From: Bdellovibrionales bacterium
GTDB lineage: Bacteria > Bdellovibrionota > Bdellovibrionia > Bdellovibrionales > UBA1609
NCBI GenBank assembly: GCA_965116155.1
Contig: OZ220488.1
Span: 450,420-514,419 of the forward strand
Length of the DNA: 64,000 bases
Reading direction: 5' to 3'
Position numbers and translations under genes: made by a program
In this document: positions 1-64,000 of the stretch, piece after piece
Layout: each line of letters opens with the position of its first letter
Numbering within the stretch: position 1 is the first letter of the stretch
Notes under the pieces: model-generated
Seen by the model: the letters and a program-made list of their open reading frames with translations, nothing else
What the model was told of the DNA's origin: nothing
Database searches by the model: none

Positions 1-1052
1 ACAGCCAAGATCTTTTTGCGCCCCTCTAAATCGGGCGCCTGCACCATAACCCTGCGGTCAAACCGACCCGGCCTTAACAGAGCAGAGTCCAAAACATCCG
101 GCCTATTGGTGGCCGCGATTAAAATCACGCCCTCGTTGCTTGAAAAACCATCCATCTCCACTAAGAGCTGGTTCAAGGTCTGCTCGCGCTCATCATGACC
201 GCCCCCCATACCCGCACCCCTATGGCGGCCCACAGCGTCGATCTCGTCTACAAAAACCAAACACGGCGCCTGACGCTTGGCCTGCTCAAACAGATCGCGC
301 ACGCGGCTCGCCCCCACACCCACAAACATCTCCACAAAGTCGGAACCCGAAATACTAAAAAACGGCACGCTCGCCTCGCCCGCCACCGCACGCGCCAGCA
401 AGGTTTTGCCCGTACCCGGAGGCCCCACCAAAAGCACCCCTTTAGGTATACGCCCCCCAAGGCGGGTGAACTTTTTGGGAGACTTTAAAAACTGCACAAT
501 TTCTTTAAGCTCCTCCTTAGCCTCGTCCACCCCGGCAACATCTTTGAAGCTGACCTTTTTTTTGTTCTCTACCAAAAGGCGTGCGCGGGATTTGCCAAAA
601 TTCATCGCCCTGCCGCCGCCTATTTGGATCTGACGGAACAAAAAGAAAAACATCGCCGCAATTAAAATCAAAGGCAGCCACTGCAAAAACACAGACCCCA
701 GCATGCTCTCAGCGTACTCGTATTTGGGTACGACGCCGTTTTTTAAAAGCAAAGCCTTAACGCTTTCGCTGCTAATGTCGCCCAAGGTTCTAAATTTAGT
801 GGCGGTTTTGTATTTTTCGCGCACCTTGTCGCTGTCTACAAACTCTCCCCGCAGCTCGCCCACACTGCCCCCGCCCTTATTAGACGAACGCACCGTAACC
901 GACTTAACCAACCCCCCTTCGACCAGAGCATAAAACTCCGGGTAGTCAATGCGGGCCTCCTGCAAACGCCGGGTCTCGTAAACCTGAAACACCACCAGCA
1001 TCAGCACCAAGGCCATAAGCCACAAAAACAAAGTCCTCTGGTTGGATCTCAA
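1..1052 (-). CDS. ftsH: ATP-dependent zinc metalloprotease FtsH, N-terminal ~350 aa (the rest lies beyond the window start)
   Basis: Absent from the ORF track because it is open at the window edge. My reverse translation reads [29 protein letters not shown] (Walker A), [13 protein letters not shown] (Walker B) and [20 protein letters not shown] (SRH), preceded by two hydrophobic TM segments. The TTG at 1052 sits 8 nt after GGGAGG. The ATG at 1016 is the alternative start. Confidence 0.9.
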
Positions 1053-1119
1053 AAAAATAACCTCCCTATCCTATACACATAGCCGGAACTTATAGCCCGA
1101 CACAACTCTATGAGACTCA

Positions 1120-2274
1120 TTATACTGACTCAGGCTCGGGCCGGCCATCCTCAATATAAAGCCTGTCCCCTTTTATAAAAAAGCGCCTTTTTAAAATAGT
1201 GCCGCTCATGTTTTTTTGGGGGCGGTTTATATGCTTCATAAGCTCTAGCAAATGCGTCTGCCCATAACCCTTAAGCCCCCTCGCACGCGCATACTCTGCC
1301 AGCGCCCCTTGCGGGCCCAGTGGGTGCTTGTAAAGCTCTTGAATCTCTAGCTCATCCCCTGCTTGAGCCATGCCATGCTCTTTGCCATGCTCTTTAACCG
1401 CACCTGCCAAAAGCTCCAAGCTCCTTGACAAGGCCTTAGTTGCACCAGGGCGCTTTTGCTCCAGCAGCCCCAGCCAGCGCGTTTTGAGCCACGCCCTAAA
1501 GTCTGTGGCGTTGGTGGGGTCATCCACGTACTTAAGGCGACGCTCAAGGGCATAATGCCCCAACTCCTCACGCCCCACACATAAAAAAGGCCTTAAATAG
1601 GGCGCACGCCACACCTGCATGGCCTTTAGGCCCCCTAAGCCCGTGCCCCGCATCAGCCGCATCAGCCGCGTTAGGAGCAGGTCTTCTGCATGGTGCGCCA
1701 GCGCGATGCTGCACGGCCGCGCCTGCGCCAGACGCCGAAAGCCCGCATGCCGAAACTCCCTTAGGTCTGCCTCACTTAAAAGAGGGCGCTTGGCACCATA
1801 ATGCAGCACCCGACAAGGCAAGCCATAGAGCTTAGCCACGCGCTGCACCAGGCGCTTAGCCTTATTGCGAAAAAGCGCATTCTCGTGCTCTCCATGGTGC
1901 ACATGGACCACCTCAAGCTTAAAACTCAAAGCCCCTTGCAGCACGCGCAGCACCTCGAGCAAGCACATGGAGTCCAAGCCCCCGCTTACGGCCACGCAAA
2001 TTACAGCACTAACGGAATGCTCTGGGATAAGCGCCGCCTCTGGTGCAGCACCCTGCAAGGGGGCCTTTGCACTAGAGGCAAGCGACCCACAGAGCATTCT
2101 GCGGTCTATACGGCTTCTACAAGCCTGTAGCTTTGGGCGTTCTTTAAGCCCAAAGCGTCCAGAACTGCGAAATATATCCCTTAGCAACCGGTAGGTTTTG
2201 TGCTCCAAAGTGTTCCACTGAAGTTTGGCACGGTCCTTGCTCACAAGGGCGACAATAGTACATATAAAAACCAA
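1120..2274 (-). CDS. tilS: tRNA(Ile)-lysidine synthase
   Basis: PP-loop motif VAVSGGLDSMCLL and the overall TilS/MesJ pattern. It lies directly upstream of ftsH, a common arrangement. The longest ORF is probably over-extended; the ATG at 2097 (MLCGSL...) is a more plausible start. Confidence 0.8.
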   Translation of the reverse strand: MVFICTIVALVSKDRAKLQWNTLEHKTYRLLRDIFRSSGRFGLKERPKLQACRSRIDRRMLCGSLASSAKAPLQGAAPEAALIPEHSVSAVICVAVSGGLDSMCLLEVLRVLQGALSFKLEVVHVHHGEHENALFRNKAKRLVQRVAKLYGLPCRVLHYGAKRPLLSEADLREFRHAGFRRLAQARPCSIALAHHAEDLLLTRLMRLMRGTGLGGLKAMQVWRAPYLRPFLCVGREELGHYALERRLKYVDDPTNATDFRAWLKTRWLGLLEQKRPGATKALSRSLELLAGAVKEHGKEHGMAQAGDELEIQELYKHPLGPQGALAEYARARGLKGYGQTHLLELMKHINRPQKNMSGTILKRRFFIKGDRLYIEDGRPEPESV

Positions 2275-2331
2275 ATAGGACCTTTTTTGTGACCTTTTAG
2301 GTCAAAAAACTTACACAAACGGGGCAAAATT

Positions 2332-5300
2332 ATGCATCTTTTTTGTAAAATCCTTTTAAAAATGCAGCTCATTGTGGGAGCTGGTGTAGTTTTTATAGCA
2401 CTCGGGTGCAGTAACTCGAATTTTGTGCAAATCCCGCAAGACGCCCCTTTGCCCACGCCCACGCCACGCCTGCATAGCAGTTGCATTAATAGCAACACCC
2501 TTAGCATGCAGCTGCAATCGCCGCGCGTAAGTGAAGTGGCCTTGAGCTTTGAGCGCTGCCCGCTTGAGACTCCCAAAGACGCCCCCAAGGCGGAGTACCG
2601 CAACCCTATTAGTGACCTCAAATGGTACAAATACTCTCAAGAAAAAGGCCTATCTATAGAGGTGCCGGAGTTCTTTAGAAATTCCTCAGGCAGCATATAT
2701 GTTATATCGCGCACCAAAAATGGCATTTACAGCCACAGCTGCGGTAAGGCAGATTTTGACTTTGACGACACCAAGCCTCTAATAGACTTTACCTACCTGC
2801 CGGAACGGGTGTCTAACACCGAAGACAACATCCGCTGGAAGGTGGCCGACGAGCGCGGCCTAGCACCCGGACAAAGCTACGCCACTCTAAACGGGAAACA
2901 AATTGTTACCCAGTCACCAGACCCTACAGGTGAGCATGATATTTTTCAGCACCATTATATCTACCGCTCACAAAATCAACTGCAACCCGGTACCAATGTA
3001 CTGCGTGTGCATGCAACAGACAACTGCCACAATACCGAGCAATTAAGCTACGAGTGGGTCTACGATCCTAATGCACCCAAAGTGACCTTTACATCTAAAA
3101 AACCTAAAAAAAACGCACTAGAGGTCAACCTAAACTTTAACGTTACCGACCCAGAACCTGGGGCAGGATTAAAAAGTATAGAGTGCTCAAAAGACAACAA
3201 AAAAAGCTTTTCTCCATGCAGCAAGGGAAGCATTAAAACCCTCGCCCAAAACGGCGCCAACTCTGTATGGGTGCGCGCAACCGACAAGGCCGGCAACGTG
3301 GCCCTTAAGAGCTTTGATTGGCAAAGCGATATTGTAGCGCCTACAATAAAGTTCCTCACGCACCCAGCAACCGCTCAACACCAGGGCAAAAACTACAGCG
3401 CCCAAAACCAACCTAGCTTTAGTTACTTAGGCACCGATAACGAAGGCCCCGTGCGCTACCAGTGCGCACTTATTAAAGACAAAACCCCACTCGCACTAAC
3501 AAACTGCCAAAACAACACCCAGCACATGCTGCCTTTGTTGCAAGATGGAGATTATGTGTTTCAAGTTAAAGCCATAGACATGGCTCAAAACGCATCTTTA
3601 CCTGCAGAGTTTGTGTGGAGCGTTGACGCCACAGCACCAAGCTTGCAAATTACAGCCGCGCCCGGCATGAACTCTACAAAGCTACTAGGTGTAGGCGACA
3701 AAGCAGTGGTGCAGTTTGTAGCAATGGATACCGGCACCGGTTTGGCTCGTGTTGAGTGCTTGGTGAACAATAAAACACACGCCTGCCCTTTAAATGCTAG
3801 CCACCAGGGCAAGCTTAGTATCACTAAGCACAAAGAAGGCACCAATACGGTTACTATAAAAGCCACCGACCACGTGGGTAATAGCACGCAAGTAGAGCAC
3901 CAGTATAACTTTAGAAAAGAAAACCCTACCATTTTGTTTGATAGCGGCACGGCACATTTATCGCCACAAAAATCCAGCCATAAACAAAACCCATGGATAG
4001 AGCACGCCCTACGTGCGCTAAACCCCTTGCCACGTGCGTGGGCTGAAGAATCAGGTACCAAGGGTACAGACAGCGCCGATACGAGCAGCGCCGCCAAGGA
4101 GTGCTCGGGCCATGTTTTAGTAGGCCAAGGAGAGCAAGACATTAACTTTACAGTAATACCTTGCGCAGGGCTTGAAGGATCAGACACTCCCGAAGACTGC
4201 CTTGCAGCAAAGGCCATAGAGTGTAGTGTAGATAACAAAACCTACACCAACTGCATGGTAGGCACCAACAAGGGGCAGTTTAAAACCCCTAACTCTAAGA
4301 GCGGTCACTACAAACTTTTTGTTAAAAGCCGTAACCAAGCAGGCAACACCACAGTAAAATGCTACAACTGGCAAGTAGACGCCGATGCTCCGCGCATAGC
4401 GCTTACCGGTGTGCCTGCCTACATAACTCCAGACGAAGCCAATAAGAGCCCAGAAAAAGAACCAGTGAAAGAACCAGGCAAAGAATTTAACTGGAAGCAT
4501 ATCCCCACCAAGCTTTGCCAAGGCGAGGGCTGCGCAAAAGGTTTGCCACTCAGCCAAAAGCCCTTAAGCATTACGGGCGAACAGTACCGGTTTCAGTTTG
4601 AAGGCAAAGACGACCAGGGCGACCCTAGCTTAGCTGACAAAAGCGTACAGTACGAGTGCGTGCTTAAACGCAGCGGACGCGCTGTTGTGGGCCCAAAAGA
4701 GTGCGAGCCCGGCATGTTTTACACCAAACTGATGGAGAGCAGCGAGTACAGCTTTGAGGTCGTAGCCATAGACTCTGTAGGCAATAGATCTAAGCCTGCA
4801 ACGTGGCACTTTATGCTCGACCGCTACGGGCCGACGTTTCATTTTTCTAAAGTTCCAGGCGGCTTGGTTAAAAACAAAAAAAACGAGTGGCAGTTCCGCA
4901 GATGGCCCGTTATAGGTAAAGAAGCAGAAAACACCCTGCTCCTAAAACGTGCGCGCGATAGGTTTGTGCATATTGCAAAATTGGAATGCGCTGAGCTCGA
5001 CTCCTACCCTCACCCGGACACGCCTTGCCATGGGGTGTTCTCTACTGCGGCTCTGGATTTTCCTACAGAATTTGTACCCCTTGTAATGGACTATAAAGAC
5101 GCAAAAGAAAACACCTGCCACACAGCACGCTTAGAGGCAGAGGATATGTTTGGACACAGATCTACCTTGGCCTACAAGTGGTATGTTGATACCTTGGCAC
5201 CAAAGATTGAAATAAACAAACACCCTACTAAAAAAACCAGCCACACAGGGGCCGAGTTTTTAGTAACGGCCTTAGACTTTAACAGTGCCGAAAAGGCCAA

Positions 5301-6687
5301 ATGCCAAAACAACCCCCGCCGCGAACTTACACCTACAGAAACGCAAGAGACCGAGCTGGTGCTTTCGTACTCTTTAGACGGCGCTGCATGGAAGGAATGC
5401 AACTACAAAACCTGCCCCATCAAAGTGCAGGGCCTTAAACGTGGCCAGCACAAATTGAGCCTTAAGGCTCAAGACCGCGCGGGTAATGTTGCAACAAAAG
5501 ACTTTACCTGGGACATTACCAGCACGGGACCCGTGCTTAGCGCTACGCCTGTGTGGAGTGAATCGTCTTTTTGGCAAAAAGCACCCACAGGAGATGAGGG
5601 TAGCTTTTTTCAAAACATACCAGGGGAATTTACAGTTAATCTTAAGCCCATACAGGGCACTAGTATCAAAAACTACAACTGCCTGTGCACGCCTCAAGAT
5701 CCGACCACATGCAAGTACGATGCTAACAAAAGCTCCTTAAGTGTTAAGGTTGCAAATACAAAGCCCGGCACGCACCAATGCACCTTGAAGGCTTATGACA
5801 ACTTAGGAGCTGTAAATAGCACCCAAATAAGCTGGCAGGTGCTGCCTCAGTATCAGGTGTACAAATACAGCTTTAACCACAGGGCTAGCAAAGATATGGA
5901 CGTGCTTGTTGTACTAAAAGACCACAAAGACTTAAAAAAATTAAAACTACAAAAAATATGGCAACACCTTTTGCCGGCTCTTAGCAGCTTGGGTGAGTGG
6001 GAGTTTCGCGTTGCCCTAAGCACTGACACACTTTTGCGCGAGGGGCGGGTGTTTCCTGTAAGTCAGCAGATGGGATCTTTTGTAACGCCTTTTCATACCA
6101 AAAGCTTGAGCCTTGAGGCGTTTAACAAAATCTGGGTGGCTGCAGTCAAACAAAGCCTTAACACGGACTTAACTAAAATAGCGCCGTTGCCAGTGCAAAG
6201 CTTTGCCAGGCCCTACGCGGCCACTAAAGTTGTGCTCGTAGGCGCTAGCAGATTTAGCCCACTAGGAGAGGCAGAGCAGGCCGTGGAAAGCGTGAGTGGG
6301 TTATTTTCTAACCCCCCCCAAATGCACTCGGTGGTTTTGTTGAAAGAAAACATGTGCGCAACAGAAGCACCAGGAGAACTAACATCCTGCTTATCGGATA
6401 AGGCCTCATGTTACGAGAGCTTTGTATGCACGAGCACAGGGCTACAAGCGGTGCTAGAGCGCCTTGGCACAAAAGAGCTAAATGCTGAAAGCCACGCCAA
6501 ATGGCAGTTGCCTTATGCACCTGCCCCAGAGCACCCTAAGTACCAGTTGCAATTGCTGGACCCTCAAGGCAATTTGGTGGATCCATCACTTTACAAGGTG
6601 CAAGGGAGCACAATTTTGTTCCCCGACGAAGACGCCCTCCCCCGTGGCCAGTACACAGTGCAATATGTTAGAACGCTAGAGCAATAG
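2332..6687 (+). CDS. Giant surface lipoprotein with about 8 Cys-paired Ig-like repeats and a degenerate vWA-like C-terminal region
   Basis: 1451-aa ORF. The N-terminus MHLFCKILLKMQLIVGAGVVFIALG-CSN is a signal peptide with a lipobox-like ALGC. It has tandem ~90-110-aa modules with the pattern x-C-x-[LV]-[DN]..C..G-x-[YH]-x-[FL]-x-V-[KR]-A-x-D-x-[AV]-G-N..W-x-[VS]-D-x-x-[AG]-P. The C-terminal region aligns by eye with the vWA part of ORF 30907-32385 but lacks the DxSxS motif. Confidence 0.75.
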   Translation: MHLFCKILLKMQLIVGAGVVFIALGCSNSNFVQIPQDAPLPTPTPRLHSSCINSNTLSMQLQSPRVSEVALSFERCPLETPKDAPKAEYRNPISDLKWYKYSQEKGLSIEVPEFFRNSSGSIYVISRTKNGIYSHSCGKADFDFDDTKPLIDFTYLPERVSNTEDNIRWKVADERGLAPGQSYATLNGKQIVTQSPDPTGEHDIFQHHYIYRSQNQLQPGTNVLRVHATDNCHNTEQLSYEWVYDPNAPKVTFTSKKPKKNALEVNLNFNVTDPEPGAGLKSIECSKDNKKSFSPCSKGSIKTLAQNGANSVWVRATDKAGNVALKSFDWQSDIVAPTIKFLTHPATAQHQGKNYSAQNQPSFSYLGTDNEGPVRYQCALIKDKTPLALTNCQNNTQHMLPLLQDGDYVFQVKAIDMAQNASLPAEFVWSVDATAPSLQITAAPGMNSTKLLGVGDKAVVQFVAMDTGTGLARVECLVNNKTHACPLNASHQGKLSITKHKEGTNTVTIKATDHVGNSTQVEHQYNFRKENPTILFDSGTAHLSPQKSSHKQNPWIEHALRALNPLPRAWAEESGTKGTDSADTSSAAKECSGHVLVGQGEQDINFTVIPCAGLEGSDTPEDCLAAKAIECSVDNKTYTNCMVGTNKGQFKTPNSKSGHYKLFVKSRNQAGNTTVKCYNWQVDADAPRIALTGVPAYITPDEANKSPEKEPVKEPGKEFNWKHIPTKLCQGEGCAKGLPLSQKPLSITGEQYRFQFEGKDDQGDPSLADKSVQYECVLKRSGRAVVGPKECEPGMFYTKLMESSEYSFEVVAIDSVGNRSKPATWHFMLDRYGPTFHFSKVPGGLVKNKKNEWQFRRWPVIGKEAENTLLLKRARDRFVHIAKLECAELDSYPHPDTPCHGVFSTAALDFPTEFVPLVMDYKDAKENTCHTARLEAEDMFGHRSTLAYKWYVDTLAPKIEINKHPTKKTSHTGAEFLVTALDFNSAEKAKCQNNPRRELTPTETQETELVLSYSLDGAAWKECNYKTCPIKVQGLKRGQHKLSLKAQDRAGNVATKDFTWDITSTGPVLSATPVWSESSFWQKAPTGDEGSFFQNIPGEFTVNLKPIQGTSIKNYNCLCTPQDPTTCKYDANKSSLSVKVANTKPGTHQCTLKAYDNLGAVNSTQISWQVLPQYQVYKYSFNHRASKDMDVLVVLKDHKDLKKLKLQKIWQHLLPALSSLGEWEFRVALSTDTLLREGRVFPVSQQMGSFVTPFHTKSLSLEAFNKIWVAAVKQSLNTDLTKIAPLPVQSFARPYAATKVVLVGASRFSPLGEAEQAVESVSGLFSNPPQMHSVVLLKENMCATEAPGELTSCLSDKASCYESFVCTSTGLQAVLERLGTKELNAESHAKWQLPYAPAPEHPKYQLQLLDPQGNLVDPSLYKVQGSTILFPDEDALPRGQYTVQYVRTLEQ

Positions 6688-6776
6688 TGTACTCCCAATT
6701 TTTCGTCTTACCCCCATGTCCCACTGGCAGGGCCCAAAGGGCCCGGATCCCAGTGGGACCAACAACAGTGCGTTTA
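6668..6776 (+). repeat. Intergenic repeat family: A-like box (TTAGAACGCTAG, read through in-frame at the end of the lipoprotein gene) plus a module D GC-rich hairpin
   Basis: TTAGAACGCTAG at 6668-6679 differs by 1 nt from the TTAGAGCGCTAG box seen at 6 other loci. GTCCCACTGG..CCAGTGGGAC (6718-6727 / 6750-6759) encloses GGGCCC-AAA-GGGCCC and is the same module found at 13007-13048 and, inverted, at about 45797-45846. Confidence 0.75.
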
Positions 6777-6848
6777 CGCCACGCGTGGGAGCTTTTACAA
6801 GCACAGGTGTGTTACACCTGTGCTTGTAAAAGCTCCCACGCGTGGCGT
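6776..6848. terminator. 35-bp perfect hairpin straddling the E1-beta stop codon (candidate bidirectional terminator)
   Basis: The left arm (6776-6810) is the exact reverse complement of the right arm (6814-6848). The loop is GTT. The stop codon TAA (6812-6814, minus strand) lies at the loop, and the right arm encodes the last 11 codons. Confidence 0.7.
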
Positions 6849-7879
6849 TTGATGTCTGCCACCTGAGGGACTGTGGCTTTTTCTAAATCCGGGTGCAAAC
6901 CAATGCCAGGAGTGTTTAAGCCAGCAAGCACTTTGGGCGGCGCATGCAGAGTATAAAACAACTCCCTTGTAGCCCTATAAGCCAAATGCTCTGCAAAGTT
7001 TGTAACCTCGGTGTCTTCGTTCACAAACAAAACCTTGCCGCATTTTTTAATGCTCTGTTTTAAACTTTGCCAATCATAAGGATACAAACAAAACAAATCT
7101 ATCAGCTCAATTCTTGTGCCAGGGTGCTCGCGCTCTAGCTCTAAAATCGCCTCCTCGCACATCAGCACATAACGGCCATAGCTCACCACGCAAAGGTCCT
7201 TGCCAGGACGCACCACCCTTAAGGACGGCAGCTTTATATCCATTAGCTCTAAAGACTCCGGCCACTTAGGGCGCCAGTTTTTACGCCCTACACCTATGGG
7301 AGCATCGATGGCTTTTTTGAGCGCTTTTTCCTCAGCAGGCTCCCCTGGCAACAAAACCCGCGACTTAACTCTAAGCAAGCTTTTAGGTTTAAGATACAAA
7401 ACTGGGTTAGGGTTTTTAATGGCACTTAACATAAGCGCATAGGCCTCTAACGGGCGCGACGGCATCACCACCACCCAACCTGGCATACGCGTGGCCCAAG
7501 CATCAAAGCTATGACTATGATAAATCGAGCCATGTATCCCCGCCCCCACAGGAGTCATTAACACCAGCGGCAAATTGTATTGCCCCCTACAAGCCCAAGA
7601 GGTGTTGCCGACCATTTTAAGCAAATCTATGGTGTTAAATATGTAATCGCAAAATTGCACCTCAGCTACCACGCGTTGACCCGCCATAGCCACGCCCATA
7701 GCAGCACCCACAATGCCGCGCTCATCCAAAGGAGTGTTCCACGCAGTAGCCAAACCTTGGGTCACCGTAAACACTCCCCCCAAGGGCGGCCCTACGTCTT
7801 GCCCAAAAATCTCGCGCACCTCTAAGTGCTTCTCGCCCATATGCAAAGCCATCCGAATGGCCTGTGCCATATTAGCCAT
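6812..7879 (-). CDS. 2-oxoacid (pyruvate/branched-chain/acetoin-type) dehydrogenase E1 component, beta subunit
   Basis: The E1-beta pattern IFGQDVGPPLGGVFTVTQGL..TPLDERGIVGAAMGVAMAG..EVQFCDY is present, with transketolase-like C-terminal half. The ATG at 7879 (MANMAQAIR...) overlaps the alpha-subunit stop as TAATG. The longest ORF, extending to 7930, is probably too long. Confidence 0.8.
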   Translation of the reverse strand: MANMAQAIRMALHMGEKHLEVREIFGQDVGPPLGGVFTVTQGLATAWNTPLDERGIVGAAMGVAMAGQRVVAEVQFCDYIFNTIDLLKMVGNTSWACRGQYNLPLVLMTPVGAGIHGSIYHSHSFDAWATRMPGWVVVMPSRPLEAYALMLSAIKNPNPVLYLKPKSLLRVKSRVLLPGEPAEEKALKKAIDAPIGVGRKNWRPKWPESLELMDIKLPSLRVVRPGKDLCVVSYGRYVLMCEEAILELEREHPGTRIELIDLFCLYPYDWQSLKQSIKKCGKVLFVNEDTEVTNFAEHLAYRATRELFYTLHAPPKVLAGLNTPGIGLHPDLEKATVPQVADIKRHAWELLQAQV

Positions 7880-8901
7880 TAAAACTCTCTCCAATCTGCC
7901 TGAGTAGCATCCGCATAGGTGTGGTCCCACACGGTGCTCGGTTGAGGTGTGGGCTCCTTTCGCGCCTGAAGCTGCGCATTAATGCACTCTTGCTCTAGCT
8001 CTTTTGTTAAAACCAGGACTTCGGTTTTTTTGAGCCAATTTTTTTTAAATAATTCCTCCTCAAACTCTTTTACACAATCCACCTGGGGCCCGCCCTCCCA
8101 ATTCGCACCCGTTGCAGAAGAGTGGCCATACAGGCGCGACACTGCGGCCTCTACTAGCATAGGCTTGCGCTTTTGGCGCACGTACTCTAGGGCCTCTTTC
8201 AAAACAAAATACGCCCGCGCGGGGCAGTTGGCATCAAAGCTTACGCACCTAATGCCAAAAGCCTTGGCGCGATCCGCAATGCGCACCTCCGAATGCTGGG
8301 TGCTGTAATGGGTCGAAATACCCCACTGGTTATTTTGCACCGTAATTAAAAGCGGCAGCTCCTCTTTAGGGCGCGATGCCCAAATGAGGCTCGACGCAAA
8401 ATCCCCCTCCGCCGTGCCCGCATCACCTCCCGTAATAATGCTCACCCCACGCGCACGGGCGCGCATTTGTGCCAAAGCTGTGCCAATAGCCACACTGTAC
8501 TGCACACCAATAGGAGAGGTAATCGGCGCCACATTCCATTTGGGCACACAAAAATGCCCTGCAAAGTTTCGCCCCCCAGTATGAGGATCTGTGGCGCGGC
8601 ACATCATAAGGCGCACCGCATCAATCACAGGCAATCCCATTGCCACAAGGCTTGAAGAGGCTCTGTAGTGCAAGTGCAACCAGTCATGGCCCAGCCCACG
8701 GCCTTTGTTGACCAAAAGTCCTAAAGGGACTCCAAAGGCCTCTTCGCCCGGGCCGCCGATCCAAAAAAAGCCCTCCCCCACTTTGTATATTTGAATGAGG
8801 CGTTTTTCTAAAATGCGCGCCTTTAGCATGAGGCGGTGCATTTTAAGGGCCAGGGCTTTGCCGAGTTTTGTGCAATCGCTCACCGGCAGTATTTTACTCA
8901 C
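7879..8901 (-). CDS. 2-oxoacid dehydrogenase E1 component, alpha subunit (TPP-binding)
   Basis: It has the TPP motif region SIITGGDAGTAEGDFASSLIWA..VQNNQWGIST and an E1-alpha-like N-terminus (GFFWIGGPGEEA). GTG start. It is translationally coupled to the beta subunit. Confidence 0.8.
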   Translation of the reverse strand: MSKILPVSDCTKLGKALALKMHRLMLKARILEKRLIQIYKVGEGFFWIGGPGEEAFGVPLGLLVNKGRGLGHDWLHLHYRASSSLVAMGLPVIDAVRLMMCRATDPHTGGRNFAGHFCVPKWNVAPITSPIGVQYSVAIGTALAQMRARARGVSIITGGDAGTAEGDFASSLIWASRPKEELPLLITVQNNQWGISTHYSTQHSEVRIADRAKAFGIRCVSFDANCPARAYFVLKEALEYVRQKRKPMLVEAAVSRLYGHSSATGANWEGGPQVDCVKEFEEELFKKNWLKKTEVLVLTKELEQECINAQLQARKEPTPQPSTVWDHTYADATQADWREF

Positions 8902-9008
8902 CCTATGAGGGGCGCGTCAAAATCCCTTAGCGCGCGTGACAGATATGCAACATTGCGTTACTAGATGTGTGTTTTTTAGATGGTTTTCAGCAGTTAGGAG
9001 TTTTTAAT

Positions 9009-11234
9009 ATGCGTGTATTGGGTGCATACTTTTTGTATGGGTGTGGTGCTCTGTTTTGGTGCTCTGTTTTGGCGCTGTGTTTGGGCGCAAGCTTTGTGGC
9101 CGCGGAGAGCGGCTCTGTAGGTACCAGTGGCCCTCAAAAGGAGTGTACGGCTTTGCTTAAGGGTTCTGTATTTTTAAAAAAACTCCCCCACCGGGCGTTG
9201 GCTTTTGACAAAATCGGTCCTGAGGATATTTACGCCCCATTAGATGCTACTATTAAAAAAGCAACAGCTGATGTTAAGGCCATAGCCGAGTCCCGTGAGG
9301 CGCCTAGTTTTAAAAACACCGTAGAGGCTTTAGAGCATGTGGATGCCGACATGACCCGCGTTTACGGGGCCATGGACGTGCTAAGCATACATAAAATGAG
9401 CCCCGCGCAGACGAAGCTTGAAAAGCACTTTGTACCTAAGATGGTGGAATTTAGCAGCAAGATTCTATCTAACAAAAAGCTTTTTGCCCGTATTAAGCAT
9501 GTATACGAGCAACACGCTTATAACAATACACCCCGTGGTCTCAGTGTAGAGCAAAAAAGGCTTCTTAATGAGACTTACAATAAATTTGCCAAAAACGGCG
9601 CAGGCCTTAGCGAAAATAAGCAAAAACGTTTTCGTAAAATTTCGCAAGAGCTGGGTGTTTTGAGCATTCAGTTTAAAGAAAATGTCCGGCAGAGCATTGC
9701 GGATTTTAATTTGTATTTGAGTGAGGGCGAGATCGCAGGATTGCCTGAGGATTTAAAAGCCGCCGCCCGCAAAAAGGCCCAAGTGGCTGGCAGTAAAGAT
9801 AAGTACATTATTGGTATAGATTATTCTGACTACATGCAGGCTATGAAGTACCTAGATAGCTCGGAGGCGCGGCGCAAGTTATGGGACGCCAAAGGCAAGG
9901 TGGCATCCCAGGGCTTGTTTGATAACAGCAAGATTGTGGCTAGAATTTTGGAGCTACGCAACCAAAAGGCTAAGCTGTTGGGTTATGCGTCGCATGCTCC
10001 AAGGGCAATGGAGGAGCGCATGGCAAAAACTCCCCAAAGGGTGTGGGAGTTTTTGCAGACCCTTTACGATGCCATATTGCCTTACGCTGAAAAAGAGTGG
10101 CAAGAGCTGCAGGCTTTTGCCAAAGCCCAAGGGTACAAGGGCTCTTTACAGGCGTGGGATATTACCTACTACCACACCAAGCTCAAAGAGCGCCAGCAGG
10201 GTTTTGATGTAAAACTGTTACGCAACTACCTTAATGTGGGCAGCACGTTAAAGGCTTTGTTTAAGGTGGCAAAGCGCTTGTATGGGTTGGAGTTTAAGTT
10301 AAAGCCGCATGCTGCGTATCCGGTGTGGGATAAAGAGATGCAAGTGTATGAGGTGTCGCGCAAAGGGGATTTTGTGGGGCTGTTGTATTTGGATCTATTC
10401 TCGCGCCCGCAAGAGAAAAAAGAAGGCGCCTGGATGCATGATTTTTTAACCCAAGGGCAGTGGAAGCGCAGGCTGCAGCGCCCGCATGTTTTGGTGGCGA
10501 CTAACTTCACGCCTCAAGAAGAGTTAGCCTTTAAGGACCGTCTTATAGAGTGGTACGACGTTTATGTGTTGTTTCATGAGTTTGGGCATGCTTTGCATGG
10601 GCTTTTGGCGCAGGGGCGGTACCGATCGCTTAGTGGCACTAATGTGGCGCTGGATTTGGTGGAGCTGCCTTCGCAGGTTTTAGAGAACTGGATATACGAG
10701 CCTGAGGTGGCGCAGTTGCTGGGTCGGCATTACAAAAGCAAAAAACCCCTGCCTGAGGCTTGGATAAAAAAGATCCGCGCCAACAAAAACCTAGACACCA
10801 GCCCTATGCAAAAGCTAAGGCAGGTTCGTATGTCTATGCTGGATATGGCATGGCATGACGGGCCCTATCAGCCCAAGAGCTGGAAGGATTTGGATGTTAT
10901 AGGTTTTGAGAAGGAGTTTTTGGCAAAATTTCCTGGTGTGGTGCCGCAGCACCCTGCTGCCAAAAAGCACAGTACGACTTTAAGTTTTAGCCATTTGTTT
11001 TCTAGCATGTACGATGCGGGTTATTATAGTTATCTTTGGTCTGAGATGCTGGTCGCGGGTGCTTGGCCGGTGTTTGAGCGGGGGGGATTTTTGTCGCGCA
11101 AGATGGGCCGCCGGTTTGAGGAGTGTATTTTGTCTAAAGGCAACACTCGGGAGGCGGAGGTTTTGTTTGCGGATTTTTGCCCGCACCAACCTACCGCCCA
11201 AGACCTGGTTAGATTTTGGGAGTTTAAAGACTAG
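9009..11234 (+). CDS. Secreted M3-family zinc metallopeptidase (peptidyl-dipeptidase Dcp / oligopeptidase A-like)
   Basis: It carries the HEFGHALH zinc motif, and its length and overall pattern fit the M3 family. The ATG at 9009 follows AGGAG by about 8 nt and gives a signal-peptide-like N-terminus (..VLALCLGASFVAAES). The longest ORF starts at 8967. Confidence 0.8.
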   Translation: MRVLGAYFLYGCGALFWCSVLALCLGASFVAAESGSVGTSGPQKECTALLKGSVFLKKLPHRALAFDKIGPEDIYAPLDATIKKATADVKAIAESREAPSFKNTVEALEHVDADMTRVYGAMDVLSIHKMSPAQTKLEKHFVPKMVEFSSKILSNKKLFARIKHVYEQHAYNNTPRGLSVEQKRLLNETYNKFAKNGAGLSENKQKRFRKISQELGVLSIQFKENVRQSIADFNLYLSEGEIAGLPEDLKAAARKKAQVAGSKDKYIIGIDYSDYMQAMKYLDSSEARRKLWDAKGKVASQGLFDNSKIVARILELRNQKAKLLGYASHAPRAMEERMAKTPQRVWEFLQTLYDAILPYAEKEWQELQAFAKAQGYKGSLQAWDITYYHTKLKERQQGFDVKLLRNYLNVGSTLKALFKVAKRLYGLEFKLKPHAAYPVWDKEMQVYEVSRKGDFVGLLYLDLFSRPQEKKEGAWMHDFLTQGQWKRRLQRPHVLVATNFTPQEELAFKDRLIEWYDVYVLFHEFGHALHGLLAQGRYRSLSGTNVALDLVELPSQVLENWIYEPEVAQLLGRHYKSKKPLPEAWIKKIRANKNLDTSPMQKLRQVRMSMLDMAWHDGPYQPKSWKDLDVIGFEKEFLAKFPGVVPQHPAAKKHSTTLSFSHLFSSMYDAGYYSYLWSEMLVAGAWPVFERGGFLSRKMGRRFEECILSKGNTREAEVLFADFCPHQPTAQDLVRFWEFKD

Positions 11235-11431
11235 CCCAAACACTTTGGCCAGAAAGCGCAGGCCCTTGCTAGCCCCATAGGGGTGTGGCAAGGCGGGTCA
11301 ACCCCTTATAAATTGGACAGTTTTTAGTGAACTTTTTGGAGGATAGAAGGTCAGGGGGCCCGCCGCTGTGGGGAGGGTATAGGCTTAGAAATTTACCTGC
11401 CCTTATTTCCTCAAGCCCTCAAGCAAGGCGC

Positions 11432-11993
11432 GTTGCTTAACCACAAAGAAAGTGCTAAAAAGCAACAAAAAAATATACTGCGAAATGACTAAAAACGAGG
11501 GATGCCGCCCTATAAGGAACCCTACAAGGAAAAGCGTAAATGAAAAAACTTTTGTGTGCGTTTTTGATTTTGTTTTTGTGCTCGTATGCTTGGGCAGGTA
11601 AAGGCATACGCGGTGACTATTGGGGCAAGCCCAAAGCAGCTAGTGATCCAATAAACTTGCCGGATTCTGTTAAAAATATGCTGGATGCAGAGGTTCTGAC
11701 AGGCGCTATGCTGCCTCTTTTTTGGGCCATTAAACACAAAGATTACGCTCTTGTAAAAACTTTGCTAAACCACAAAATAGATATCAATGCTCAAGATGCC
11801 CAAGGCCGCACGGCTCTTATGCAGGCGGTGCAAATGCCTAACTATGCAGATATTGAGACTTTGTTGGGCCATGCCGGCGTTGATATTAACCAAACAGACG
11901 ACCATGGCAAAACGGCTCTTTTTTGGGCTGCGCAAAGGGGCAGATTGCACTTTATAAAAACTTTATTAAATAGTGGCATTGATGTTAACGCCA
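11432..11993 (+). repeat. Segmental duplication, copy 1 (leader, signal peptide and first three ANK repeats), paralogous to 49435-49995
   Basis: By manual alignment, 11613-11993 and about 49612-49995 differ at about 8 positions in ~380 bp. The upstream ~110 bp and the signal-peptide region are more diverged but clearly homologous. Confidence 0.85.
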
Positions 11994-12679
11994 GGGGCGA
12001 ATATGGCAATACAGCTCTTATTTGGGCGGCGTATAACGGGCATGAAGAGTCTGTGCAGGCTCTTTTAGCTCATAAAGATATTGATGTTAACGCCAAGGAC
12101 GATGCTGGCGATACAGCGCTTATTTTGGCTGCGAGCAGAGGGAATGAAGAATCTGTACAAGCTCTTTTGGCTCATGAAGATATTGATGTTAATGCTAAGG
12201 GCGAATGTGGCTATACAGCGCTTAGTTGGGCTGCGCGTAACAGGCATGAAGAGTCTGTGCAGGCTCTTTTAGAACATAAAGATATTGATGTTAACGCCAA
12301 GGACGGTGATGGCAATACAGCGCTTATTTGGTCTGCGCGCAGAGGGCATGAAGAGTCTGTGCAGGCTCTTTTAGCTCATAAAGATATTGATGTTAATGCC
12401 AAGGACGGTGATGGCAATACAGCGCTTATTTGGGCTGCGTATGAAGGGCATGAAGAGTCTGTGCAAGCTCTTTTAGCGCGTAAAGATACTGATGTTAACG
12501 CCAGGGGCGAATATGGCTATACAGCGCTTTTTTGGGCTGCGCATGACGGGCGTGAAGCGCTTGTAGGGATTTTGCGAGAGCATGGGGCTATTAATGCTGG
12601 CACAATAGAAAAACCTGGCGCTGTGAACGTGCTTTTACAGCGTGGCAAATCACTCTGCACAAAGTTATTACAAAGTTAG
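11540..12679 (+). CDS. Secreted ankyrin-repeat protein (9 ANK repeats)
   Basis: It has the Sec signal peptide MKKLLCAFLILFLCSYAWA-GKG. Repeats follow of the form G-x-TAL-x-x-AA-x-x-GHEESVQALLAHKDIDVNAKxxx. The stop codon TAG (12677-12679) lies inside repeat module A. Confidence 0.9.
   Translation: MKKLLCAFLILFLCSYAWAGKGIRGDYWGKPKAASDPINLPDSVKNMLDAEVLTGAMLPLFWAIKHKDYALVKTLLNHKIDINAQDAQGRTALMQAVQMPNYADIETLLGHAGVDINQTDDHGKTALFWAAQRGRLHFIKTLLNSGIDVNARGEYGNTALIWAAYNGHEESVQALLAHKDIDVNAKDDAGDTALILAASRGNEESVQALLAHEDIDVNAKGECGYTALSWAARNRHEESVQALLEHKDIDVNAKDGDGNTALIWSARRGHEESVQALLAHKDIDVNAKDGDGNTALIWAAYEGHEESVQALLARKDTDVNARGEYGYTALFWAAHDGREALVGILREHGAINAGTIEKPGAVNVLLQRGKSLCTKLLQS
12005..12600 (+). repeat. 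In-frame 102-bp (34-aa) near-identical tandem ANK repeat array within ank1
   Basis: Units start at 12005, 12107, 12209, 12311, 12413 and 12515. The core CATGAAGAGTCTGTGCAGGCTCTTTTAGCTCATAAAGATATTGATGTTAA is almost invariant between units. Confidence 0.85.
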
Positions 12680-12870
12680 AGCGCTAGGAAAATGCCATGG
12701 GATTAAGCGCATCTTCCTGATAGCACCTAAAGGTGCGGCCATCAGGAAGATAAGCGTCCCACATGGCATTTTCCGACCTATAAGGCATCTATGGCCCTGC
12801 GGGATTGTGCGATCGTTAGGCACAAGGCGTCCAGACTTGCGTCAAAGTCCCGTACGTTGAGCAAACAAAA
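12676..12870 (+). repeat. Modular palindromic intergenic repeat, full A-B-C unit
   Basis: Module A is TTAGAGCGCTAG at 12676-12687. Module B is a long hairpin at 12687-12774 (GGAAAATGCCATGGGA..TCCCACATGGCATTTTCC, with inner stem TCTTCCTGAT/ATCAGGAAGA). Module C runs from CCTATAAGG.. through GCGTCAAAGTCCCGTACGTTGAGCAAACAAAA. Confidence 0.85.
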
Positions 12871-13062
12871 ATTAGAGCGCTAGCGAAATTCTCTGGGATA
12901 AGCGCGTGAGCATAAAGGTGTGTCAGTCTTCACAACAAGGTAACATTGCTGGCGCTTTTATGCTTACGCCTTTAGGCGAACGCACCACATCCTGCGTCTC
13001 ACCCATGTCCCACTGGCAGGCGCCAAAGGCGCCGGATACCAGTGGGACCAACAGCAGCGCGT
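12871..13062 (+). repeat. Second repeat unit: module A, left arm of module B, inverted pair of module E, and module D hairpin
   Basis: ATTAGAGCGCTAGCGAAATTCTCTGGGATAAGCGCG starts at 12871. GCGTGAGCATAAAGGTG (12904-12920) is paired with GCGCTTTTATGCTTACGC (12952-12969). Module D GTCCCACTGG..CCAGTGGGAC lies at 13007-13048. Confidence 0.8.
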
Positions 13063-13114
13063 AACATAAAAGCCACCCCTAATGCCTAAAGGCATTAGGG
13101 GTGGCTTTTATGTT
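13063..13114. terminator. 24-bp hairpin straddling the secF stop codon (candidate bidirectional terminator)
   Basis: CATAAAAGCCACCCCTAATGCC (13065-13086), loop TAAA, GGCATTAGGGGTGGCTTTTATG (13091-13112), plus two further A:T pairs. The secF stop (13079-13081) is inside the left arm. The right arm and loop encode IKATPNAFRH. Confidence 0.7.
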
Positions 13115-14041
13115 GTCGAGCCAGATGACCAATGGAGAAGCAACAAAGATAGACGAATACGTGCCCACAACAACGCCAATACCCAAAGTAAAAGCAAAAT
13201 CCCTAATGACACCTTGGGCAAAAAAGTACATCGCAAACACCGCTAGCAGAGTCGTAACAGATGTCAGCACCGTGCGCGTAAGCACATCGTTCAAAGCCCT
13301 GTTCACCACACCACTAAAGCCACCCTTTGCAGCCTCAACCCCACGCGCACCAAAAGCCGACACGTTCTCCCTAATACGATCAAAAGTCACAATCGTATCA
13401 TTGAGCGAATAACCTATAATCGTTAAAATCGCCGCCATAGTCTGCACATTCACCTCACGCGCAAACAAAGCAAAAATCCCGAGCGTAATAATACTGTCAT
13501 GGAACAAACACACCACAGCACCAGGTGCGTACTTGTAATCAAACCTCAAGCCCACATAAATCAAAACCAAAAGCAAACTATAAAAAGCCGCCAGCAAACC
13601 ACGCCGCTTTAGGTCCTCCCCTATCTGCGGGCCCACAAAATCCACCTTGCGCACCTGAGCCCCCTTAAGAGGCGCAAAAAATTTTGCAAAATCCACCTTG
13701 GCATCCGCACCCCTATGCTCCACTCGAATCAAAAACTCCCTCCCCTCAGCACCCAAAGACTGCACCTGAGCTTTTTTGTAATCTGCTTGTTCTAAAAACT
13801 CCCTCACATCACCAGCGGTGGTTTCAGCATCCTCAAACAACAGCTGCACCTGAGTGCCTCCAGAAAAATCGATCCCATAGTTAAACCCCCGCAACCCAAT
13901 ACCCAACAGCGACCCTAGCACCAAAACCGCAGACACCACCCCACACACGCCCGACAGCGCTATAAAATTAAACCCTAAACCGCCTCCCCGACGGGCAGGC
14001 CCACTTTGGCTCTTTTTTATGCCACCATCCTTAGCCATCAC
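13079..14041 (-). CDS. secF: Protein translocase subunit SecF
   Basis: SecF-type membrane protein (..GIDFSGGTQVQL.., ..IIGYSLNDTIVTFDRIRE..) located immediately downstream of secD. Confidence 0.9.
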   Translation of the reverse strand: MMAKDGGIKKSQSGPARRGGGLGFNFIALSGVCGVVSAVLVLGSLLGIGLRGFNYGIDFSGGTQVQLLFEDAETTAGDVREFLEQADYKKAQVQSLGAEGREFLIRVEHRGADAKVDFAKFFAPLKGAQVRKVDFVGPQIGEDLKRRGLLAAFYSLLLVLIYVGLRFDYKYAPGAVVCLFHDSIITLGIFALFAREVNVQTMAAILTIIGYSLNDTIVTFDRIRENVSAFGARGVEAAKGGFSGVVNRALNDVLTRTVLTSVTTLLAVFAMYFFAQGVIRDFAFTLGIGVVVGTYSSIFVASPLVIWLDNIKATPNAFRH

Positions 14042-14064
14042 CTGTCTCTCTCCCCATACAACAC

Positions 14065-15816
14065 TTAAACACGCACTAGGTTTTTAAATTTAAACTTGTG
14101 TACCAAGCTCTCAATAATAGTGCGCGACACAAACACCGCCGTAAACACAGAGGTCGCAATTCCACAAAGCAACGTCACTGCAAAACCCCTAATAGGCCCC
14201 GTGCCATAATACATCAAAACCAAGCACACTAAAGCTGTTGTAATATTGGCATCTAAAATAGCAGAAAACGCCTGCCCAAAGCCATCGGCCACGGCACCTC
14301 CCACACCCGCACCCTTACGCAGCTCCTCTTTGATGCGCTCAAACACAATAACATTAGCATCCACCGCCATACCCACCGTTAAAATAATCCCCGCCACCCC
14401 AGGCAAAGTTAGCGTAGCTCCCAACGAAGACAAAATGCCAAAAATAAACAGCACATTTAGCACCAAAGCCAAATCAGCCACCAAGCCCACCGCACCGTAA
14501 TAAAACAGCATAAACACCAGCACCAAAACCATACCCACAACCCCAGCCAGTTCGCCCGCAGCAATGGCCTCCGCACCCAGAGTTGGCCCCACTGTGCGCT
14601 CCTCCAATTGACTCAAATCCGCCGGCAACGAACCCGACCGCAAAGCACTCGCTATAAACTGAGCCTCTTTGCGCGTTTGCTCATAATTAGACGCCCCCAG
14701 GGTAATGCGTGCCCTTTGGGAGTCGATTTTTTCCCTCACAGAAGGCGCCGACTTGACCACACCATCTAATACAATGGCCATAAAACCAGGCGCGATCGCC
14801 TCCGTTAGCTCTGCAAACAATCGCCTGCCCTCAGGAGTAAAACGAAAATTCACCTCGTATCGACCAAACTCATCCGGAGCCGCAATAGCATCCTCTAAAT
14901 GCTCTCCACCTAGCTGGTTGTTTACTTCAATCAGGTGCGGCACGCGGCCCGTTAGCATATCCTGAGCTTTGTCGTTTTTCTCAAACAGCACCCGCGTATT
15001 GAGCGGCAATTTAGGCTTTAAATATTGGTTGAGCTGCTCAACATAAGCCCTATAACCACCCCCTTTAGTCTCTTTAAACTCCACCCCCTTAGAAGCAGCC
15101 TCTTCCATCCACTCCGCGAGCTGCTCCGGCTCTACCTCTTTAGACACTGGACGAAAATTCAGCCTCGCCGCCCTATTAACCAGCTCCTTAGCCCCAGCGG
15201 TATCCTTAATGCCAGGCAGTTGCACCAAAATCCTGTCATTCCCCTGGGCCGCAATACTCGGCTCCGCCACCCCAAACTCATCAATACGCGCCCGCACCAC
15301 CTCTATAGCCTGATCCACCACCTGCGCCCTATAAGCATCCAGAGTGCTCGGTACAAAACCCACTTTAAACGCCCTGCCGCCACCCGCGTCAGCAGACCCC
15401 TCCACAAGCTCTAAAACCTGCAAACGCACACCGAAGTAATCCCGTGACTCTATATGCTCGCGCAAAGCGGGCTCATCATCGCCAGCACCAAAGCCCACCA
15501 GCAGCTGAAGCGCGTTTTGAGGATCAACCCTCAACTCCCCATGGCTGAGTTTAGCAAAATCAAAGCTGTCCTTGAGCTCTGTTAAAAGGCGCATGGTTTT
15601 TTCAACCATAATGGCGCGCGTGTCCACACCCATCACCAGCTGCAAACCTCCTTGAATATCCAAGCCCTTGGTAACGCGGTTTTTGAGCATAAAAGAATTC
15701 CTATCGCGCTCCGTGTCCAGAGCTTTATCTGCAAAGTTGGGCACCACCCCCACTACCGCTAAGGCTACAAAACCCACCACCACTAGCCAGCGCATTTTTA
15801 AACTCTCAATCAACAT
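14065..15816 (-). CDS. secD: Protein translocase subunit SecD
   Basis: SecD pattern (..GLDIQGGLQLVM.., ..GILTVGMAVDANVIVFERIKEE..) in the order yajC-secD-secF. Confidence 0.9.
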   Translation of the reverse strand: MLIESLKMRWLVVVGFVALAVVGVVPNFADKALDTERDRNSFMLKNRVTKGLDIQGGLQLVMGVDTRAIMVEKTMRLLTELKDSFDFAKLSHGELRVDPQNALQLLVGFGAGDDEPALREHIESRDYFGVRLQVLELVEGSADAGGGRAFKVGFVPSTLDAYRAQVVDQAIEVVRARIDEFGVAEPSIAAQGNDRILVQLPGIKDTAGAKELVNRAARLNFRPVSKEVEPEQLAEWMEEAASKGVEFKETKGGGYRAYVEQLNQYLKPKLPLNTRVLFEKNDKAQDMLTGRVPHLIEVNNQLGGEHLEDAIAAPDEFGRYEVNFRFTPEGRRLFAELTEAIAPGFMAIVLDGVVKSAPSVREKIDSQRARITLGASNYEQTRKEAQFIASALRSGSLPADLSQLEERTVGPTLGAEAIAAGELAGVVGMVLVLVFMLFYYGAVGLVADLALVLNVLFIFGILSSLGATLTLPGVAGIILTVGMAVDANVIVFERIKEELRKGAGVGGAVADGFGQAFSAILDANITTALVCLVLMYYGTGPIRGFAVTLLCGIATSVFTAVFVSRTIIESLVHKFKFKNLVRV

Positions 15817-15838
15817 GGCTCTTTACCCTTTTTTGCCC

Positions 15839-16219
15839 CTATGTACCCTTTGCTGTATCGCGCTCTAAGGCCGATGAGATCTGATTCCTTAGCACCCTAA
15901 TCCGCGTGCCCTGCGACACCTCCAAAACCACAAAGCCCTTGCTTAAACCTGTGATCTTGCCAAAAATGCCCCCGCTCGTTAAAACCTCGTCCCCTTCTTT
16001 TAACTTTTGCAAAAAGCTCTGGTGCTCCTTATGCCGACGGCGCTGAGGACGTATAAGCAAAAAGTAAAAAATCACAAAAATAAAAACAAACGGCACCAGC
16101 TGCTCTAAAGCACTTGGTGTCGGCGGCGCATCCTGCGCCCAAGCCCGCGCGGCAAAAACTAATACTCCTAAAAACAAAGCACCCATAACTACCAAACGCA
16201 ATAACACACTAGGCCCCAC
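15839..16219 (-). CDS. yajC: Preprotein translocase subunit YajC
   Basis: Conserved YajC core FYFLLIRPQRRRHKEHQSFLQKLKEGDEVLTSGGIFGKITGL. The longest ORF starts at a GTG abutting the repeat region. The ATG at 16186 is an alternative start. Confidence 0.85.
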   Translation of the reverse strand: MGPSVLLRLVVMGALFLGVLVFAARAWAQDAPPTPSALEQLVPFVFIFVIFYFLLIRPQRRRHKEHQSFLQKLKEGDEVLTSGGIFGKITGLSKGFVVLEVSQGTRIRVLRNQISSALERDTAKGT

Positions 16220-16667
16220 TGCGTAAGCATAAAAGTGGCCCCTTGAAATTTTGGGCGGGTAGCGTAACCACCTGCCACCCTTTGCAGGGTGCTAAGCAGG
16301 TGGTAAGCGAAAAGTCCCAGGATTTCAAGGGAGAACAGGATAGCTCGCAGTATCGCACGGGACTTTGACGGCAGTCTGGTCGCGATAGGCCTAAAGATCG
16401 CCTATCGCTACAGGCTCATAGTAGCCTTTAGCTGTCTAGTGCACAAAAATGCCTCAGGCAGGACCACTTGTCTACCTGATGGCCCGCGCCCAAGGGCGCT
16501 ATCAGGTAGACTGCGTAGGGCTGAGAGCATTTTTGTTGGCACTTTTATGCTTACGCCATAGCCCGCGAAATTCTCTGTGGGACGCTTGGCGCCATCGCAG
16601 CAGCACCCTTTCAGGGTGCTGCTCTTGCGCCGCCGCTTATCCCAGAGAATTTCGCTAGCACTCTGAC
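16220..16667 (-). repeat. Composite repeat region in minus orientation, filling the der-yajC spacer
   Basis: Read on the minus strand after the der stop, it runs GTCAGAGTGCTAGC (A-like), then a B hairpin (16575-16655). Next comes a 346-bp segment bounded by a perfect 17-bp inverted pair GCGTAAGCATAAAAGTG (16221-16237 / 16550-16566). That segment holds a B-variant (about 16441-16546), module C (about 16337-16430) and a nested hairpin (16239-16331). Confidence 0.85.
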
Positions 16668-18104
16668 TTAACGGCTAAAAAAGCCCACCCTCACCGGAAC
16701 ATCCCTCCAGCCCCAACGCTCCTGCAAAGATTTTGTCAAAAATCTTCTGTAAGTAGCCCTCACCCCACGCGGGTAATTTGCAAACACCATAAAACTTGGC
16801 GGCACCTGCCGCGACTGAGTAATATAATAAAACTTTAAACTCTTAGTGCCCCACAGACCCGCAGGCGTGCCCTGGGTCAGCTTTGCAAAATAGCGGTTCA
16901 GCACCCCTGTAGGCACCCGCTGGCAAGCCCGTGCCTGAAGCTCGCGCGTGCCGCGCAGCACCTTTAATAAACCCGTTCCCTTAAGAGCGCTTACAAAATA
17001 ACAGGGCATATGCGGAAAAAAACTGAGCACACCCCTAAAAGACTTCCTCCGCTCTGTAAGGGAGTGTTGCGATGCGTCGCACTTGTTGGCCACTAATACA
17101 AATAGCTTGCGCTCCTCTATAAGCCTTTGCACCATCCGCGCCTCAAAGTCCCCCACTCCTTGGCGCACGTCGCAAACCACCAGCACCACATCAGCCTGTT
17201 TGATGGCATGCCAACTTTTATACGACGCAAGCAGCCCCAAAACATCGCCTGCTTTTTTAAACTGCGCCGCACGCCTTAAGCCTGCGGTGTCTATGATTTC
17301 AAACTCCCCTGCTTGTGGATGGTAAAACGCAGCGCTTGTGCTGTCGGTTGTTGTGCCCGCGCGGGGCGCCACCAAGCAGCGGTCAAATCCCAAAAATGCA
17401 TTGCACAAAGAGCTCTTGCCCACATTGGGCTTGCCCACCAAACACAACCTAATGCGAGCCGCTGGATTACACTGCGCTTGCAGCTCAGCATGAACGGCAC
17501 TACCTGACAAGGGATTTTGGTTGGCGCCTTTACTACAAGCGTGTGGCAAATCGAGCCCGCTCAGATTACCTTGCTTAAGCCCACCTTTACTTTGCAAGTG
17601 CGGCAATGCGCGCTCTACTACGTCTGCCACACCGTAATCCGAAGCAAATGCACCCACGAGTATGTTATCCACACCCAAAGCATAAAAAGGCGCCAGCATA
17701 GCCGCCTGTGCCTCAGCCTTTAAAGGCTTGTCCACCTTGTTAACCACCAAAACATAAGGCACGCCCCGCGCGCGCACGAGGCGCATCAGCTCCTCCTCTT
17801 CAACACCCACCCCCTTACGCGCATCCAAAACAAACACCACAAAATCTAGTGCCAACGCCTCAAAGCCCCGCACCCTGAGCGCGCCCTGCGCACTACTAAA
17901 CCCGCCCGTATCCACTACCTCAAAGTCACACCCCCACCAATGTGCGCAGCCGAAAATAAAATCCCGCGTCACGCCAGGCATATCTCGCACCAAAGCCTGT
18001 TTGCGCCGTACCAAAGCATTAAAAAGCGTGCTCTTGCCCACATTGGTACACCCTACCAAGCACATTCGAGCCACAGGCGCGCCCTTATTGGGATGAGTCT
18101 GCAT
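16668..18104 (-). CDS. der: Ribosome-associated GTPase Der/EngA (two GTPase domains plus a KH-like C-terminus)
   Basis: It has two P-loops (GCTNVGKST and GKPNVGKSS), DTGG/DTAG and NKVD/NKCD boxes, and a C-terminal KH-like region. It overlaps the rnc stop by 20 nt. Confidence 0.85.
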   Translation of the reverse strand: MQTHPNKGAPVARMCLVGCTNVGKSTLFNALVRRKQALVRDMPGVTRDFIFGCAHWWGCDFEVVDTGGFSSAQGALRVRGFEALALDFVVFVLDARKGVGVEEEELMRLVRARGVPYVLVVNKVDKPLKAEAQAAMLAPFYALGVDNILVGAFASDYGVADVVERALPHLQSKGGLKQGNLSGLDLPHACSKGANQNPLSGSAVHAELQAQCNPAARIRLCLVGKPNVGKSSLCNAFLGFDRCLVAPRAGTTTDSTSAAFYHPQAGEFEIIDTAGLRRAAQFKKAGDVLGLLASYKSWHAIKQADVVLVVCDVRQGVGDFEARMVQRLIEERKLFVLVANKCDASQHSLTERRKSFRGVLSFFPHMPCYFVSALKGTGLLKVLRGTRELQARACQRVPTGVLNRYFAKLTQGTPAGLWGTKSLKFYYITQSRQVPPSFMVFANYPRGVRATYRRFLTKSLQERWGWRDVPVRVGFFSR

Positions 18105-18840
18105 TGTCAGCCTCCGTACTAGAGCGGAGCTTGCCTAAGGCGATAAGCGCGGCCTTATTTTGCGCCTGCTTTTTACTCACCCCCACAGCGGCTCCCAAAA
18201 GTTGTTCGTCCCCCGCATAAACCTGCGCCCGAAACTTTGCCTTATGCCCATGCTCCGCCTCGCTTTTATAAACCAAATCTGGCAACTTTAACCTATGCGC
18301 CAGCTCCTGCAACTGGGACTTATAATCCTCAAAATCCTCCAGCACCGAAGTCTTAAGCAAAGGCACAAAAATGCTCTCCACCACAGCCTGCACCCCCACA
18401 AAACCTCTATCTAAAAAACAAGCCCCCACCACCGCCTCGAAAGCTCCACACAACACCCGGTCGCTCTTTAAAGCCCGAGCCTTTAAACCCTTGCCAAATT
18501 TTAACCGCTTGCCCACGCCGCAATCCCTTGCCACACGGGCCAGGGTTTTTTTATTCACCAGCGCTGCCCTATGCCGACTGAGTTCACCCTCGGTATAGTG
18601 CGGATAATGGCGCATTAAAATCCACCCCACACCCAAAGACAAAACCGCATCGCCCAAAAACTCCAAGCGCTCGTTATCGCCCAAAGCTTGAGGGTTTTGC
18701 CTAAAATAACTCGTATGCGTTAAAGCTTTTTCAAGTAGCTGCTTGTCCCTAAAATCAAACAACCCACCCGCACCAGTACCCCATGAGCGCCACCAAAATA
18801 AGCCACAGACAAAGCTACAAAATTTTGTAATGCTTTTCAT
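18085..18840 (-). CDS. rnc: Ribonuclease III
   Basis: RNase III signature ALTHTSY..NERLEFLGDAVL and a C-terminal dsRBD (..SKKQAQNKAALIAL..). Confidence 0.9.
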   Translation of the reverse strand: MKSITKFCSFVCGLFWWRSWGTGAGGLFDFRDKQLLEKALTHTSYFRQNPQALGDNERLEFLGDAVLSLGVGWILMRHYPHYTEGELSRHRAALVNKKTLARVARDCGVGKRLKFGKGLKARALKSDRVLCGAFEAVVGACFLDRGFVGVQAVVESIFVPLLKTSVLEDFEDYKSQLQELAHRLKLPDLVYKSEAEHGHKAKFRAQVYAGDEQLLGAAVGVSKKQAQNKAALIALGKLRSSTEADNADSSQ

Positions 18841-18876
18841 ACTGCTTCAACAGACTCTGCCACAAAAGACAGCTAC

Positions 18877-20382
18877 CTAATTTTTAGGCACCAACAGCTC
18901 CGCCGTAGCAATGCTATCTATCAAGGACTCCTCTACCTCGTACTGACGCCCCGGCAAAGTCTGCACCACCCAGCCCGTAGATGCTTTAGTCCACGACAGA
19001 CGGAACAACTTTTGATACTCCGACCCAAAAAGCTCCACCACGTTCTCAACCTTTGAAAAATCATGCTGCGCCTTAGATAAAAACTCCTTCACTCTCAAAC
19101 TAGCCATCTGCTCTAATAAACGCTCCACTCTTTCGTGCGGCACGCGTACCTTGTCATTATTGGTGACCCATTTTTCTCGCAACACCAACTCCACCACGTC
19201 CTCACCCGCACGCATATAACGCAGCTTAACCACCTCGTCCTTATCAAACTTAAACGGATACGCACGGTCCAATAAATCCGAAACCGATTTGTCCAGTGTT
19301 TTTAAAAAATCCTCCTTAATCCCATACACCGCCTTAGTATGGTTCGACACCGCATAAGCCACATCTCCCTTTAATGCACTCAGCCTCAACTCCCACAAGT
19401 CCGGCGGCGTTTCCTTAGCAGCGGCTGCATCTGTATCAGCTTCTGCAGCTGGCTTTGTCAGGTAGGCCCGCACCACCCGCTCTGCTGGACGTAGCTTGTA
19501 TTCCGTGAGCAGTTTGGGAGTTTTTTCGCTCTCAACAACGCTCGTTGCTTGCAAAAACCTTAGCCCCTCTATCAAAGACTCCACCTCAGACTCATCCAAC
19601 CGAAGTTCGTCTTCCTCTAAAAAACCCGAAACCTTCCATTGTCCGTCCACTAAACTCAAGGTGTAATTTAAATCGGGCCGCTTGGTGTTAAAAAACTCCA
19701 CCCGTCTAAAATCCCCAAAGCCCTCCTTGCGAAACAAGTGCTTCTCCCTTAAATCATTGGGCTGTTTTTCTAAAAAGTTCACTAAACTCTCATCTGCCAA
19801 ATACACCGCACTCGCTTTAGGGTCTCCCGACGCTAGGCTAAGCGCCTCGCTCTGAGTGTTGGCAGACCACTTTTGCACATGGAACGAACCATCAAAAGCC
19901 CTCTCACTACCCACCTTAAATACATAAAACTTCCCCCCCCTACCCTTGCCCCTGCCCTCCTTTTTAGAACCCAGCAGCAGCCTCCACATACCAGGGCCTT
20001 TTAAGCCAAAAGCCAGTATGTCCGCCTCCGCATGCGGCGCCTCTATAGTGCGCAAGTTTAGGTTAGAAAAATCCTCTAAAAATAAATCCACCTCCATCTG
20101 AGCCGCCCGGTCCTCAAAAGGCCACACAAGCCCCCACACGCCTTGGCTCTTTTGAAGCTCCAGCACCCTGCCCTGATTACTAGCCTGGCCCTTGCCGCCT
20201 CCGTCCTGATCCAGGACCCGCATCAGCTTAAAGCTATGCAGGTCCTGCACGTCCACATGCCCCAAAAGCTGCGCGGCCTGGAGCTCCTGCTTCTCTACAC
20301 GGTCTGTGTTGTCATAAAACCAGTACGTAAAACCCACCACACATAAAGTGCCCACAAAAAATGCCGCTGTCCCAAGGTTCAT
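18877..20382 (-). CDS. DUF4340-like periplasmic protein partnering the GldG-type ABC system
   Basis: It has an N-terminal TM segment (MNLGTAAFFVGTLCVVGFTYWFY) followed by a large soluble region. Its position downstream of the GldG-like gene is typical for DUF4340 proteins. The ATG at 20382 overlaps the upstream stop as ATGA. The longest ORF starts at 20400. Confidence 0.55.
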   Translation of the reverse strand: MNLGTAAFFVGTLCVVGFTYWFYDNTDRVEKQELQAAQLLGHVDVQDLHSFKLMRVLDQDGGGKGQASNQGRVLELQKSQGVWGLVWPFEDRAAQMEVDLFLEDFSNLNLRTIEAPHAEADILAFGLKGPGMWRLLLGSKKEGRGKGRGGKFYVFKVGSERAFDGSFHVQKWSANTQSEALSLASGDPKASAVYLADESLVNFLEKQPNDLREKHLFRKEGFGDFRRVEFFNTKRPDLNYTLSLVDGQWKVSGFLEEDELRLDESEVESLIEGLRFLQATSVVESEKTPKLLTEYKLRPAERVVRAYLTKPAAEADTDAAAAKETPPDLWELRLSALKGDVAYAVSNHTKAVYGIKEDFLKTLDKSVSDLLDRAYPFKFDKDEVVKLRYMRAGEDVVELVLREKWVTNNDKVRVPHERVERLLEQMASLRVKEFLSKAQHDFSKVENVVELFGSEYQKLFRLSWTKASTGWVVQTLPGRQYEVEESLIDSIATAELLVPKN

Positions 20383-21980
20383 GCGTTTTTGCGCCTCCAA
20401 AAACTCAACCCACTGAGCAACAACAACAGCACAGGCAAGGCCACACCCGCCACCACAATCAACTTGCCCGTTGTAGGGGTCAAAGTAATCTGTGTGCGTG
20501 ATAGCTCCGGCGCCCTAATACTAATCAAATCTGTATCGTCACTCAGATACGAAACCAAGTTCAAAGCCAAGTCCCTATTGTGCCCTTGGTGCAGCAACTG
20601 ATTGCTCAAAAAATCCGTGTCCCCCACCAACGCCACACGAAAAGCCTTAGATTCCGCCGCGTCTTCCTTGGCCTCATTAGCAGCATTTTCATCTGCTGCG
20701 TTTTTATCCGATGGTTTGTTTGCTGTGTTTTCTTCAGACATATAAACCAACACTTTAGAGTCTGTGTTGCTCCAAGCGTCTTGGTTGTTTAGGTCCTTGA
20801 GGTTTTCGATGCCAAAAACCATCCGCGGCGCCGTACTAACCAAAGCATGGGTGCTTATGCCATCAGTATCCGGCAAGGCCTCTAAGTGCGAAGCCTCGTC
20901 GAACAAACTTAACGCATTGCCTGTTTTAAAATCTTTTGTAACCGGGTGCGCGCTATCAAAATGTGTGCCCAATATGGACGTCACCCGCCCCATAGCCTGC
21001 ATCTGCGGCATAATCAAATACCGCCCCCCATACTTTAAACCCACCTTAGATAAAAACCCCTCCAAATTAGTGCGCGCACCGGGGTCCCAAGTGATCATCA
21101 CCCGCCCGCCAGACTCTATATAATCCTCCAAGGCCTTAAGCTCCATGGGCTGAAACTGCTGCTGCGGGCCCAAGATCAAAAGCACGCTCGCCGCCATTAA
21201 AGCCTCAGCCCCTTGCTGCATCAGGTTCACCTGGGTCACATCGTACGCGGCCTCTACCAAGGCCGCACGAAAACCCGAAACATCCCCAGGTTGAGAGGCC
21301 TGCAAGGACCTCTCGCCATGCCCTTGCAGCACCACCAACTTGCGCGCCTCTAAACGCGTTGCCTTAACCATAGCCTGCGTCAGTTGAGGCTCCTTATGAT
21401 CAGGCTCCACACGCAGCCTTTTGTTCTTATACTCCACAAAAACCCCTTTAGGGTCGCGCTGAGAGCCCAAGTACTCCTTTGCCAGAGCCGGGTTTTTGTA
21501 AGAATCCACAAAGCGCACCCTAACCCACGAGCCTTCGGCTTTGTAAAGATCCAACAGCTGCGCCATTTGGCGCCTAAAGGCTCCGCCGTCCACCACACCA
21601 GAATGAAACACCAACACCTGCAGGTCCTCTTGCAAAGACTGCACAAGCTTGGTGCTTTGGTCCGATAAACTAAACACCCGGTTTTCGCTAAAGTCTTTCG
21701 TGCCGTCCTTTAGTACGCCTAAAAAATTCAAACACCCCACCACAACAACCCACAACACAATAAGCACACCCATATTAAGACCGCTTTTTGTGGTTTTTAA
21801 AAATAAAAACTCCACATACAATTTGAAATCAAAAGCCAAAGCCCCCAGCATACCTACAGCCGCACCACCCACAAGACCCCACATAAAAGGCATCCAAGCG
21901 CCCAGGATGTACTTGATCACCACCAAAGCCAAAAGACACAAGGCCCCAAAGCCCCACAAAAATTTCGACTTACCACTCAT
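20379..21980 (-). CDS. GldG-family auxiliary component of an ABC-type transport system
   Basis: It has N-terminal TM helices, a large periplasmic domain and a C-terminal TM segment (..LIVVAGVALPVLLLLLSGLSFWRRK). It follows an ABC ATPase and ABC-2 permease, a GldA/GldF/GldG-like arrangement. Confidence 0.6.
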   Translation of the reverse strand: MSGKSKFLWGFGALCLLALVVIKYILGAWMPFMWGLVGGAAVGMLGALAFDFKLYVEFLFLKTTKSGLNMGVLIVLWVVVVGCLNFLGVLKDGTKDFSENRVFSLSDQSTKLVQSLQEDLQVLVFHSGVVDGGAFRRQMAQLLDLYKAEGSWVRVRFVDSYKNPALAKEYLGSQRDPKGVFVEYKNKRLRVEPDHKEPQLTQAMVKATRLEARKLVVLQGHGERSLQASQPGDVSGFRAALVEAAYDVTQVNLMQQGAEALMAASVLLILGPQQQFQPMELKALEDYIESGGRVMITWDPGARTNLEGFLSKVGLKYGGRYLIMPQMQAMGRVTSILGTHFDSAHPVTKDFKTGNALSLFDEASHLEALPDTDGISTHALVSTAPRMVFGIENLKDLNNQDAWSNTDSKVLVYMSEENTANKPSDKNAADENAANEAKEDAAESKAFRVALVGDTDFLSNQLLHQGHNRDLALNLVSYLSDDTDLISIRAPELSRTQITLTPTTGKLIVVAGVALPVLLLLLSGLSFWRRKNA

Positions 21981-21995
21981 ATAACTTGCTTCCCC

Positions 21996-22769
21996 TCACG
22001 CTCTCCAGCGCGAACTCTCAATGACCCTGTCTGTTAAAAACAAAAACGTCGCAATAAAGCTTACAAAAAACAGCACCGCGCTGAGTTTTAACCCGCCATA
22101 GATAAAGGGCTCAAAATGATCCTGCAAAGATACATGCTCCAATACATGCCTTATTGGAGATTCGCCCAAAGCCACCATGCTGCTGTCTAAGACCCACAAA
22201 GATAAAATCAAAACCGTCGTAATAATAAAGCTCAGCATAGGCGACTGAGTCAGAGACGACACAAAAAGCCCCAAACTCACATAGGCACCTAAAATAAACG
22301 CCATACCCAAAAACATTATCAACAAAGGCATCCAATTAAAGTCGGCCACCAAGGCCGTGCCAGCAGGGTACAAAAAAGCTAGCATCAACAAAAACAGCAC
22401 CCCCACATAGCCTCCCAAAAACTTGCCCAGCGCTATGTGGCGCGCGCACAAAGGCGCAGTCAAAAGCAGGTCGTACGCACGGCTGCGCTTGTCGTCGCTA
22501 ATTAAACCCATAGTAAAAGCCGGCACAATAAATAAACAAAGCAAATGCACCAGCCCCAGGTGGTTGATAAAAAGCGCATGGTGAATATTGCCCGCCTCAG
22601 CTCCTCCGTAAGGGCCGGGAGCTCGGCCACTCTCTAAAGCAAACTGCGACAGCTCACGCAAAAAGCGCATACTCCACAAGCCCGTACAGCCCACACCTAT
22701 CAGGTACAACTTAGGGCTCTTTATAAGGCTTTTTAGCTCTCGCAAGCCGATCACCCAAACCGCCCTCAT
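21996..22769 (-). CDS. ABC-2 type transporter permease (GldF-like)
   Basis: Polytopic 257-aa membrane protein. Its start overlaps the ATPase stop (ATGA coupling). Confidence 0.7.
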   Translation of the reverse strand: MRAVWVIGLRELKSLIKSPKLYLIGVGCTGLWSMRFLRELSQFALESGRAPGPYGGAEAGNIHHALFINHLGLVHLLCLFIVPAFTMGLISDDKRSRAYDLLLTAPLCARHIALGKFLGGYVGVLFLLMLAFLYPAGTALVADFNWMPLLIMFLGMAFILGAYVSLGLFVSSLTQSPMLSFIITTVLILSLWVLDSSMVALGESPIRHVLEHVSLQDHFEPFIYGGLKLSAVLFFVSFIATFLFLTDRVIESSRWRA

Positions 22770-23740
22770 AACTCTGCCTCCTGAGAGCCTGCTAACATGC
22801 CCTCGTCATCCTCTACCAAACTAATAAACGCGCTCTCCAACTGATCAGGATCCCAAAGTTTAATACCCATTTGCAGGTCGAGCACACCCCGCAGAACCTG
22901 GTCCGTAGACACGCTTTTGCTCACCAGCTGCAGCCAGTATTCGCCATCACTTTTGGCGTCCACGCGGTTCACACCTTGAATAGAAGCCATTTTAGCGCTC
23001 AGATCCTGCTCGCGCTCCTCTAGCCTCACACGACAAATGGGCTTGTCGACCAAACTGTTGATAGGCCCCTGGGCCACAATGCGGCCCTTGTTAATAATAA
23101 TGGCCTCATCGCATGTAGCCTGCACCTCAGACAAAATATGGGTCGAAAGCATAACCGTGTGCTGCCCCTTGAGCTCGCGCACCAATTTGCGCACCTCCAC
23201 CATTTGCTTAGGATCTAAACCCGCCGTAGGTTCGTCTAGAATCAAAATCCGCGGGTCCGACACCAAGGCCTGTGCCAGGCCCACCCTTTGCTTAAAGCCT
23301 TTTGATAAGTTCTGAATCAGCCGGTTTTGCACGGATTGCAGGCCGGTCTTTTCTACCGCAGTATCCACATTAGCCCGCACTTTGGCGCGCGGCACACCCT
23401 TTAAGCGTGCAGCAAAAACCAAATACTCCCGCACCAGCATATCGGTGTACAAAGGCGGCACCTCGGGCAGGTAGCCGATTTGCTTTTTGACCTCAACGGG
23501 CTTTTCAAAAACATCATACCCGCCCACTTGAACCGAGCCCTTAGTGGGCGCCATAAAGCCCGTAATAATCTTCATGGTAGTGCTTTTACCCGCACCATTA
23601 GGCCCCAAAAAGCCCACCACGCTGCCCTCGGGCACATTAAAGTTCAGGTCCCGCACCGCCTGGTGCGAGCCGTAGCTTTTGCACAGCCCATGCACCGCAA
23701 TAACCCCAGACCGCCGATTTTTAGTACTCACATCATCCAT
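22766..23740 (-). CDS. ABC transporter ATP-binding protein (GldA-like)
   Basis: Walker A GPNGAGKST, signature LSKGFKQRVGLA, Walker B ILILDEPTAGLD. Confidence 0.9.
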   Translation of the reverse strand: MDDVSTKNRRSGVIAVHGLCKSYGSHQAVRDLNFNVPEGSVVGFLGPNGAGKSTTMKIITGFMAPTKGSVQVGGYDVFEKPVEVKKQIGYLPEVPPLYTDMLVREYLVFAARLKGVPRAKVRANVDTAVEKTGLQSVQNRLIQNLSKGFKQRVGLAQALVSDPRILILDEPTAGLDPKQMVEVRKLVRELKGQHTVMLSTHILSEVQATCDEAIIINKGRIVAQGPINSLVDKPICRVRLEEREQDLSAKMASIQGVNRVDAKSDGEYWLQLVSKSVSTDQVLRGVLDLQMGIKLWDPDQLESAFISLVEDDEGMLAGSQEAEL

Positions 23741-23893
23741 AGCAACACCCGCCAGAAAAACCCGTCCACTTTTCTATACCATAAGCCACATAAAACTCAA
23801 GAGGGCTTAAAATTGGCTCATTTCATGCCGAAAGGTCTCTTGGTGCCAAACAAATTGGCAATTTGTCCCATCAACCCGCCAAAAAGGAAGCTT

Positions 23894-24538
23894 ATGAAAT
23901 ACTTTATGGTGCTTGTTAGCGAAAATAAAGAAACCCTCAGCCGCCTGCAGGACATTATGCAGCAAAGCGGACAGCCCATAAAATCAGGGACTTTTTCTGA
24001 AAGCCAATGGATCCAGTACTCTCAGATACCCAATTTTATGGCACGCCTAACAAACGAAAACCTCTTAGGGCAGTACCAGGCCGCTAACTACCAGCCGGCT
24101 TATGCCAAAAAGTCTAAAGCAAGCAACCTGCCCCAAGGTATAAACGCCACATCGCACCTACGCCTATTGCCACGCTCTGAGCACCAAGCGGTATCCACCA
24201 ATACCCTAACGCAAAACACACACACTAAAGGGCCACAGTCTCCAGCAGTACCCTGGCAGGGCCTTATGGGGCAAAAGCCCACCCCTCAAGCACCCGAAGC
24301 CGCAGCAACAAAGGACGGGCAGGGCTTTTTTAAAAAATCCCCTCCCATGTGTTCTATGAACGAGGTCCAGGCTCAGGCCATTTACTCGGCTTTGGTTGAA
24401 AGCGGAGGCAATGTCAGCAAAACAGCTAAAATTTTAAAACTCGGGCGTGCCACCCTTTACAGAAAAGTGCAACAATACGGCATAGAAATCTCAGACATCC
24501 GATCTTGGAACAGGACAAGCTACAAAAAAGCAAGTTAG
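23894..24538 (+). CDS. Fis-family helix-turn-helix DNA-binding protein (no receiver or AAA+ domain recognisable)
   Basis: The C-terminal SALVESGGNVSKTAKILKLGRATLYRKVQQYGI is an NtrC/Fis-type HTH. The ATG at 23894 follows AGGAAG. The longest ORF (from 23480) runs through the divergent promoter region and is rejected. The stop codon lies in repeat module A. Confidence 0.7.
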   Translation: MKYFMVLVSENKETLSRLQDIMQQSGQPIKSGTFSESQWIQYSQIPNFMARLTNENLLGQYQAANYQPAYAKKSKASNLPQGINATSHLRLLPRSEHQAVSTNTLTQNTHTKGPQSPAVPWQGLMGQKPTPQAPEAAATKDGQGFFKKSPPMCSMNEVQAQAIYSALVESGGNVSKTAKILKLGRATLYRKVQQYGIEISDIRSWNRTSYKKAS

Positions 24539-24734
24539 AGCGCTAGCCGCATGCTCTGGTCCAAGCGCCGTCTGCCTGATAGTCCCCACAGGGGACGATC
24601 ATCAGGTAGACAAGCGCCCCACAGAGCATGGGGCGGCCTATAAGGCTTCTATGAGCCTGTAGCCTTGGGTGTTCGGTAGACCCAAGGCGGCCACACTCCC
24701 GTCAAAGCCCCGTGCGATGGGCAAACACAAGTTA
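24535..24734 (+). repeat. Modular palindromic intergenic repeat, cleanest A-B-C unit, spanning stop codon to stop codon
   Basis: Module A is TTAGAGCGCTAGC at 24535-24547. Module B is a long hairpin at about 24550-24630. Module C lies at 24635-24731 (GGCCTATAAGG..GCCTGTAGCCTTGGGTG..ACCCAAGG..CCGTCAAAGCCCCGTGCGATGGGCAAACACAAG) and directly abuts the dacB stop at 24732-24734. Confidence 0.9.
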
Positions 24735-26138
24735 ACGCGTGAGTTCTTTAATTAAGTTGTCCATAAAGGCACGCGCACTGTTGGTTTTGGGGCCGTTGTA
24801 GAAAAAAGCAAACACCCGCTCAGCGCCGCTGCAAGGCGTACGCACATAGCCCGCTAGTGATGCCACACCCGAAAGCATACCCGTTTTTGCCCGAACCAAC
24901 GAGCTTACATCCGGCATGCGCCCGCTCAGCGAGCCCTCCCCACCGCCCACGGCCAAAGCCGACCGAAACTCCACACCCAAGCGCAAGTGCTGGCCCATCT
25001 TGCTTAAAAACTCCCCCACATCCGCGGGGCGAAAGCGGTTTTTTCTCGATAAACCCGAAGCACTATGCACCTGAAAATCCTTTAAGCCCTTAGATTTTAT
25101 ATAATCCGTAAGCACCCTCAAGCCTGCCCCAGGCTGCTTTTGTACCTTTAGCCCCAGGTGCGATACCAGCATCTCAGCCATGGCGTTATTTGAAAATCTC
25201 ATAAAGCCCTTTAGTATATCCTTTAAAGCAAGGCTTTTATGCGATGCTAAAAGCCTAGCCCCTTGTGGCGCCTCACCCACGCGCAGCCCACTACGCACCG
25301 CAACCCCTCGCTCCTCTAAAAAGGCCTTAAAATTCCAAGCACTCCAGCAGGCTGGGTCACCCACAATACTGCGGTACCAAAGGCGCTCCTTTGAACCCAG
25401 CGCCACCTGCCCCGACACATGCAGCTCACCTGCGCCTATACAGCGCCCGTTTTTTTGTGTGCCTGGGATCACCTGTATTTTTGTTTGTGCCCGCGCAGCA
25501 CGGCGCACCGTTAGCGCCTTGTTGCGCACAGTGAGCAGCCCATCCATAGGATCTAAACGGATGCGCGCTTTATCGCCCACTTGCTCACCCGGCCCCAGGC
25601 GCACATTGACCACGCTCCAGTTAAAGTTCATAGCACCAACAGGCGCATTATAAGCCCTTTGCAAAGAGGCTAGCCCACGCCCAGATCGATCGCGGCTCCA
25701 GCGGAACAGGCTGTCATCCACCACAATATCTTCCACCTCTAAAGGGCCCCAGCGCAAAAGTTCCTGCACCAAAAGCCACATAGACTCTGATACAAAGCTA
25801 GGATCCCCACCTCCCACCAAGTAAAGATCCCTAGCGCCACTGGGGGCCACAGGGCCTGCGCGCACCTGGGTCACAAAGCGCTCCTCGGCACCCAAAAGCT
25901 CCAAAGCCGCCCCCGAAACAAACAGCTTGGTCACAGAGGCCGGAATAAACGCCCGCCCCTCATTCAGCCCCCAAGCCTTAGGCCCAGGCCCAGGACAAAC
26001 ACCACCCCCATCACCCACAGGCCCCAAGTAAAGCCCCAGGTGCTGCTTAAGCAGGCCATGCTTTTTTAAGTTTTTATCTAAAAATGCGCTCCACTCCGGC
26101 GCCGCCCAGACTGGCCCAGCACCCAAAAGCATAAGCAT
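24732..26138 (-). CDS. dacB: D-alanyl-D-alanine carboxypeptidase/endopeptidase (PBP4, peptidase S13)
   Basis: SxxK (ASVTKLF), SxN (FSNNAMAE) and KTG (RAKTGML) boxes. The start is uncertain. The longest ORF reaches 26378 but overlaps the divergent lspA-like gene; the ATG at 26138/26132 gives a short signal peptide (MLMLLGAGPVWA-AP). Confidence 0.8.
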   Translation of the reverse strand: MLMLLGAGPVWAAPEWSAFLDKNLKKHGLLKQHLGLYLGPVGDGGGVCPGPGPKAWGLNEGRAFIPASVTKLFVSGAALELLGAEERFVTQVRAGPVAPSGARDLYLVGGGDPSFVSESMWLLVQELLRWGPLEVEDIVVDDSLFRWSRDRSGRGLASLQRAYNAPVGAMNFNWSVVNVRLGPGEQVGDKARIRLDPMDGLLTVRNKALTVRRAARAQTKIQVIPGTQKNGRCIGAGELHVSGQVALGSKERLWYRSIVGDPACWSAWNFKAFLEERGVAVRSGLRVGEAPQGARLLASHKSLALKDILKGFMRFSNNAMAEMLVSHLGLKVQKQPGAGLRVLTDYIKSKGLKDFQVHSASGLSRKNRFRPADVGEFLSKMGQHLRLGVEFRSALAVGGGEGSLSGRMPDVSSLVRAKTGMLSGVASLAGYVRTPCSGAERVFAFFYNGPKTNSARAFMDNLIKELTR

Positions 26139-26223
26139 AAAAACCCAGGCCAATGGCCCCTTTAGGTGCTTAGAACTTTTGGCACGCCCGTAAGTATGGG
26201 TAAATAATAAAAGGGCACAACTT

Positions 26224-27219
26224 ATGAGCGCTAACATTCCACAACCCCCCGCTGCCGATGCTGCTGCCATGCGACCCAGAGACTGGGCTTGGGTGGTTGG
26301 CGTTTTGCTCGGCACTTGGTTATTTGACTTTATCAGCAAAAGCCTCGTGTACCAAGGCCTGCAACTGCCACCCGGCACCCATATCCAGTTGGGGCCGTTT
26401 TATGTGGTGCAGCACCTTAACCCCGGCATGATGCTAGGGAGTTTTTCCACTCTGCCACCTATTATACGCAACGTAAGCCTTTGCACACTGGGGGCGTTTT
26501 TGTTTAGCCTTTACTGCGCCACTCAGTACCTTATGGTGCAGCGCTTCTTTTGGCTGCGCGTAGGCTTGTCGCTTTTTATGGCAGGTATATTGGGCAATAT
26601 TAGTTGCCGAGTGCTGTTTGGCAGCGTTGTTGACATACTGGTAGTGGATTTAGGTTTTTTCCGCACAGCGGCATTTAATGCTGCCGACCTTGTGCAGTGG
26701 GTGGCTTGGCCCATTTTGGTGGTGCAAATTATAAAGCACGCCGAATACTTTTGGCCTGAGCGAGACAAACGCGGCAGTAAAAAAGTTTTGTCCCAATTTC
26801 AAAACCACCACACAGCCGTTTTGCTCAGCATTGCAACAGCGTTTTGCCTTTTAAGCGGCATGCTAGGGTACAGCTTTTTAAAAAACGCCCTACTAAGTCC
26901 CGAGCAGTCAGACCTATTGCTAGAGGCTTTTTTAACTTCTCATATCATGACGAGCCTTGTATTTTTTGTAGCCTTGTTTTTATTTGGCAGAAGGCTTAGC
27001 ACGCGCATTGCGGGGCCTCTATACGCGCTGAAGCGTTTTGTGAACTCTTTACACAAAGGGGCAAAGCCTAAATTTCAGCTCCGAAAAGGCGACCACTTTG
27101 CTAAGTACCTGCACACACTGGCTCAAGACCTTAAAAAAAGCCAAGCCCGCAAATCCGCGCGGCCAGCCAAGCGCACACCCCGCAACGCACTAAAACGCCC
27201 AACAACCAAGAAATCATAA
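26224..27219 (+). CDS. Signal peptidase II (LspA)-like membrane protein lacking one catalytic Asp, fused to 2 TM segments, a HAMP-like segment and a basic tail
   Basis: LspA boxes are NPGMMLGSF, GILGNISCRVLFGSVVD (canonical GNxxDR reads GNISCR; the Cys codon TGC is at 26605-26607) and FNAADLV (intact). Two further TM helices follow, then RRLSTRIAGPLYALKRFVNSLHKG..FAKYLHTLAQDLKK (HAMP-like). Confidence 0.65.
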   Translation: MSANIPQPPAADAAAMRPRDWAWVVGVLLGTWLFDFISKSLVYQGLQLPPGTHIQLGPFYVVQHLNPGMMLGSFSTLPPIIRNVSLCTLGAFLFSLYCATQYLMVQRFFWLRVGLSLFMAGILGNISCRVLFGSVVDILVVDLGFFRTAAFNAADLVQWVAWPILVVQIIKHAEYFWPERDKRGSKKVLSQFQNHHTAVLLSIATAFCLLSGMLGYSFLKNALLSPEQSDLLLEAFLTSHIMTSLVFFVALFLFGRRLSTRIAGPLYALKRFVNSLHKGAKPKFQLRKGDHFAKYLHTLAQDLKKSQARKSARPAKRTPRNALKRPTTKKS

Positions 27220-27263
27220 AAATACACCTCTCCTAGTGACAGCCTCGGCTAAAAACCTGTACA

Positions 27264-30200
27264 GTGCCACCCATTGTGGGCGCCTGTGTTTTACGTATAG
27301 TACTAAGTTTGTCGCTACTTTTAGCTGGCCCTTGGGTGCAGGCGGAGCAGAGCTCTCCCTATTATGCAGCAAAGGCCGCACAGGATTTTTTGCCCAATGC
27401 GCAAAGCGAGCAAGAGTTTTTAACTCATACCCAAGCCCAGGACATGCTTTACCTCACCCAGCAAGAGCATGTTGTCATAAAATCCGGCACTAACACCCAG
27501 GACGTAGAAGCATTTTCTGTAAGCCAAGCCGAAGTGCGCAACCCCAACGCACTGGCACCTAATGATTTAAGCAAACTCGACATCAGCTATGTGCAGGCTT
27601 CTAGCACCCAAAGCCAAGACGCCGAGCTGCATATTTCGCTAAAGCGCGGCAAGCGCACCGATAGGCATGTGGTGCGTGGTTTGCCATGGTTTACCGCGGC
27701 GCCTCGCGCCAAAAATATTGACAACCTTTTAAGGTTTGCCACAATGCAAGGCTTGCACGCCGTGCCACTGCGTGTTTTTAGAGACTCCTTATTTACAGCG
27801 CCTTTGCCGGTGCTGCATGTTTTGCCAGCGCCTCCTATAGAAGGAGCGCAAATTACAGGCATACAGGTGCAACACTTGGTGACTAAGGAGTTTTTGCGCA
27901 TGGCCCAAAGCGAGCCTGCTTACGCGCCGCTTTTAGAAAAGTCCATACTGCAAGACTCTTTTGCAAACAACCAATGGCTAAAAAGTGGCGACGTAGCTTT
28001 GCGCATTAAGCACCCCCGCGGAAAAGATTTTAGCTATCTGCTTAGCCACGAGCACGAAAGCCTAGAAGTCGCAAAACGACTAGCACTGATTTATTGGTGG
28101 GCGCTTTTTTATGACCCCGACCAAGTGGATGCACGCGCCGTAAACAACCTGTACCAAGAGTATGCAAGCAGCATTATGAAGCTGCCGCAAACACAACTCC
28201 ACCAGCCTGAGATTGTGCGTGCGCTAGGGCAGATGATGCGCATGGGAGATACAGCGCTTAAAAGCGCCGTGCCTCAATCCGGTGGCAAGGGGTCGACTCT
28301 TACGCGCGTGGCCCGTATGGAGCGCAGCAGTTTTAGCATACAAGAGCAAGCAAAAGCTTGGGAGAAGGTGCAGGGTCTAGAGCAAAACACGCTGCAAAAT
28401 CTACAAAAAAAATCCTACCAAAAAGCTGTGGGGTTTTTGTCTAATAAAGTAAGCCACATTGAACCACACAGGTGGCGTGCTATGGCGCGTTCTACCAAAA
28501 TGGTGCTCGGCCTGGGCGGCGCCGCTGTAGCTGCACTATTAGGAGCCTCCGCGCAGCATCCTGATACCGCGGCTCACTTGGCTAACTACACCTTGGGTCA
28601 GCTACAAAAAATGGGTCAAGGCGTGCGCGGTGTATGGCACCAATTGACCTCAGAGGGCGGCGTACTGCACCACCTGCCTATAGCGCAAGAAGATGTTAGC
28701 TATTGGTACCTGGGGCTGGGCACCTTAGGTGTGGGAATACTGCTGCATGCTGCGGTAGCAATGAATGGCCTATTTGTACGCTCTAACCACACGCGATCTT
28801 GGACCCCGTTTAGAAAGTTCTACCTTACCACTTTAAAGCTTATGGCTTTTATCAATTATCCCGTGCAGGCTATGCTGTGGGAGACCATTTTAAGACAAAA
28901 ACTACTTTACGGTAGCTTAGACCACGGGCTTAGCCTAAGCCGCACCGAACAAAATGGCCAAGTAACATGGCATAGTATTTTGCACGCACCCTGGGCTAAA
29001 AACACTGCAATCCACGCACAGGGAGAAAAGCTCAACCAGCTTGTTGAAGCATCGCAAAAAAAACGCGCCGCCTACTTAATGGCCTTAGCGCGCGTAGGCA
29101 TGCAGCACCAAATACCCTTGGCACCCTTACTATTGGCCCATGTTAACAGCCTACATGGCAGCATGCCTGCAGAATATAGCGCAGACTTGGTGGGTTTTGA
29201 AAAAAGCATAGCAGCGGCCAGGTTTTTGCAAAAAGCCTATGCCGATTTTCAAAACACAAAGCTTAGCGGGGAAGATTTGCAAAAAATAGCCCAAGGGGAG
29301 GATTTTGCAAAATACCAACACTCCTTGCAACAAGTGGCTGCAAGTAGCGCAGTTGGCACAGGTAAAAACACACCGCCTAAAATAAAAAAACGTATCCTGC
29401 AGCTTGTAAGCCGCTCGGCCAATAGCCATGCGATGAGTTTTTTGCTGTTTGGCCGCGAGGGGAGGCTGCTGAGTTTAAGACTCGAGCAGATCAACCCCTC
29501 GCAGCATGTAACAGACGTAGCCCGTACAGCTGCCATTAAGGATTATATAACCTCGTTTTGCATTATTGCCCCATTTATACAGCTCACGCCAGCGGTGAGC
29601 GATGCGGGCCGCTTGGTAGCGGCACCCTTTGTACCCGATGCCTTTAGTGGCTACACTCCGGCACAGATGGCAACAGTGCCCAAAGTGCCCACTATGGGAG
29701 GAGAGCAGGTGGTGCTGTCGGCCAACTTATATCTTTCGGCCGAGGCGGAACACCTGGACGAAGAGCTGCACGAAGAGCAGCATAAACCTTTAGAGGGCAG
29801 CTACTTTGCCAAAGAAGGCGCATCAAGCAAAGACAAAGCCCAACAAAGGCGCCAAGCCCAAGAGCTCAGCCGGCAGCTGTTTAAGCAAACGGGTGTCTCA
29901 TTTAAACCGAAAGATCTTTTGCTGCACGAGCACACCCAAGGCTTTTTGCAAGGGCTTAAAGTTATGGGGCAAGACCTTAAACAGGGCGGTATAAAGCGCG
30001 CCTTTAGGCAGCATTTGTCTGTGATTAAAAAGCTAATCGGTGGGGGCTTGCAGGGGCAGGTTTCAAGTGGCTCGATGTGGATGTCTATCGGCACCATAGC
30101 AGGCGTAATGCTAAGCTCGCAGGTAGCAAGTGGTTTTGAGAGCATCAAAGCCAGTTTTGGTTTTGGAATAGTAAGCGCCATACAAATGATTATGATTAAG

Positions 30201-30845
30201 CACAGCTTTATTGGTTACACACAGGTGTGGCCTTATACCTTGTACTGGAACAGTTTGTTAAGAAAAAACGGCGCAGAGCATGCTGCGCAGCTAGAACGCA
30301 GTTTGTTTGATATACGCACCGGCATTAAGTTAGGCCATACGAGCCAGATGCAAAAGGGAGTGGCCAGCCTTTTAAGCCAATACCGGGACGCAAAAATTAC
30401 AAAAAAAGATAATGCCGATGGAGCGGAAATTAAGCCTAAAACTCCTAGTAGTGAGGCGCTGTTTGCCGTATGGAAACCTGAGACAGCCTCCAACTACACC
30501 GAAGAGCAAGCGGCATGGCTTTATAAGTACGCCTTAAACACCCCACCCTACCCCACCAAGCCGAACACTTTGTTAAACAAGTGGCTCCTTACCACAGGCC
30601 TGGGCGTAGTAGGCTCTACGGTACTCGCCTTTGCTTGGGTTTATGAGGTCATTTTGGGAGATTTACAAACCATACGAGCAGAACATGGAGACGCAGCTGC
30701 TTGGGAGTATCTGGGACGCATGCTGATGCTGTCTGCCGCAGCCTTAGCAGGCACAGTGGGCGTGTTAAAGCTCGGCGTATCTGAAAAGCCATTAAAAAAA
30801 ATAAAATCCAAACTCAGCCAGTGTGTAAAACTATTAAAGACCTAA
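27264..30845 (+). CDS. 1193-aa orphan protein with a signal peptide and paired hydrophobic helices
   Basis: This is a long uninterrupted ORF. The N-terminus VLRIVLSLSLLLAGPWVQA-EQ is signal-like. Hydrophobic pairs occur near residues 415-505, 925-975 and 1105-1172. I recognised no catalytic motif. Confidence 0.7.
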   Translation: MPPIVGACVLRIVLSLSLLLAGPWVQAEQSSPYYAAKAAQDFLPNAQSEQEFLTHTQAQDMLYLTQQEHVVIKSGTNTQDVEAFSVSQAEVRNPNALAPNDLSKLDISYVQASSTQSQDAELHISLKRGKRTDRHVVRGLPWFTAAPRAKNIDNLLRFATMQGLHAVPLRVFRDSLFTAPLPVLHVLPAPPIEGAQITGIQVQHLVTKEFLRMAQSEPAYAPLLEKSILQDSFANNQWLKSGDVALRIKHPRGKDFSYLLSHEHESLEVAKRLALIYWWALFYDPDQVDARAVNNLYQEYASSIMKLPQTQLHQPEIVRALGQMMRMGDTALKSAVPQSGGKGSTLTRVARMERSSFSIQEQAKAWEKVQGLEQNTLQNLQKKSYQKAVGFLSNKVSHIEPHRWRAMARSTKMVLGLGGAAVAALLGASAQHPDTAAHLANYTLGQLQKMGQGVRGVWHQLTSEGGVLHHLPIAQEDVSYWYLGLGTLGVGILLHAAVAMNGLFVRSNHTRSWTPFRKFYLTTLKLMAFINYPVQAMLWETILRQKLLYGSLDHGLSLSRTEQNGQVTWHSILHAPWAKNTAIHAQGEKLNQLVEASQKKRAAYLMALARVGMQHQIPLAPLLLAHVNSLHGSMPAEYSADLVGFEKSIAAARFLQKAYADFQNTKLSGEDLQKIAQGEDFAKYQHSLQQVAASSAVGTGKNTPPKIKKRILQLVSRSANSHAMSFLLFGREGRLLSLRLEQINPSQHVTDVARTAAIKDYITSFCIIAPFIQLTPAVSDAGRLVAAPFVPDAFSGYTPAQMATVPKVPTMGGEQVVLSANLYLSAEAEHLDEELHEEQHKPLEGSYFAKEGASSKDKAQQRRQAQELSRQLFKQTGVSFKPKDLLLHEHTQGFLQGLKVMGQDLKQGGIKRAFRQHLSVIKKLIGGGLQGQVSSGSMWMSIGTIAGVMLSSQVASGFESIKASFGFGIVSAIQMIMIKHSFIGYTQVWPYTLYWNSLLRKNGAEHAAQLERSLFDIRTGIKLGHTSQMQKGVASLLSQYRDAKITKKDNADGAEIKPKTPSSEALFAVWKPETASNYTEEQAAWLYKYALNTPPYPTKPNTLLNKWLLTTGLGVVGSTVLAFAWVYEVILGDLQTIRAEHGDAAAWEYLGRMLMLSAAALAGTVGVLKLGVSEKPLKKIKSKLSQCVKLLKT

Positions 30846-30906
30846 TGCGTATTAGCCGATAGTCCTGCTAGGGGGTGTGTGCTTGGTATGCGCGCAGGCG
30901 GGTCCT

Positions 30907-32385
30907 ATGGGAAAATCTCAAAAAACACCCAAACAGCCGCAAAGTCCCTTGGCAGTCTTTAATACTAACAAGGTGTTTTTGGTTTTTTTGATAGGTGCGT
31001 GCTTTTTTTTGCCTATCGTGTATAGCTCTTGCGAAGATATAGAGTTTGTAAAACGCCCTGGCAAAATAGACACCACCCCACCTAATATAACAATTAACAC
31101 TCAAAAAAGCGTTAGCTCTATTACCGAGCAAGATACGGCTAAGGTTTATTTTGTGGCAAAAGACGGGGACTCGGGCGTGGCAAAAACTCTATGCCGCGCA
31201 GCACAGGTGGACGCCATAGAAGATGAAAAGTTTGGGCGCTGTAAAAGTCCATTTATAATCAACATACTGCAAGGCAACTATCAGTTTGAAGTAAAAGCCT
31301 TGGACAAAGAAGACAACGAAAGCTCTGTTGCAACACATAATTGGTGCCGCGGCCCTATGTGTGGTCGCATAGCGCATACTGGCAGCTTGCACAGCAGCGT
31401 TCAAAATGACAAGGTTGGGATTTTATTTGTTGTAGACAACTCTAGCTCTATGAAAAAAGAACACCGAGCTCTTTCTAAACACACGCCCCAGTTTTTGGAC
31501 CGATTTTCAGATTTGGATTATAAAGTCGCTGTAAGTGTTACGGATTATCATTTAGAAAAAAACGCCGAGCACCCTTTTAGGCCTATTGTATCAGGAAGCG
31601 ACTGCGCTTCGCACCGCACAGTAGAATCATCTGGTGCAACGGCTTTTGTTATAGACTCCCAAAATGCAGACCTTGCACAGGCGGCGGTGGATTTGTCGGC
31701 TACGATTATCTGTGTAGGGACTAAAGGGCATAGTGAAGAAAGCGGATTGGGTAGTTTTTTAAATTTGGTAAATGCTTATGATAGTAGCAATGCAGAAGCT
31801 CGCTCTTCTAATGGGCTTAATTTTTTTGATAACTTACAACACCTGGTGGTAGTTCTGATTACAGACGAAGGTGACAGATTTGTGCATAGAGAAGGCTTGT
31901 CCGCTGACGATATAAAAACCCGCTTCCACACAGTGTTTCCGGATACGGCTTTTTTGTGGCATTCTTTTGTGCAAATGAAGCATGTAATTAACTCTCATCC
32001 CCGATTTAAAGGGATGTACCTGTACAAGGATATAGCGGACCTCACCCAAGGCAGCGTACAGGATGTTTTAGACACTGCAGCTTATGGCACCGTGCTGACT
32101 GGTATTGCAGATTTAACACGCAAGCATATTATACGCGCGCGTTTACAGTGTGCGCCGGTGAACTACCAAAACCCACAGGACTACGATCCTGAAAACCCTG
32201 AGCACCGCTTGATGGAGGTTTTAGATTCACAAGGCACGCCCCTTAGTCCTCAGCCTATGTGCAAAATCGATCGTCACCTTAAAGTGCAGTGCTTTAGCTG
32301 CAGTGATCCACAAGACCTCGATACATGCGACACCCCATTAGATGCAGGCGAGTATACTCTTAAGTACCAATGTTTAGCCAATTAG
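30907..32385 (+). CDS. Lipoprotein with one Cys-paired Ig-like module and a vWA domain with an intact MIDAS motif
   Basis: The signal/lipobox-like sequence is FLVFLIGACFFLPIVYSS-C. The Ig-like module is ..LCRAAQ..CKSPFIINILQGNYQFEVKALDKEDNES... The vWA motifs are ILFVVDNSSSM (DxSxS) and VVVLITDEGD. It is a paralogue of the C-terminal half of 2332-6687. The stop codon lies in repeat module A. The longest ORF starts at 30877. Confidence 0.75.
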   Translation: MGKSQKTPKQPQSPLAVFNTNKVFLVFLIGACFFLPIVYSSCEDIEFVKRPGKIDTTPPNITINTQKSVSSITEQDTAKVYFVAKDGDSGVAKTLCRAAQVDAIEDEKFGRCKSPFIINILQGNYQFEVKALDKEDNESSVATHNWCRGPMCGRIAHTGSLHSSVQNDKVGILFVVDNSSSMKKEHRALSKHTPQFLDRFSDLDYKVAVSVTDYHLEKNAEHPFRPIVSGSDCASHRTVESSGATAFVIDSQNADLAQAAVDLSATIICVGTKGHSEESGLGSFLNLVNAYDSSNAEARSSNGLNFFDNLQHLVVVLITDEGDRFVHREGLSADDIKTRFHTVFPDTAFLWHSFVQMKHVINSHPRFKGMYLYKDIADLTQGSVQDVLDTAAYGTVLTGIADLTRKHIIRARLQCAPVNYQNPQDYDPENPEHRLMEVLDSQGTPLSPQPMCKIDRHLKVQCFSCSDPQDLDTCDTPLDAGEYTLKYQCLAN

Positions 32386-32837
32386 AGCGCTAGCTGCGTA
32401 AGCATCAGAGTGCTAGCCACATGTTCTGGGCTAAGTGCGTAAGCATAAAAGTGTTAGTGAGGGTGCCATGGCCAGAGAGCGCCGCCGATTGCGCACCTTC
32501 AGGTGCACAAGGCAAGCGGTCCATGCCAGGGCGCCCTCACGTGCTGGATAAAGCGCAGTCTCCCTGATAGTCCCTGCAAGGGACGACCATCAGGGAGATA
32601 AGCGCCCCACAGAACATGTAGCGACCTATGAAGCTACTATGGCCCTGTAGCGAAGTGCGTAAGCATAAAAGCCTAGTCTGAGCATTTGAGCAATGAGTGC
32701 AGTCCTCTTGGGAACATCCTGCAAGGATGAAAAACCCAGGAGGACAAACGACAGACTCAAATGCTCAGGCGGGCTAGAAAGAAGGGCCAAAGGCCCGCAG
32801 CGACCACACTTACGTCAAAGCCCCTTGCATTGAGCAA
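32382..32837 (+). repeat. Mosaic/nested repeat region (modules A, E, B and C with internal insertions)
   Basis: Module A occurs twice (32382-32394 and 32407-32418). The left arm of B (ACATGTTCTGGGCTAAG) is interrupted by GCGTAAGCATAAAAGTG (32437-32453) plus a hairpin insert and then resumes at ..CTGGATAAAGCGC. Module C is split by GCGTAAGCATAAAAGCC (32657-32673) plus a ~100-nt hairpin insert (TGAGCATTTGAG..CTCAAATGCTCA). Confidence 0.8.
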
Positions 32838-32876
32838 CACAAACTAATTAAAAGCTACGCTTTTAATTAGTTTGTG
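32838..32876. terminator. 18-bp perfect hairpin straddling the pilQ stop codon
   Basis: CACAAACTAATTAAAAGC (32838-32855), loop TAC, GCTTTTAATTAGTTTGTG (32859-32876). The pilQ stop TAA (32867-32869, minus strand) is inside the right arm. Confidence 0.65.
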
Positions 32877-35125
32877 AACATGGCATTGCTATTTTTGCTG
32901 AGCAAACGAGGCGTTAGAAAGATTAAAAGCTCATTCTTAGTAACATCCCAAGTGCGAGACTTAAACAACCAACCCAAAATAGGAATGTTTTTCAGTATGG
33001 GCAAGCCTTGGCCACCTTGACGTTTTTCTTGATGGTACACACCCGCAATAACAGCCGTCTCACCACTTCGCACCAAAATGTTCGTACTCACCTGGCGGCC
33101 ACTAGTAGGCTGCGCACTCGCGCCACCGCTCTCAATACGACCACCTGCCGACTGACGGCTCACACTCACCTGCAAACGCACATCCCCATTAGGAGTAATA
33201 GTAGGCGTCACATTTAAACTCAAACTTACCGGTGTAGTCGATACCTGAGTCGACACCTGACCACTATTGTCCCTAACGGCCGAAAAAGCCACACTCTGTG
33301 TAGACTGCGAAATCGTAGCCGCCTGATTGTTCAAAGTCACAACCCTAGGGGCCGAAATCACTTCCGCATGCTCGTCTACCTCACCAATAGCCAATGCGGC
33401 ATCCAAAGTGCCCAAAAAGTTAAACGCCCCTATATTAAAATGCGCCGTACCCACACCACCCACATTGCCACTAGAAGGCCTAACATCAAAATCATGTGTC
33501 AACAGCAAAGGACCCCCATTGTGCCCGCCCGTCTCAGATAGAGTGTTGGTAAGGCCCGGTGAAGTACCAAAAGACACTCCCAAACTGCGCGAGAAGCTCT
33601 CATTTGCTTCCACAATTTTGCTCTCAATCATCACCTGCTCAGGCACCGTGTCTGTTTTAGCAATAAACTCCTGCGCGGCCTTAACTTGCTCCTCACATGC
33701 AGTAACTATTAAGCGGTTGCGCTGTGCATCGGATATAACCGTACCCTTTAAACCGCCAGGAGTCTTCGGCTCAAGCAAAGGAGTAATCTGGGTCACTGCC
33801 TGCCCAAGCTCTGTATAGTTAACTGGAATAATCACTGTCTTGGGTGGACAGGTCTGCAAACGCGCACGCAAAATGGCGTCCATCTCCCTTTGCTCCACTG
33901 CCAAGTTTTGCAAAGTATCAATACGCAACACCGAACCCTGGCGCAAATAACCAAGTTTTTTAGATCTTAGAATTAAAGTGAAAATCTCATCCCAAGGCAA
34001 ATTCCGCAAACGCGCTGTTATGCGAATTTGCTTCACTCCATCTGCAACCATCATGTTGATATTGCTTGTACGGGATATAAAATTAATCACATCCATCAAC
34101 AAAGCATCTCGAACTTCTAGGTTGATCCTTTTGCCGTAATACTTTTTAGGGCCACGCAAAAATTCATCTAATGCCTGTGCATCTAAAGGCCGCTCCATGC
34201 GCTGCGACTCATCGTAGTCCGAGCCAAAATCCTGGTTCTGACTGCCCGGCACCGTTTCCATCACACCCACAGAGTCCGTTGTCACAGGAGCTATGTCATT
34301 GCGCAAAGTGGGCTGAGCACTGCCTGCCTCACCATTCTCAGGCGCCGCACCCGCTTTTGCAACATCTGCCAACTCACTTTGACTTAGTGTAGAGGGTGAA
34401 ATAATTAAGCGCGAGCCCTCTTTACGCACCTCAGGCCTGTGGTACTCATCCATTTGTACAACCAGATAAAACCCCTTCTGACCACGGCTGTTATTATAAG
34501 GCGACACCATCTTAAACGGAGCGCCAAACTCTTTAATAATATAGTCCCGCTTAAATTGTGGGGCTAACACCGCACCCCTGAGCTCTACAATAAACTGTTT
34601 GCTGGCGGGTTTTTCTCTTGTATCAAAATCAAACCCTCCCTCGAGCTTAACAACAAAAGACCCCCCAGATTCTGCAGCCATATAACCCATGTCTACAACA
34701 CGCGACTCCCCCATTAAAGACGGAGCAGAATCCGGCTCCTCTTGCACCGTATCTGTCGCGAGAGTGTCGTCTATATCAAAGTCATCCTCTTCCGAAGCAC
34801 CTGGCGCAGCGCTGTCCTCGGTAACACTTAGCTCCCCTTCTAAGCCCGCATCTAAGTCAAAATCATCTCCTCCTGCCACCGTATCGGGCTCCACATCTAA
34901 CTCAGCGCCCAGATCAGCAGCCAAATCATCGCTACCGGAATCTGCAGCACTGCTACCATCAGCCCCTGTGCTAGCTCCCGTACCCGCCGAAGCCTCCAGG
35001 TCGCCTATAACTTCATCAATATCTTGAGAACTCACACCTGCCCGGTCAGAGCGATCGGGCGACGCACAAGAAACACAAAAAAACAGCATAAGCAGCGGTA
35101 ATAAAAAATGCCTATCTTTTCTCAA
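32867..35125 (-). CDS. pilQ: Type IV pilus secretin PilQ (lipoprotein-type signal, acidic low-complexity N-terminal region, AMIN-like domain, secretin domain)
   Basis: The C-terminal secretin signature is GETAVIAGVYHQE..GLPILKNIPILGWLFKS..ELLIFLTPRLL. The N-terminus is MRKDRHFLLPLLMLFFCVS-C. It is the last gene of the pilMNOPQ order. Confidence 0.9.
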   Translation of the reverse strand: MRKDRHFLLPLLMLFFCVSCASPDRSDRAGVSSQDIDEVIGDLEASAGTGASTGADGSSAADSGSDDLAADLGAELDVEPDTVAGGDDFDLDAGLEGELSVTEDSAAPGASEEDDFDIDDTLATDTVQEEPDSAPSLMGESRVVDMGYMAAESGGSFVVKLEGGFDFDTREKPASKQFIVELRGAVLAPQFKRDYIIKEFGAPFKMVSPYNNSRGQKGFYLVVQMDEYHRPEVRKEGSRLIISPSTLSQSELADVAKAGAAPENGEAGSAQPTLRNDIAPVTTDSVGVMETVPGSQNQDFGSDYDESQRMERPLDAQALDEFLRGPKKYYGKRINLEVRDALLMDVINFISRTSNINMMVADGVKQIRITARLRNLPWDEIFTLILRSKKLGYLRQGSVLRIDTLQNLAVEQREMDAILRARLQTCPPKTVIIPVNYTELGQAVTQITPLLEPKTPGGLKGTVISDAQRNRLIVTACEEQVKAAQEFIAKTDTVPEQVMIESKIVEANESFSRSLGVSFGTSPGLTNTLSETGGHNGGPLLLTHDFDVRPSSGNVGGVGTAHFNIGAFNFLGTLDAALAIGEVDEHAEVISAPRVVTLNNQAATISQSTQSVAFSAVRDNSGQVSTQVSTTPVSLSLNVTPTITPNGDVRLQVSVSRQSAGGRIESGGASAQPTSGRQVSTNILVRSGETAVIAGVYHQEKRQGGQGLPILKNIPILGWLFKSRTWDVTKNELLIFLTPRLLSKNSNAMFTN

Positions 35126-35137
35126 AAACAGCCCCCA

Positions 35138-36028
35138 CTATTTTCTACGCCCTAAAGCTAAACGCCGCAAACGAGAAATCAGTTCCCCGTCTACTTCCTC
35201 TTTTTCTAAAACCAACACTTCACTCTCACGTATAGAAGCCACAACCCCTTTTTGATTCCCAATACGCGTGTTAATGCCTATAGTGTGGATCGTGCCCTCA
35301 GGATCCTCTACCATAGCCTGCGGCGTCTCCACATCCCACATGATACCAATTAGCTTAATCTGAGAGAGAGAAAACCTTTGCAAAGGCAACAAAACGGTAT
35401 GTACGTCTTGATCAGACGCCAACCCCCTGCTGCCACCACTTTGCTCACGCTGCAAAAAAATGTCCGGCGGCCTAAAAGGATTACGCTTGTTGGCATCGGT
35501 ATAAATAAAAGGCTCCGAACTAAAAGCCCCGTACTTGGCCTTTTTAGCATCCACCAGGCTGCCCGTGACGGGCTTTTTTTTCTTCTCCGTAACTTTAGCT
35601 GCTTGTGCAGAACCTGCCTCACTGCCTCCTTCTTCTTCTCCTTCTCCTTCGCCAGGAGCCTCATTGCCAGATTCTTCAGCTGCAGCTGGGGGGCGCGCGC
35701 CACTAGACTCACCATCCAAATCACCATCTGCTTCCTCACCCGGCATAAGAGGTTTTTGCGCGCCGTCACCGTCTGCAAGCTTTCCCTCTGCCTCTGCTTC
35801 TGGCGCATCCTGCTTCTCGGCGCTTGACTGCTCAGTTGACTGCTCAGTTGACTGCTCAGTTGATTGGGAATTAGGTTCTTTCTGGTCGCGAGCCAATGCC
35901 TCGCCCTCTTGAGCCATAGCGCTATTTTGTGCGAGCGCAATCGCCCACTTAAAAGACATAAAAAACGCTGCACTCAGTATCAAAGCCGCAAAGCTGCAGT
36001 ACAAAAGCCTAACCCATCGCTGCCACAC
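35138..36028 (-). CDS. pilP: PilP-like pilus assembly protein with a long acidic low-complexity linker
   Basis: It has an N-terminal TM segment. The C-terminal region NKRNPFRPPD..LQRFSLSQIKLIGIMWD..AMVEDPEGTIHTIGINTRIG..GVVASIRESEVLV matches the PilP pattern. It sits between pilO and pilQ. Confidence 0.7.
   Translation of the reverse strand: MWQRWVRLLYCSFAALILSAAFFMSFKWAIALAQNSAMAQEGEALARDQKEPNSQSTEQSTEQSTEQSSAEKQDAPEAEAEGKLADGDGAQKPLMPGEEADGDLDGESSGARPPAAAEESGNEAPGEGEGEEEGGSEAGSAQAAKVTEKKKKPVTGSLVDAKKAKYGAFSSEPFIYTDANKRNPFRPPDIFLQREQSGGSRGLASDQDVHTVLLPLQRFSLSQIKLIGIMWDVETPQAMVEDPEGTIHTIGINTRIGNQKGVVASIRESEVLVLEKEEVDGELISRLRRLALGRRK
35824..35863 (-). repeat. 12-bp perfect tandem repeat (3.3 copies) encoding (STEQ)n inside the pilP-like gene
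   Basis: TTGACTGCTCAG occurs three times (35824-35859) plus a partial TTGA. On the minus strand it is translated as QSTEQSTEQSTEQS. Confidence 0.9.
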
Positions 36029-36052
36029 TAACCTAGCCCCCCATCCGTATAA

Positions 36053-36697
36053 CTAACCCTCGCTGGTGTTAGGCGTCGCTTGGGTAGCGACAAACCTATA
36101 CGCCGTAAAGGTTACGTTAAAGCCAACTTCCATACGCTTATTACCTGATAAACCCGAAGCCCCTTGGGGCGAAAAACCAAACGAGCGGATCACAAAAAAT
36201 CTTCCACTCTTGGTCATATTAGACAAAAACAAAATAATCCTATCAAAAGGGCATTGGATATTAAGATCAATATCAGCAAACTCGTACCCGCCCCCTTGGA
36301 CCTGTTCTTTAATCTTTAGCGGCCGCCACTCACGCACGTTAATACTAGATAAGTCTGCGCTGATGGCCTTGACCTCTTCTACAATAAATTGCTCTAGAGC
36401 ATGTATTGAGGCATCATCCGTTGGATCTACAGTAGGAGCAGCATTTTTAAAGACCTCAAATTTTTCTTTTAAAAACTTATTCACCTCTCGGTATTGCTCT
36501 AAGTCTTTAACCTTGGCTTTAAAGCTGGCTAGCTCTCGCTCAACCTCTGACAACTTAGACTCGGCTGCACCAATTTGAGACTGGATGTCCGATCCATCAT
36601 TAAAAACAAAGTACCAATACCCCCCTACAATCAACAAAGACACCACAAGGCTCTGCGGCAAAGTGATATTAGCAATAAATGATTTTAGATCTTCCAC
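36053..36697 (-). CDS. pilO: Type IV pilus assembly protein PilO
   Basis: It has a single N-terminal TM segment, a coiled coil (ESKLSEVERELASFKAKVKDLEQ) and a C-terminal alpha/beta domain. It occupies the PilO position in the operon. Confidence 0.75.
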   Translation of the reverse strand: MEDLKSFIANITLPQSLVVSLLIVGGYWYFVFNDGSDIQSQIGAAESKLSEVERELASFKAKVKDLEQYREVNKFLKEKFEVFKNAAPTVDPTDDASIHALEQFIVEEVKAISADLSSINVREWRPLKIKEQVQGGGYEFADIDLNIQCPFDRIILFLSNMTKSGRFFVIRSFGFSPQGASGLSGNKRMEVGFNVTFTAYRFVATQATPNTSEG

Positions 36698-36755
36698 GTT
36701 TGCTCAAGCCCCCCATAAACCCCAAGCTAATCAGCAGATTTTTCTTCTTGCCGAC

Positions 36756-37094
36756 CTACTCTTGAGACTCGCTTATTTCATCGTCACCACGTGCTACGGC
36801 GTCCATATCATCTAAGGCAGGCTGCCCCTCTGATACACCACCATAGGCCTGACGCATAATAGTGCCACGATTAGAAAAATGCGCCTCATCAATGCGGTCC
36901 GCTTCACGCGCAAGCTCGCTTTCAGAAATACTAGCATTGTGCTCCAAGCCACCTGTGCTCACACTGGCCATTTCTTCCATGGTTTTCACCCTGTCCGAAA
37001 CACTAGGGCCCACTCTATGTGCAGTGGTCGAAGAACACGCAGCTAAAAGACCTGTAACTCCAAAAGCAGTCAACAGTACGAATAAAGTTCTCAT
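36756..37094 (-). CDS. Small acidic lipoprotein inserted between pilN and pilO
   Basis: MRTLFVLLTAFGVTGLLAA-CSS has a canonical lipobox. The ATG at 37094 follows AAGGTGAGG. The mature part is about 93 aa and Asp/Glu-rich. Confidence 0.6.
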   Translation of the reverse strand: MRTLFVLLTAFGVTGLLAACSSTTAHRVGPSVSDRVKTMEEMASVSTGGLEHNASISESELAREADRIDEAHFSNRGTIMRQAYGGVSEGQPALDDMDAVARGDDEISESQE

Positions 37095-37186
37095 TTTAAA
37101 TACCTCACCTTTCCCCAAAATAAACCAATAATCACCTAAGACAATATCATAAGTTACAAACTCTCAAGCAGCTTTGTGTATTTTTT

Positions 37187-37837
37187 CTAACCCCCACCAT
37201 AAGCACTACCACCTGCTAGAGCTCCTTTTAAAACAAACGAGCTCAAGTTGCCACTTGATCCCCCGCCCTGCTGCTCTTGTGAGCTTTTTAGCAAAACTGT
37301 TTTGTAAAATTTATCCTGTCTCATTCTAGACACAAATTCGTCTACCACATCATAAGACATGCCCTGCCCGTTCATATCGAAGTTCCCATCTGAGTACTGC
37401 CAAGAGCTCAGCCATACATCTTTAGGCATGATGTTCTGAATACTATCAATAAACTTGATCTCCCTAAGCCTAACATCCGACAAGCCCTTCAGCACTTGCA
37501 GGTGGCCTTCGACAAAGGCAATGTTGGCTTCAAGCTTTTTGAGCTCGTCGTAATCCTCTTTACGGCTATCCAGTTGGCCTTGTACATTTTGTACATCTGC
37601 CTGCACCCCTTGTAGCTTGGTGCTTAATCTTTCTAGGTTCCATTGCTCAAAGCCATAAAAGACCGTTATAGGCACAAAAATAATCACCACCAAAATGGCT
37701 TTATTAATTCTAGACCCAAACGAAAGCAGTCTTTGTAAGTGCTGGGTATCAAAACTCTGTACTTCTACGTCATCCCCCACCTCAACTGCAGCAGGATTAA
37801 CAGCAACACGGTTTTCGACTAAATTAATACGTATCAC
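37187..37837 (-). CDS. pilN: Type IV pilus assembly protein PilN
   Basis: MIRINLV.. N-terminus, a single TM segment and a coiled coil. Its start overlaps the pilM stop by 4 nt. Confidence 0.8.
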   Translation of the reverse strand: MIRINLVENRVAVNPAAVEVGDDVEVQSFDTQHLQRLLSFGSRINKAILVVIIFVPITVFYGFEQWNLERLSTKLQGVQADVQNVQGQLDSRKEDYDELKKLEANIAFVEGHLQVLKGLSDVRLREIKFIDSIQNIMPKDVWLSSWQYSDGNFDMNGQGMSYDVVDEFVSRMRQDKFYKTVLLKSSQEQQGGGSSGNLSSFVLKGALAGGSAYGGG

Positions 37838-38889
37838 GCAGCATCGCCCTCTTTTCGCAAAGCCAAGCCCACAGAAACAGCAGCAAAGTCGCGCATCTCT
37901 TCAACCGATCCCATATTGGTCTCAAGCTCGCTGCAGTCTATTTTTTCAAATGGGTTCATAGTGTGAGTTTTTACAACGCTGCCAAAAGCATCCAGTAGCC
38001 CTGGAAACTTAGACCCACCTCCCGTTAACCAGCACTGCTCCACTTGCACATCCATGCCACTTACCACAAAGGCCGACACCGCATCTAAAACCTCAGACGC
38101 GATCGACTTATGCACGCTACGCAGGTGTTCTTCTACCTCCTCAGGCACCGTGCCCCCTTGAGCAAATTCTAGCTTCATGCTATCTGCCTCTTCAGGGCTG
38201 AGGCCCATTTTTTCTTCTAACTGCACCGCATAGTTAAAGTCTCCTAAATTAAGGTCTTTTACAAAAACCACCTCGCCCTTTACCATTAGCACTACAGTAG
38301 TAAGTTGCGCGCCAATATTAACGAGTACACTGACTTTGTCTTTCATCTCGGGGTAGTTGTGCTCAAAGCAATTGGCCAAGGCAAAACCTGTAACATCTAC
38401 CACAGGGCATTTGCATTTCGCATGCTCCACGGCTTCAATATTTTTCATAATACCTTTGCGCACCGCTGCCACCAGCAAGACACCCATTTCGTCTGAATTT
38501 TGCGCATGGCTTACTAGATCGTAATCTATGTGCACGTCCTCAATATCGTAAGGCAAATACTGCTCCACCTCCCACCGAAGTTGCTCACCGACGAATTTTT
38601 TTTCCATTTTAGGAATACTTAAAAGCTTTACAAAAACCTCAGGCCCCCAAAGGGCCACAGCAGCAGAGCTTTTAGACGCCTTGCTGCGGCTTAAAAGATC
38701 ACTTAAAACCCTGCCGACAGACTCTGAGTCTACAATGTCGCTACCCTCCATCGCCTCAACAGGAGAGGGTAAAGAAAAAAAAGCCCTAAGCTTAGCTGCA
38801 CCCTTAACCATGTCAATATCGGCCAGCTTAATACTATGGGTGCCAATATCTAAACCCAAAAGAGGCTTCTTTCTAGAAAAAAATAACAC
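37834..38889 (-). CDS. pilM: Type IV pilus assembly ATPase-fold protein PilM
   Basis: It has the actin-like fold motif LLGLDIGTHSIKLADI and ..WLTGGGSKFPGL... The GTG start follows AGGGGGA. It is the first gene of pilMNOPQ. Confidence 0.85.
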   Translation of the reverse strand: MLFFSRKKPLLGLDIGTHSIKLADIDMVKGAAKLRAFFSLPSPVEAMEGSDIVDSESVGRVLSDLLSRSKASKSSAAVALWGPEVFVKLLSIPKMEKKFVGEQLRWEVEQYLPYDIEDVHIDYDLVSHAQNSDEMGVLLVAAVRKGIMKNIEAVEHAKCKCPVVDVTGFALANCFEHNYPEMKDKVSVLVNIGAQLTTVVLMVKGEVVFVKDLNLGDFNYAVQLEEKMGLSPEEADSMKLEFAQGGTVPEEVEEHLRSVHKSIASEVLDAVSAFVVSGMDVQVEQCWLTGGGSKFPGLLDAFGSVVKTHTMNPFEKIDCSELETNMGSVEEMRDFAAVSVGLALRKEGDAA

Positions 38890-39002
38890 CCAATCCCCCT
38901 AACTCAAAACACACCATCGCCCTTTCCACATGGCACACCCCTAGTATTTAGTAGATCTGCACCCCCCTTTATAAGTCAATTTGGGTGACGTACTGTCACG
39001 GC

Positions 39003-40517
39003 TTACGCCCATGCTCCAGGGTTAACAAAATCGTAAAGCTCCCCATAGTGCTGCACTTTATTAATGCTCACACGCCGCATGACATGCCAAGGCCTCAATT
39101 GCGAAACATTCTCCAAGCCCATAGCACCAATAATATGCGCTGTGCTTTCCATGGTCTCTTGGTGGTAGTTTTTTACCCGATCCCGCTTATGCACCACCAC
39201 CAAGCCAGACGTCAGTCCAGACTTCTGGGTCGCAATGCCCGTCGGGCACGTATTGGCATGGCAGCGCAATGCCTGTATACAGCCCAGAGCCAACATAAAG
39301 CTCCGTGCCGCGTACACAGCATCTGCCCCTAAGCATAAACGTTTTACTAGACCAAAACCTGTACTCACCTTGCCAGAGGCCACAAGCTTTACATGTTGCT
39401 TAACCCCAAAGCCCTCAAGGCAGTTTTTTGCAAAAACCAAAGCCTCCACCCCAGGCCAACCCATATTATTGGCAAACTCCAGCGGCGCAGCTCCTGTGCC
39501 TCCCTCGCCTCCATCTACCGCAATATAATCCGGAAAACTCCCCAACGAGCGCATAGCTTTAACCAAGGCAACAAACTCACTCTCTTGACCAATGCAAAGC
39601 TTAATACCCACGGGTTTGCCTTGCGCCAAGCGCCTTATACGCGCAACAAACTCCACAAGCTCCTTAGGAGATGAAAAAGCCGAATGCGTTGGAGGGGACA
39701 ATACATCTTGCTCCATACCCACACCCCTAATGCGCGCAATTTCAGGAGTGATTTTTGCTTTAGGCAACAAACCTCCATGGGAAGGTTTGGCGCCTTGGGA
39801 GATTTTGATTTCTATCATTTTAATTTCTGGCATCTGGGCTGTGTCAGCAAAAGCTGCCGCACAAAAGTTGCCACCCTTGTCGCGGCAGCCAAAATACCCT
39901 GTGCCCAATTGCCAAATCAAATCACACCCGTACTTTAAATGGTATGGGCTTACACCCCCTTCGCCTGTATTAAGGGCGAATCGGCCATCTAAAGCCCCAC
40001 CCCCTAAAGCCATAATAGCAGGGGCACTTAGGGCCCCGTAGCTAAGGCCAGAAACATTCAGCAAGCTTGCATTGTATGGCCTTGAACACTCTGGCCCTCC
40101 AATACGCACGCGAAAGTCTTTAGGATCTAAGTGTTTAGCATAAATGGAGTGCTTTACCCACTCGTAGCCCACAGAGTAAACGTCTTTTTGAGTTCCAAAA
40201 GGCAGGGAGTCTAGAGTTTTTTTAGCCCTTTGATAAACCACCGAGCGCTGCTCACGACTAAAGGGCATGCCATCGCTATTAGACTCTACAAAATACTGAT
40301 TAATCTCAGGCCTTATAGCCTCAAACCAATACCGTGCTCGGCCTATGAAGGGAAAGTTGCGCCTAATGGTATGCCGAGTTTGAAAACAATCCGCCAAACC
40401 AAAGCAGTACATCGGCCCTAAGATGCCAACAACCCATAGCATCCAGCTCCACCATAAAGAAGCCAAAATCAAAGCGCCCAAAATAGGCATGCCTAAAACC
40501 AAATACCAAAAGCGCAT
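39003..40517 (-). CDS. Membrane-anchored FMN-binding glutamate-synthase-domain-2 family oxidoreductase
   Basis: It has the GltS FMN-domain pattern (..IKISQGAKPSHGGLLP.., ..VDGGEGGTGAAPLEF..) and N-terminal TM helices. The ATG at 40517 (MRFWYLVLG..) is preferred over the longest ORF, which extends to 40574. Confidence 0.75.
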   Translation of the reverse strand: MRFWYLVLGMPILGALILASLWWSWMLWVVGILGPMYCFGLADCFQTRHTIRRNFPFIGRARYWFEAIRPEINQYFVESNSDGMPFSREQRSVVYQRAKKTLDSLPFGTQKDVYSVGYEWVKHSIYAKHLDPKDFRVRIGGPECSRPYNASLLNVSGLSYGALSAPAIMALGGGALDGRFALNTGEGGVSPYHLKYGCDLIWQLGTGYFGCRDKGGNFCAAAFADTAQMPEIKMIEIKISQGAKPSHGGLLPKAKITPEIARIRGVGMEQDVLSPPTHSAFSSPKELVEFVARIRRLAQGKPVGIKLCIGQESEFVALVKAMRSLGSFPDYIAVDGGEGGTGAAPLEFANNMGWPGVEALVFAKNCLEGFGVKQHVKLVASGKVSTGFGLVKRLCLGADAVYAARSFMLALGCIQALRCHANTCPTGIATQKSGLTSGLVVVHKRDRVKNYHQETMESTAHIIGAMGLENVSQLRPWHVMRRVSINKVQHYGELYDFVNPGAWA

Positions 40518-40620
40518 AACCCCCAGTGACCTCCCCCTTTGCCGTTTGGTGGCAGCCCAACTGACAGGCACCACAAGCGCCGGTGCCCAGTAGGGCCAAA
40601 TAACAGTCCGCGTAGCGAAT

Positions 40621-40666
40621 ACCCAATTAGGTGCATAAACATTTAGGGTTATGCATCTAATTGGGT
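40621..40666 (-). terminator. 17-bp hairpin (one G.T) straddling the gspE stop codon
   Basis: ACCCAATTAGGTGCATA (40621-40637) pairs with TATGCATCTAATTGGGT (40650-40666) across a 12-nt loop. The right arm encodes the last codons TQLDA plus the stop (40649-40651). Confidence 0.55.
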
Positions 40667-42328
40667 GTTCGCCAAGACTTCTTCAATGGTCGTGATACCA
40701 TGGAGTACTTTACTAATTCCATGGTCCCTAAAGGTTCGCATGCCCAGCTCAATGGCGCGCTTTTTTATTGCCCCTGAGTCCACTTTTTGCATCACCAGCG
40801 TACGTATCTCTTCATTCACTAGCAAAAGCTCTTGTATCACGGTTCTGCCAAGATAGCCTTTTTCGCCACACTCACGGCATCCTTTAGCCCTATAAATTTG
40901 CGCGCCTTTTATGTCTTCTTTTTTTAACTCAATGCTATCTAGCTCTGCCTGCGAAGGCTCATAAAGCTCTTTGCAATGAGGGCATATGACCCTCACTAAC
41001 CTTTGCCCCACAACCCCCAAAAGACTCGTTGCAATTAAAAACGGCTCACAACCCATATCGATCAAGCGCGGAAACACTCCAGCAGAGTCGTTTGTGTGTA
41101 TAGTGGAAATAACCAAATGCCCCGTAAGAGAAGCATTAATAGAAATCTCTGCTGTTTCTAAGTCTCTAATTTCACCCACCATAATTACGTTAGGGTCCTG
41201 CCGCAAAATGCTTCTTAATCCTGCCGCAAAGCTGAGGCCAATTTTGGAGTTCACCTGTATCTGGCCTATGCCATGTATACGCTGCTCTACGGGATCTTCT
41301 ACTGTGACAATGTTTTTATCTGCACTGTTAATGTAACTCAGTGCCGCATACAAAGAGGTCGACTTACCACTACCCGTAGGACCTGTTACCAAAATGATCC
41401 CGTATGTGCGCTTTAGTAGCTCTTTCATTTCTGTTAAACTATGCGTATCAAAACCCAATTGCTCTAAGTCCAACACCACATTAGATCGATCTTGCAATCT
41501 TAACACTATGCGCTCACCAAAAGCCGTTGGCACCGTGCTTAAACGCACGTCAATATCCTTGCCAGCTAGCTTTAAAGGTATGCGTCCATCTTGGGGGAGG
41601 CGTTTTTCTGCAATATTCAAATTCCCCATCACCTTAATGCGCGAAGTAATTGCATTTTGTAGTCTTTTAGGAGGCTTGAAAATATCAAACAAAATACCAT
41701 CCACCCTAAAACGCACGACCATAGATTTTTCGTAAGGCTCTATGTGTATGTCAGAGGCTTTTTCCTTAACCGCCCGAAACAGCAAAGTGTTAACTAACTT
41801 AATAACCGGCGCATCGTCATCACCGGCTTCTAAAAGATCAATTACAGGGTCGTCTAGATCGTACTCTTCGCTTTCGATTTCATCCAAACCCTCTAGACCT
41901 GTGGTGCTTTTTTCATAAACCCTATTAATGGCCTCTTGCACCTTATGCACCGTACTAACAATAGGCTTAACGGGTTTTTGAAAAATTGCCCGCATATCCT
42001 CTAAAATGCTGTAATTTAACGGGTTAGCAACCAGCACCTCCACTGCCTTGGTGCTGTCTTTAAAGGGCAAAATATTATGTGCCTTTGCATAGGCTATAGG
42101 AATATCCCGCACCAGATCAGCAGAAATATCCCCATACGGAATGCTTGCTAAAAACCGCACCCCCAAATGCCCACACAGCACGCCCACTGCCTGCTCAGGA
42201 GTAGAGAAGCTGTGCTTTTTCATATGATCCGCTATAGGCACGCCCTCATCGCCCAATAACGCAAGCGCCATTGAGAGCTGTTTTTCACTCATAGAAGTGC
42301 TTTTTACTATCAGGTTTTCAAAAGCCAT
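40649..42328 (-). CDS. gspE: Type II secretion ATPase GspE
   Basis: It has a T2SE N-terminal domain, Walker A GPTGSGKST, Asp/His boxes and a tetracysteine motif CPHC..CRECGEKGYLGR. It lies directly downstream of gspD. Confidence 0.85.
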   Translation of the reverse strand: MAFENLIVKSTSMSEKQLSMALALLGDEGVPIADHMKKHSFSTPEQAVGVLCGHLGVRFLASIPYGDISADLVRDIPIAYAKAHNILPFKDSTKAVEVLVANPLNYSILEDMRAIFQKPVKPIVSTVHKVQEAINRVYEKSTTGLEGLDEIESEEYDLDDPVIDLLEAGDDDAPVIKLVNTLLFRAVKEKASDIHIEPYEKSMVVRFRVDGILFDIFKPPKRLQNAITSRIKVMGNLNIAEKRLPQDGRIPLKLAGKDIDVRLSTVPTAFGERIVLRLQDRSNVVLDLEQLGFDTHSLTEMKELLKRTYGIILVTGPTGSGKSTSLYAALSYINSADKNIVTVEDPVEQRIHGIGQIQVNSKIGLSFAAGLRSILRQDPNVIMVGEIRDLETAEISINASLTGHLVISTIHTNDSAGVFPRLIDMGCEPFLIATSLLGVVGQRLVRVICPHCKELYEPSQAELDSIELKKEDIKGAQIYRAKGCRECGEKGYLGRTVIQELLLVNEEIRTLVMQKVDSGAIKKRAIELGMRTFRDHGISKVLHGITTIEEVLANTQLDA

Positions 42329-42340
42329 TTTTAGATTTTT

Positions 42341-44755
42341 TTAAATGCCCAAAGTGTCAAAGGATTCTGTATCGTCATAGGGTGTGTCTTGTGTATCTAG
42401 CAACTCCTCTGGCTCTTCTGGCAAAGGCTCCTCTTGTTCTAAGCGTTCTAGCTCTTCAACCTCTTGCTCTATTTTGGTTGTTGTATCTTCCTCAGGAAAA
42501 AAGTCACCCTCTGTACCTTCACCCAAAGTGCCCGCGCCTTCTTTACGACGAGGCAGATTGTCCATAGCCTCTCCATGGGGGTCACGGCCCCGCATATGCT
42601 TGCGTATAAACACCGCCCTGCTGTCGAGCTTGTCTTTTAAAAGCATCGCCGCATCAGTGCTGTTGCGGATAATACGCGGCGTAATAAAAACGATGAGGTT
42701 TTTTTTCTCTTTGCTGGTTTTGGTAGACTTAAACAACCATCCCAAAATGGGTATGTCCCCCAACAGTGGCACCTTAGAAACCTCGGTGCTTTCGTTGTCA
42801 GTCATTAAGCCCCCTAAGACGGCTGTGTCGCCGCTATCTACTACGATTTTCGTTTCTATGTCGCGTTTTACAACTTTAACAGCGCTCTCGCCGCCTATTT
42901 CTACAGCAATGGGAGAGTCTACTTTTTGCTTGATATCCATACGTACGGTGTCTGTATCGGGACTAATAAAAGGCGTCAGCTCGAGCTTCATTAAAATGTC
43001 TTTAAATTCAAAGCTCGACTGCCCCAATTGCGCGCCAGTTGCGCTAAAGGTTTGCTTTTTGGCTACGGGAGTGTTTTCTCCCACTTCGATTACGGCTTTT
43101 TCATTGTTAAGCGCTGTAATTTGAGGGGTCGATAAAACATTCCCTCCGACATTGGTTTTTAAAAGCTTTACCAAACCTGTTAGGCTTGGCACTTCAAACG
43201 ATGCCCCACCAATGCTCACGCTTACGGTTTTGCCAGCTCCAAAACCAATTACGGCTCCCCTGTCAGCAGCGGGGTTCATGGCATCTTGCAAGCTGCCTCC
43301 AGAAAAACCCTGCCTCCCAATGCCTTTGGTGTTATCCATAAAGTTGTAATAATTAATACCCCAATCTAAACCGCGCTCTGCAGACATCTCCATAATGATG
43401 GTTTTAACAAAAACCTGGTCCCGCGGGAGGTCCATTTTTTTAATTAAATCCTGCACCACTTCGTAGTCTTGCTTAGAGGCTGTGATAATAAGCGAGTTAT
43501 TGGGTTCGTCGGCCACCACATTAACGCTGCCGTCAAACACACCGGCTGCTGCACGGCTTGCGCCTGTGGATGAGCTTCCACTCCCACCACGAAACACCGA
43601 CCTGGCCGAAGTCGTACTTTTAGCTGTTTTGCTCGACTCTTTAGCCAGGCCATTTAAAACATCCGCCACACCCTTAGCCTTAGAGTGCCGCAGGTAATAC
43701 ACATACACTCCCCCTGCGTCCTCGGGGCTCAGCTTGTAGTCTAGGGTTTTGACGAGCTCTTTCACACGATCCACACCCGCTTTGTTGGCCACAACCACAA
43801 TTGCATTGGTACGCAGATCAGGCAAAACTTTTGAAATACTCACCGCCCCGCCACCGGAGGATTCCTGACGGCGGCTCCTACTGCTCCTATAACGGGGCAC
43901 GCCTCCATACAAGCGCCCTTCATCTGCACCTGTAAGTTGGGTCACTAAAATCGCAATATCACTGGCATCAGCATGTCTAATGGGCAGGACGACGATTTTT
44001 TCTTCAAATCCAGGCACGTCCATCTCTTCTAAAATACGACTTATGCGCTCTACGCTAGAACCCAAGCCGGTAATAATAAGCGAGTTCGTAGGAGTGTAAG
44101 GCGTCATCTCGCCCCCTGATCCTGCACCTAAAAGTTTGCCGAGCTCTTTGCCGACTTCTTCTGCACTAATATGCTTTAGCTGCATAATGCGCGTTATGAC
44201 TTGATCGGTGTCCGGAAAATACGCACCCGAATAGGTTTCGATACTGTCGTCTTTGGCTTCTTGTATTTTGCGGATTTTTAAAAACTTGCCACTCGGAACA
44301 ATGGTAAGGCCGTTCATAGCAAGGGCAGATAAAAAAGCCCTATACGCCTCAGCAACAGTGATTTCAGAGGGAGCTAAAATGGTAATTTTACCCCCTACGC
44401 CGCTCCCTAGTATAAAGTTCTTCCCCGTAAGCTTACTAATGGCTTTAACAACTTCTAAAATATCCGCATTGGGATAATCGAAACTTTTGATTTTGTTGGG
44501 GAAGTTTTCGTTAGTAATTTGCTCCGGGTGCGCACCTGCAAAATTAATATTCCCCTTAGCAGATTTAAGCGGCAATTGCGTGGGGGTATTTTGAGCTGTC
44601 GCTACAGCAGCGCCGAGTACTATAAGAGCAGAGCCTAGTATTATACAAGAGGCTCCCTTGTTAAGGACTAGGCTGCGCTTTTTATGATTCACCCGTATAA
44701 GCAACACCCCTCCCCTCCATGAGGAACTTATTAAGCCCCCCTTATGCCTAGGCAA
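42341..44755 (-). CDS. gspD: Type II secretion secretin GspD with an acidic C-terminal tail
   Basis: It has N0/N1-like domains (NADILEVVKAISKLTGKNFIL) and a secretin core (GDTAVLGGLMTD..VPLLGDIPILGWLFKS..NLIVFITPRII). The true start is probably a GTG/TTG near 44707-44692, which gives a signal peptide (..IILGSALIVLGAAVATAQ). Confidence 0.85.
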   Translation of the reverse strand: MPRHKGGLISSSWRGGVLLIRVNHKKRSLVLNKGASCIILGSALIVLGAAVATAQNTPTQLPLKSAKGNINFAGAHPEQITNENFPNKIKSFDYPNADILEVVKAISKLTGKNFILGSGVGGKITILAPSEITVAEAYRAFLSALAMNGLTIVPSGKFLKIRKIQEAKDDSIETYSGAYFPDTDQVITRIMQLKHISAEEVGKELGKLLGAGSGGEMTPYTPTNSLIITGLGSSVERISRILEEMDVPGFEEKIVVLPIRHADASDIAILVTQLTGADEGRLYGGVPRYRSSRSRRQESSGGGAVSISKVLPDLRTNAIVVVANKAGVDRVKELVKTLDYKLSPEDAGGVYVYYLRHSKAKGVADVLNGLAKESSKTAKSTTSARSVFRGGSGSSSTGASRAAAGVFDGSVNVVADEPNNSLIITASKQDYEVVQDLIKKMDLPRDQVFVKTIIMEMSAERGLDWGINYYNFMDNTKGIGRQGFSGGSLQDAMNPAADRGAVIGFGAGKTVSVSIGGASFEVPSLTGLVKLLKTNVGGNVLSTPQITALNNEKAVIEVGENTPVAKKQTFSATGAQLGQSSFEFKDILMKLELTPFISPDTDTVRMDIKQKVDSPIAVEIGGESAVKVVKRDIETKIVVDSGDTAVLGGLMTDNESTEVSKVPLLGDIPILGWLFKSTKTSKEKKNLIVFITPRIIRNSTDAAMLLKDKLDSRAVFIRKHMRGRDPHGEAMDNLPRRKEGAGTLGEGTEGDFFPEEDTTTKIEQEVEELERLEQEEPLPEEPEELLDTQDTPYDDTESFDTLGI

Positions 44756-44765
44756 AGTATAAAAC

Positions 44766-45689
44766 CTAGTTCGTAATGCTGTAATTAATCTCTTGGGTGC
44801 CGCCGTCCCTTTCTATACCTATGGCCACTTTGTCAGAAGTTCTAAGGGCACGGTAGAGCTCCATAGCTTGCTCAGGGCTTTGGATTTTTTGACCATTTAC
44901 AGACTGCAGTACGTCGCCTACCCTAAAGCCCAGCTTTTCGTAAATACTGTCTGGTCGTATGGAGGCAAATCGAAAACCCAGTATCCCGCCATCGGGCCCT
45001 GTAACCGGAAACACTCGGGCTTGCCGCAGCACATCGGACAAGTTGCTGGTGTATTTTTGCAGTACGTCTCTTTTAAGCGCAAAACTGTTTTCGCCCGTTT
45101 TTTGGATTTCTTCCTGTGGCTTTGATTGAGGCGCCATATTAACGGGTGCCGTGTTGGCGCCAGTAAGCATGCCAATGTCTTTAAAAGACTCTGGTATAAT
45201 TAAAAATTCTAGCCGTTGGTTTTGCAGGTTTCTATAAACCACCCGGCGGCGCTCAATACTTACCACCCGCGCCAGGTTTTGTACCATGCCGTCTACTTTA
45301 AAGGCCTGTGTTTTATTCACATTGCCCATTCTAATAGTAGCAAGAGACATGCGCGGATTGTAATGCACTATGGTGCCAAGGAGCTCCAAAAAGCTTAAAG
45401 TTGAGGGCTCGGGCTCATTGTTGGGGGCATCGTCTGTGGCTTCGCCTTCTTGAAACAACTTGGGCGGCATGTGACCAAAAATATTGCGCGCCACAATAAT
45501 ACTGGTCGAAACAGGCGGCACCTGAGGCTGGAGGTGCGCGCTACTAATGGGAGCCCTTTGCTCCCGGGGCACAAAGCCCAAGCGCAGGTACGAGCTTACA
45601 ATATCTGCCGACAAAAAGGCCAAAGCCAAAGCAAACAGCCATACCCCCCACCCTTGCAACCTTTGATACTTAGAAACCTTCACCCGCAC
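44766..45689 (-). CDS. gspC: Type II secretion protein GspC (N-terminal TM segment plus C-terminal PDZ)
   Basis: It has a TM anchor (WGVWLFALALAFLSADIV) and a PDZ-like C-terminus (GFRVGDVLQSVNGQKIQSPEQAMELY). It lies immediately upstream of gspD. The GTG start is at 45689 or 45683. Confidence 0.7.
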   Translation of the reverse strand: MRVKVSKYQRLQGWGVWLFALALAFLSADIVSSYLRLGFVPREQRAPISSAHLQPQVPPVSTSIIVARNIFGHMPPKLFQEGEATDDAPNNEPEPSTLSFLELLGTIVHYNPRMSLATIRMGNVNKTQAFKVDGMVQNLARVVSIERRRVVYRNLQNQRLEFLIIPESFKDIGMLTGANTAPVNMAPQSKPQEEIQKTGENSFALKRDVLQKYTSNLSDVLRQARVFPVTGPDGGILGFRFASIRPDSIYEKLGFRVGDVLQSVNGQKIQSPEQAMELYRALRTSDKVAIGIERDGGTQEINYSITN

Positions 45690-45717
45690 CCTCTCGGTTC
45701 AGAATACCATTAGCATA

Positions 45718-45849
45718 ATTAGAGTGCTAGCCACATGCTCTGGGATAAACGCAGTCTGCCTGATAGTCCCTGAAAAGGGACGGCCATCAGGTAGACAAGT
45801 GCCCCTGGTATCCGGCCCTTCGGGCCTGCCAGGCAGGCATGGTGAGACG
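45718..45849 (+). repeat. Repeat unit: module A plus module B, whose right outer arm is replaced by or merged with an inverted module D
   Basis: The sequence starts with TTAGAGTGCTAGCCACATGCTCTGGGATAAACGC. The inner stem follows: TCTGCCTGAT (45755-64), apex AGTCCCT-GAAA-AGGGACG, then ATCAGGTAGA (45786-95). It ends with TGGTATCCGGCCCTTCGGGCCTGCCAGG..CATGGTGAGACG. Confidence 0.8.
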
Positions 45850-45889
45850 AAAGCAAACCCTAACACCGCAAGGTGTTAGGGTTTGCTTT
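45850..45889 (-). terminator. 18-bp perfect hairpin straddling the TRAP permease stop codon
   Basis: AAAGCAAACCCTAACACC (45850-45867), loop GCAA, GGTGTTAGGGTTTGCTTT (45872-45889). The stop TAG (45860-45862, minus strand) is in the left arm. The right arm encodes KANPNT. Confidence 0.65.
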
Positions 45890-47986
45890 TAAATTGTAGG
45901 CGTAGATGGCGGCGTAGATGGCCAGGCCAAGCACTTGCCACAAAAGCACCTCGCCGCCCAAGTGCTCCACAGCAAGTTGTGGTCTAAAAAGCACCAGCAC
46001 CACGAGCCCCAAAAGCACCCTCTCCCACATCATAAGACGGCGCGATAAAAAGCCCTGCAACACCGAAGCAAAGCTAAACATCGCCACTAGCGCGCACAAA
46101 AATATCCACACAGCCTGTGGCACAGAATTTACGCCAATTAGCAAAAGGTCCGTATTAAAAATAAACATAAACGGCAAAATGGCCGTGCGCATATCATAAG
46201 TAAAACCCTGCACCCCCACCTTAATGGGATCCTCGCGCGCAATAGCCCCCGCAGCATAAGCGGCCAAACCCACTGGCGGCGTATCGTCTGCCAAAATACC
46301 AAAATAAAAACAAAACAAATGCGCCGCTACCAAAGGCACCACCAGACCCATGTCTCCTGAAAGCGCCACAATCGCCGGTGCCGTAAGCGAAGCCATCACA
46401 ATATAATTAGCCGTCGTAGGCAAACCCATACCCAACACCAAACTTACCGCCGCCGTAATAAGCAGCATAAGCACCAGGTTCCCCCCAGACATAACATCTA
46501 TCAGATCCACCACGGCTCCTCCCAGCCCCAAGGTCACAACCCCCACTATGATCCCAGCTGCTGCTACCGCCACACCGATGCTCATCATGTTTTGCGCGCC
46601 CGCCACCAAGCTGTGCCAAAGCTGTACCCCGGCACGCGCCACACCCTCATGCCAGGCATTGTTTTTTTGCAAACTTTCGCGCACGGATTTTAACACCACC
46701 AAAGCCGCCAAGCACAAAAAGGCGTAATACACCGAAAAAGCCGCCGACCTTCTAAACACCACCATCTGCACAAACAAAAAAGCCAAGGGCAACAAAAAGT
46801 GCACCCCCGACCAAAAGGTGGGCCAAAAACGCGGCAGCTCTGCAGCCGGTATGCGCCTCAGGTTCATTTTTTTAGACTCCAAATGCGCAATATAAATCAG
46901 CGCCACATAAGACACCAAGGCCGGCACAATGGCTGTTTTTACCACCATTAAATAATTCATATTGCAGTACTCTGCGATAATAAAAGCCGCCGCCCCCATA
47001 ATAGGAGGCATCAGCTGCCCGTTGGTGCTCGATGCCACCTCAATGGCCGCCGCCTTATGCGCGGGGAAGCCCGATTTTTTCATAAGCGGAATCGTAAACG
47101 TACCCGTCGTTACGGTATTAGCAATGCTCGAGCCCGACACCATACCTGTTAATCCACTCGCCAGCACAGCTGCCTTAGCCGGCCCCCCTTGGTACTTGCC
47201 CAAAAGGCTAAAGGCCATGTCGATAAAATACTTCCCCCCGCCAGATTTATCTAACAGCGCCCCAAATAGCACAAACAAAAACACCGTGCTCGTAGAAACA
47301 TCCAGCGGCACACCATAAATGCCCTCAGTGCTCATAACGAGCTTGGATATCATGGTATCAAGGCTCGCGTTTTTAAACGCAATCACATGCGGCATGCTCT
47401 CGCTCACAAAGCTATACCCAATAAAAACCCCGGCAATTAAAGGCAGTGTAGGCCCCAAGCACCTACGCGCAGCCTCTAAAAGCAACACCACCAGCACACA
47501 GCTCACTAGCACATCGCGCATAATAGGAAGCCCCGAACGCTGCCCAATGCCCTCGTAATCCCAGGCCAAATACAAAGCACAGCCCGAAGCCATGAGAGCC
47601 AAAAGCACATCCAAAACCCCCAAGCGCTGGCTGGATAACTTTGCAACACACTTTTGCCACCAAAGCCCTATACCTTTAGAGGCAGATTTGCCACCCTCTC
47701 CTAGAAAGACAGATTTTTTCATGAGCGGAAAGCTCAAGTACACCAGCAAAATAGCAAACCCCAAGTGCACACTGCGAGAAATCGCAGAATTTAATAACAA
47801 AAACTGCGGCAACGCCAACTGAAACAAGGACCACAAAGCTGCCACCACCGCAATAACCCGCCGCACGTAGCGGCCCTCTCGACCGCCATGCTCTGAGGCT
47901 TCGAGCAGATCCTTAGCTGCCTGCGTGGCACCTGTGTCGGATTTTGTGTCTTTAGACTCGGGCGTTATGCGCACACCACCCTCCAT
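45860..47986 (-). CDS. TRAP transporter fused 4TM/12TM permease (TAXI-associated type)
   Basis: 708-aa polytopic protein located downstream of a TAXI-family receptor gene. The cytoplasmic N-terminal extension followed by many TM helices is typical of the fused DctQM-like permease. Confidence 0.8.
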   Translation of the reverse strand: MEGGVRITPESKDTKSDTGATQAAKDLLEASEHGGREGRYVRRVIAVVAALWSLFQLALPQFLLLNSAISRSVHLGFAILLVYLSFPLMKKSVFLGEGGKSASKGIGLWWQKCVAKLSSQRLGVLDVLLALMASGCALYLAWDYEGIGQRSGLPIMRDVLVSCVLVVLLLEAARRCLGPTLPLIAGVFIGYSFVSESMPHVIAFKNASLDTMISKLVMSTEGIYGVPLDVSTSTVFLFVLFGALLDKSGGGKYFIDMAFSLLGKYQGGPAKAAVLASGLTGMVSGSSIANTVTTGTFTIPLMKKSGFPAHKAAAIEVASSTNGQLMPPIMGAAAFIIAEYCNMNYLMVVKTAIVPALVSYVALIYIAHLESKKMNLRRIPAAELPRFWPTFWSGVHFLLPLAFLFVQMVVFRRSAAFSVYYAFLCLAALVVLKSVRESLQKNNAWHEGVARAGVQLWHSLVAGAQNMMSIGVAVAAAGIIVGVVTLGLGGAVVDLIDVMSGGNLVLMLLITAAVSLVLGMGLPTTANYIVMASLTAPAIVALSGDMGLVVPLVAAHLFCFYFGILADDTPPVGLAAYAAGAIAREDPIKVGVQGFTYDMRTAILPFMFIFNTDLLLIGVNSVPQAVWIFLCALVAMFSFASVLQGFLSRRLMMWERVLLGLVVLVLFRPQLAVEHLGGEVLLWQVLGLAIYAAIYAYNLKANPNTLRC

Positions 47987-48069
47987 AAACCCTGCAAAAA
48001 CAACACCCCAAATATCAACAAAATTAACAACAATTACAAACGGTTAGACAATACTTCAGCGTCGACCAG

Positions 48070-49185
48070 CTAGGTTTTTAAATGCTCCGGCAGTTTAGAC
48101 GCAAGGCCGATTTCTTTATAAAACCTGAGTGCTCCCTTGTGCAAAGGCAGAGACAACCCATTAAAGAGCTTGTCTTTGTTAAAGGCCTCTAGTGCGGGGT
48201 GCAGTTTTTGAAACTGCTCCAAGTTTTCGATAATTTCTTTTGTAACAGAGTAAATCACATCCTCTGGCACCTTGGCCGACGTCATAAGAGTAGCCCGTAC
48301 AGCGAGAGTCGTCACATTGTCGCCCTCCACATTTTTAACAGCCTGTGGGTAGTGTTTGTAGCTTATGACATCCTCAGAATAATACGGGTACTGCTTCACC
48401 AGGGCTTGAGTGAGTTTTTTATTAAGAGGCAAAAAGCTGATCTTGCGCTTGCCGCTTGAGGCCTCTGTTAGCACACCACTAGGCTGGCCACCGGTAAAAA
48501 AGAACGCATCCACACGGTTATCTTGAAACATCCGCGGCGCCTCGTTGGGGCTGAGGCTTTCAGCTACGATGTCTTTTTGCCAGTCTAAGCCAGCAGCTTT
48601 TAAAATATCTAGCGCATTGCCCCTAATGCCCGAACCCTGAGGGCCGATGTTGACTGTTTTACCTTTCAAACCCTCCAGCGCTTTAATGCCATCTGCTGCA
48701 GGCACCACTAGGCTAACGGTTTCAGAATAAATACTAAACACCGCACGCAGATCCTTTGCTGCATCCGATTTGCCTTGCCACTCGGCCTCAGCGTTTTTTA
48801 CCTGCCACTGCCGATCGGACTGCACCAGGCCCAGCTCTATATTGCCCCTTATAAGAGCGTTTACATTAAAAACCGAGCCCGCCGTAGACTGCGCGCTCAG
48901 GCGCATTTTATGCTCGTCGTATTTGGTGTTGAGTATTTTTGCTATAGCTTGCCCTACGGGATAGTACACACCTGTAGTACTGCCTGTGCCCACGCTGACG
49001 AAGATTTCTTTTTTATCCGTACTGTCTGCCGCTGGCTGTTCACCATCACTGCCTTCACCAGGAGCCGATTGAGCAGGAGTGGTTTCTTCCTTCGGTTCCT
49101 TCGATCCAAAGCACCCTGTAGCACCAACACACAAGCACAACACACCCACAGCAACAAAAAACCTATCAAAAAATCTCTTCACCAC
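48070..49185 (-). CDS. TRAP transporter solute receptor, TAXI family (lipoprotein)
   Basis: Lipobox LCVGATG-C. TAXI signature VGTGSTTGVYYPVGQAIAKIL. Confidence 0.8.
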   Translation of the reverse strand: MVKRFFDRFFVAVGVLCLCVGATGCFGSKEPKEETTPAQSAPGEGSDGEQPAADSTDKKEIFVSVGTGSTTGVYYPVGQAIAKILNTKYDEHKMRLSAQSTAGSVFNVNALIRGNIELGLVQSDRQWQVKNAEAEWQGKSDAAKDLRAVFSIYSETVSLVVPAADGIKALEGLKGKTVNIGPQGSGIRGNALDILKAAGLDWQKDIVAESLSPNEAPRMFQDNRVDAFFFTGGQPSGVLTEASSGKRKISFLPLNKKLTQALVKQYPYYSEDVISYKHYPQAVKNVEGDNVTTLAVRATLMTSAKVPEDVIYSVTKEIIENLEQFQKLHPALEAFNKDKLFNGLSLPLHKGALRFYKEIGLASKLPEHLKT

Positions 49186-49434
49186 CCGGACGTCTCCTTT
49201 AGTTTAAAAAAACCCGCACCCAGCATAACCACCACTATCGCCCCCACACAATACTTAACGCACCACCCCCATAACTGGCCGTATGCCCTGCCCCTTCAGG
49301 CTGGCGCGCTCTTCAAGTCAAACTAACGGCCTGATAACACTTCATTTTTTGCGCCACCAGGCTTCTGCAAATTAAGCAAGGCACACCAGAATCAGCCGCG
49401 GAACATACATACATGCAGAAAGGGGCCCTGCCAA

Positions 49435-49995
49435 GTTGCCTAACCACAAAGAAAATGCTAAACAGCAAACAAAATGCAATGCGAAGTGACTAAAAACGAA
49501 AAGGCGCCGCCCTGTAAGGAACCCTACAAGGAAAAGCGTAAATGAAAAAGCTTTTGTGTGCGTTTTTGGCTTTGGTTTTGTGCTCGTATGCTTGGGCTGG
49601 CAAAGCCCCGCGCGATGATTATTGGGGCAAGCCCAAAGCAGCTAGTGATCCAATAAACTTGCCGGATTCTGTTAAAAATATGCTGGATGCAGAGGTTTTG
49701 ACGGGCGCTATGCTGCCTCTTTTTTGGGCCATTAAACACAAAGATTACGCTCTTGTAAAAACTTTGCTGAACCACAAAATAGATATCAATGCTCAAGATG
49801 CCCAAGGCCGCACGGCTCTTATGCAGGCGGTGCAAATGCCTAACTATGCAGATATTGAAACTTTGTTGGGCCATGCCGGCGTTGATATTAACCAAAAAGA
49901 CGACCATGGCAAAACGGCTCTTTTTTGGGCTGCGCGCAGAGGCAGATTGCACTTTATAAAAACTTTATTAAATAGTGGCATTGATGTTAACGCCA
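49435..49995 (+). repeat. Segmental duplication, copy 2 (paralogous to 11432-11993)
   Basis: See copy 1. It has the same orientation and lies about 38 kb downstream. Confidence 0.85.
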
Positions 49996-50531
49996 AAGAC
50001 AAAGGTAGCGATACAGCGCTTATTTGGGCTGCGCACAAAGGGCATGAAGAGGTTGTGCAAGCTCTTTTAGAACGTAAAGATATCGATGTTAACGCCAAGG
50101 ACGGTTGGGGCAATACAGCGCTTATTTGGGCGGCGCGCAAAGGGCATGAAGAATCTGTACAAGCTCTTTTAGCGCGTAAAGATATCGATGTTAACGCCAA
50201 GGACGGTTGGGGCAATACAGCGCTTATTCGGGCTGCGCACAAAGGGCATGAAGAATCTGTGCAAGCTCTTTTAGCGCGTAAAGATATTGATGTTAACGCC
50301 AAGAACGATTGGGGCAGTACAGCGCTTATTCGGGCTGCGCACAAAGGGCGTGAAGAATCTGTGCAAGCTCTTTTGGCTCATGAAGATATTGATGTTAACG
50401 CCAAGGACGCAGATGGCAATACAGCTCTTATTGGGGCGAAAAAAAACAATCACAAGAAAATTGCAAAAGCAATAAGCCTTGTCCGACAGGCTCGCGCCGA
50501 ACCATCGTGTGCAGAGCTACTAGTCCCTTAA
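49542..50531 (+). CDS. Secreted ankyrin-repeat protein (8 ANK repeats), paralogue of ank1
   Basis: It has the signal peptide MKKLLCAFLALVLCSYAWA-GKA. The first ~150 aa are nearly identical to ank1, after which the repeat array differs (DGWGNTALIWAARKGHEESVQALLARKDIDVNAK..). Confidence 0.9.
   Translation: MKKLLCAFLALVLCSYAWAGKAPRDDYWGKPKAASDPINLPDSVKNMLDAEVLTGAMLPLFWAIKHKDYALVKTLLNHKIDINAQDAQGRTALMQAVQMPNYADIETLLGHAGVDINQKDDHGKTALFWAARRGRLHFIKTLLNSGIDVNAKDKGSDTALIWAAHKGHEEVVQALLERKDIDVNAKDGWGNTALIWAARKGHEESVQALLARKDIDVNAKDGWGNTALIRAAHKGHEESVQALLARKDIDVNAKNDWGSTALIRAAHKGREESVQALLAHEDIDVNAKDADGNTALIGAKKNNHKKIAKAISLVRQARAEPSCAELLVP
50007..50430 (+). repeat. In-frame 102-bp near-identical tandem ANK repeat array within ank2
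   Basis: Units start at 50007, 50109, 50211, 50313 and 50415. Confidence 0.85.
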
Positions 50532-50639
50532 ATAGTCGTGCCGGAAGCCGGAGAACATACTTCAGTCACGACTAGACAGCTTCAACTAAACACCCAAAAT
50601 GTAAAGATCAAAAATGACGAAAAATGGGGGGGCGCCGCT

Positions 50640-50862
50640 ACAGGCCCATAAAAGCGCCAGCAATATTGCCTTGAACCTTAGAGTGCAGCCATCTTGGCAG
50701 CCCACAGGGTGTTAGCCAAGATGGCAAACAAAGTCTTCAAGGTAATATTGCTGGCGCTAGACAGCTACCAACACGCCGATAGCTTTGGGGGCTCTCTAAC
50801 CCCAAAGCGTCCAAACTCACTTAACCTAGCACGCCGCCGCTTAGTCCCAGAGAATTTTATCA
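50640..50862 (-). repeat. Rearranged member of the intergenic repeat family downstream of the VKOR-DsbA gene
   Basis: A 23-bp stem AGCGCCAGCAATATTGCCTTGAA (50653-75) / TTCAAGGTAATATTGCTGGCGCT (50736-58) encloses an 11-bp stem GCCATCTTGGC/GCCAAGATGGC. The linker CTAGACAGCTA follows. On the minus strand, TAAAATTCTCTGGGACTAAGCGG (left arm of B) starts right after the stop at 50860-62. Confidence 0.7.
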
Positions 50863-52101
50863 GTCCTTTAAATTGTTCAAGTGGCTGTAAAGTGTCTCTA
50901 GCACGACCAAGCTTTGGCCTTGACTGAGGTATTTGGCGTTTACAAAAATACTAGGCGTCGCATCCACACCCCAGCTTGCGCCAAACTCTGCATAAGACTC
51001 TATGGCCTTTTTGGCTTCTTCGCCCTCAGCGCACGCAAACCACTGCTCCACCTGAGCCATTGGTGCACCAACAGAAACAGGCAGTGCCTCTTGTAGATGC
51101 TCCTTGGCTCCCTTTACACCTGACACTCTCTGCAAAGCCTCTTGATGCTCAAAAATGGCATCAAATACCGGCCACGCATAAGCCGTATCCTGAGCGGCAC
51201 ACCAATGCAGCTGCGACAAAAAGCAGCTCTTAAAGCTCTTGCGCGGCACGTTTTTGTTGCATGCCCCATCTAAAGGGTACGGATAAAACGCAAAGCTCAC
51301 CCCCGGGCGCGAAAGCACAAAGGCCTTTAAGCTCGGTACGGCTCTTTTGCAATGAGCACATAAAAAATCCGCAAATTCCACCACCCGCATTCCAGCCTCG
51401 GCCTCCCCCTTAAAAGCCACAGGGTCCAAAGCCTCAGGCTTAGCCTTGGCCGATTGCCACTCTTCTAAAGAGTATTGGGCAATTTTAGACATATCCCGCA
51501 CCCCATAGCGCGACATAAAGCTTCTGTTTAAAGTCAGCGACGCAGCAGGAGCCAAAAGCAGCGCCAGCACCAAAACCTTAGGCGCGGGCAGCCAGAATTT
51601 TGCATCTGCCATATCACACTTGGGCCGCCCTTTATGCGCCCACCAAGCACAGGCACAGGTTACAAAAGAGCACACATAAGCTCCTACACAAAACAAACAC
51701 CAAGAGCCTACAAAAACCTGCGACACCACAGCCATAACCACGCTTACACCGGCCACAAAGCTCGACAGATAAAGCACATAACGCCCCAAAAGGGCCTGAT
51801 TTTCGCTCCATCCCATTAGCCAAAAACCCCACAGCCCCAATAGTAACCCGTTAAAACCCACGCCCCAAAGTGACATAGGCACACCCCAAAGCGCAGAAAA
51901 AGAGCTCGCCCAAGCGGCTTCACAACTAAAGCCCTCGCCCACAGAGCACAGGCTCGCACCCGCAACCGTGCCAGACAAAAGCCCAAAATACTCCACACTC
52001 AAATACAAGTGCAGCCCAACGCTTATAAGCTGCGAAACTGCAGCCAGCACCACAGGGCCCTTGTTAAACTGTTTGTCTGTTGCACTTGCGGATAAAAACA
52101 C
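50860..52101 (-). CDS. Vitamin K epoxide reductase (VKOR) domain fused to a DsbA-like thioredoxin domain
   Basis: The VKOR loop cysteines are CSVGEGFSC, the TM CxxC is WCLFC, and the SALWGVP motif is present. The C-terminal half carries FADFLCAHCKR (thioredoxin-fold CxxC). Confidence 0.8.
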   Translation of the reverse strand: MFLSASATDKQFNKGPVVLAAVSQLISVGLHLYLSVEYFGLLSGTVAGASLCSVGEGFSCEAAWASSFSALWGVPMSLWGVGFNGLLLGLWGFWLMGWSENQALLGRYVLYLSSFVAGVSVVMAVVSQVFVGSWCLFCVGAYVCSFVTCACAWWAHKGRPKCDMADAKFWLPAPKVLVLALLLAPAASLTLNRSFMSRYGVRDMSKIAQYSLEEWQSAKAKPEALDPVAFKGEAEAGMRVVEFADFLCAHCKRAVPSLKAFVLSRPGVSFAFYPYPLDGACNKNVPRKSFKSCFLSQLHWCAAQDTAYAWPVFDAIFEHQEALQRVSGVKGAKEHLQEALPVSVGAPMAQVEQWFACAEGEEAKKAIESYAEFGASWGVDATPSIFVNAKYLSQGQSLVVLETLYSHLNNLKD

Positions 52102-52249
52102 CTATCACCACCTCCACTAAGCCCTCTACCAAAAGCGGGCTTTGCGCCTTAGGCCATAAGGCCTCTAAACTTTAACAATACACACAAGAGCTTTTATGTA
52201 ACTCTTAGTACAAAAGCAACCACATAGCACCACAGGAGCTTAGGTTGCA

Positions 52250-52705
52250 GTGAGCGCGATCAATATGAAAGATTTTTTTATACCCATTACTGAACCCCTT
52301 ACTGATCCCCTAAAGCTTGCCCCACCCCAAGAGCCTTTGGCAAAGCCTGAGCGCGCGCTTTCGTGGTGGGTGGTGCGTCCGCTGGTGGCTCCCCCACAGC
52401 ACCTTGGGCAAGGTTACTCATACGATCAGGCACACAAACTTTTGGCTCAAGGCGCATTGCTATGGACACAATACGCCTGGCGCTCGCACTGCACGAGCTG
52501 GCACCCCCTTTATAGCTTTGTACGAGACTTTGGCTTTTGCCCACACAAAGTGCTAAAACATGCACTGCGTGAACTCACTTGCCATGAGTGGGTGTGGACC
52601 CAAAAGGAGCTGTGGGAAAAAGCCCAAAAACTATGGCCAGCCCAAAAAACAAAACAACAAACAAAGCTCCTGTCCAAAACCCGCGCCATAGTGCGTCCCC
52701 TATAA
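52250..52705 (+). CDS. Hypothetical Trp-rich 151-aa protein upstream of argS
   Basis: This is an ORF only, with no motif recognised. It ends 36 nt before the likely argS GTG start. Its coding status is uncertain. Confidence 0.35.
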   Translation: MSAINMKDFFIPITEPLTDPLKLAPPQEPLAKPERALSWWVVRPLVAPPQHLGQGYSYDQAHKLLAQGALLWTQYAWRSHCTSWHPLYSFVRDFGFCPHKVLKHALRELTCHEWVWTQKELWEKAQKLWPAQKTKQQTKLLSKTRAIVRPL

Positions 52706-52740
52706 AAACACAAAAAGCAAATCCACCCCAACCCCATACT

Positions 52741-54471
52741 GTGCACCCCTTGGCTGGGGAACCTCAAAAAACTCTTGCCCAAATTAGCAAAGCGCCCCGC
52801 GACTGGGTTCAGGTTGTGCGCACAAAAGATCCTGCACAAGGAGAGCTCACTTGGCCTTTGTTTGTATGGGCCAAAACGCAAAAACAAAACCCCCAAAAAC
52901 TAGCAGAGGAATTTTGCCAAACACTAAACACCCTAAGGCCGCCATGGCTTAACCGGGCCCAAGCTCTAAGGGGGTATTTGAACCTTTACCTTAGCGACCA
53001 GCACCTTGGTGACCAGTTTTTTGCACATATCAGCACCCGGTGGTTTTGGCCCTTAGCACCCAAGCAGCGCGTAATGCCAGAAAAGCCTAACACAACAGTG
53101 GTGGTGGATTTTTCGTCGCCCAATGTGGCAAAGCCTATGCACTTGGGGCACTTGCGTGCAACCGTAGTGGGGCGCAGCATATGCGAGCTTGCACGCACCC
53201 AAGGCCACAAGGTGATTGGCCTTAACCACTTGGGCGATTGGGGCTCGCAGTTTGGCGCGCTTATATGCGCTTACAAAAAATGGCATAACGCATACTCTTT
53301 TGAGCGTGCCGACGCCTTTGAGTCGCTTTATGCTCTTTATGTGCGCTTTCATAAAGAGAGCACGCCGGAGCTTAAGGCACAAGGAGCGGCGGAGTTTAAA
53401 AAGCTCGAGCAAGGAGACGCGCAAAACACAAAACTCTGGCAAGAGTTTAAAAAACTCTCACTAAAAGAATATAACAAAATATGGCACCGTCTAGACGTTA
53501 AGCACGACCTGCTTTTGCCCGAGAGTTTTTATAACGACAAGCTCTTAGAGGTAAAAGAGCTTTTGCTAAAATATGATCTGTTAAAAAAAGACCAAGGCGC
53601 TCTAATTGTGGCGCTCCCTCCACCCTTGCCGCCGTGTTTAATTGCCAAAAGTGATGGAGCGTCGTTATACGCCACACGCGACATTGCCGCGGCTCTTTAT
53701 CGCATGCAAAAACTCAAAGCCACGCATAACTTTTATGTGGTGGGTAGCGAGCAGAAACTGCATTTTAAGCAGGTGTTCGGGGTTTTGGCACAGCTGCCAG
53801 CACAATTTCAACACTGCCAGCACAAGCATATTAGTTTTGGTAGGTATAGGTTTTTAGACTCTGGCATGAGCAGCCGCAAAGGGCAAATTGTACGCGCGGA
53901 GGATGTTTTACGCCAAGCCAAGGAGCGCGTGATTAAAATTATAAAAACCAAAAACCCCCATCTACCCAATTTGGACCAAACAGCCGAAACCATAGGCACG
54001 GGAGCCATTGTTTTTAATGATCTCAAAGTCGACTGCAAAAAAGACGTCGAATTTAGTTGGGAAAAAACCCTAAACACCAAAGGCAACTCTGGGCCCTATT
54101 TGCAGTATGTTGTCGTAAGGTGCATGGCGGTGCTAGAAAAATTGCGCACCATAAATTTTGCCCCAAAAGCAGGCCTGTGCATGGGTGCCCGCAAATGGCA
54201 TCCATGCGAGCGGGCTCTGTTGTTAGAGCTGCTGCAATTTAAGCACACCCTACACTTGGCAGCACAGCAGCAAGCACCTCATATTTTAGCTAGCTACCTG
54301 CTCGATCTGGCAGGGAAATTTAACAGCTTTTACTCCAGCTGCCCCATCGTGCCCGCATCATCACCTGCCTTGCCCGAGCACCACGTGCGGTATTTTTTAG
54401 TGCAAGAAACCCGCTACGCCCTAGTAGAGGGGCTAAGGATACTCGGCATCAGGTGCCCCGCTCGTATGTGA
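52741..54471 (+). CDS. argS: Arginine--tRNA ligase
   Basis: It has the class I HIGH region SSPNVAKPMHLGHLR, an MSSRKG (KMSKS-like) motif and a C-terminal anticodon-binding domain. The GTG at 52741 is preferred because the N-terminal Add-1-like region begins about there. The longest ORF starts at 52588 but encodes a low-complexity basic extension that overlaps the upstream ORF. Confidence 0.85.
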   Translation: MHPLAGEPQKTLAQISKAPRDWVQVVRTKDPAQGELTWPLFVWAKTQKQNPQKLAEEFCQTLNTLRPPWLNRAQALRGYLNLYLSDQHLGDQFFAHISTRWFWPLAPKQRVMPEKPNTTVVVDFSSPNVAKPMHLGHLRATVVGRSICELARTQGHKVIGLNHLGDWGSQFGALICAYKKWHNAYSFERADAFESLYALYVRFHKESTPELKAQGAAEFKKLEQGDAQNTKLWQEFKKLSLKEYNKIWHRLDVKHDLLLPESFYNDKLLEVKELLLKYDLLKKDQGALIVALPPPLPPCLIAKSDGASLYATRDIAAALYRMQKLKATHNFYVVGSEQKLHFKQVFGVLAQLPAQFQHCQHKHISFGRYRFLDSGMSSRKGQIVRAEDVLRQAKERVIKIIKTKNPHLPNLDQTAETIGTGAIVFNDLKVDCKKDVEFSWEKTLNTKGNSGPYLQYVVVRCMAVLEKLRTINFAPKAGLCMGARKWHPCERALLLELLQFKHTLHLAAQQQAPHILASYLLDLAGKFNSFYSSCPIVPASSPALPEHHVRYFLVQETRYALVEGLRILGIRCPARM

Positions 54472-54594
54472 GGGTTGTGCTGACACTTTTATATTTACAC
54501 ACTGTGTTATTGGAATAATTCTTTTCCCTCCCTGGTGTTTTGGTGCTTACAATTTTGGCAAGGTTTTTAACAAACACACAGGGGGTACATCATT

Positions 54595-56331
54595 ATGGGG
54601 TGTTTGCGTTTTTTAACAGTTTCGCTATTCGTTTTAGGCACGGCCACGGCATGGGGGGGAGACCGCCATCGCAAAACGGCGCTATTAAGCGCTGCTAAAA
54701 AGGGGGACAAGGCTCAGGTAGAGCATCTGCTTAACGAACATCAGGTGGATGTCAATATGAAGGGCCGCGTAGGCAATACGGCGCTTATACTGGCTGCCGA
54801 TAATGGCCACACAAATGTTGTGCGGTTTTTACTCAGCTACCCTGGAGTGGATGTTAATGCCACTAACAAATACGGGCAAAGCGCCCTGGTGCTGGCGACT
54901 AGAGACGCGCGCGTAGACATCATAGGGCTACTGATTAATAAGGGTGCCGATACAAATGTTTACACCCGAGACGGGTGGACGGCGCTTTTGGTCGCTGCCA
55001 ACCAGGGACGTGCTGACATTGCAAACACACTCTTGCGCCATGGGGCAGATGTTAACACCGCTACCAGCGAGGGGGGCACGGCTTTAACTTTGGCGGCTGA
55101 AAATGGCTTTGATAGCATTGTGGATTTGCTGCTTAAGGAACCCTCGCTTAACATAAACGCCACTACCACAGGCGGCTGGACGGCTCTCATGTACGCTGCT
55201 CGAAGAGGTTCCGATGGGGTTGTGGGTTTATTGCTTAACCAGACCCAGTTTGACCTAGATGTAAATGCCAGCAGTCGCCATGGCAATACGGCTTTAACTT
55301 TGGCGGCTCAAAAAGGACACGAAGGGGTTGTGTCTTTGCTAATAAACCAAACGCAGTTTCCGGTAGAGATTAATGCTACGGATAAAGACGGTGACACTGC
55401 GCTCATAATAGCCACCATTAAAGGCTTTGAGGGTATTGTTGCGGCCTTGCTAGAAACGCACGCAGCAGATGTAAATGCTAGTAATCGCAAAGGCAACACC
55501 GCACTTATAATAGCGGCTGAAAAAGGCTTTGAGGGTATTGTGTCGCTTTTGCTTTACGAGCCTGATTTAGAAGTTAATGCCACGGACAAGAATGGCACCA
55601 CGGCTCTTGTGTGGGCGGCTTTAAGAGGGCATGAGGGTATTTTGAAATTGATGTTAGACCACCCCGAAACTGACAGTAACTCTGCCAACAAATGGGGCAA
55701 TACGGCTTTGCACTTAGCGGCGCGCGAGGGCTTTGAGGGGGCGGTTGCGACCTTGTTGCATCACCCAGACCACCGCACCATAATAGACCCTAATGCGGCT
55801 GATGAGGATGGTGACACGCCTTTAGCTCTGGCCGCCTCAAAAAACCGCGCCGGTGTTGTGCGCATTCTGCTAGACAACCCCAGGGTGCTTATTAACACCG
55901 CTGACCAAAAAGGGCGCACGCCCCTCTATATGGCGGCTTGGAACAACAGCCTCAGTGTGGTGCCGCTCTTGCTAGAGCACTACGACACTGACGTCAACGC
56001 TGCTGGTGGCCCATCTGACCTTACACCCCTTGGCGTTGCAGCCTTGAATAACCATGCAGGTATTGTGGCTTTGCTGATGAAGCGCCGGGATTTAAATATT
56101 AATGCTACAGACAAAATGGGTGAGACAGCGCTTATAACTGCTGTCAAAAAAGGCCACATCAAAACGGTGCAAAAGTTGCTTTTGCACCCTGGAGTGGACC
56201 TGTATATAAAGAACTACAACGGGCATAATGCTTTTTATTACGCCCAAGGCTTAGAGGACGACACCATAGAGCAGGCTTTAAAACGTGAGTCTATTAAGCG
56301 CCGCAGGCGCGGAGGGTGCAGGCGCTGCTAG
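54595..56331 (+). CDS. Secreted ankyrin-repeat protein (about 16 ANK repeats) with a polybasic/Cys C-terminus
   Basis: It has the signal peptide MGCLRFLTVSLFVLGTATA-WGG. ANK units GNTALILAADNGH..VDVNA recur throughout. The protein ends ..KRESIKRRRRGGCRRC. Confidence 0.9.
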   Translation: MGCLRFLTVSLFVLGTATAWGGDRHRKTALLSAAKKGDKAQVEHLLNEHQVDVNMKGRVGNTALILAADNGHTNVVRFLLSYPGVDVNATNKYGQSALVLATRDARVDIIGLLINKGADTNVYTRDGWTALLVAANQGRADIANTLLRHGADVNTATSEGGTALTLAAENGFDSIVDLLLKEPSLNINATTTGGWTALMYAARRGSDGVVGLLLNQTQFDLDVNASSRHGNTALTLAAQKGHEGVVSLLINQTQFPVEINATDKDGDTALIIATIKGFEGIVAALLETHAADVNASNRKGNTALIIAAEKGFEGIVSLLLYEPDLEVNATDKNGTTALVWAALRGHEGILKLMLDHPETDSNSANKWGNTALHLAAREGFEGAVATLLHHPDHRTIIDPNAADEDGDTPLALAASKNRAGVVRILLDNPRVLINTADQKGRTPLYMAAWNNSLSVVPLLLEHYDTDVNAAGGPSDLTPLGVAALNNHAGIVALLMKRRDLNINATDKMGETALITAVKKGHIKTVQKLLLHPGVDLYIKNYNGHNAFYYAQGLEDDTIEQALKRESIKRRRRGGCRRC

Positions 56332-56370
56332 GGCGCTGCTCTATGTGTTAGGATAGGCTTTTCTAGATTA

Positions 56371-56407
56371 GCCGCAAGGTCTCCTTAGAGAGGCCTTGTG
56401 GCTTTTT
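56371..56407 (+). terminator. Intrinsic terminator downstream of ank3
   Basis: GCCGCAAGGTCTC (56371-83), loop CTTAGA, GAGGCCTTGTGGC (56390-56402). The stem has two G.U pairs on the plus-strand RNA and is followed by TTTTT (56403-07). Confidence 0.6.
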
Positions 56408-56428
56408 GGTATTTTAGGAGGTGGAGCA

Positions 56429-57583
56429 ATGACGGCACTGAAGTGGTTGTATTTAACTTTGGCTTTTGGTTTGAGCTTGGGGCAGGTGCTTAGGGCGGAG
56501 CTTACTTTGGGCACTTTTAATGCGGGTTTGGCGCACCATTTTGTGCCTTTGGCTACGGAGCGTTTGGAGCCTGTAACGCAGGCCATAGTGGAGAGTGAGT
56601 TTGATGTTTTGTGTTTGCAAGAGGTGTGGCGTGATGAGGACCGCGAGCACCTGCAAGCGGCTGTTCAGGATGTGTACCCGCATATGCTTTGGGCGCGCAC
56701 AGAGAACGAAAAAACCCCGCGCTGGCCGGCTTGCACTCCGCTGGATCTGTTTGGCAAGGGGTCGGTAGTGTCTTGCATGCAAAAGGCCTGTGCCGATGCT
56801 CCTGATGCTGAGGCCAAAAGCCAGTGCATTAAAGAGCGCTGCCGCCCTCAGTTTGATGCTTTGGCGCAAAAAAAGCCCCAGTGTGCGGCGGCTTTTTTTG
56901 CCCAAGTGGGCAAAAGCTCTATTAGGGCATTGGTGACCCTGCTGCTTACCAAGGCAGGCGTGTATGCTTACAAGGGGCGAAATGGCTTGCTGCTGCTTTC
57001 GAAAAAGCCTTTCGTACGAAATGGGCGCTTTACCAGCATGGTGTCTACCACTAACAGGCGCGCGGCACTGGGAGTGCAATTTGAGCACGCGGGGCAGTTG
57101 CATACGGCTCTTTGTACGCACTTAACGGCCAACTTGGAGGCGCATATACCTTACACAGGTCCATGGGCTGGAGAATGGGAAGAAGAAAACTACAAACAAA
57201 GCCGTAAAGTGTGGGGCTGGGCAGAACAAATGGGCGCCGAGCCTGGAGCGAATGACAAGGGGCCGATTTATATTATGGGGGATTTTAACTTTTCGCCCTC
57301 TTTGCCGAGCGCGGGTATTGCGGGGGATTTTGAGATGGCGCTCGAGTTTTTTTTAAGTAAGGGTTATGTGTCGCCCATTATCGATACAGCCCAGTGCACC
57401 TCTTGCGCGAGCAACCCTTTAAAAGCGAAGGGAGAGAAAAACACTTTGCTGGACCATGTTTTTGTTAAGCGCGCAAAGGTGAGGGAGGCTGAGATTGTGC
57501 TAGATCAAGAGATTCTAGTGGGTGATGGAATAAAAACGCGTCTCTCCGACCACTATGGCGTGAGAGTCGTTGTGGAGCACTAA
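56429..57583 (+). CDS. Secreted endonuclease/exonuclease/phosphatase (EEP) family phosphodiesterase, sphingomyelinase/nuclease-like
   Basis: The EEP motifs are VLCLQEVW, IMGDFNFS, LLDHVF and RLSDHYGV. The ATG at 56429 follows AGGAGG. The signal peptide is MTALKWLYLTLAFGLSLGQVLRA-E. A 6-Cys insert lies between the first two motifs. Confidence 0.8.
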   Translation: MTALKWLYLTLAFGLSLGQVLRAELTLGTFNAGLAHHFVPLATERLEPVTQAIVESEFDVLCLQEVWRDEDREHLQAAVQDVYPHMLWARTENEKTPRWPACTPLDLFGKGSVVSCMQKACADAPDAEAKSQCIKERCRPQFDALAQKKPQCAAAFFAQVGKSSIRALVTLLLTKAGVYAYKGRNGLLLLSKKPFVRNGRFTSMVSTTNRRAALGVQFEHAGQLHTALCTHLTANLEAHIPYTGPWAGEWEEENYKQSRKVWGWAEQMGAEPGANDKGPIYIMGDFNFSPSLPSAGIAGDFEMALEFFLSKGYVSPIIDTAQCTSCASNPLKAKGEKNTLLDHVFVKRAKVREAEIVLDQEILVGDGIKTRLSDHYGVRVVVEH

Positions 57584-57653
57584 TGGCCTAATGTCTAAAA
57601 ATAAGCGCTAGGCCCAGTATAGTAAGAGCCTGGGCCTTTGGTGGAGCCTTATA

Positions 57654-58688
57654 ATGGGGGAGATGGAAACCGCTAAGCACCCTCTCAGCAGCGCGCCGCC
57701 TAATATCAAACAACTGCCCGCACAGCCCAATATCCGGTGGCTTATAGAGCTACCTAAGGCCAAGGCACTAGATGCACTTTTAAAGCAAAATGACGACCTT
57801 TTTGCTAGGCTCAAAATATGCTTGCAGAGGGTGGATTTTTTAGAAAAATCCCTCCTGCAAACCAACGCTCAAAACACAAGCCTCAAACAAAACCAAAAAC
57901 TGCTAAACGCCAAATGGAAGCAATACTGTGAAAAAAAACTTACCGAAAACAAAGCACTACAAGCCGCACAAGAGCGTCAAATAGAGGCCTACATGGCGCA
58001 AAACACGCTGCTTGCTACGCGTGAGCAAAGTGCACACAAGCGTGCTGAGGATTTTGGCAAAAGCATGGCCAATATGGACAAGCAGCTGCAAATAGTCCGG
58101 CAAAAAAGCCAGCGCCTTGCAGTCGAGCGCGCAGAGTTGCAAAAATTCCTTGCGCAAAAGTCTCACTGGTTTAAAAGGTTCCGCAAGCGCTTAAGGGTAC
58201 TGGGTAAAAAGTTACTAACACTCAACAAGCAGCTTAATAGCGAAAACCAAGGCCTATTTGAAGAGCTTACAGTGCTTAGCAAACAAAAACACAAGATTGT
58301 GTCGGAGTGCAAAAAACAAAAAACACAAATCCAAAACCTAAAAAATACTTTAGCTAAAAAAGAGCATTCAGTGCATGTTTACGCGCAAAAATTTGCCAAG
58401 CAATCAGAGCTTATGCAAGATATAAAAGCCCAAAAAGAGTTAGGCCGATTAAAAGCCAAAGCCTATAGCAGAAAGGTTAAGCAAATTAAACACCTGGCTA
58501 CCCAAGAGGTTATGCACGCACAAAATGTGCTCATTTACGCCAATGCTAAAATCCAAATTTTAAAACATGCGTATAAAAAAGCCTGCTCCCAGCAAGGCGC
58601 AAAGGCCGATGAGACTCTCTTTAAAGACACCCAAATGAATCAAGCCCTAGAGCGTATTAAAGAAAAAGTTGCCCTATTAAAGGACTAG
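57654..58688 (+). CDS. K/Q-rich coiled-coil protein of unknown function
   Basis: 344-aa ORF dominated by heptad-like K/Q/L/E sequence. No signal peptide or enzymatic motif is evident. Confidence 0.55.
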   Translation: MGEMETAKHPLSSAPPNIKQLPAQPNIRWLIELPKAKALDALLKQNDDLFARLKICLQRVDFLEKSLLQTNAQNTSLKQNQKLLNAKWKQYCEKKLTENKALQAAQERQIEAYMAQNTLLATREQSAHKRAEDFGKSMANMDKQLQIVRQKSQRLAVERAELQKFLAQKSHWFKRFRKRLRVLGKKLLTLNKQLNSENQGLFEELTVLSKQKHKIVSECKKQKTQIQNLKNTLAKKEHSVHVYAQKFAKQSELMQDIKAQKELGRLKAKAYSRKVKQIKHLATQEVMHAQNVLIYANAKIQILKHAYKKACSQQGAKADETLFKDTQMNQALERIKEKVALLKD

Positions 58689-58978
58689 CAACAACTCACT
58701 CAATGCACGGGGCTTTGACGTCAGTGTGGCAAATGGAGTCACGTTTCATTCACTTGCTTTGAGCAAGACCAGGCACAGGCGACTTTGTTTTTCCTCAATC
58801 TAGAAAATTTTCACTTACAGGTACGCACTTAGACTCCATTTGCAGGGCCACAAATAGCTGTCTAGCGCGTAAAAACACTTTGAGTGAGAACCTCGCTTAC
58901 CTCAATCGGCATGCATTCTTACAGAATGCCTACCGAGAGGCTACGCTTTTAATCAAAGTGTTTTTACTGGCGCTTTTA
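58689..58978 (-). repeat. Full composite repeat in minus orientation, spanning from the ferredoxin stop to the coiled-coil gene stop
   Basis: Read on the minus strand, it begins AATTAAAAGCGCCAG, an A-like box that contains the ferredoxin stop. A 15-bp-stem long hairpin follows (58869-58883 / 58953-58967). Then come CTAGACAGCTA and an inserted hairpin bounded by GCAAATGGAGTC/GACTCCATTTGC. It ends with module C ..CCACACTGACGTCAAAGCCCCGTGCATTGAGTGAG, abutting the TAG at 58686-58688. Confidence 0.75.
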
Positions 58979-59209
58979 ATTGCCGTCATCTCCTATGGCT
59001 TCTACGGGGCAGCCCTCTAAGGCCTCTTGGCAGAGCTGCTCTTCGGCCTCGCTCTGGGGCTGGCGGATAACAAAAGCATGCCCGTCGTCTTCGTCCATGC
59101 CAAAGTTGTCCGGTGCGCACATAATGCACGCATCGCATGCAATGCAATCACGGTCCACATAGTACTTGCCTTTGACGTTTTCTTTGTATTTGTTGTTTTT
59201 ATCTGCCAC
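58976..59209 (-). CDS. Single-cluster [4Fe-4S]/[3Fe-4S] ferredoxin (Desulfovibrio FdI-like)
   Basis: KYYVDRDCIACDACIMCAPDNF..AFV..EEQLCQEALEGCPVEAI matches the short monocluster ferredoxin pattern. The GTG at 59209 gives 77 aa. The longer ORF extending to 59359 overlaps the upstream gene. Confidence 0.7.
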   Translation of the reverse strand: MADKNNKYKENVKGKYYVDRDCIACDACIMCAPDNFGMDEDDGHAFVIRQPQSEAEEQLCQEALEGCPVEAIGDDGN

Positions 59210-59213
59210 GTGT

Positions 59214-59876
59214 CTACAGTAGGCTCGCTCGCGGTACCCAGCCTTTTGCTCCCTTAAACTCCACCTGCACATAGAGAGGCGCGCTTTGAAGCATGCGCAA
59301 ACCAGGCGCCGCGCTTCTAACCACCACCCATGCCCCTTGCGGCAAACTAAACAGCACATTCCCCATGCTAGAGGGCTGAGACAGGGCGTTTAAATTTTCT
59401 GCCACAACGCTTTTATACATTTTGCGTGGCAGGCCAAAAAACTCCCTCCCCCGCCACCTCAGCCAACCCCAGCACAGGCCGAAAAAGTCGTAATACCCCC
59501 ATGCAGGACCAATGCCTTTTTGGTGCAGGTGCCGCAAGGCCGCACGCGTTTGCTTAAGCCATGGCGCCAATAGCGCACTGTGCCTTAAGTGAGCCAATGC
59601 ATGCCAGGGCTGCTCTGCGCGCGCGGCTATCACCCCCAAGTTATAAAAAACCCGCGCCCTTTGCCTATAAGACACTTGTGGTAGGAGTTTTTTAAAAAGC
59701 GCCATTGCCTGCTGGGCTTCTTTTGCCTCGTACAACTGCAAGGCCTTTGCAAAATCCGCCGCAAAATCGGCGCCTAAAGAGCGGGGGCGCATGACGCGAG
59801 ACGGAGTTTCTGCTAAAACTAGCAAAGGCAGCAATAAAATAAAAACCCCATACAGGCAGGTTGTTTTATGTCCCAC
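59214..59876 (-). CDS. Exported TPR-like plus C-terminal SH3b-like protein (BatE-like architecture)
   Basis: With the GTG at 59876 the N-terminus is a signal peptide (HKTTCLYGVFILLLPLLVLA-ETP). A TPR-like helical region follows (AKALQLYEAKEAQQAMALFKKLL..VFYNLGVIA), then the SH3b-like end (GAWVVVRS..VQVEFKGAKGWVPRASLL). The start is uncertain (longest ORF reaches 60086). Confidence 0.5.
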   Translation of the reverse strand: MGHKTTCLYGVFILLLPLLVLAETPSRVMRPRSLGADFAADFAKALQLYEAKEAQQAMALFKKLLPQVSYRQRARVFYNLGVIAARAEQPWHALAHLRHSALLAPWLKQTRAALRHLHQKGIGPAWGYYDFFGLCWGWLRWRGREFFGLPRKMYKSVVAENLNALSQPSSMGNVLFSLPQGAWVVVRSAAPGLRMLQSAPLYVQVEFKGAKGWVPRASLL

Positions 59877-61271
59877 CCCTCCAACATAACACAAAACGTA
59901 GCACAAAGTTTGCGCCAAAATCCCCGTGTGCGCGCGCTGGTGCAAGAGTTCAACCAAATAGTAAGGGAGCATGCAGAAAAAATCACCCGCACCTCCCCTC
60001 CTGAACAGGAAGATCTTATTAAGCAAAACGCGCATCTTGTGGAGCAGATTGCCCAGGCCCGTGGCAGGGGCATGCTGTACCCCCACGTGGCCTCGGGTTT
60101 GGGCAATGGGCCGTATATGGAGTTTTGCGATGGCAGCGTTGTGTTGGATTTTGTCAGCGCCATAGGGGTTAATATTTTAGGGCACAACCACCCCGCTATT
60201 AACGCGGCCCTTATAAATGCCGCTTTGGGTGATGTGGTTATGCAGGGCAACTTGCAGCTTAATACCGAGTATGCAGAGCTTTCGCATAAAATGAGCCAGC
60301 TGGCCCAAAAAAACAGCCGCCTTAAGCACTGCTGGATTTCGCCATCGGGTTCTATGTCTAACGAAAATGCTTTAAAAATGTTGCGCCAAAAAAACACCCC
60401 CAAGCGCAAAATTGTGGCCATGTGCGGAGCTTTCGCTGGGCGCACCACCATGATGGCGGCCATTACAGACAACCCCTCGTACAAAATTGGCCTGCCCACC
60501 CACTATGAGGAGGATATTTTGCGCGTGCAGTTCCCTCACACGGCCGCAGATGCCACGCTCAGCCTCAAGCAGCTGCGCGCTCACATCAGCGAGCATGGGG
60601 ATGATATTGCAGCTTTTACTTTTGAGCCCGTGTTGGGTGAGGGAGGTTTTTGGACCACAAGCAAAGAGCATATTGAGCCTTTGTTGCAGCTCTGCAAAAA
60701 GCACGGCATCGGCGTGTGGTTGGATGAGGTGCAGACTTTTGCACGCACGGGTGAGCTGTTTGCTTTTGAATCTTTAGGCATTGGCGAGTATGTGGACGTG
60801 TGCACAGTGGGCAAGGCTTTGCAAAATTGCGCCACTTTGTTTACGCCTGAATACGCACCCGGGCCAGGCCTTGTAGCAGGGACTTTTGCGAGTTCCACAG
60901 GGGCTTTGGCTGCAGGTGTGGCCGTGCTGGATGAGCTCACAACTAAAAATTACCTCGGGCCCGGGGGCCGCATTAAGCAAATAGAAAAGCTCTTTACCCA
61001 AGGCATTGCGGACCTCACGCGCTCAACGGGGCTAATATCCCACCATACCAAGGCGGGGTTGATGCATGCGTTTCAGGTAGGCATGGGTGATGCAGAGTCG
61101 AGCCTAAAACTGGTGCAGCTGCTGTTTAAAAATGGTCTCCTGGTATACCGCTGTGGCAGGGGGCCTTTTAGGTTGCGCATTTTAGTGCCCGCTGTGGCGA
61201 CAGATGCTCACATAAACGAAGCTTTGGGAATTCTAGAGCAAGCCCTCCTAGAGCTCAAGCCGAGCGTGTGA
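59868..61271 (+). CDS. Class-III PLP-dependent aminotransferase (AstC/ArgD-like, first gene of the AST-type cluster)
   Basis: Its motifs are GVNILGHNHP, DEVQTFARTGELFAFE and ..CTVGKAL.. (a PLP-Lys candidate). It is followed by astA and astD homologues. Confidence 0.7.
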   Translation: MSHPSNITQNVAQSLRQNPRVRALVQEFNQIVREHAEKITRTSPPEQEDLIKQNAHLVEQIAQARGRGMLYPHVASGLGNGPYMEFCDGSVVLDFVSAIGVNILGHNHPAINAALINAALGDVVMQGNLQLNTEYAELSHKMSQLAQKNSRLKHCWISPSGSMSNENALKMLRQKNTPKRKIVAMCGAFAGRTTMMAAITDNPSYKIGLPTHYEEDILRVQFPHTAADATLSLKQLRAHISEHGDDIAAFTFEPVLGEGGFWTTSKEHIEPLLQLCKKHGIGVWLDEVQTFARTGELFAFESLGIGEYVDVCTVGKALQNCATLFTPEYAPGPGLVAGTFASSTGALAAGVAVLDELTTKNYLGPGGRIKQIEKLFTQGIADLTRSTGLISHHTKAGLMHAFQVGMGDAESSLKLVQLLFKNGLLVYRCGRGPFRLRILVPAVATDAHINEALGILEQALLELKPSV

Positions 61272-61286
61272 GTTTAGTAGCAAGGC

Positions 61287-62270
61287 ATGAGCGCTTGGTT
61301 TTTAAAAGCAGCCACAAAGGAGCATTTGCCAGAGCTTATGCGCCTGGCGAAGTGTTTTACTTTAGAAAACCTACCCCCTGATGAGGTAGCGTTAACAAAG
61401 CTGCTGGAGCTAAGCGCGGCCTCCTTTGCAGGCCAGTGCCTCAAAGCAGATGCGAGGTATTTGTTTGTTCTAGAGGAAGCCACAAAGGGCCGCGTGGGAG
61501 GCAGTGCGCAGATACGCGCAGTTAATGGCAGCCCCCAGGCTCCCAATTACAGCTACTTGCTCAGCCATGAGGCAGCGCACTATCAGCTTACTTTGACATC
61601 TAACACCGAAGGCGCCACCGAGTTGGGGGGTATCATCATAGACCCTGAGCTGAGTGGCCAAGGGCTGGGCTCGCTCTTAAGCTTGGGGAGGTTGGTGTAT
61701 ATTTATGCATGGCCGGAGCGTTTTCAAGAAGAGGTCTGTGCCCAAATGGCTCCCCATATGGACGCGGGCGGCACCAATGCTTTTTGGCGCACTTATAGCG
61801 GCCAGGTTAAGGATTTTTATGCGGCATGCGCGCGGGCGCGGCAAGATAAAAACTTTGTCCCCCAAAACTGGCCTAGCGAGCTGCGGGTGCCTAAAAGTGC
61901 TGATGCTGCAGAGCACTTAGGCAAAGTGGGCGAGCGGAGCCAGGGCGCGGCTCATATGTTAAAAAAAATGGGGTTCAGCTTTAGAGGCCTAGTGCACCCT
62001 TTTGACTCTGGCCCTACGTTAAGCGCGAATATAGAAAATATTGCGCTTTTAAAAAATACCCAAAGCCTCAAACTAGAGGCCTTGCTAGAAGAAGTGGCAA
62101 AACTTTCTAGCAGGCAAAATTTTATTGCCGCTTATGCTTGGGAGGAGCCAGGGGATTTTATAGCTTTTAGCAAAAGCTCTTTAAAATGGGACTCCAAAAA
62201 AACGCAGCCACTTTTAAGTTTTTTGCAAACACCCCATCACAACAACCCTTGGCTTTTGAGTGTATTTTAG
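61287..62270 (+). CDS. astA: Arginine N-succinyltransferase
   Basis: The AstA pattern holds along the whole length. It includes LENLPPDE..SF, YLFVLEEATKGRVGGSAQI, GATELGGIIIDPELSGQGLGSLLS, NAFW and FDSGPTLSANIENI. Confidence 0.8.
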   Translation: MSAWFLKAATKEHLPELMRLAKCFTLENLPPDEVALTKLLELSAASFAGQCLKADARYLFVLEEATKGRVGGSAQIRAVNGSPQAPNYSYLLSHEAAHYQLTLTSNTEGATELGGIIIDPELSGQGLGSLLSLGRLVYIYAWPERFQEEVCAQMAPHMDAGGTNAFWRTYSGQVKDFYAACARARQDKNFVPQNWPSELRVPKSADAAEHLGKVGERSQGAAHMLKKMGFSFRGLVHPFDSGPTLSANIENIALLKNTQSLKLEALLEEVAKLSSRQNFIAAYAWEEPGDFIAFSKSSLKWDSKKTQPLLSFLQTPHHNNPWLLSVF

Positions 62271-62274
62271 CACA

Positions 62275-62470
62275 ATTAGAGTGCTAGTAAAATTCTCTGG
62301 GATAAAGCGGCGCTCCTGGCGCAACCTCCCAGAGGGAGGTGGCCGCGACAGGAGCAAGCGTCCCACAGAGAATTTTGCGGCCTATAAGGGAGCTACGAGC
62401 CTGTAGCCTTGGGCGATCTCTAGGCACAAGGCGACCAGATTGCCGTCAAAGCATCAAACATTGAGTAAAC
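62275..62470 (+). repeat. Modular palindromic repeat (A-B-C unit) between astA and astD
   Basis: Module A is TTAGAGTGCTAG. Module B lies at 62287-62378 (GTAAAATTCTCTGGGATAAAGCGG..AAGCGTCCCACAGAGAATTTTGC, with inner GGAGG/CCTCC-type hairpins). Module C is GGCCTATAAGGGAGCTACGAGCCTGTAGCCTTGGGCG..CACAAGG..GCCGTCAAAGC... Confidence 0.85.
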
Positions 62471-62496
62471 TCAATTTACGCGCTAGAAAGATAATA

Positions 62497-63981
62497 ATGA
62501 AACCTGTTAAAAAAACCCCTTTTAAAGGCAGTTTTATTGCAGGCAAATGGCATTTGCCTCACGCCACGCAAACTTGGCCGCTAAAAAGCCCTGCGGACTT
62601 GTCGGACCATATTATGGACTGTTGCAGCTCTTTAGAGCATGTGGATGCTGCCGTGCTTGCAGCCAATAAGGCCTTTTTACCTTGGGCGCGCTTGCCTCAA
62701 AAAGAGCGCATAGAGTTTGTAAAAAAACTAGGCGCACTTTTTAAACAGCGCGAGCAAGAAATCGCCCAGTGCATTGCGCGCGAAACCGGCAAGCCCTTGT
62801 GGGAGAGCCTTACCGAGGCCAAAGGGCTTGTGCAAAAAGTAAACCTTAGCCTTCAAGCAGGTTTGGAGCTTGTGCGCAGTCAAAAGCTCGCACTGCCCCA
62901 AGCCGAGGGGTTAATCACCCACAGGCCGCGTGGGGTGCTGGCAGTGCTGGGGCCTTTTAACTTTCCGTTACATTTACCAGTGGGGCACATTGTGCCGGCT
63001 TTATTAACGGGCAACACGGTGGTGTTTAAGGCCTCTGACAAAACAGCCTCATCAGCACAGCTGCTAACGGAGCTTATAGAAGCTGCTGCCCTGCCATGTG
63101 GGGTGTTTAATCTGCTGCAAGGTGCGGGTGATGTGGGGCAGGCTCTGGCTGTGCACCCTGATGTAGCAGGCGTGCTCTTTACGGGCTCTTATGCAGTGGG
63201 AAAAAAAATAAAACAAGCCACCCTACACCAGGCACACAAAATACTCGCCCTTGAAATGGGCGGGCAAAATCTAGCCCTGGTGTGGAAGGATGCTGACATT
63301 GCGCATGCCGCACAGCACTGTGTGCGGGGGGCTTTTTTAACTGCTGGGCAAAGGTGCTCTGCCACAAGACGCATTGTGCTGCACCCTAGTGTGGCGGGGG
63401 AATTTTTAGAAGATTTTTTGGCTCAGATTAAAAACATAAAAATCGGCCCCTGGTATGATGAGGTTTTTATGGGTCCGGTGATTAGCAAAGACGCCGCCCA
63501 GCTTTGTGAGCATGCGCGCACTATGGCACAAAAAGAAGGCGCTAAGCTTTTGTTACAGCTGCCCTTGCCCGAGCTGCCAGAGGGGCATTATGTGCCGCCG
63601 CAGGTGCTGGAGGCTCCTTTGGATTTAAACAGCCGCTTTCAAAACACAGAAGTGTTTGGACCTTTGGTGTGCGTGCATATCAGTGATGCATGGAACGACG
63701 TGATGCAGGCCATACGGGCTACAGGTTATGGGCTGGCGTTTTCGATTTTTACTAAAGAGCGGCAGCTGTTTCAAAAGGCTCTGCTCGAAGCCAAAGTGGG
63801 TGTATTAAACTGGAACCGCGGCACAGTGGGAGCAAGCGGGCAGATGCCTTTTGGGGGCTGCGGCAAGTCAGGCAATGACCGGCCCACAGGGCTCTGGGCG
63901 TCCTATTATTGTACGGAGCCTGTAGCTTCGATGCTAGAGCCCCAGGTGGTAGATGTGCCTCCCATGCCGGGTCTGCTATGA
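62497..63981 (+). CDS. astD: Succinylglutamate-semialdehyde dehydrogenase (aldehyde dehydrogenase family)
   Basis: The ALDH motifs are LEMGGQN and FLTAGQRCSATRR (catalytic Cys). It sits after astA. The ATG at 62497 (MKPVKKTPFKGSFIAGKW) is preferred. The longest ORF (from 62440) starts inside the repeat element. Confidence 0.8.
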   Translation: MKPVKKTPFKGSFIAGKWHLPHATQTWPLKSPADLSDHIMDCCSSLEHVDAAVLAANKAFLPWARLPQKERIEFVKKLGALFKQREQEIAQCIARETGKPLWESLTEAKGLVQKVNLSLQAGLELVRSQKLALPQAEGLITHRPRGVLAVLGPFNFPLHLPVGHIVPALLTGNTVVFKASDKTASSAQLLTELIEAAALPCGVFNLLQGAGDVGQALAVHPDVAGVLFTGSYAVGKKIKQATLHQAHKILALEMGGQNLALVWKDADIAHAAQHCVRGAFLTAGQRCSATRRIVLHPSVAGEFLEDFLAQIKNIKIGPWYDEVFMGPVISKDAAQLCEHARTMAQKEGAKLLLQLPLPELPEGHYVPPQVLEAPLDLNSRFQNTEVFGPLVCVHISDAWNDVMQAIRATGYGLAFSIFTKERQLFQKALLEAKVGVLNWNRGTVGASGQMPFGGCGKSGNDRPTGLWASYYCTEPVASMLEPQVVDVPPMPGLL

Positions 63982-64000
63982 AAGTGCGTACAGTCAAAAA
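63978..64000 (+). CDS. Start of the next gene of the AST-type cluster (truncated by the window end)
   Basis: ATG at 63978 overlaps the astD stop as ATGA, and the reading MKVRTVK.. continues to the window end. Only 7 codons are visible, so its identity is unknown. Confidence 0.3.

Follow-up and report, generated by a model that had tools for sequence, protein, structure and literature searches.

Five operon-terminal genes in the window, i.e., the whole 64-kb stretch of DNA analyzed here, have their stop codons enclosed in inverted repeats of 18-35 bp. In our reading, these operon-end stem-loops may well have arisen by inverted duplication, through template switching or snap-back priming, at junctions between gene ends and REP-like elements. 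The evidence base is this one window and five hairpins (n = 5), with no close outgroup or second strain. All five stop-containing hairpins of the original prediction are present, and each holds a stop codon as claimed.

The five host genes all lie on the minus strand, and their identities were confirmed by Pfam. They are the 2-oxoacid dehydrogenase gene E1-beta (6812-7930), the terminal gene of an E1 alpha/beta operon; secF (13079-14041), which ends yajC-secD-secF; the secretin gene pilQ (32867-35125), last in pilM-N-O-P-Q; a gspE/pilB-type ATPase gene, hereafter gspE (40649-42328), at the end of a gspC-D-E cluster; and a fused TRAP permease gene of the DctQM type (45860-47986), terminal in a TAXI-receptor/permease pair. 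Each hairpin closes an operon (5/5), and three are located between convergent genes.

Four of the hairpins are perfect, and their loops are short and non-palindromic. Read on the minus strand like its gene, the E1-beta hairpin (6776-6848) has a 35-bp stem (6776-6810/6814-6848) and a 3-nt loop, with the TAA (6812-6814) at the loop. The proximal arm encodes ..RHAWELLQAQV plus the first stop base, and the distal arm is its inverted copy. The secF hairpin (13063-13114, minus strand) has a 25-bp stem (13063-13087/13090-13114), not 24 bp as first reported, and a 2-nt loop; the reading frame passes through the proximal arm and over the loop, and takes in 6 nt of the distal arm before it ends at the TAG at 13079-13081. 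The secF stop is thus inside the distal (left) arm, so that the frame crosses the loop. Similarly, the TRAP permease frame passes the 4-nt loop of its 18-bp stem (45850-45867/45872-45889, spanning 45850-45889 on the minus strand) and ends at a TAG in the distal arm (45860-45862). The AT-rich pilQ hairpin (32838-32876, minus strand) also has an 18-bp stem (32838-32855/32859-32876), with a 3-nt loop; its TAA (32867-32869) is within the proximal arm, and therefore just 7 coding nt belong to the stem. For the E1-beta, pilQ and TRAP hairpins the earlier coordinates were retained. The gspE hairpin (40615-40672, minus strand) was likewise found where expected, but its stem (40615-40638/40649-40672) is 24 bp with two G.T pairs instead of 17 bp with one, and its loop is 10 nt. 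On the mRNA strand, these two plus-strand G.T pairs read A.C and C.A. The gspE TAA (40649-40651) forms the innermost 3 bp of this stem, and the proximal arm encodes the native ANTQLDA before the stop. In all five, the palindrome center is no more than 10 nt from the stop. Predicted RNA folding energies of the five hairpins range from -22 to -73 kcal/mol, with z-scores from -6 to -15 on either strand; the E1-beta hairpin has a predicted energy of -73 kcal/mol and a z-score of -14.

Chance was excluded as the origin of such stems, as had been claimed: the longest perfect stem in 20 shuffles of the window was 11 bp, which is also the maximum in 66 kb of sequence from relatives. We recorded the best perfect stem within 45 nt on either side of each of the 42 stop codons in the window, and the lengths were bimodal, with four genes at 18-35 bp and the rest at 7 bp or less. 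The latter values are like those at random or start-codon positions. The gspE hairpin scores just 7 on this perfect-stem measure because of the two mismatches in its 24-bp stem. These stems are far longer than any other gene-end stem, in the window or in relatives. The five hairpins thus form a class of their own, which favors an origin in discrete events over graded selection. A consensus terminator scan of positions 1-20000 of the window gave 35 hits against 31 expected, i.e., no enrichment.

These length distributions bear on whether the hairpins began as intrinsic terminators of the ordinary kind and gained their stem length stepwise, by point mutation under selection for pairing and with no copying involved. 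The operon-end position would agree with such an origin, as would the classical A-tract/GC-stem/T-tract shape of the secF and TRAP hairpins and weak sub-threshold Rfam matches to the terminator ends of sRNA models. However, other stop codons in the window show no intermediates of 8-17 bp, the terminators of relatives are 9-11 bp only, the E1-beta and gspE hairpins have no U tract, and a 35/35 match to constrained coding sequence would be an implausible product of stepwise change. Taken together, we find stepwise lengthening very improbable.

The closest homologues, apart from the source's own, are 68% identical for E1-beta and 60-62% identical for SecF. Overall, nearest-homologue identity is about 60-69% at the protein level, and several of these sequences are labelled Bdellovibrionales MAGs. 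At this distance, where gene order also differs, no hairpin follows E1-beta or secF in the relatives' loci, and the longest perfect stem in their 66 kb is 11 bp. Downstream of E1-beta, the relatives have a co-directional gene, and secF is followed directly by recJ. Since the relatives have neither the hairpins nor the same neighbors, the hairpins appear to be at lineage-specific junctions. In two of the relatives recJ comes immediately after secF (L012, 9268-11001; L013, 11026-12744). Positions 12680-13079 of the window have repeats and a convergent ankyrin gene beside secF, and recJ is absent there. If the loss of recJ is genome-wide, it could bear on the frequency of template switching.

The question of which arm is original can be addressed for E1-beta and GspE. 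The E1-beta tail, ..DIKRHAWELLQAQV or ..ADIKRHAWELLQAQV before the stop, fits the homologue pattern ..DIKxxAxxLLxExP, and 60 homologues align with its C-terminus through to the last position. The GspE tail ..EEVLANT aligns with ..EEVLART of Thermus PilF (..GITTIEEVLANT in GspE and ..GITTLEEVLART in PilF). The distal arms are the reverse complement of these coding arms at 35/35 positions in E1-beta and 22/24 in gspE. As both coding arms are native C-termini, the non-coding arm must be the inverted copy and not a product of point mutation; judged from the sequence, a 35/35 match to constrained coding DNA would not plausibly be assembled by point mutation. The native coding arms, together with relatives that have no such hairpins, support a copying event. 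The proposal that coding ends are copied in inverted orientation therefore holds for these two genes, and it fails as a uniform rule, as the pilQ arm is partly the tail of a repeat element.

The secF and TRAP hairpins are homologous to each other: 22/28 nt are identical (ACAAYNTAAAAGCMAMCCCTAAYRCCTT), both are read in the same frame, and the TAG in the two distal arms is the same. The resulting protein tails, NIKATPNAFRH in SecF and NLKANPNTLRC in the TRAP permease, share the 11-residue pattern N[IL]KA[TN]PN[AT][FL]R[HC] followed by the stop. The local alignment has p of about 7e-4 per pair, and the two ends rank at the top of 820 stop-aligned gene-end pairs, with 26/39 matches vs a mean of 10. 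Similarity between the gspE and TRAP hairpins is borderline, and the remaining hairpin pairs are not significantly similar. The prediction that the stems are gene-specific and not copies of a repeat is thus contradicted for secF and TRAP. In the window, this type has two copies, and no second copies of the E1-beta, pilQ and gspE hairpins were found. The SecF tail lies past the end of its Pfam domain, and both tails are located beyond the final conserved domain or membrane-spanning segment, where homologues vary, so that either protein would tolerate a replaced tail.

We used the secF/TRAP paralogues as a surrogate for a mirroring test between orthologues. Of the 18 pairs in the stem common to both, 14 are the same, 4 differ in both arms and none differs in a single arm. 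Such mirrored differences would also be expected from independent palindromes made after the coding arms had diverged, or from regeneration from one arm. In the gspE hairpin, two transitions remain uncorrected and unmirrored, so homogenization is not continuous, and the idea of a continuous correction of the arms is not supported.

At pilQ, the outer 7-10 nt or so of the distal arm are homologous to the tail ends (..TTGAGCAAACACAAgTTA) of a repeat family that we call type I, and the tail of one such element (..CGTCAAAGCCCCTTGCATTGAGCAA, 32791-32837, plus strand) is flush with the hairpin. The last codons of PilQ may therefore be the copy. The direction of copying is not uniform, and from the sequence it may run from element to gene at this locus.

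The homology between the secF and TRAP ends raises the possibility that a mobile palindromic terminator element (REP-, MITE- or RPE-like) inserted at gene 3' ends and brought its own last codons and stop, without any copying of the gene. Such an element would account for two unrelated membrane proteins that have a common tail and TAG, for the 22/28-nt identity, for the top rank among 820 gene-end pairs, and for the type-I sequence in the outer distal arm at pilQ. Additionally, the terminal GCGT of the module D copy at secF (module D is a palindromic repeat described below), taken together with the secF arm, ranks 6th of 32,000 windows in similarity to the K module. Type-I heads supply the TAG of three other genes, and REPs are known to lie flush with open reading frames and to donate stop codons (PMC3733652). 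As a general cause, however, this explanation is refuted by E1-beta and gspE, where the coding arms are native, conserved and without another copy in the window. It also leaves unexplained why the secF and TRAP hairpins are each perfect despite four differing pairs, and just two copies were seen. We therefore regard insertion of a mobile terminator as conceivable but unlikely.

Intergenic DNA in the window consists almost wholly of nested, REP-like palindromic modules. The type-I family (about 190 nt, itself made of nested palindromic modules, no Rfam match) occupies most intergenic spaces, with elements at 12676-12866, 24535-24731, 32382-32837, 62276-62470 and 2001-2190, and in reverse complement at 16220-16667 and about 50560-50860. 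Type-I heads (TTAGAGCGCTAG; TTAGAGYGCTAG) begin at the stop of the co-oriented upstream gene and supply the TAG of three plus-strand genes (stops at 12677, 24536 and 32383). The type-I tail (..GTCAAAGCCCC..TTGAGCAAACACAAgTTA) gives the TAA to a convergent PBP4-like gene (24732). Type-I elements carry hairpins with a GTAG tag, and module D starts with CGTC.

One module, GTCTNCCTGATAG...CCATCAGGNAGAC, is found at 12711-12751, 16470-16511, 24571-24610, 32559-32598 and 45755-45795, and its variable position covaries as T-A, A-T, C-G and, twice, G.T (a wobble pair on the sense strand of the element). This covariation hints at selection as RNA structures in 3' UTRs. The K-module halves GCGTAAGCATAAAAGTG and CACTTTTATGCTTACGC (16221-16237 and 16540-16556) enclose other modules and are perfectly complementary over 17 nt, even though they are 302 nt apart; this is a further indication that the genome maintains the match between the arms of its palindromes. 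Two further long inverted repeats, both with large interiors, start with TAAAAGCGCCAG, as the K-module halves do. The first (58866-58975) begins 2 nt after a ferredoxin stop and has an outer stem of about 20 bp around a 65-nt inner hairpin, and the second (50653-50758, in the 50531-50860 spacer) has 23-nt arms that are 96% complementary and 60 nt apart.

Module D is associated with the hairpins. Exactly four copies are present in the window, and all four end within 0-2 nt of a distal hairpin arm. Copy 1 (6704-6773, plus strand), which runs from CGTC through an imperfect palindrome to CAGTGCGT, ends 2 nt before the E1-beta arm. Copy 2 (12995-13062, plus strand) is flush with the secF distal arm. 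Copy 4 (40556-40613, plus strand) is diverged, about 77% identical to copy 2, and ends 1 nt before the gspE arm. Copy 5 (45800-45849, minus strand) is reversed and truncated, and its CGTC end is flush with the TRAP distal arm. The end that adjoins the hairpin is thus GCGT in three of the copies and CGTC in one. The original prediction had counted three of the five hairpins next to D; the diverged copy at 40556-40613 brings this to four. The most diverged copy adjoins the sole decayed hairpin, that of gspE, and pilQ has none. A search of a collection of genome contigs with the D motif gave just 8 unrelated chance matches, and two scans of metagenomes, one with the type-I head and one with D, gave no match. 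Copy 4 also overlaps the predicted GTG start (40574) of a reading frame with a glutamate-synthase domain (39003-40574); as Pfam matches this frame only from residue 171 onward, translation probably starts downstream of the predicted site.

This association could mean that the hairpins are produced by D itself. In that case a RAYT/HUH-type enzyme or hairpin cleavage would nick or break the DNA at either terminus of D and free the 3' end of the gene, which would snap back, prime its own synthesis, copy 18-35 nt and be resealed to D. That each of the four copies abuts a distal arm (0-2 nt), by one end of D or the other, would fit this, as would the minimal non-palindromic loops and the pairing of the most diverged copy with the only decayed hairpin. 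D also shares its initial CGTC with the REPs that bear this tag, and type-I has the GTAG-tagged hairpins (PMC3733652). However, no transposase or RAYT gene was found in the window, pilQ has a hairpin without D, the association has n = 4, and D might simply target the feet of hairpins. Published CGTC-tagged REPs have an 8-9-bp stem beside the tag, which D does not fit, and the secF/TRAP homology is not explained by this model alone. We consider manufacture by D in this way distinctly unlikely. In a more general form, a nick or a replication stall at D would let the flanking 3' end snap back, copy its last 18-35 nt and rejoin D, so that D manufactures bespoke hairpins; this we consider improbable as well, if slightly less so. 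If true, a selfish repeat would build a gene-specific terminator or 3' protector from host codons, or overwrite a protein tail with repeat sequence, and this would be a new route from mobile palindromes to regulatory structure and new protein C-termini.

The order of events might also be reversed, as D could insert preferentially beside pre-existing hairpins. Insertion of D into a once-longer palindrome was rejected, since the sequence on the far side of D at E1-beta, secF and TRAP does not contain the missing remainder of the arm. Neither microhomology nor a target-site duplication was found consistently at the junctions between D and the arms, where a GCGTTT direct repeat occurs at E1-beta only. 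A single motif behind all five hairpins was rejected as well: TAAAAGC is present in four, but is a common feature of the genome (49 copies).

Template switching or snap-back priming, the reading we prefer, would proceed as follows. An inverted duplication would form where the last codons of an operon meet a palindromic repeat, and would span this junction; the repeat is D in four cases and a type-I tail in one. During replication, the nascent strand would switch template, or the 3' end of a nascent or nicked strand would snap back and prime itself with a minimal loop, and one side of the junction would be written as reverse complement onto the other. Where the non-coding side is overwritten, as it may have been at E1-beta and GspE, the arm would become an exact inverted copy of native codons. 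Where the end of the reading frame is overwritten by, or fused to, the repeat palindrome, the protein would gain a new short tail and a palindrome-derived stop, as proposed for SecF, TRAP and probably PilQ. Later rounds of template switching or snap-back could re-homogenize the arms, and the very stable stem-loop (predicted at -22 to -73 kcal/mol) would be kept as the 3' hairpin of the operon. A snap-back or template switch fits the perfect arms, the very short loops that are not palindromic, the sharp outer limits of the arms at the repeat end, the centers at gene ends, and the use of either side as template; we infer both the mechanism and its link to D. Template switching is known to create perfect inverted repeats and hairpins and to maintain or homogenize them (PMC8794818, PMC5941160), and perfect inverted repeats peak just past bacterial stop codons (PMC13155455).

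Palindromic duplication of flanking sequence is also the hallmark of the footprints that hAT- and RAG-type transposons leave behind. The hairpins resemble such excision footprints, in which covalently closed hairpins give P-nucleotide-like palindromes, in that they are palindromes of flanking sequence; as the contig is probably a metagenome assembly, assembly artefacts come into question as well. However, opening at the tip would give palindromes without a spacer, whereas the loops here are non-palindromic and 2-10 nt long, and no such transposase was found in the window. Five independent in-frame cases with intact reading frames in a 1.6-Mb contig are also unlike chimeric reads. Footprints or artefacts are hardly credible as the source of the hairpins.

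At the RNA level, we infer that the hairpins possibly act as terminators, as protectors against 3' exonucleases or as barriers to convergent transcription. The secF hairpin has an A tract, a 16-bp GC stem and a T tract, with UUUUAUGUU on both strands, and the TRAP hairpin has the tracts UUUUAAAUU and UUUCGUCUC; both have the classical shape of a bidirectional terminator. The pilQ hairpin is T-rich within the stem. The E1-beta (AAACGC/UUGAUG) and gspE hairpins have no U tract, and canonical intrinsic termination is therefore doubtful for both. The suggestion that A/T runs at the stem ends allow termination in both directions consequently applies to secF and TRAP, loosely to pilQ, and not to E1-beta or gspE. 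The RNase III gene rnc is present in the window (18085-18840). Perfect dsRNA stems of 25-35 bp around stop codons would be ideal targets of this enzyme, whose cuts could damage the mRNA. Rfam gave no match in the window at the gathering threshold, and at relaxed settings positions 12600-13150 gave generic hairpin matches. Neither plasmid similarity nor tRNAs were found.

Other gene ends in the window also share sequence. In five genes that are not related to one another, a TTTAAAGGAC-like sequence just before the stop encodes a terminal [LF]K[DT]: those for an M3 peptidase, a 1193-aa protein, a TAXI receptor, a VKOR-DsbA protein and a 344-aa protein (11223-11234, 30834-30845, 48070-48084, 50860-50874 and 58677-58688). 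This represents either a shared nucleotide motif at gene ends or a repeat-derived terminus. The motif T[TA]AA[AG]G is modestly enriched near stops (10/42 vs a background of 13%). The window also contains two paralogous ankyrin-repeat genes (11504-12685 and 49506-50483), with 5' regions that are 95% identical and 102-bp tandem units, and encodes a third large ankyrin protein (54595-56331). For a Bdellovibrio-like genome of 1.6 Mb such cargo is unusual, and it suggests a host-associated lifestyle.

If template switching or snap-back is the right explanation, inverted duplication can be far larger than the usual corrections of a few bases, with single events of up to 35 nt. These events would take place at a defined class of sites, the junctions of gene ends with REP-like elements, and would produce tailor-made hairpins and proteins with a replaced C-terminus. 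That the association with one repeat module is complete offers a testable handle on a joint origin of palindromic repeats and terminator-like structures. For the annotation of such genomes, it matters that housekeeping genes can take their last codons and stops from a repeat, the tail shared by SecF and TRAP being an example.

The hairpins can be compared with several known systems. Integron attC sites (59-be), which are imperfect palindromes of variable sequence, likewise start at or overlap the stop of the preceding gene, but core and inverse-core sites (GTTRRRY/RYYYAAC) were not evident in the arms when checked by eye. An attC origin was rejected, as the window's Pfam matches include no integrase, the arms are perfect and without bulges, and the host operons are housekeeping operons. 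With REP, BIME and REPIN sequences and Rickettsia RPEs, the repeat modules of the window share a palindromic structure, a position flush with the 3' ends of reading frames, where the neighboring genes are convergent or co-directional, and the donation of stops (PMC3733652), and the secF/TRAP pair behaves as a small palindromic repeat family overlapping such ends. The E1-beta and gspE hairpins differ from such families in being single-copy in the window and made of native gene sequence. The hairpins carry no GTAG or CGTC tag, the D stem starts about 14 nt past CGTC, and Pfam identified no Y1/RAYT transposase among the genes of the window.

With intrinsic terminators that overlap stop codons, the hairpins share their form as stable operon-end stem-loops, several of them between convergent genes. 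Intrinsic terminators have a GC-rich stem-loop (3-8-nt loop) past the transcription unit, and the place of all five hairpins at the last gene of an operon agrees with this. The secF and TRAP hairpins, where an A tract and a T tract flank a GC-rich stem of 15-16 bp, resemble bidirectional terminators in particular. The stems are 18-35 bp and mostly perfect vs the usual 5-14 bp, however, two of them have no U tract, they are built from, or supply, the last codons of the gene, and the other gene ends of the window show no terminators of ordinary size.

Template switching and quasi-palindrome correction have reportedly been described by Ripley in 1982, by Dutra and Lovett, and by Loytynoja and Goldman. 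The hairpins have the expected features: the reverse complement of adjacent sequence across a short spacer, exact for E1-beta (35/35) and nearly so for gspE (22/24), and mirrored changes in the arms of secF and TRAP (four both-sided, none one-sided), with two unmirrored changes in gspE. They differ from published cases, mostly 5-15 bp or in rRNA and miRNA stems, in reaching 35 bp, in being placed on stop codons and in lying beside one repeat module. Inverted repeats made by template switching, gene ends flanked by REPs, and terminator hairpins are each known, and the hairpins described here are a variant of these phenomena.

What the first reader, a model, noticed from the sequence alone, without database searches (positions are those of the whole stretch)
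12005..12600. Ankyrin arrays behave like natural DARPin libraries: near-identical 102-bp DNA repeats with variation focused on canonical target-contact positions
Within ank1 and ank2 (50007-50430) the repeats share an almost invariant core (GHEESVQALLA[HR]KDIDVNAK at protein level, and nearly identical DNA). The differences concentrate in the beta-turn triplet before the conserved Gly (DDA, GEC, DGD, GEY, DGW, NDW, DAD, DKG) and the residue after it (N/D/Y/S). They also fall in helix-1 positions TAL-[ISF]-[WLRG] and in the pair before GH (YN, SR, RN, RR, YE, HD, HK, RK). In ankyrin repeat proteins the beta-turn tips and the first-helix face form the binding groove. These are essentially the positions randomised in designed ankyrin repeat protein libraries (2, 3, 5, 13, 14, 33 of the consensus module). 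The combination of concerted evolution of the scaffold with diversification of the contact surface suggests selection for changing binding specificity, for example of host or prey targets. The 34-residue period, one longer than the canonical 33, is also unusual.
Basis: partly seen in the sequence, partly recalled or inferred. Interest (0 to 1): 0.6.

Follow-up and report, generated by a model that had tools for sequence, protein, structure and literature searches.

The report
Secreted ankyrin paralogs with variable binding face
Two duplicated genes of a Bdellovibrio-like bacterium encode exported ankyrin-repeat proteins whose young 34-residue repeats differ mainly on the usual ankyrin binding face. 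This pattern is already known from fungal immune receptors and is largely generic to ankyrin repeats, and here only two positions show a real excess of amino-acid change.

Summary
The repeats are real. ank1 (11540-12679) and ank2 (49542-50531) are paralogous ankyrin proteins with Sec signal peptides. They carry 5 and 4 core 102-bp (34-aa) repeats.

- The units are 78-95% identical in DNA (mean 85%), not near-identical.
- DARPin position 33 is not variable.
- A 34-residue period is common, not unusual.

The five most variable codons (3, 2, 13, 14, 5) are five of the six DARPin library positions. The same positions are also the most variable in 389 unrelated ankyrin repeats, so the location of the variation is generic.

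What goes beyond generic is modest:
- omega is about 2.5-3.5 on the concave set. It is 0.7 on generically variable convex positions and 0.3 elsewhere.
- A site model favours a positively selected class (2dlnL 12.8; 0 of 61 null simulations reach it).
- That class rests on positions 3 and 13 only.

No close relatives exist in any collection searched, so strains could not be compared. The scaffold shows repeat shuffling between the two genes.

Verdict: a new bacterial member of a known kind, namely ankyrin arrays that diversify by repeat turnover plus selection on the binding face, as in fungal NLRs. The binding target is unknown. Interest is modest.

The parts
11432..11539 (+). Upstream region shared with ank2 (49435-49541). 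It holds the AAGGA ribosome-binding site and probably the promoter.
   Evidence: blastn shows the ank1/ank2 duplication running 11432-12435 against 49435-50437 at 89% identity. The sequences are shown. No sigma-70 consensus was found on the + strand.
11540..12679 (+). ank1 coding sequence, 379 aa, 9 ankyrin repeats.
   Evidence: ORF. Pfam Ank_4/Ank_2/Ank at E 6e-72 to 8e-64. AF2 pLDDT 87, pTM 0.83, with nine helix pairs. Foldseek top hits are DARPins and ankyrins.
11540..11596 (+). Sec-type signal peptide, MKKLLCAFLILFLCSYAWA|G.
   Evidence: Read directly from the sequence: a basic n-region, a hydrophobic core and an A-W-A cleavage motif, with no lipobox. This is inference; no predictor was available. 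AF2 gives a low-confidence helix at residues 2-19.
11702..11995 (+). Repeats r1-r3: diverged N-terminal repeats that are 95% identical in DNA between ank1 and ank2.
   Evidence: Across the N-terminal 152 codons, dS is 0.124 and dN is 0.031.
11996..12505 (+). ank1 core array, five 102-bp units (r4-r8) starting at 11996, 12098, 12200, 12302 and 12404. The hypervariable codons of each unit are 1, 2, 3, 5, 10, 13 and 14.
   Evidence: TRF. Codon table. Identity matrix.
12506..12607 (+). r9, the C-terminal capping repeat. Its first 16 codons are like the core and the rest is diverged. The DVNARGEYG junction is the same as at r3/r4.
49542..50531 (+). ank2 coding sequence, 329 aa. It is a paralog of ank1 with the same signal peptide and N-terminal repeats but an unrelated C-terminus.
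49998..50405 (+). ank2 core array, four 102-bp units (r4-r7) starting at 49998, 50100, 50202 and 50304.
50406..50507 (+). ank2 r8, the C-terminal capping repeat.
54595..56331 (+). ank3, a third ankyrin protein with a signal peptide (578 aa). It has about 15 diverged repeats of 33-38 aa and is 35-40% identical to ank1. It is listed as context, not as part of the near-identical arrays.
12687..12774 (+). Long nested hairpin directly after the ank1 stop codon.
   Evidence: Inverted repeats. MFE -51 kcal/mol, z -7.9.
50653..50758 (+). Long nested hairpin downstream of ank2. Its arms carry the 19-nt motif that is also found at 12937.
   Evidence: MFE -66.4 kcal/mol, z -10.1.

Best explanation
ank1 and ank2 are paralogous ankyrin-repeat binding proteins of a divergent Bdellovibrionota bacterium, exported by the Sec pathway.

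Shown:
- Each protein has a signal peptide, three older diverged repeats, a block of 4-5 young 34-residue repeats and a capping repeat, and folds as a DARPin-like solenoid.
- The young repeats arose by tandem duplication. They have since been reshuffled within and between the two loci, so no in-register orthology remains and recombination is detectable.
- Amino-acid differences among these repeats sit on the beta-turn and inner-helix face. They exceed the synonymous rate there, mainly at positions 3 and 13. The outer helix is frozen.

Inferred:
- Repeat duplication and shuffling, plus diversifying selection on the concave face, retune what each protein binds in the periplasm or outside the cell.
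- The two paralogs have acquired different specificities. The ank2 face is rich in W/R/H/K and the ank1 face is a mix of D/E/Y/R.
- The ligand is unknown. It could be prey or host envelope proteins, or the organism's own exported enzymes.
For: - ORFs, Pfam hits and TRF arrays.
- High-confidence AF2 solenoid with DARPins as best matches.
- Variability is concentrated at positions 3, 2, 13, 14, 5, 1 and 10.
- omega for the DARPin set is 2.53 against 0.39 for the rest, 2dlnL 7.7, with 2 of 93 parametric-bootstrap replicates as extreme.
- For the ANK-N5C set omega is 2.8.
- Three-partition model: concave 3.46, convex generically variable 0.73, other 0.29. Equality of concave and convex is rejected at 2dlnL 13.7.
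- Tree-free codon bootstrap: dN(contact)/dS(all) is 2.07 (CI 0.92-4.7) for the DARPin set and 2.27 (1.14-5.0) for the concave set, against 0.40 for the convex set.
- M2a over M1a, 2dlnL 12.8, omega2 8.8 on 6.5% of sites, which are sites 3 and 13. None of 29 plain null simulations and none of 32 recombining null simulations reach this.
- Repeat turnover: the N-terminal parts of the paralogs have dS 0.12, but in-register repeats have dS 0.28. The closest scaffold pairs are out of register (A1r8-A2r6 3/81, A1r5-A2r7 5/81). Codons 18 and 26 violate the four-gamete test.
- Precedent for the mechanism in fungal NLR ankyrin arrays (PMC4986451).
Against: - There are only 9 repeats from one genome, and p-values are about 0.01-0.04.
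- The null LRT distribution is inflated relative to chi-square (95% quantile 4.7-6.9 in the two batches). With recombination the largest null value was 12.5, against 12.8 observed.
- Only two sites are individually supported. Both involve multi-nucleotide codon changes, which single-step codon models over-score.
- The same positions are the most variable in ankyrin repeats generally (PMC4308713).
- No relatives were found, so there is no polymorphism or repeat-number evidence.
- The concave-face mapping rests on alignment to DARPins and on secondary structure, not on measured coordinates.
- Export is inferred from the sequence alone.
- The function and target are untested.
Confidence: 0.55

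Rival explanations
1. Neutral reading. The repeats are simply recent tandem duplicates. The scaffold is held by purifying selection and the exposed loop and helix-1 positions drift freely, so no selection for new specificities is involved.
For: - The variable positions are the generically high-entropy ones of all ankyrin repeats (PMC4308713).
- In the site model, positions 1, 2, 5 and 14 fall in the omega = 1 class.
- The bootstrap CI for the DARPin set includes 1 (0.92-4.7).
- The p-values are marginal and the sample is tiny.
Against: - omega point estimates are 2.1-3.5 for every a-priori concave set.
- M2a is preferred, and 0 of 61 null simulations reach the observed statistic.
- Generically variable convex positions 17, 18 and 21 are invariant here, which pure relaxation does not predict.
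- In the closest cross-gene pairs, the hypervariable codons differ at 33-52% of nucleotides against 4-6% in the scaffold.
Confidence: 0.3
2. Functional rival, compatible with either evolutionary reading. The proteins are periplasmic self-protection inhibitors of the bacterium's own exported hydrolases, like Bdellovibrio Bd3460. On this view ank1 might act on the exported M3 peptidase encoded just upstream.
For: - Bd3460 is a small ankyrin protein with a signal peptide, from the same bacterial group. It is encoded after its target gene and blocks that target by steric occlusion (PMC4686830).
- ank1 lies 305 bp downstream of an M3 peptidase gene (8967-11234) on the same strand.
Against: - The duplicated unit starts only 108 bp upstream of the ATG, so each paralog carries its own upstream region.
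- ank2 and ank3 have no hydrolase partner next to them. Their neighbours are a TAXI-TRAP binding protein, VKOR-DsbA and ArgRS, with an EEP-family protein after ank3.
- No ANK gene sits next to SecF in 80 related loci.
- An inhibitor of a self enzyme gives no obvious reason for diversifying selection.
Confidence: 0.2
3. Targeted hypermutation, as in diversity-generating retroelements, writes the variation into the repeats.
For: The variation is focused on a few codons. Several of the codons involved are AAY/GAY-type.
Against: - No template copy of the unit exists outside the two genes in the window.
- Variable columns are not restricted to adenines: the fraction variable is A 0.48 against 0.37 for each of C, G and T.
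- Synonymous scaffold differences are also present.
- The scaffold is not a known DGR target fold.
Confidence: 0.01
4. Assembly artefact: the arrays are mis-assembled or collapsed repeats.
For: Tandem repeats with a paralogous copy 38 kb away are a classic assembly hazard. The origin of the sequence is unknown.
Against: - Both ORFs are intact and in frame through all units.
- The units differ by 5-22 nt each, which is enough to anchor reads.
- AF2 folds the product as a regular solenoid.
- The flanks are unique housekeeping genes.
Confidence: 0.03

Closest known systems
Highly internally conserved ANK repeat arrays of fungal NLR (NACHT/NB-ARC-ANK) proteins (Dyrka et al. 2014, PMC4986451; Podospora Pa_3_8560)
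   Same: - The repeats are 33-34 aa and tandemly duplicated or shuffled.
- The variable or positively selected sites (five in Pa_3_8560) lie on the inner helix and the beta-hairpin of the concave face.
- The proposed logic is the same: repeat shuffling plus selection creates new binding surfaces.
- Many of the best metagenome hits to ank1 look fungal.
   Different: - There is no NOD or effector domain here, only a signal peptide plus ANK repeats.
- The host is bacterial.
- Internal identity is 75-80% aa, below their 85% criterion.
- Repeat-number polymorphism among individuals could not be tested.
- Only two sites are supported.
Designed ankyrin repeat proteins (DARPins) and the ANK-N5C library (PMC4308713)
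   Same: - The fold is the same (6mok_A TM 0.91, rmsd 2.1 A).
- There is a consensus-like scaffold with capping repeats.
- Natural variation falls at 2, 3, 5, 13 and 14 (DARPin set) and at 10 (ANK-N5C set).
   Different: - The module is 34 rather than 33 residues, with one extra loop residue.
- The motif is TALI rather than TPLH.
- Position 33 is fixed, while positions 1 and 26 vary.
- The library positions were themselves derived from natural ankyrin variability, so the resemblance is expected.
Bd3460, the periplasmic ankyrin self-protection protein of Bdellovibrio bacteriovorus (PMC4686830)
   Same: A small exported ankyrin protein with a signal peptide, from a related lineage. It works by steric binding through the ankyrin surface.
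   Different: - Bd3460 has six irregular repeats of about 33 aa with no near-identical array.
- It is encoded next to its DD-endopeptidase target, and no such partner is found here.
- Sequence relatedness beyond the generic ANK fold was not tested.
Wolbachia ANK genes with tandem-repeat expansion and contraction (WD0766, WD0550; PMC3287509)
   Same: These are bacterial ankyrin genes detectable by TRF, in which duplication, loss and shuffling of repeats are the diversifying mechanism. ANK genes are also unusually dense: 3 in this 64-kb window, against 2-4% of all genes in Wolbachia.
   Different: - The Wolbachia proteins belong to an intracellular symbiont and some carry transmembrane domains. 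These proteins carry Sec signal peptides.

Membership tests
Ankyrin repeat superfamily (Pfam PF00023/PF12796/PF13637) | Match to the Pfam Ank models above the gathering score | tested here: met
   ank1 scores 208-237 bits and ank2 181-216 bits, against cut-offs of 21-27.
Ankyrin repeat superfamily (Pfam PF00023/PF12796/PF13637) | Stacked helix-loop-helix plus beta-hairpin solenoid | tested here: met
   AF2 pLDDT is 96-99 in the repeats, with nine helix pairs. Foldseek top hits are DARPins, ankyrin-1 and RNase L ANK.
Ankyrin repeat superfamily (Pfam PF00023/PF12796/PF13637) | Canonical 33-residue module with a TPLH motif | tested here: not met
   The units are 34 residues with TALI/TALS. The insertion is in the loop after helix 2. 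This is a common variant: 33% of spacings in homologs are 34 residues.
Fungal-NLR-type highly internally conserved (HiC) repeat arrays (Dyrka 2014) | Over 85% identity between repeats over at least 100 aa | tested here: not met
   Mean amino-acid identity is 75% in ank1 and 80% in ank2, range 65-94%.
Fungal-NLR-type highly internally conserved (HiC) repeat arrays (Dyrka 2014) | NACHT or NB-ARC NOD domain N-terminal to the repeats | tested here: not met
   Pfam finds only ANK families. The N-terminus is a signal peptide.
Fungal-NLR-type highly internally conserved (HiC) repeat arrays (Dyrka 2014) | Positive selection at concave-face positions | tested here: met
   omega is 2.5-3.5 on the concave sets. 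M2a assigns sites 3 and 13 to the selected class. p is about 0.01-0.04 from simulations. Support is modest.
Fungal-NLR-type highly internally conserved (HiC) repeat arrays (Dyrka 2014) | Repeat-number polymorphism between individuals | not testable with these tools
   No close relative was found in the protein, genome or metagenome collections. Only the two paralogs could be compared, and they differ (5 against 4 core units).
DARPin-like binder library pattern | Variation confined to positions 2, 3, 5, 13, 14 and 33 on an otherwise fixed module | tested here: inconclusive
   Five of the six positions are the top five variable sites. Position 33 is fixed, and positions 1, 10, 25-27 and 16 also vary.
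Bd3460-type self-protection ankyrin | Signal peptide plus a small all-ANK protein | tested here: met
   Sequence and Pfam.
Bd3460-type self-protection ankyrin | Encoded next to the peptidoglycan DD-endopeptidase it inhibits | tested here: not met
   The neighbours are an M3 peptidase, SecF, TAXI-TRAP and VKOR-DsbA.
Bd3460-type self-protection ankyrin | Specific sequence relatedness to Bd3460 | not tested
   Bd3460 is not among the 60 best PDB sequence hits shown. No direct comparison was made.
Legionella/Coxiella Dot/Icm ankyrin effectors | Score above the NCBIfam equivalog cut-off | tested here: not met
   The best score is 113-118 bits against cut-offs of 450-1400, which is generic ANK similarity only. 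A Sec signal peptide also argues against T4SS delivery.
Diversity-generating retroelement target | Template repeat and adenine-specific variation | tested here: not met
   No extra copy of the unit exists in the window. Variable columns are not specific to adenine.

The most novel reading that the evidence does not exclude
A predatory or parasitic Bdellovibrionota bacterium keeps a small family of exported ankyrin binders. These binders evolve as an adaptive repertoire. Repeats are exchanged between paralogous loci, and the centre of the binding groove (positions 3 and 13) is under an arms-race type of selection against prey or host envelope proteins. This would be a bacterial, secreted counterpart of the fungal NLR repeat-shuffling system.
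Probability: 0.2. Interest if true: 0.55.

Novelty: new member of a known kind. Interest (0 to 1): 0.33.

Why it matters
If the selection signal holds up, these genes would give a bacterial example of diversification by repeat shuffling plus selection on the binding face. That mode is so far documented mainly for fungal NLR ankyrin, TPR and WD arrays. It would also mark candidate specificity determinants of a poorly known Bdellovibrio-like lineage, acting on prey, a host or the cell's own enzymes. The proteins are also ready-made, naturally stable 34-residue ankyrin scaffolds. As it stands, the evidence comes from one genome and nine repeats, so the finding is a lead rather than a result.

Tried and rejected
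- Exact look-up of ank1 in the assembly index: not on record.
- Word-indexed homolog search: 3763 generic ANK hits, best 50% identity, no ortholog.
- Genome scan with SecF, to find relatives and check synteny. The best hit was a Bdellovibrionales MAG at 59% identity. tblastn with ank1 found no ANK gene in any of the 80 loci.
- Metagenome scan with ank1: at most 43% identity, and many hits look fungal.
- Full HMMER search with the N-terminal 122 aa. It was swamped by giant multi-ANK proteins matching residues 55-122, with no signal for the unique N-terminus.
- Literature search by PDB codes 6NE1, 6NE2, 6NDZ and 6NE4: irrelevant hits.
- Promoter and terminator scans: no sigma-70-like site upstream on the + strand. 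The '-' strand hits are just the repeat sequence.
- Rfam and tRNA scans of the whole window: nothing.
- NCBIfam and PADLOC: only sub-threshold generic ANK similarity to Legionella Ank effectors, MzaA and PDC-M72A.
- DGR hypothesis: rejected.
- Strict within-gene concerted evolution: rejected, because scaffold distances within and between the genes are equal.
- Chi-square p-values for my likelihood-ratio tests were not trusted, because simulated nulls were inflated. Simulation-based values are reported instead.

Full report
**What is there**

The window holds two paralogous genes: ank1 (11540-12679, +, 379 aa) and ank2 (49542-50531, +, 329 aa).
- Both match the Pfam ankyrin families far above threshold.
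- Both begin with a typical Sec signal peptide, MKKLLCAF..SYAWA|G. This is read from the sequence, since no predictor was available.
- Tandem Repeats Finder reports 102-bp arrays at 11978-12557 (5.7 copies, 83% matches) and 49983-50437 (4.5 copies, 89%).
- In DARPin register, ank1 has five core units (starts 11996, 12098, 12200, 12302, 12404) and ank2 has four (49998, 50100, 50202, 50304).
- In each gene the core units are preceded by three older repeats and followed by a diverged capping repeat.
- A third ankyrin gene with a signal peptide, ank3 (54595-56331), has about 15 diverged repeats of 33-38 residues.

**Checking the observation**

Among the nine core units, nonsynonymous differences rank by codon as 3 > 2 > 13 > 14 > 5 > 1 > 10 > 26.
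- The six DARPin positions carry 209 of 376 pairwise nonsynonymous differences. A random set of six codons does as well with P = 1.5e-5.

Four sub-claims do not hold:
- The units are 78-95% identical in DNA (mean 85%). The scaffold alone is 90.5% identical, with dS about 0.24. 'Near-identical' is too strong.
- DARPin position 33 is fixed as Lys (one Arg), while positions 1 and 10 vary.
- The 20-residue core is exact in only 4 of 9 units.
- The 34-residue period is not unusual. It accounts for 33% of repeat spacings in 120 homologs, against 40% for 33 residues. It occurs in ank3, and it is the stated range (33-34) for fungal NLR ankyrin repeats (PMC4986451).

The extra residue is a single insertion in the loop after helix 2.

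**Structure**

AlphaFold2 gives a regular nine-repeat solenoid.
- The mean pLDDT is 87, and 96-99 across the repeats.
- Helix 1 falls on unit positions 7-13 and helix 2 on positions 17-24.
- The best PDB matches by sequence and by fold are DARPins and natural ankyrins. An example is 6mok_A (TM 0.91, rmsd 2.1 A).
- The variable positions (1-3, 5, 10, 13, 14) lie in the beta-turn and the inner helix. Established ankyrin knowledge and crystal structures of library proteins (PMC4308713) place the binding surface there.
- The outer helix is invariant except for one S19V change.

I could not access coordinates, so this mapping is by alignment and secondary structure.

**Is the positional pattern special?**

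Largely not.
- In 389 repeats taken from the 120 unrelated homologs, the highest-entropy positions are 13, 5, 3, 17, 10, 2, 14 and 26.
- The ANK-N5C paper states that positions 2, 3, 5, 10 and 13 were randomised because they are the high-entropy positions of natural repeats.
- The coincidence with library positions is therefore expected for any ankyrin protein.

What is informative is the contrast within this family. Positions 17, 18 and 21, which are generically free, are invariant here, while the concave positions have diverged by several nucleotides per codon.

**Selection tests**

PAML was not available. I wrote a GY94-type codon likelihood (F3x4 frequencies, NJ tree).

| Test | Result | Calibration |
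|---|---|---|
| A-priori DARPin set (2, 3, 5, 13, 14, 33) against the rest | omega 2.53 against 0.39; test against omega = 1 gives 2dlnL 7.7 | 2 of 93 null replicates as extreme (parametric bootstrap, tree re-estimated); the null is inflated relative to chi-square |
| ANK-N5C set | omega 2.8 | none |
| Three partitions | concave 3.46, convex generically variable 0.73, other 0.29; concave = convex rejected, 2dlnL 13.7 | none |
| Tree-free codon bootstrap, dN(contact)/dS(all) | DARPin set 2.07 (CI 0.92-4.7); concave set 2.27 (1.14-5.0); convex set 0.40 | bootstrap intervals as given |
| Site models, M2a against M1a | 2dlnL 12.8; 6.5% of sites at omega about 8.8 | 0 of 29 plain nulls (max 5.6); 0 of 32 nulls with three independently shuffled segments (max 12.5) |

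- In the site model, only sites 3 and 13 have posterior of at least 0.99. Site 10 has 0.19. Sites 1, 2, 5 and 14 sit in the neutral class.
- There is therefore a real but modest excess of amino-acid change, carried by two central groove positions.
- Caveats: nine sequences, multi-nucleotide codon changes, and recombination.

**Repeat history**

- The paralogs' N-terminal 152 codons differ by dS 0.12. In-register repeats differ by dS 0.28.
- Scaffold-only distances do not cluster by gene: 7.9 within ank1, 7.0 within ank2 and 7.8 between, of 81 nt.
- The closest pairs are out of register: A1r8-A2r6 (3 differences) and A1r5-A2r7 (5 differences).
- Codons 18 and 26 show all four allele combinations across the units.
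- The arrays have therefore been rearranged or exchanged since the gene duplication. This is repeat turnover and shuffling rather than clean within-gene homogenisation.
- In the two closest cross-gene pairs, the seven hypervariable codons differ at 33-52% of nucleotides against 4-6% in the scaffold.

**Context and relatives**

- SecF next to ank1 is at best 59% identical to Bdellovibrionales MAGs, so the genome is a divergent member of Bdellovibrionota.
- None of the 80 related SecF loci has an ankyrin gene nearby.
- No close homolog of ank1 exists in the protein database, the genome set, the metagenomes or the representative library.
- The neighbours are housekeeping genes: an M3 peptidase, SecDF, a TAXI-TRAP transporter, VKOR-DsbA and ArgRS.
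- NCBIfam and PADLOC hits are generic and below threshold.
- A DGR mechanism is excluded.

**Interpretation**

The most likely reading is that these are exported ankyrin binders whose specificity is retuned by repeat duplication and shuffling plus selection on the groove. This is the mode described for fungal NLR ankyrin arrays (PMC4986451).
- Repeat expansion and contraction is also seen in Wolbachia ANK genes (PMC3287509).
- The purely neutral rival (purifying selection on the scaffold, drift on the surface) remains plausible at about 0.3.
- A Bd3460-like role as inhibitor of the cell's own exported enzymes (PMC4686830) is possible but lacks the defining gene pairing.

The finding is a new bacterial member of a known kind, of modest interest until more genomes or binding data exist.

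Noticed in passing
window 12687-12774 and 50653-50758: Long, nearly perfect nested hairpins lie directly downstream of both ank genes. Their MFE values are -51 and -66 kcal/mol, with z scores of -7.9 and -10.1. They could be REP- or MITE-like elements, or transcript-stabilising or terminator structures. There is no Rfam match.
   Followed up: partly
window 12937-12955 (+), 50654-50672 (-), 50739-50757 (+): The 19-nt motif AAGGTAAYATTGCTGGCGC occurs three times in the window, only in the two intergenic regions after ank1 and ank2, where 0 are expected by chance. Two of the copies form the arms of the ank2 hairpin.
   Followed up: partly
window 54595-56331: A third ankyrin gene with a signal peptide (578 aa, about 15 diverged repeats of 33-38 residues) is followed by an endonuclease/exonuclease/phosphatase-family gene (56396-57583). 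Three exported ANK genes in 64 kb is an unusually high density for a bacterium.
   Followed up: partly
window 9044-9088: A 13-bp tandem repeat (3.5 copies, 90-92% matches) lies inside the predicted signal-peptide region of the M3 peptidase ORF (8967-11234). The period is not a multiple of three, so copy-number change would shift the reading frame.
   Followed up: no
window 13067-13110: A perfect 21-bp palindrome, followed by a T-run on the minus strand, lies at the 3' end of secF. It is probably the secDF terminator.
   Followed up: no
window 11978-12557: TRF scores a 306-bp (three-unit) period higher than the 102-bp period in ank1 (878 against 773). The junction DVNARGEYG recurs at r3/r4 and r8/r9. 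This hints that the array grew by duplication of multi-repeat blocks.
   Followed up: partly
window 35824-35863: A perfect 12-bp tandem repeat (TTGACTGCTCAG, 3.3 copies) lies within ORFs on the minus strand.
   Followed up: no

Follow-up and report, generated by a model that had tools for sequence, protein, structure and literature searches.

The window, i.e., the whole 64-kb stretch of DNA analyzed here, is a piece of an ordinary chromosome from a deep Bdellovibrionota lineage, with the best non-self match of its SecD being 62% identical and the named matches coming from Bdellovibrionales MAGs. Its genes include tilS, pyruvate dehydrogenase E1, oligopeptidase, yajC-secDF, der, rnc, an ABC transporter, dacB and lspA, as well as pilMNOPQ, gspCDE, a TRAP transporter, argS, astAD and three ankyrin-repeat genes. 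No transposase, RAYT, recombinase or integrase is encoded among the ORFs of these 64 kb; as far as the window goes, the lack of a transposase, RAYT or recombinase gene speaks against mobility of the repeats described below.

One of these repeats adjoins the end of an ankyrin gene (11540–12679). It starts with the leader TTAGAGCGCTAG (12676–12687, plus strand) and continues into a long hairpin, B (12687–12774, plus strand, 93.4 bits with the covariance model), which comprises an AC-bulged outer stem, AAGCG internal-loop motifs, the inner stem TCTTCCTGAT/ATCAGGAAGA, an unpaired A, the apical stem GCACC/GGTGC and the 3' bulge GCC. This segment forms one hairpin both as RNA (–49.6 kcal/mol, z = –9.3) and as DNA (–28.8 kcal/mol, z = –9.2). 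The remaining modules, C, D and E, occupy positions 12777–12871 of the same strand: the linker CCTATAAGGC..CCTG, the second hairpin at 12804–12826 (stem TTGTGC/GCACAA, loop GATCGTTAG) and the tail CGTCAAAGTCCC..GAGCAAACAAAAA. They are followed by a tandem second leader that retains only the left outer arm (12872–12903, plus strand) and is cut by head-to-head fragments of type II leaders at 12904–12969.

In general form, the element is modular, about 200 nt long, and consists of a stop-codon-rich leader (A, (TTAGCAYAA)TTAGAGYGCTAG), the long hairpin (B), a linker (C, CCTATAAGGCTTCTATGAGCCTGTAGC), the second hairpin (D, a 7–9 bp stem with the loop GNTCNNTAR) and a tail (E, CGTCAAAGYCCC..GAGCAAACA). 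TTAGAG of the leader pairs with CTATAA of the linker, and A, B and the start of C together make up a palindrome of about 125 nt; the whole element, as represented by the copy at 24526–24734, folds with z = –6.9. The leaders contain in-frame tandem stop codons, TAG-CAY-AAT-TAG in type I and TAA-GCA-TAA in type II. Hairpin D is directly preceded by GTAGC on the 5' side of its stem in five of seven copies, while hairpin B has no such head.

Hairpins B were located with nhmmer and with a covariance model for which eight copies were used. They occupy positions 2014–2100, 12687–12774, 24546–24634, 32531–32625, 45730–45805 and 62287–62378 of the plus strand, and 16565–16650 and 16441–16538 of the minus strand. 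The cleanest full type I copy is at 24526–24734 (plus strand, 99.7 bits), with a G.T pair in its hairpin. Full plus-strand copies are also found at 1992–2210 (91.9 bits), with the degenerate leader TTACAGCACTAA and an unrelated inner stem GCCTCTGGTGCA/TGCACTAGAGGC containing one G.T pair, and between astA and astD at 62267–62478 (92.4 bits), with the inner stem GCTCCTGGCGC/GCGACAGGAGC. The minus-strand type I copy at 16557–16672 (93.6 bits) has the leader TCAGAGTGCTAG, and its hairpin combines the inner stem GGCGC..GCGCC with a long apical stem. A shortened plus-strand copy at 45710–45805 (70.4 bits) consists of a leader and a hairpin with a G.T pair; its right outer arm is replaced by a reversed Y-type hairpin, and it is antisense to both neighboring genes. 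The region at 32373–32845 (plus strand, 79 and 51.1 bits) is composite: leader A at 32382–32393 is followed by a second leader with a left arm (32405–32435), an inserted type II leader with its hairpin (32437–32540), the B core (32531–32625, a C:G pair), one more type II leader and hairpin (32657–32773), and a tail E (32791–32842).

In the sister type, type II, the leader GCGTAAGCATAAAAG introduces long hairpins whose sequences are quite different, and downstream of them come GCTAGACAGCTA and modules C, D and E as in type I. Its hairpins are at 16441–16538 (minus strand), 16240–16331, 32673–32773, 50657–50754 and 58867–58969 (minus strand). The first one, which carries TCTACCTGAT/ATCAGGTAGA, belongs to a minus-strand element at 16345–16556 (66.3 bits) with the leader GCGTAAGCATAAAAG, followed after the hairpin by CTAGACAGC and then C, D and E. 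At 16221–16331 (plus strand, 29.5 bits), a type II leader precedes a long hairpin (16240–16331) that has an unrelated sequence and the same architecture. The plus-strand element at 50640–50850 (42 bits) contains CTAGACAGCTA and a D hairpin at 50771–50813, and the minus-strand element at 58695–58985 (29.6 bits) has the leader TAAAAGCGCCAG and the tail CGTCAAAGCCCCGTGCATTGAG. Moreover, smaller Y units are present at 13002–13062 (plus strand), as a 42-nt hairpin GTCCCACTGG-CA-GGCGCC-AAA-GGCGCC-GGATA-CCAGTGGGAC of the same inner architecture, and at 6713–6773, with a covarying change of the apical stem to GGGCCC/GGGCCC.

Four type II hairpins absent from its training set (32673, 50657, 58867 and 16240) are matched at 29–51 bits by the covariance model of B, which also matches the inner part of the Y units (6718–6759 and 13007–13048). 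Nearly all hairpins aligned by the model have the 5'-arm motif RAGYGC and the 3'-arm motif AAGCG or AAACG. Their inner stem measures 10–11 bp and is separated from an apical stem of 4–6 bp by an asymmetric junction, which leaves 0–2 nucleotides unpaired on the 5' side and 3–5 on the 3' side; the AC bulge is restricted to type I. The architecture is thus directly seen to be shared. Altogether, at least 13 hairpin units are present per 64 kb, all of them intergenic, and of the 13 units matched by the model, Y units included, 10 lie on the plus and 3 on the minus strand.

Positions and orientations of the elements are tied to gene ends. For six out of nine leader-bearing copies, the start lies 0–6 nt from a stop codon that belongs to a real same-strand gene. 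The stop codons of the ankyrin gene (12677–12679), of a Fis-family HTH gene (24536–24538) and of a 502-aa gene (30877–32385, stop at 32383–32385) are the TAG within the leader TTAG, and the astA stop TAG (62268–62270) lies within the extended leader TTAGCACAATTAGAGTGCTAG. On the minus strand, the der stop (16670–16668) is 2 nt before the leader, and the stop TAA of a ferredoxin gene (58978–58976) forms the first bases of the type II leader TAAAAGCGCCAG. The exceptions include the 1992 copy, which lies between divergent genes, and the antisense copy at 45710. The left flank is TTAG in seven copies, TCAG in two and TTAC in one. Both minus-strand copies abutting a stop codon follow minus-strand genes, and the gene direction predicts the orientation of units better than the replication strand does. 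The strict sense link to stop codons fits a host-selected RNA role at least as well as a mobile repeat. Perfect palindromes resembling real terminators are located downstream of the elements. As the elements are in the sense position at stop codons and ahead of these ordinary terminators, they are very probably transcribed; most likely, this occurs within 3' UTRs or, for the astA–astD copy, within the operon.

The first-pass annotation had suggested that hairpin B is under selection for structure, based on covariation of one base pair of the inner stem, of the apical hairpins and of the outer arms between copies. All five inner-stem pairs TCTNCCTGAT/ATCAGGNAGA were found by a pattern scan of the window exactly where they had been placed (12712/12741, 16471/16501, 24571/24601, 32559/32589 and 45755/45786), with 10 matches to the TCTNCCTGAT pattern observed and 0.2 expected. 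The variable pair is T:A at 12712/12741, A:T at 16471/16501, C:G at 32559/32589, and G.T at both 24571/24601 and 45755/45786. The two G.T copies are close relatives, and a single event may underlie both. The AC bulge (3' arm, in CCC-AC-AGAG) and the bulge of 3–4 nt on the 3' side of the apical stem also are as described. The sequences of apical hairpins and outer arms were reported correctly, with the following corrections. The inner stem at 16471 is real, but only its minus-strand reading fits the family, and its outer surroundings differ, being those of the type II element with the leader GCGTAAGCATAAAAG; it is the A:T copy. The arm TGTTCTGGG (32421–32429) exists, but an insertion of about 100 nt parts it from its partner; the 45755 copy has a genuine inner stem, but its right outer arm has been lost to another repeat. 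Finally, the arms ATTCTCTGGGA/TCCCACAGAGAAT are real, but they are owned by copies with entirely different inner stems (62287, and 16565 on the minus strand).

For the covariation statistics, eight in-window copies were aligned over 34 base pairs, the total being 8–13 copies from one 64-kb window of one genome. In this alignment 89.6% of cells are paired, compared to 71.0 ± 1.7% when the letters of the 3' arm are shuffled, and 26 pairs show two-sided changes, compared to 12.7 ± 2.1 in shuffles; none of 500 shuffles reaches the observed values. Sliding the partner by 1–3 columns leaves 37–44% of cells paired and 4–11 two-sided pairs. A tree-aware null was constructed using the neighbor-joining tree, a paired ancestor and the same number of parsimony changes per column (55 on the left and 55 on the right), placed independently on branches in proportion to the branch length. 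It yields 66.6 ± 2.5% paired cells and 6.9 ± 2.1 two-sided pairs (maximum 14), and none of 1000 simulations reaches the observed values, so that for the window copies the claim of selection for structure withstands the phylogeny-aware comparison that had been proposed for it. Unpaired cells, which could have indicated uncompensated disruption of the stems, are mostly concentrated in two copies broken by insertion or truncation, and the five intact canonical copies are paired at 31–33 of the 34 positions.

The distribution of changes within the hairpin is informative as well. The 10-bp stem has undergone at least five substitutions among the five TCTNCCTGAT copies, all of them at one pair, and its 18 other bases are invariant, while loops, apical stems and outer arms vary freely; this indicates site-specific constraint rather than recency of the copies. 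Copies of the repeat have 55–85% identity, yet retain the pairing, the positions of bulges and the two short loop motifs. Three more copies, at 2014, 62287 and, on the minus strand, 16565, retain the outer arms ATKCTCTGGGATAAGCG/AAGCGNCCCACAGAGMAT, and their inner stems (in the same order, GCCTCTGGTGCA/TGCACTAGAGGC, GCTCCTGGCGC/GCGACAGGAGC and GGCGC../..GCGCC) are unrelated yet self-complementary. Hence, the same outer arms are combined with four unrelated self-complementary inner stems across copies, which strengthens the case beyond that made in the first-pass annotation. Hairpin D covaries too, with stems such as CTTGGGT/ACCCAAG, GATAGGC/GCCTATC and TTTGGGG/CCCCAAA: 94% of its cells are paired, a value reached in none of 2000 shuffles. 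The fold of hairpin B and its covariation are therefore real, and the wide sequence difference among copies with the same fold supports its preservation by selection, whether this benefits the host or the propagation of the element itself, as in REP and REPIN hairpin repeats.

The strand on which the hairpin folds is less distinct. Folding of both strands, proposed as a way to see which one tolerates the G.T positions, gave similar sense and antisense energies; sense RNA was the slightly more stable form for seven of ten long hairpins, with an average difference of about 3 kcal/mol. Over all stems there are nine G.T and seven A.C cells. At the hypervariable pair, every non-Watson–Crick state is a sense-strand wobble: G.T at 24571 and 45755, and the states of two further copies outside the window, P0122 and P0121, deduced from codons. 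Together with the gene-sense orientation, these wobbles favor, without proving it, the sense strand as the one that folds, whether in RNA or in single-stranded DNA.

The rearranged copies directly demonstrate modularity, nesting and truncation, features that point to mobile and decaying DNA. In addition to the tandem leader at 12872–12969, type II copies of both orientations come after a type I copy in the region 16221–16672, the left arm of the composite at 32373–32845 is split, and a Y unit takes the place of the right arm at 45805. Since shortened, nested and tandem copies imply that individual loci are not all maintained, they favor selection on the lineage of propagating copies.

The family extends beyond the window within the same genome. 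When translated frames of the element were compared, as peptide profiles, with approximately 5.8 billion predicted proteins, only two short ORFs were found, P0121 and P0122, both from the same 1.6-Mb contig and outside the window, and both translating further copies. Judging from the protein sequences and the codons used in the window, P0122 would correspond to a copy whose variable pair is G.T and whose outermost stem, CCACATGC/GCATGTGG, is compensated, and P0121, to a copy with T.G at this pair. Outside this genome no copies were found in the data sets searched. In about 22 kb around secD of the nearest relative (62% SecD identity; L005 and L006) neither nhmmer nor the covariance model identified the element, and only simple palindromes were seen. 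The exact pattern of the right arm and the linker start (22 specified bases) yielded no copy in public genome and metagenome collections, its sole matches (L001–L004) being chance ones inside one coding gene. Among viral contigs the pattern of the leader and left arm had 20 matches, none with a B-like hairpin under the covariance model, and BLAST found no match in plasmids. A literature search with motif-sequence strings returned only unrelated primer matches, and a search for Bdellovibrio and REP, nothing relevant.

Several known systems are similar to this element in one or another respect. REP sequences and REPINs are short imperfect palindromes with a conserved GTAG-type head and many extragenic copies; they are mobilized by RAYT (TnpA-REP) transposases, e.g., in Pseudomonas and E. 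coli, and the gene of the RAYT, a Y1 HUH transposase, is found in the same genome and is usually flanked by REPs. The element resembles them as a lineage-specific family of high-copy extragenic hairpins in one genome, with long imperfect foldbacks of about 100 nt, compensatory changes in hairpins, and GTAG before hairpin D in five of seven copies, similar to the REP head. On the other hand, hairpin B does not consist of a pair of small palindromic REPs and lacks a GTAG head; the leader and the tail make the element asymmetric, and it is sense-tied to stop codons. Compensatory changes are common across REPIN hairpins (PMC3116915), hence the signature described here is not unprecedented.

Like the BIMEs (bacterial interspersed mosaic elements) of enterobacteria and the BOX elements of S. 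pneumoniae, the family forms mosaics of few short modules recurring in different orders, in tandem and as partial copies, and it shares with them the location in transcribed intergenic regions, including those inside operons, although here transcription is a prediction. The REP in malE–malF, for BIMEs, and BOX A-B-C are found in such transcribed intergenic regions. The differences are the absence of sequence similarity, hairpins that are much longer and far more variable at constant shape, and tandem stop codons in the leader. ERIC/IRU and Correia (NEMIS) elements are imperfect palindromes of about 125 nt, a feature comparable to the end-to-end pairing of A, B and the start of C, and their RNA hairpins are co-transcribed with flanking genes and, in Yersinia and Neisseria, undergo processing by RNase E or RNase III. 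The window contains rnc. The differences from ERIC and Correia are that the whole element has neither a TA target duplication nor clean terminal inverted repeats, that it has the fixed right-hand extension (C, D and E), and that the diversity between copies is much higher.

Other classes were compared by their hallmarks, and the element does not qualify as a classical MITE, an attC site, an intrinsic terminator or a member of any Rfam family. Classical MITEs, which depend on DDE transposases, are delimited by terminal inverted repeats and target-site duplications. Here the ends, TTAGAGCGCTAG.. and ..GAGCAAACACAAG, are not inverted repeats, and no target duplication with terminal inverted repeats was seen for the whole element; the palindrome of A, B and the start of C, if considered alone, always continues into the conserved rest of C, then D and E, and has no duplicated flank. 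PATEs, derived from IS200/IS605, have no inverted repeats or duplications, carry subterminal hairpins at both ends, insert 3' of a fixed tetranucleotide and show an orientation bias with replication, and TnpA is present in the genome. Of these traits, the lack of inverted repeats and duplications and the location of hairpins B and D near both ends fit the element, and its left flank is compatible; as for orientation, the 10 plus-strand and 3 minus-strand units are better explained by gene direction than by replication. The attC sites of integrons are characterized by the core sites R''/R' (RYYYAAC ... GTTRRRY), a cassette array and an adjacent integrase. They resemble the element in the prevalence of the folded shape over sequence, in extrahelical bases on one arm and in the start at or near a same-strand stop codon, and differ from it in the three hallmarks, as here neither the core sites nor a cassette array is present, and the window encodes no integrase. 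The leaders AAGTTAGAG, CAATTAGAG, TAATTAGAG and AAGTCAGAG have no consistent GTTRRRY, and the neighbors are secDF, pilMNOPQ, gspCDE and astAD, on both strands. An intrinsic terminator is a GC-rich hairpin directly followed by a run of T/U. No terminator-like site was called at B in the region 12000–17000, and the T run after B pairs with the preceding A run; in the same region, promoter and terminator scans yielded counts not above the shuffled expectation, and zero at B. Searches against Rfam 15 gave no match at gathering thresholds in the whole window, and a single 10-bit chance match for a clean copy at E-values up to 10. ARAGORN identified no tRNA or tmRNA, and, by eye, the internal loops do not resemble a k-turn, an IHF site or a T-arm.

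The best-supported reading is that the repeat represents a new family of the REP/BIME/REPIN/ERIC/Correia kind, with the shape under selection and the copies likely co-transcribed at gene ends. More specifically, the element would be a non-autonomous interspersed repeat, modular and about 200 nt long, with B as its central foldback, and would have spread in this genome as two sister types and smaller units; to this account we give roughly an even chance. The conserved feature would then be the shape: the outer stem, the AAGCG loop motifs on both arms, the inner stem of 10–11 bp, the asymmetric junction and the short apical stem. A trans-acting protein, encoded outside the window, might read this shape on single-stranded nucleic acid, and the compensatory pattern could arise if only those copies or lineages that still fold persist or propagate. 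In a 3' UTR, a hairpin of 95–125 nt may act as a 3'-end barrier or as an RNase processing site. Mobility, the reading protein, transcription and any effect at the RNA level are what we infer from the features described above.

The main rival to the mobile repeat, and one compatible with it, is a host-selected RNA role in the 3' UTR, which we regard as possible, if tentative. Each copy would be a cis-acting 3'-UTR module or a source of a 3'-derived sRNA, kept at its locus for mRNA decay, processing or termination, with the AAGCG loops and the junction bulge serving as a protein-binding site and any mobility being historical. Such a role agrees well with the starts of six of the nine leader-bearing copies within 0–6 nt of same-strand stops, one of them inside the astA–astD operon, with the orientation following genes rather than replication, with the ordinary terminator palindromes downstream, and with the slight preference of seven of ten long hairpins for sense RNA. 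The mismatches at the hypervariable pair, all of them sense-strand wobbles, point the same way, but over all stems the numbers of G.T and A.C cells (nine and seven) are nearly equal. Moreover, not every locus is maintained, since truncation or splitting affects 3–4 of about 13 copies and another runs antisense to its neighbors; the absence of an Rfam match, of a U-tract after the hairpin, and of a homolog in the 22 kb or so examined in the relative also counts against a host RNA.

Two more explanations are less likely than either the mobile repeat or the host RNA. Complementarity of the arms could be produced neutrally, by hairpin-templated repair or template switching (quasipalindrome correction), or by swapping in ready-made palindromes. 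The unrelated inner stems may indeed be replacements rather than products of stepwise compensation, AAGCG flanks the inner hairpin as a direct repeat and thus provides a possible insertion point, and the copies are clearly prone to rearrangement. We nevertheless consider this quite unlikely, mainly because the bulge asymmetries are kept while the flanking stems change: copying of one arm to the other would erase the AC bulge, the unpaired 5' A and the 3' bulge of 3–5 nt, and all of these persist across different stems. G.T wobbles also persist in three related copies, and the confinement of substitutions in the five TCTNCCTGAT copies to a single pair, next to 18 invariant stem bases, indicates site-specific constraint. 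Least of all do we favor structure-specific recombination sites, used as folded single strands by a dedicated tyrosine recombinase in the manner of attC, which seem very improbable here. The structure kept without sequence, the extrahelical bases on one arm, the start at a same-strand stop codon and the TTA shared by both flanks in some copies would suit such sites. However, RYYYAAC/GTTRRRY is absent, and even where G precedes the leader, in two of nine cases (GTTAGAG), the last position is still broken; besides, the flanks are housekeeping operons on both strands, with sites 4–13 kb apart rather than in a cassette array, and no integrase is found in the window.

Returning to the mobile repeat, a stronger version would have one protein recognizing the three-dimensional shape of the hairpin (the AAGCG loops and the junction of 0–2 and 3–5 nt) across unrelated subfamilies, and modules placed in the sense orientation at stop codons. 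We consider this version rather doubtful. If it is true, a mobile element targeting stop codons has built structured 3' UTRs genome-wide in a deep Bdellovibrionota lineage, and the logic of attC sites operates outside integrons. Already within one genome, retention of pairing and bulges despite divergence is evidence that such repeats are maintained and not decaying. The family extends the REP/REPIN phenomenon to an uncultured Bdellovibrionota lineage without close database relatives, and its unusual features are the sense anchoring at stop codons and the sequence-unrelated hairpin subfamilies having one architecture. Should an enzyme or an RNA-binding partner be found, the system would lend itself well to studies of how nucleic acids are recognized by their shape.

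The word GCGTAAGCATAAAAG has eight matches in the window with up to two mismatches, compared to 0.4 expected, including those at 12904–12969, 16221–16235, 16542–16556, 32437–32451 and 32657–32671, and acts as a second leader of the hairpin elements, that is, of the approximately 200-nt interspersed repeats with the long bulged hairpin B as the central module. Twice it occurs 3′ of an identical point in the left arm of B, directly after GGGNTAAG (12903/12904 and 32435/32436), which suggests that this is a preferred junction or insertion point.

Gene ends in the window carry perfect or near-perfect palindromes with arms of 18–35 nt (6776–6848, 13063–13114, 32838–32876, 40615–40672 and 45850–45889), which are distinct from the bulged B family and by their sequence look like bidirectional terminators. 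Words like CATAAAAG, similar to the leader of type II elements, flank two of these five, at 13063 and 6776.

Hairpin units detected by the covariance model of B, Y units (the smaller 42-nt hairpins) included, lie mainly on the plus strand (10 of 13, the other three being on the minus strand). The plus-strand GC skew is strongly negative, from –0.12 to –0.26, across 12–50 kb of the window, and approximately zero at 52–64 kb, where the genes are on the plus strand; hence, the skew combines replication and transcription effects.

Some element copies overlap called ORFs. Elsewhere on the same 1.6-Mb contig, beyond the window, gene callers have placed ORFs of 64–66 aa (P0121 and P0122) over other copies, one frame being antisense to the element and the other, sense; both proteins are almost certainly spurious. 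The long minus-strand ORF containing tilS (1120–2274; PP-loop domain at residues 92–257) crosses the element at 1992–2210 in an open antisense frame, and the real tilS start is probably downstream, within this element or just beyond it.

Four loci matched in the pattern scan of public genomes and metagenomes were rejected as element copies, as the 22-base pattern matches there by pure chance and there is no hairpin; the matches come from four freshwater contigs, one of them a Nanopelagicales MAG, and in every case fall at an identical site within a single conserved coding gene.

Three ankyrin-repeat genes of the window (11540–12679, 49542–50531 and 54595–56331; Pfam Ank families, E-values down to 1e-111) are composed of tandem 102-nt units. 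Segments 11504–11803 and 49506–49805 are 95% identical, which suggests, at the sequence level, their recent duplication or gene conversion. Ankyrin genes are also present at a locus (L005) of the nearest relative (62% SecD identity). RNase III, whose gene rnc (18085–18840) adjoins der and has no observed link here to the elements, would be the obvious nuclease for RNA hairpins of 95–125 nt.
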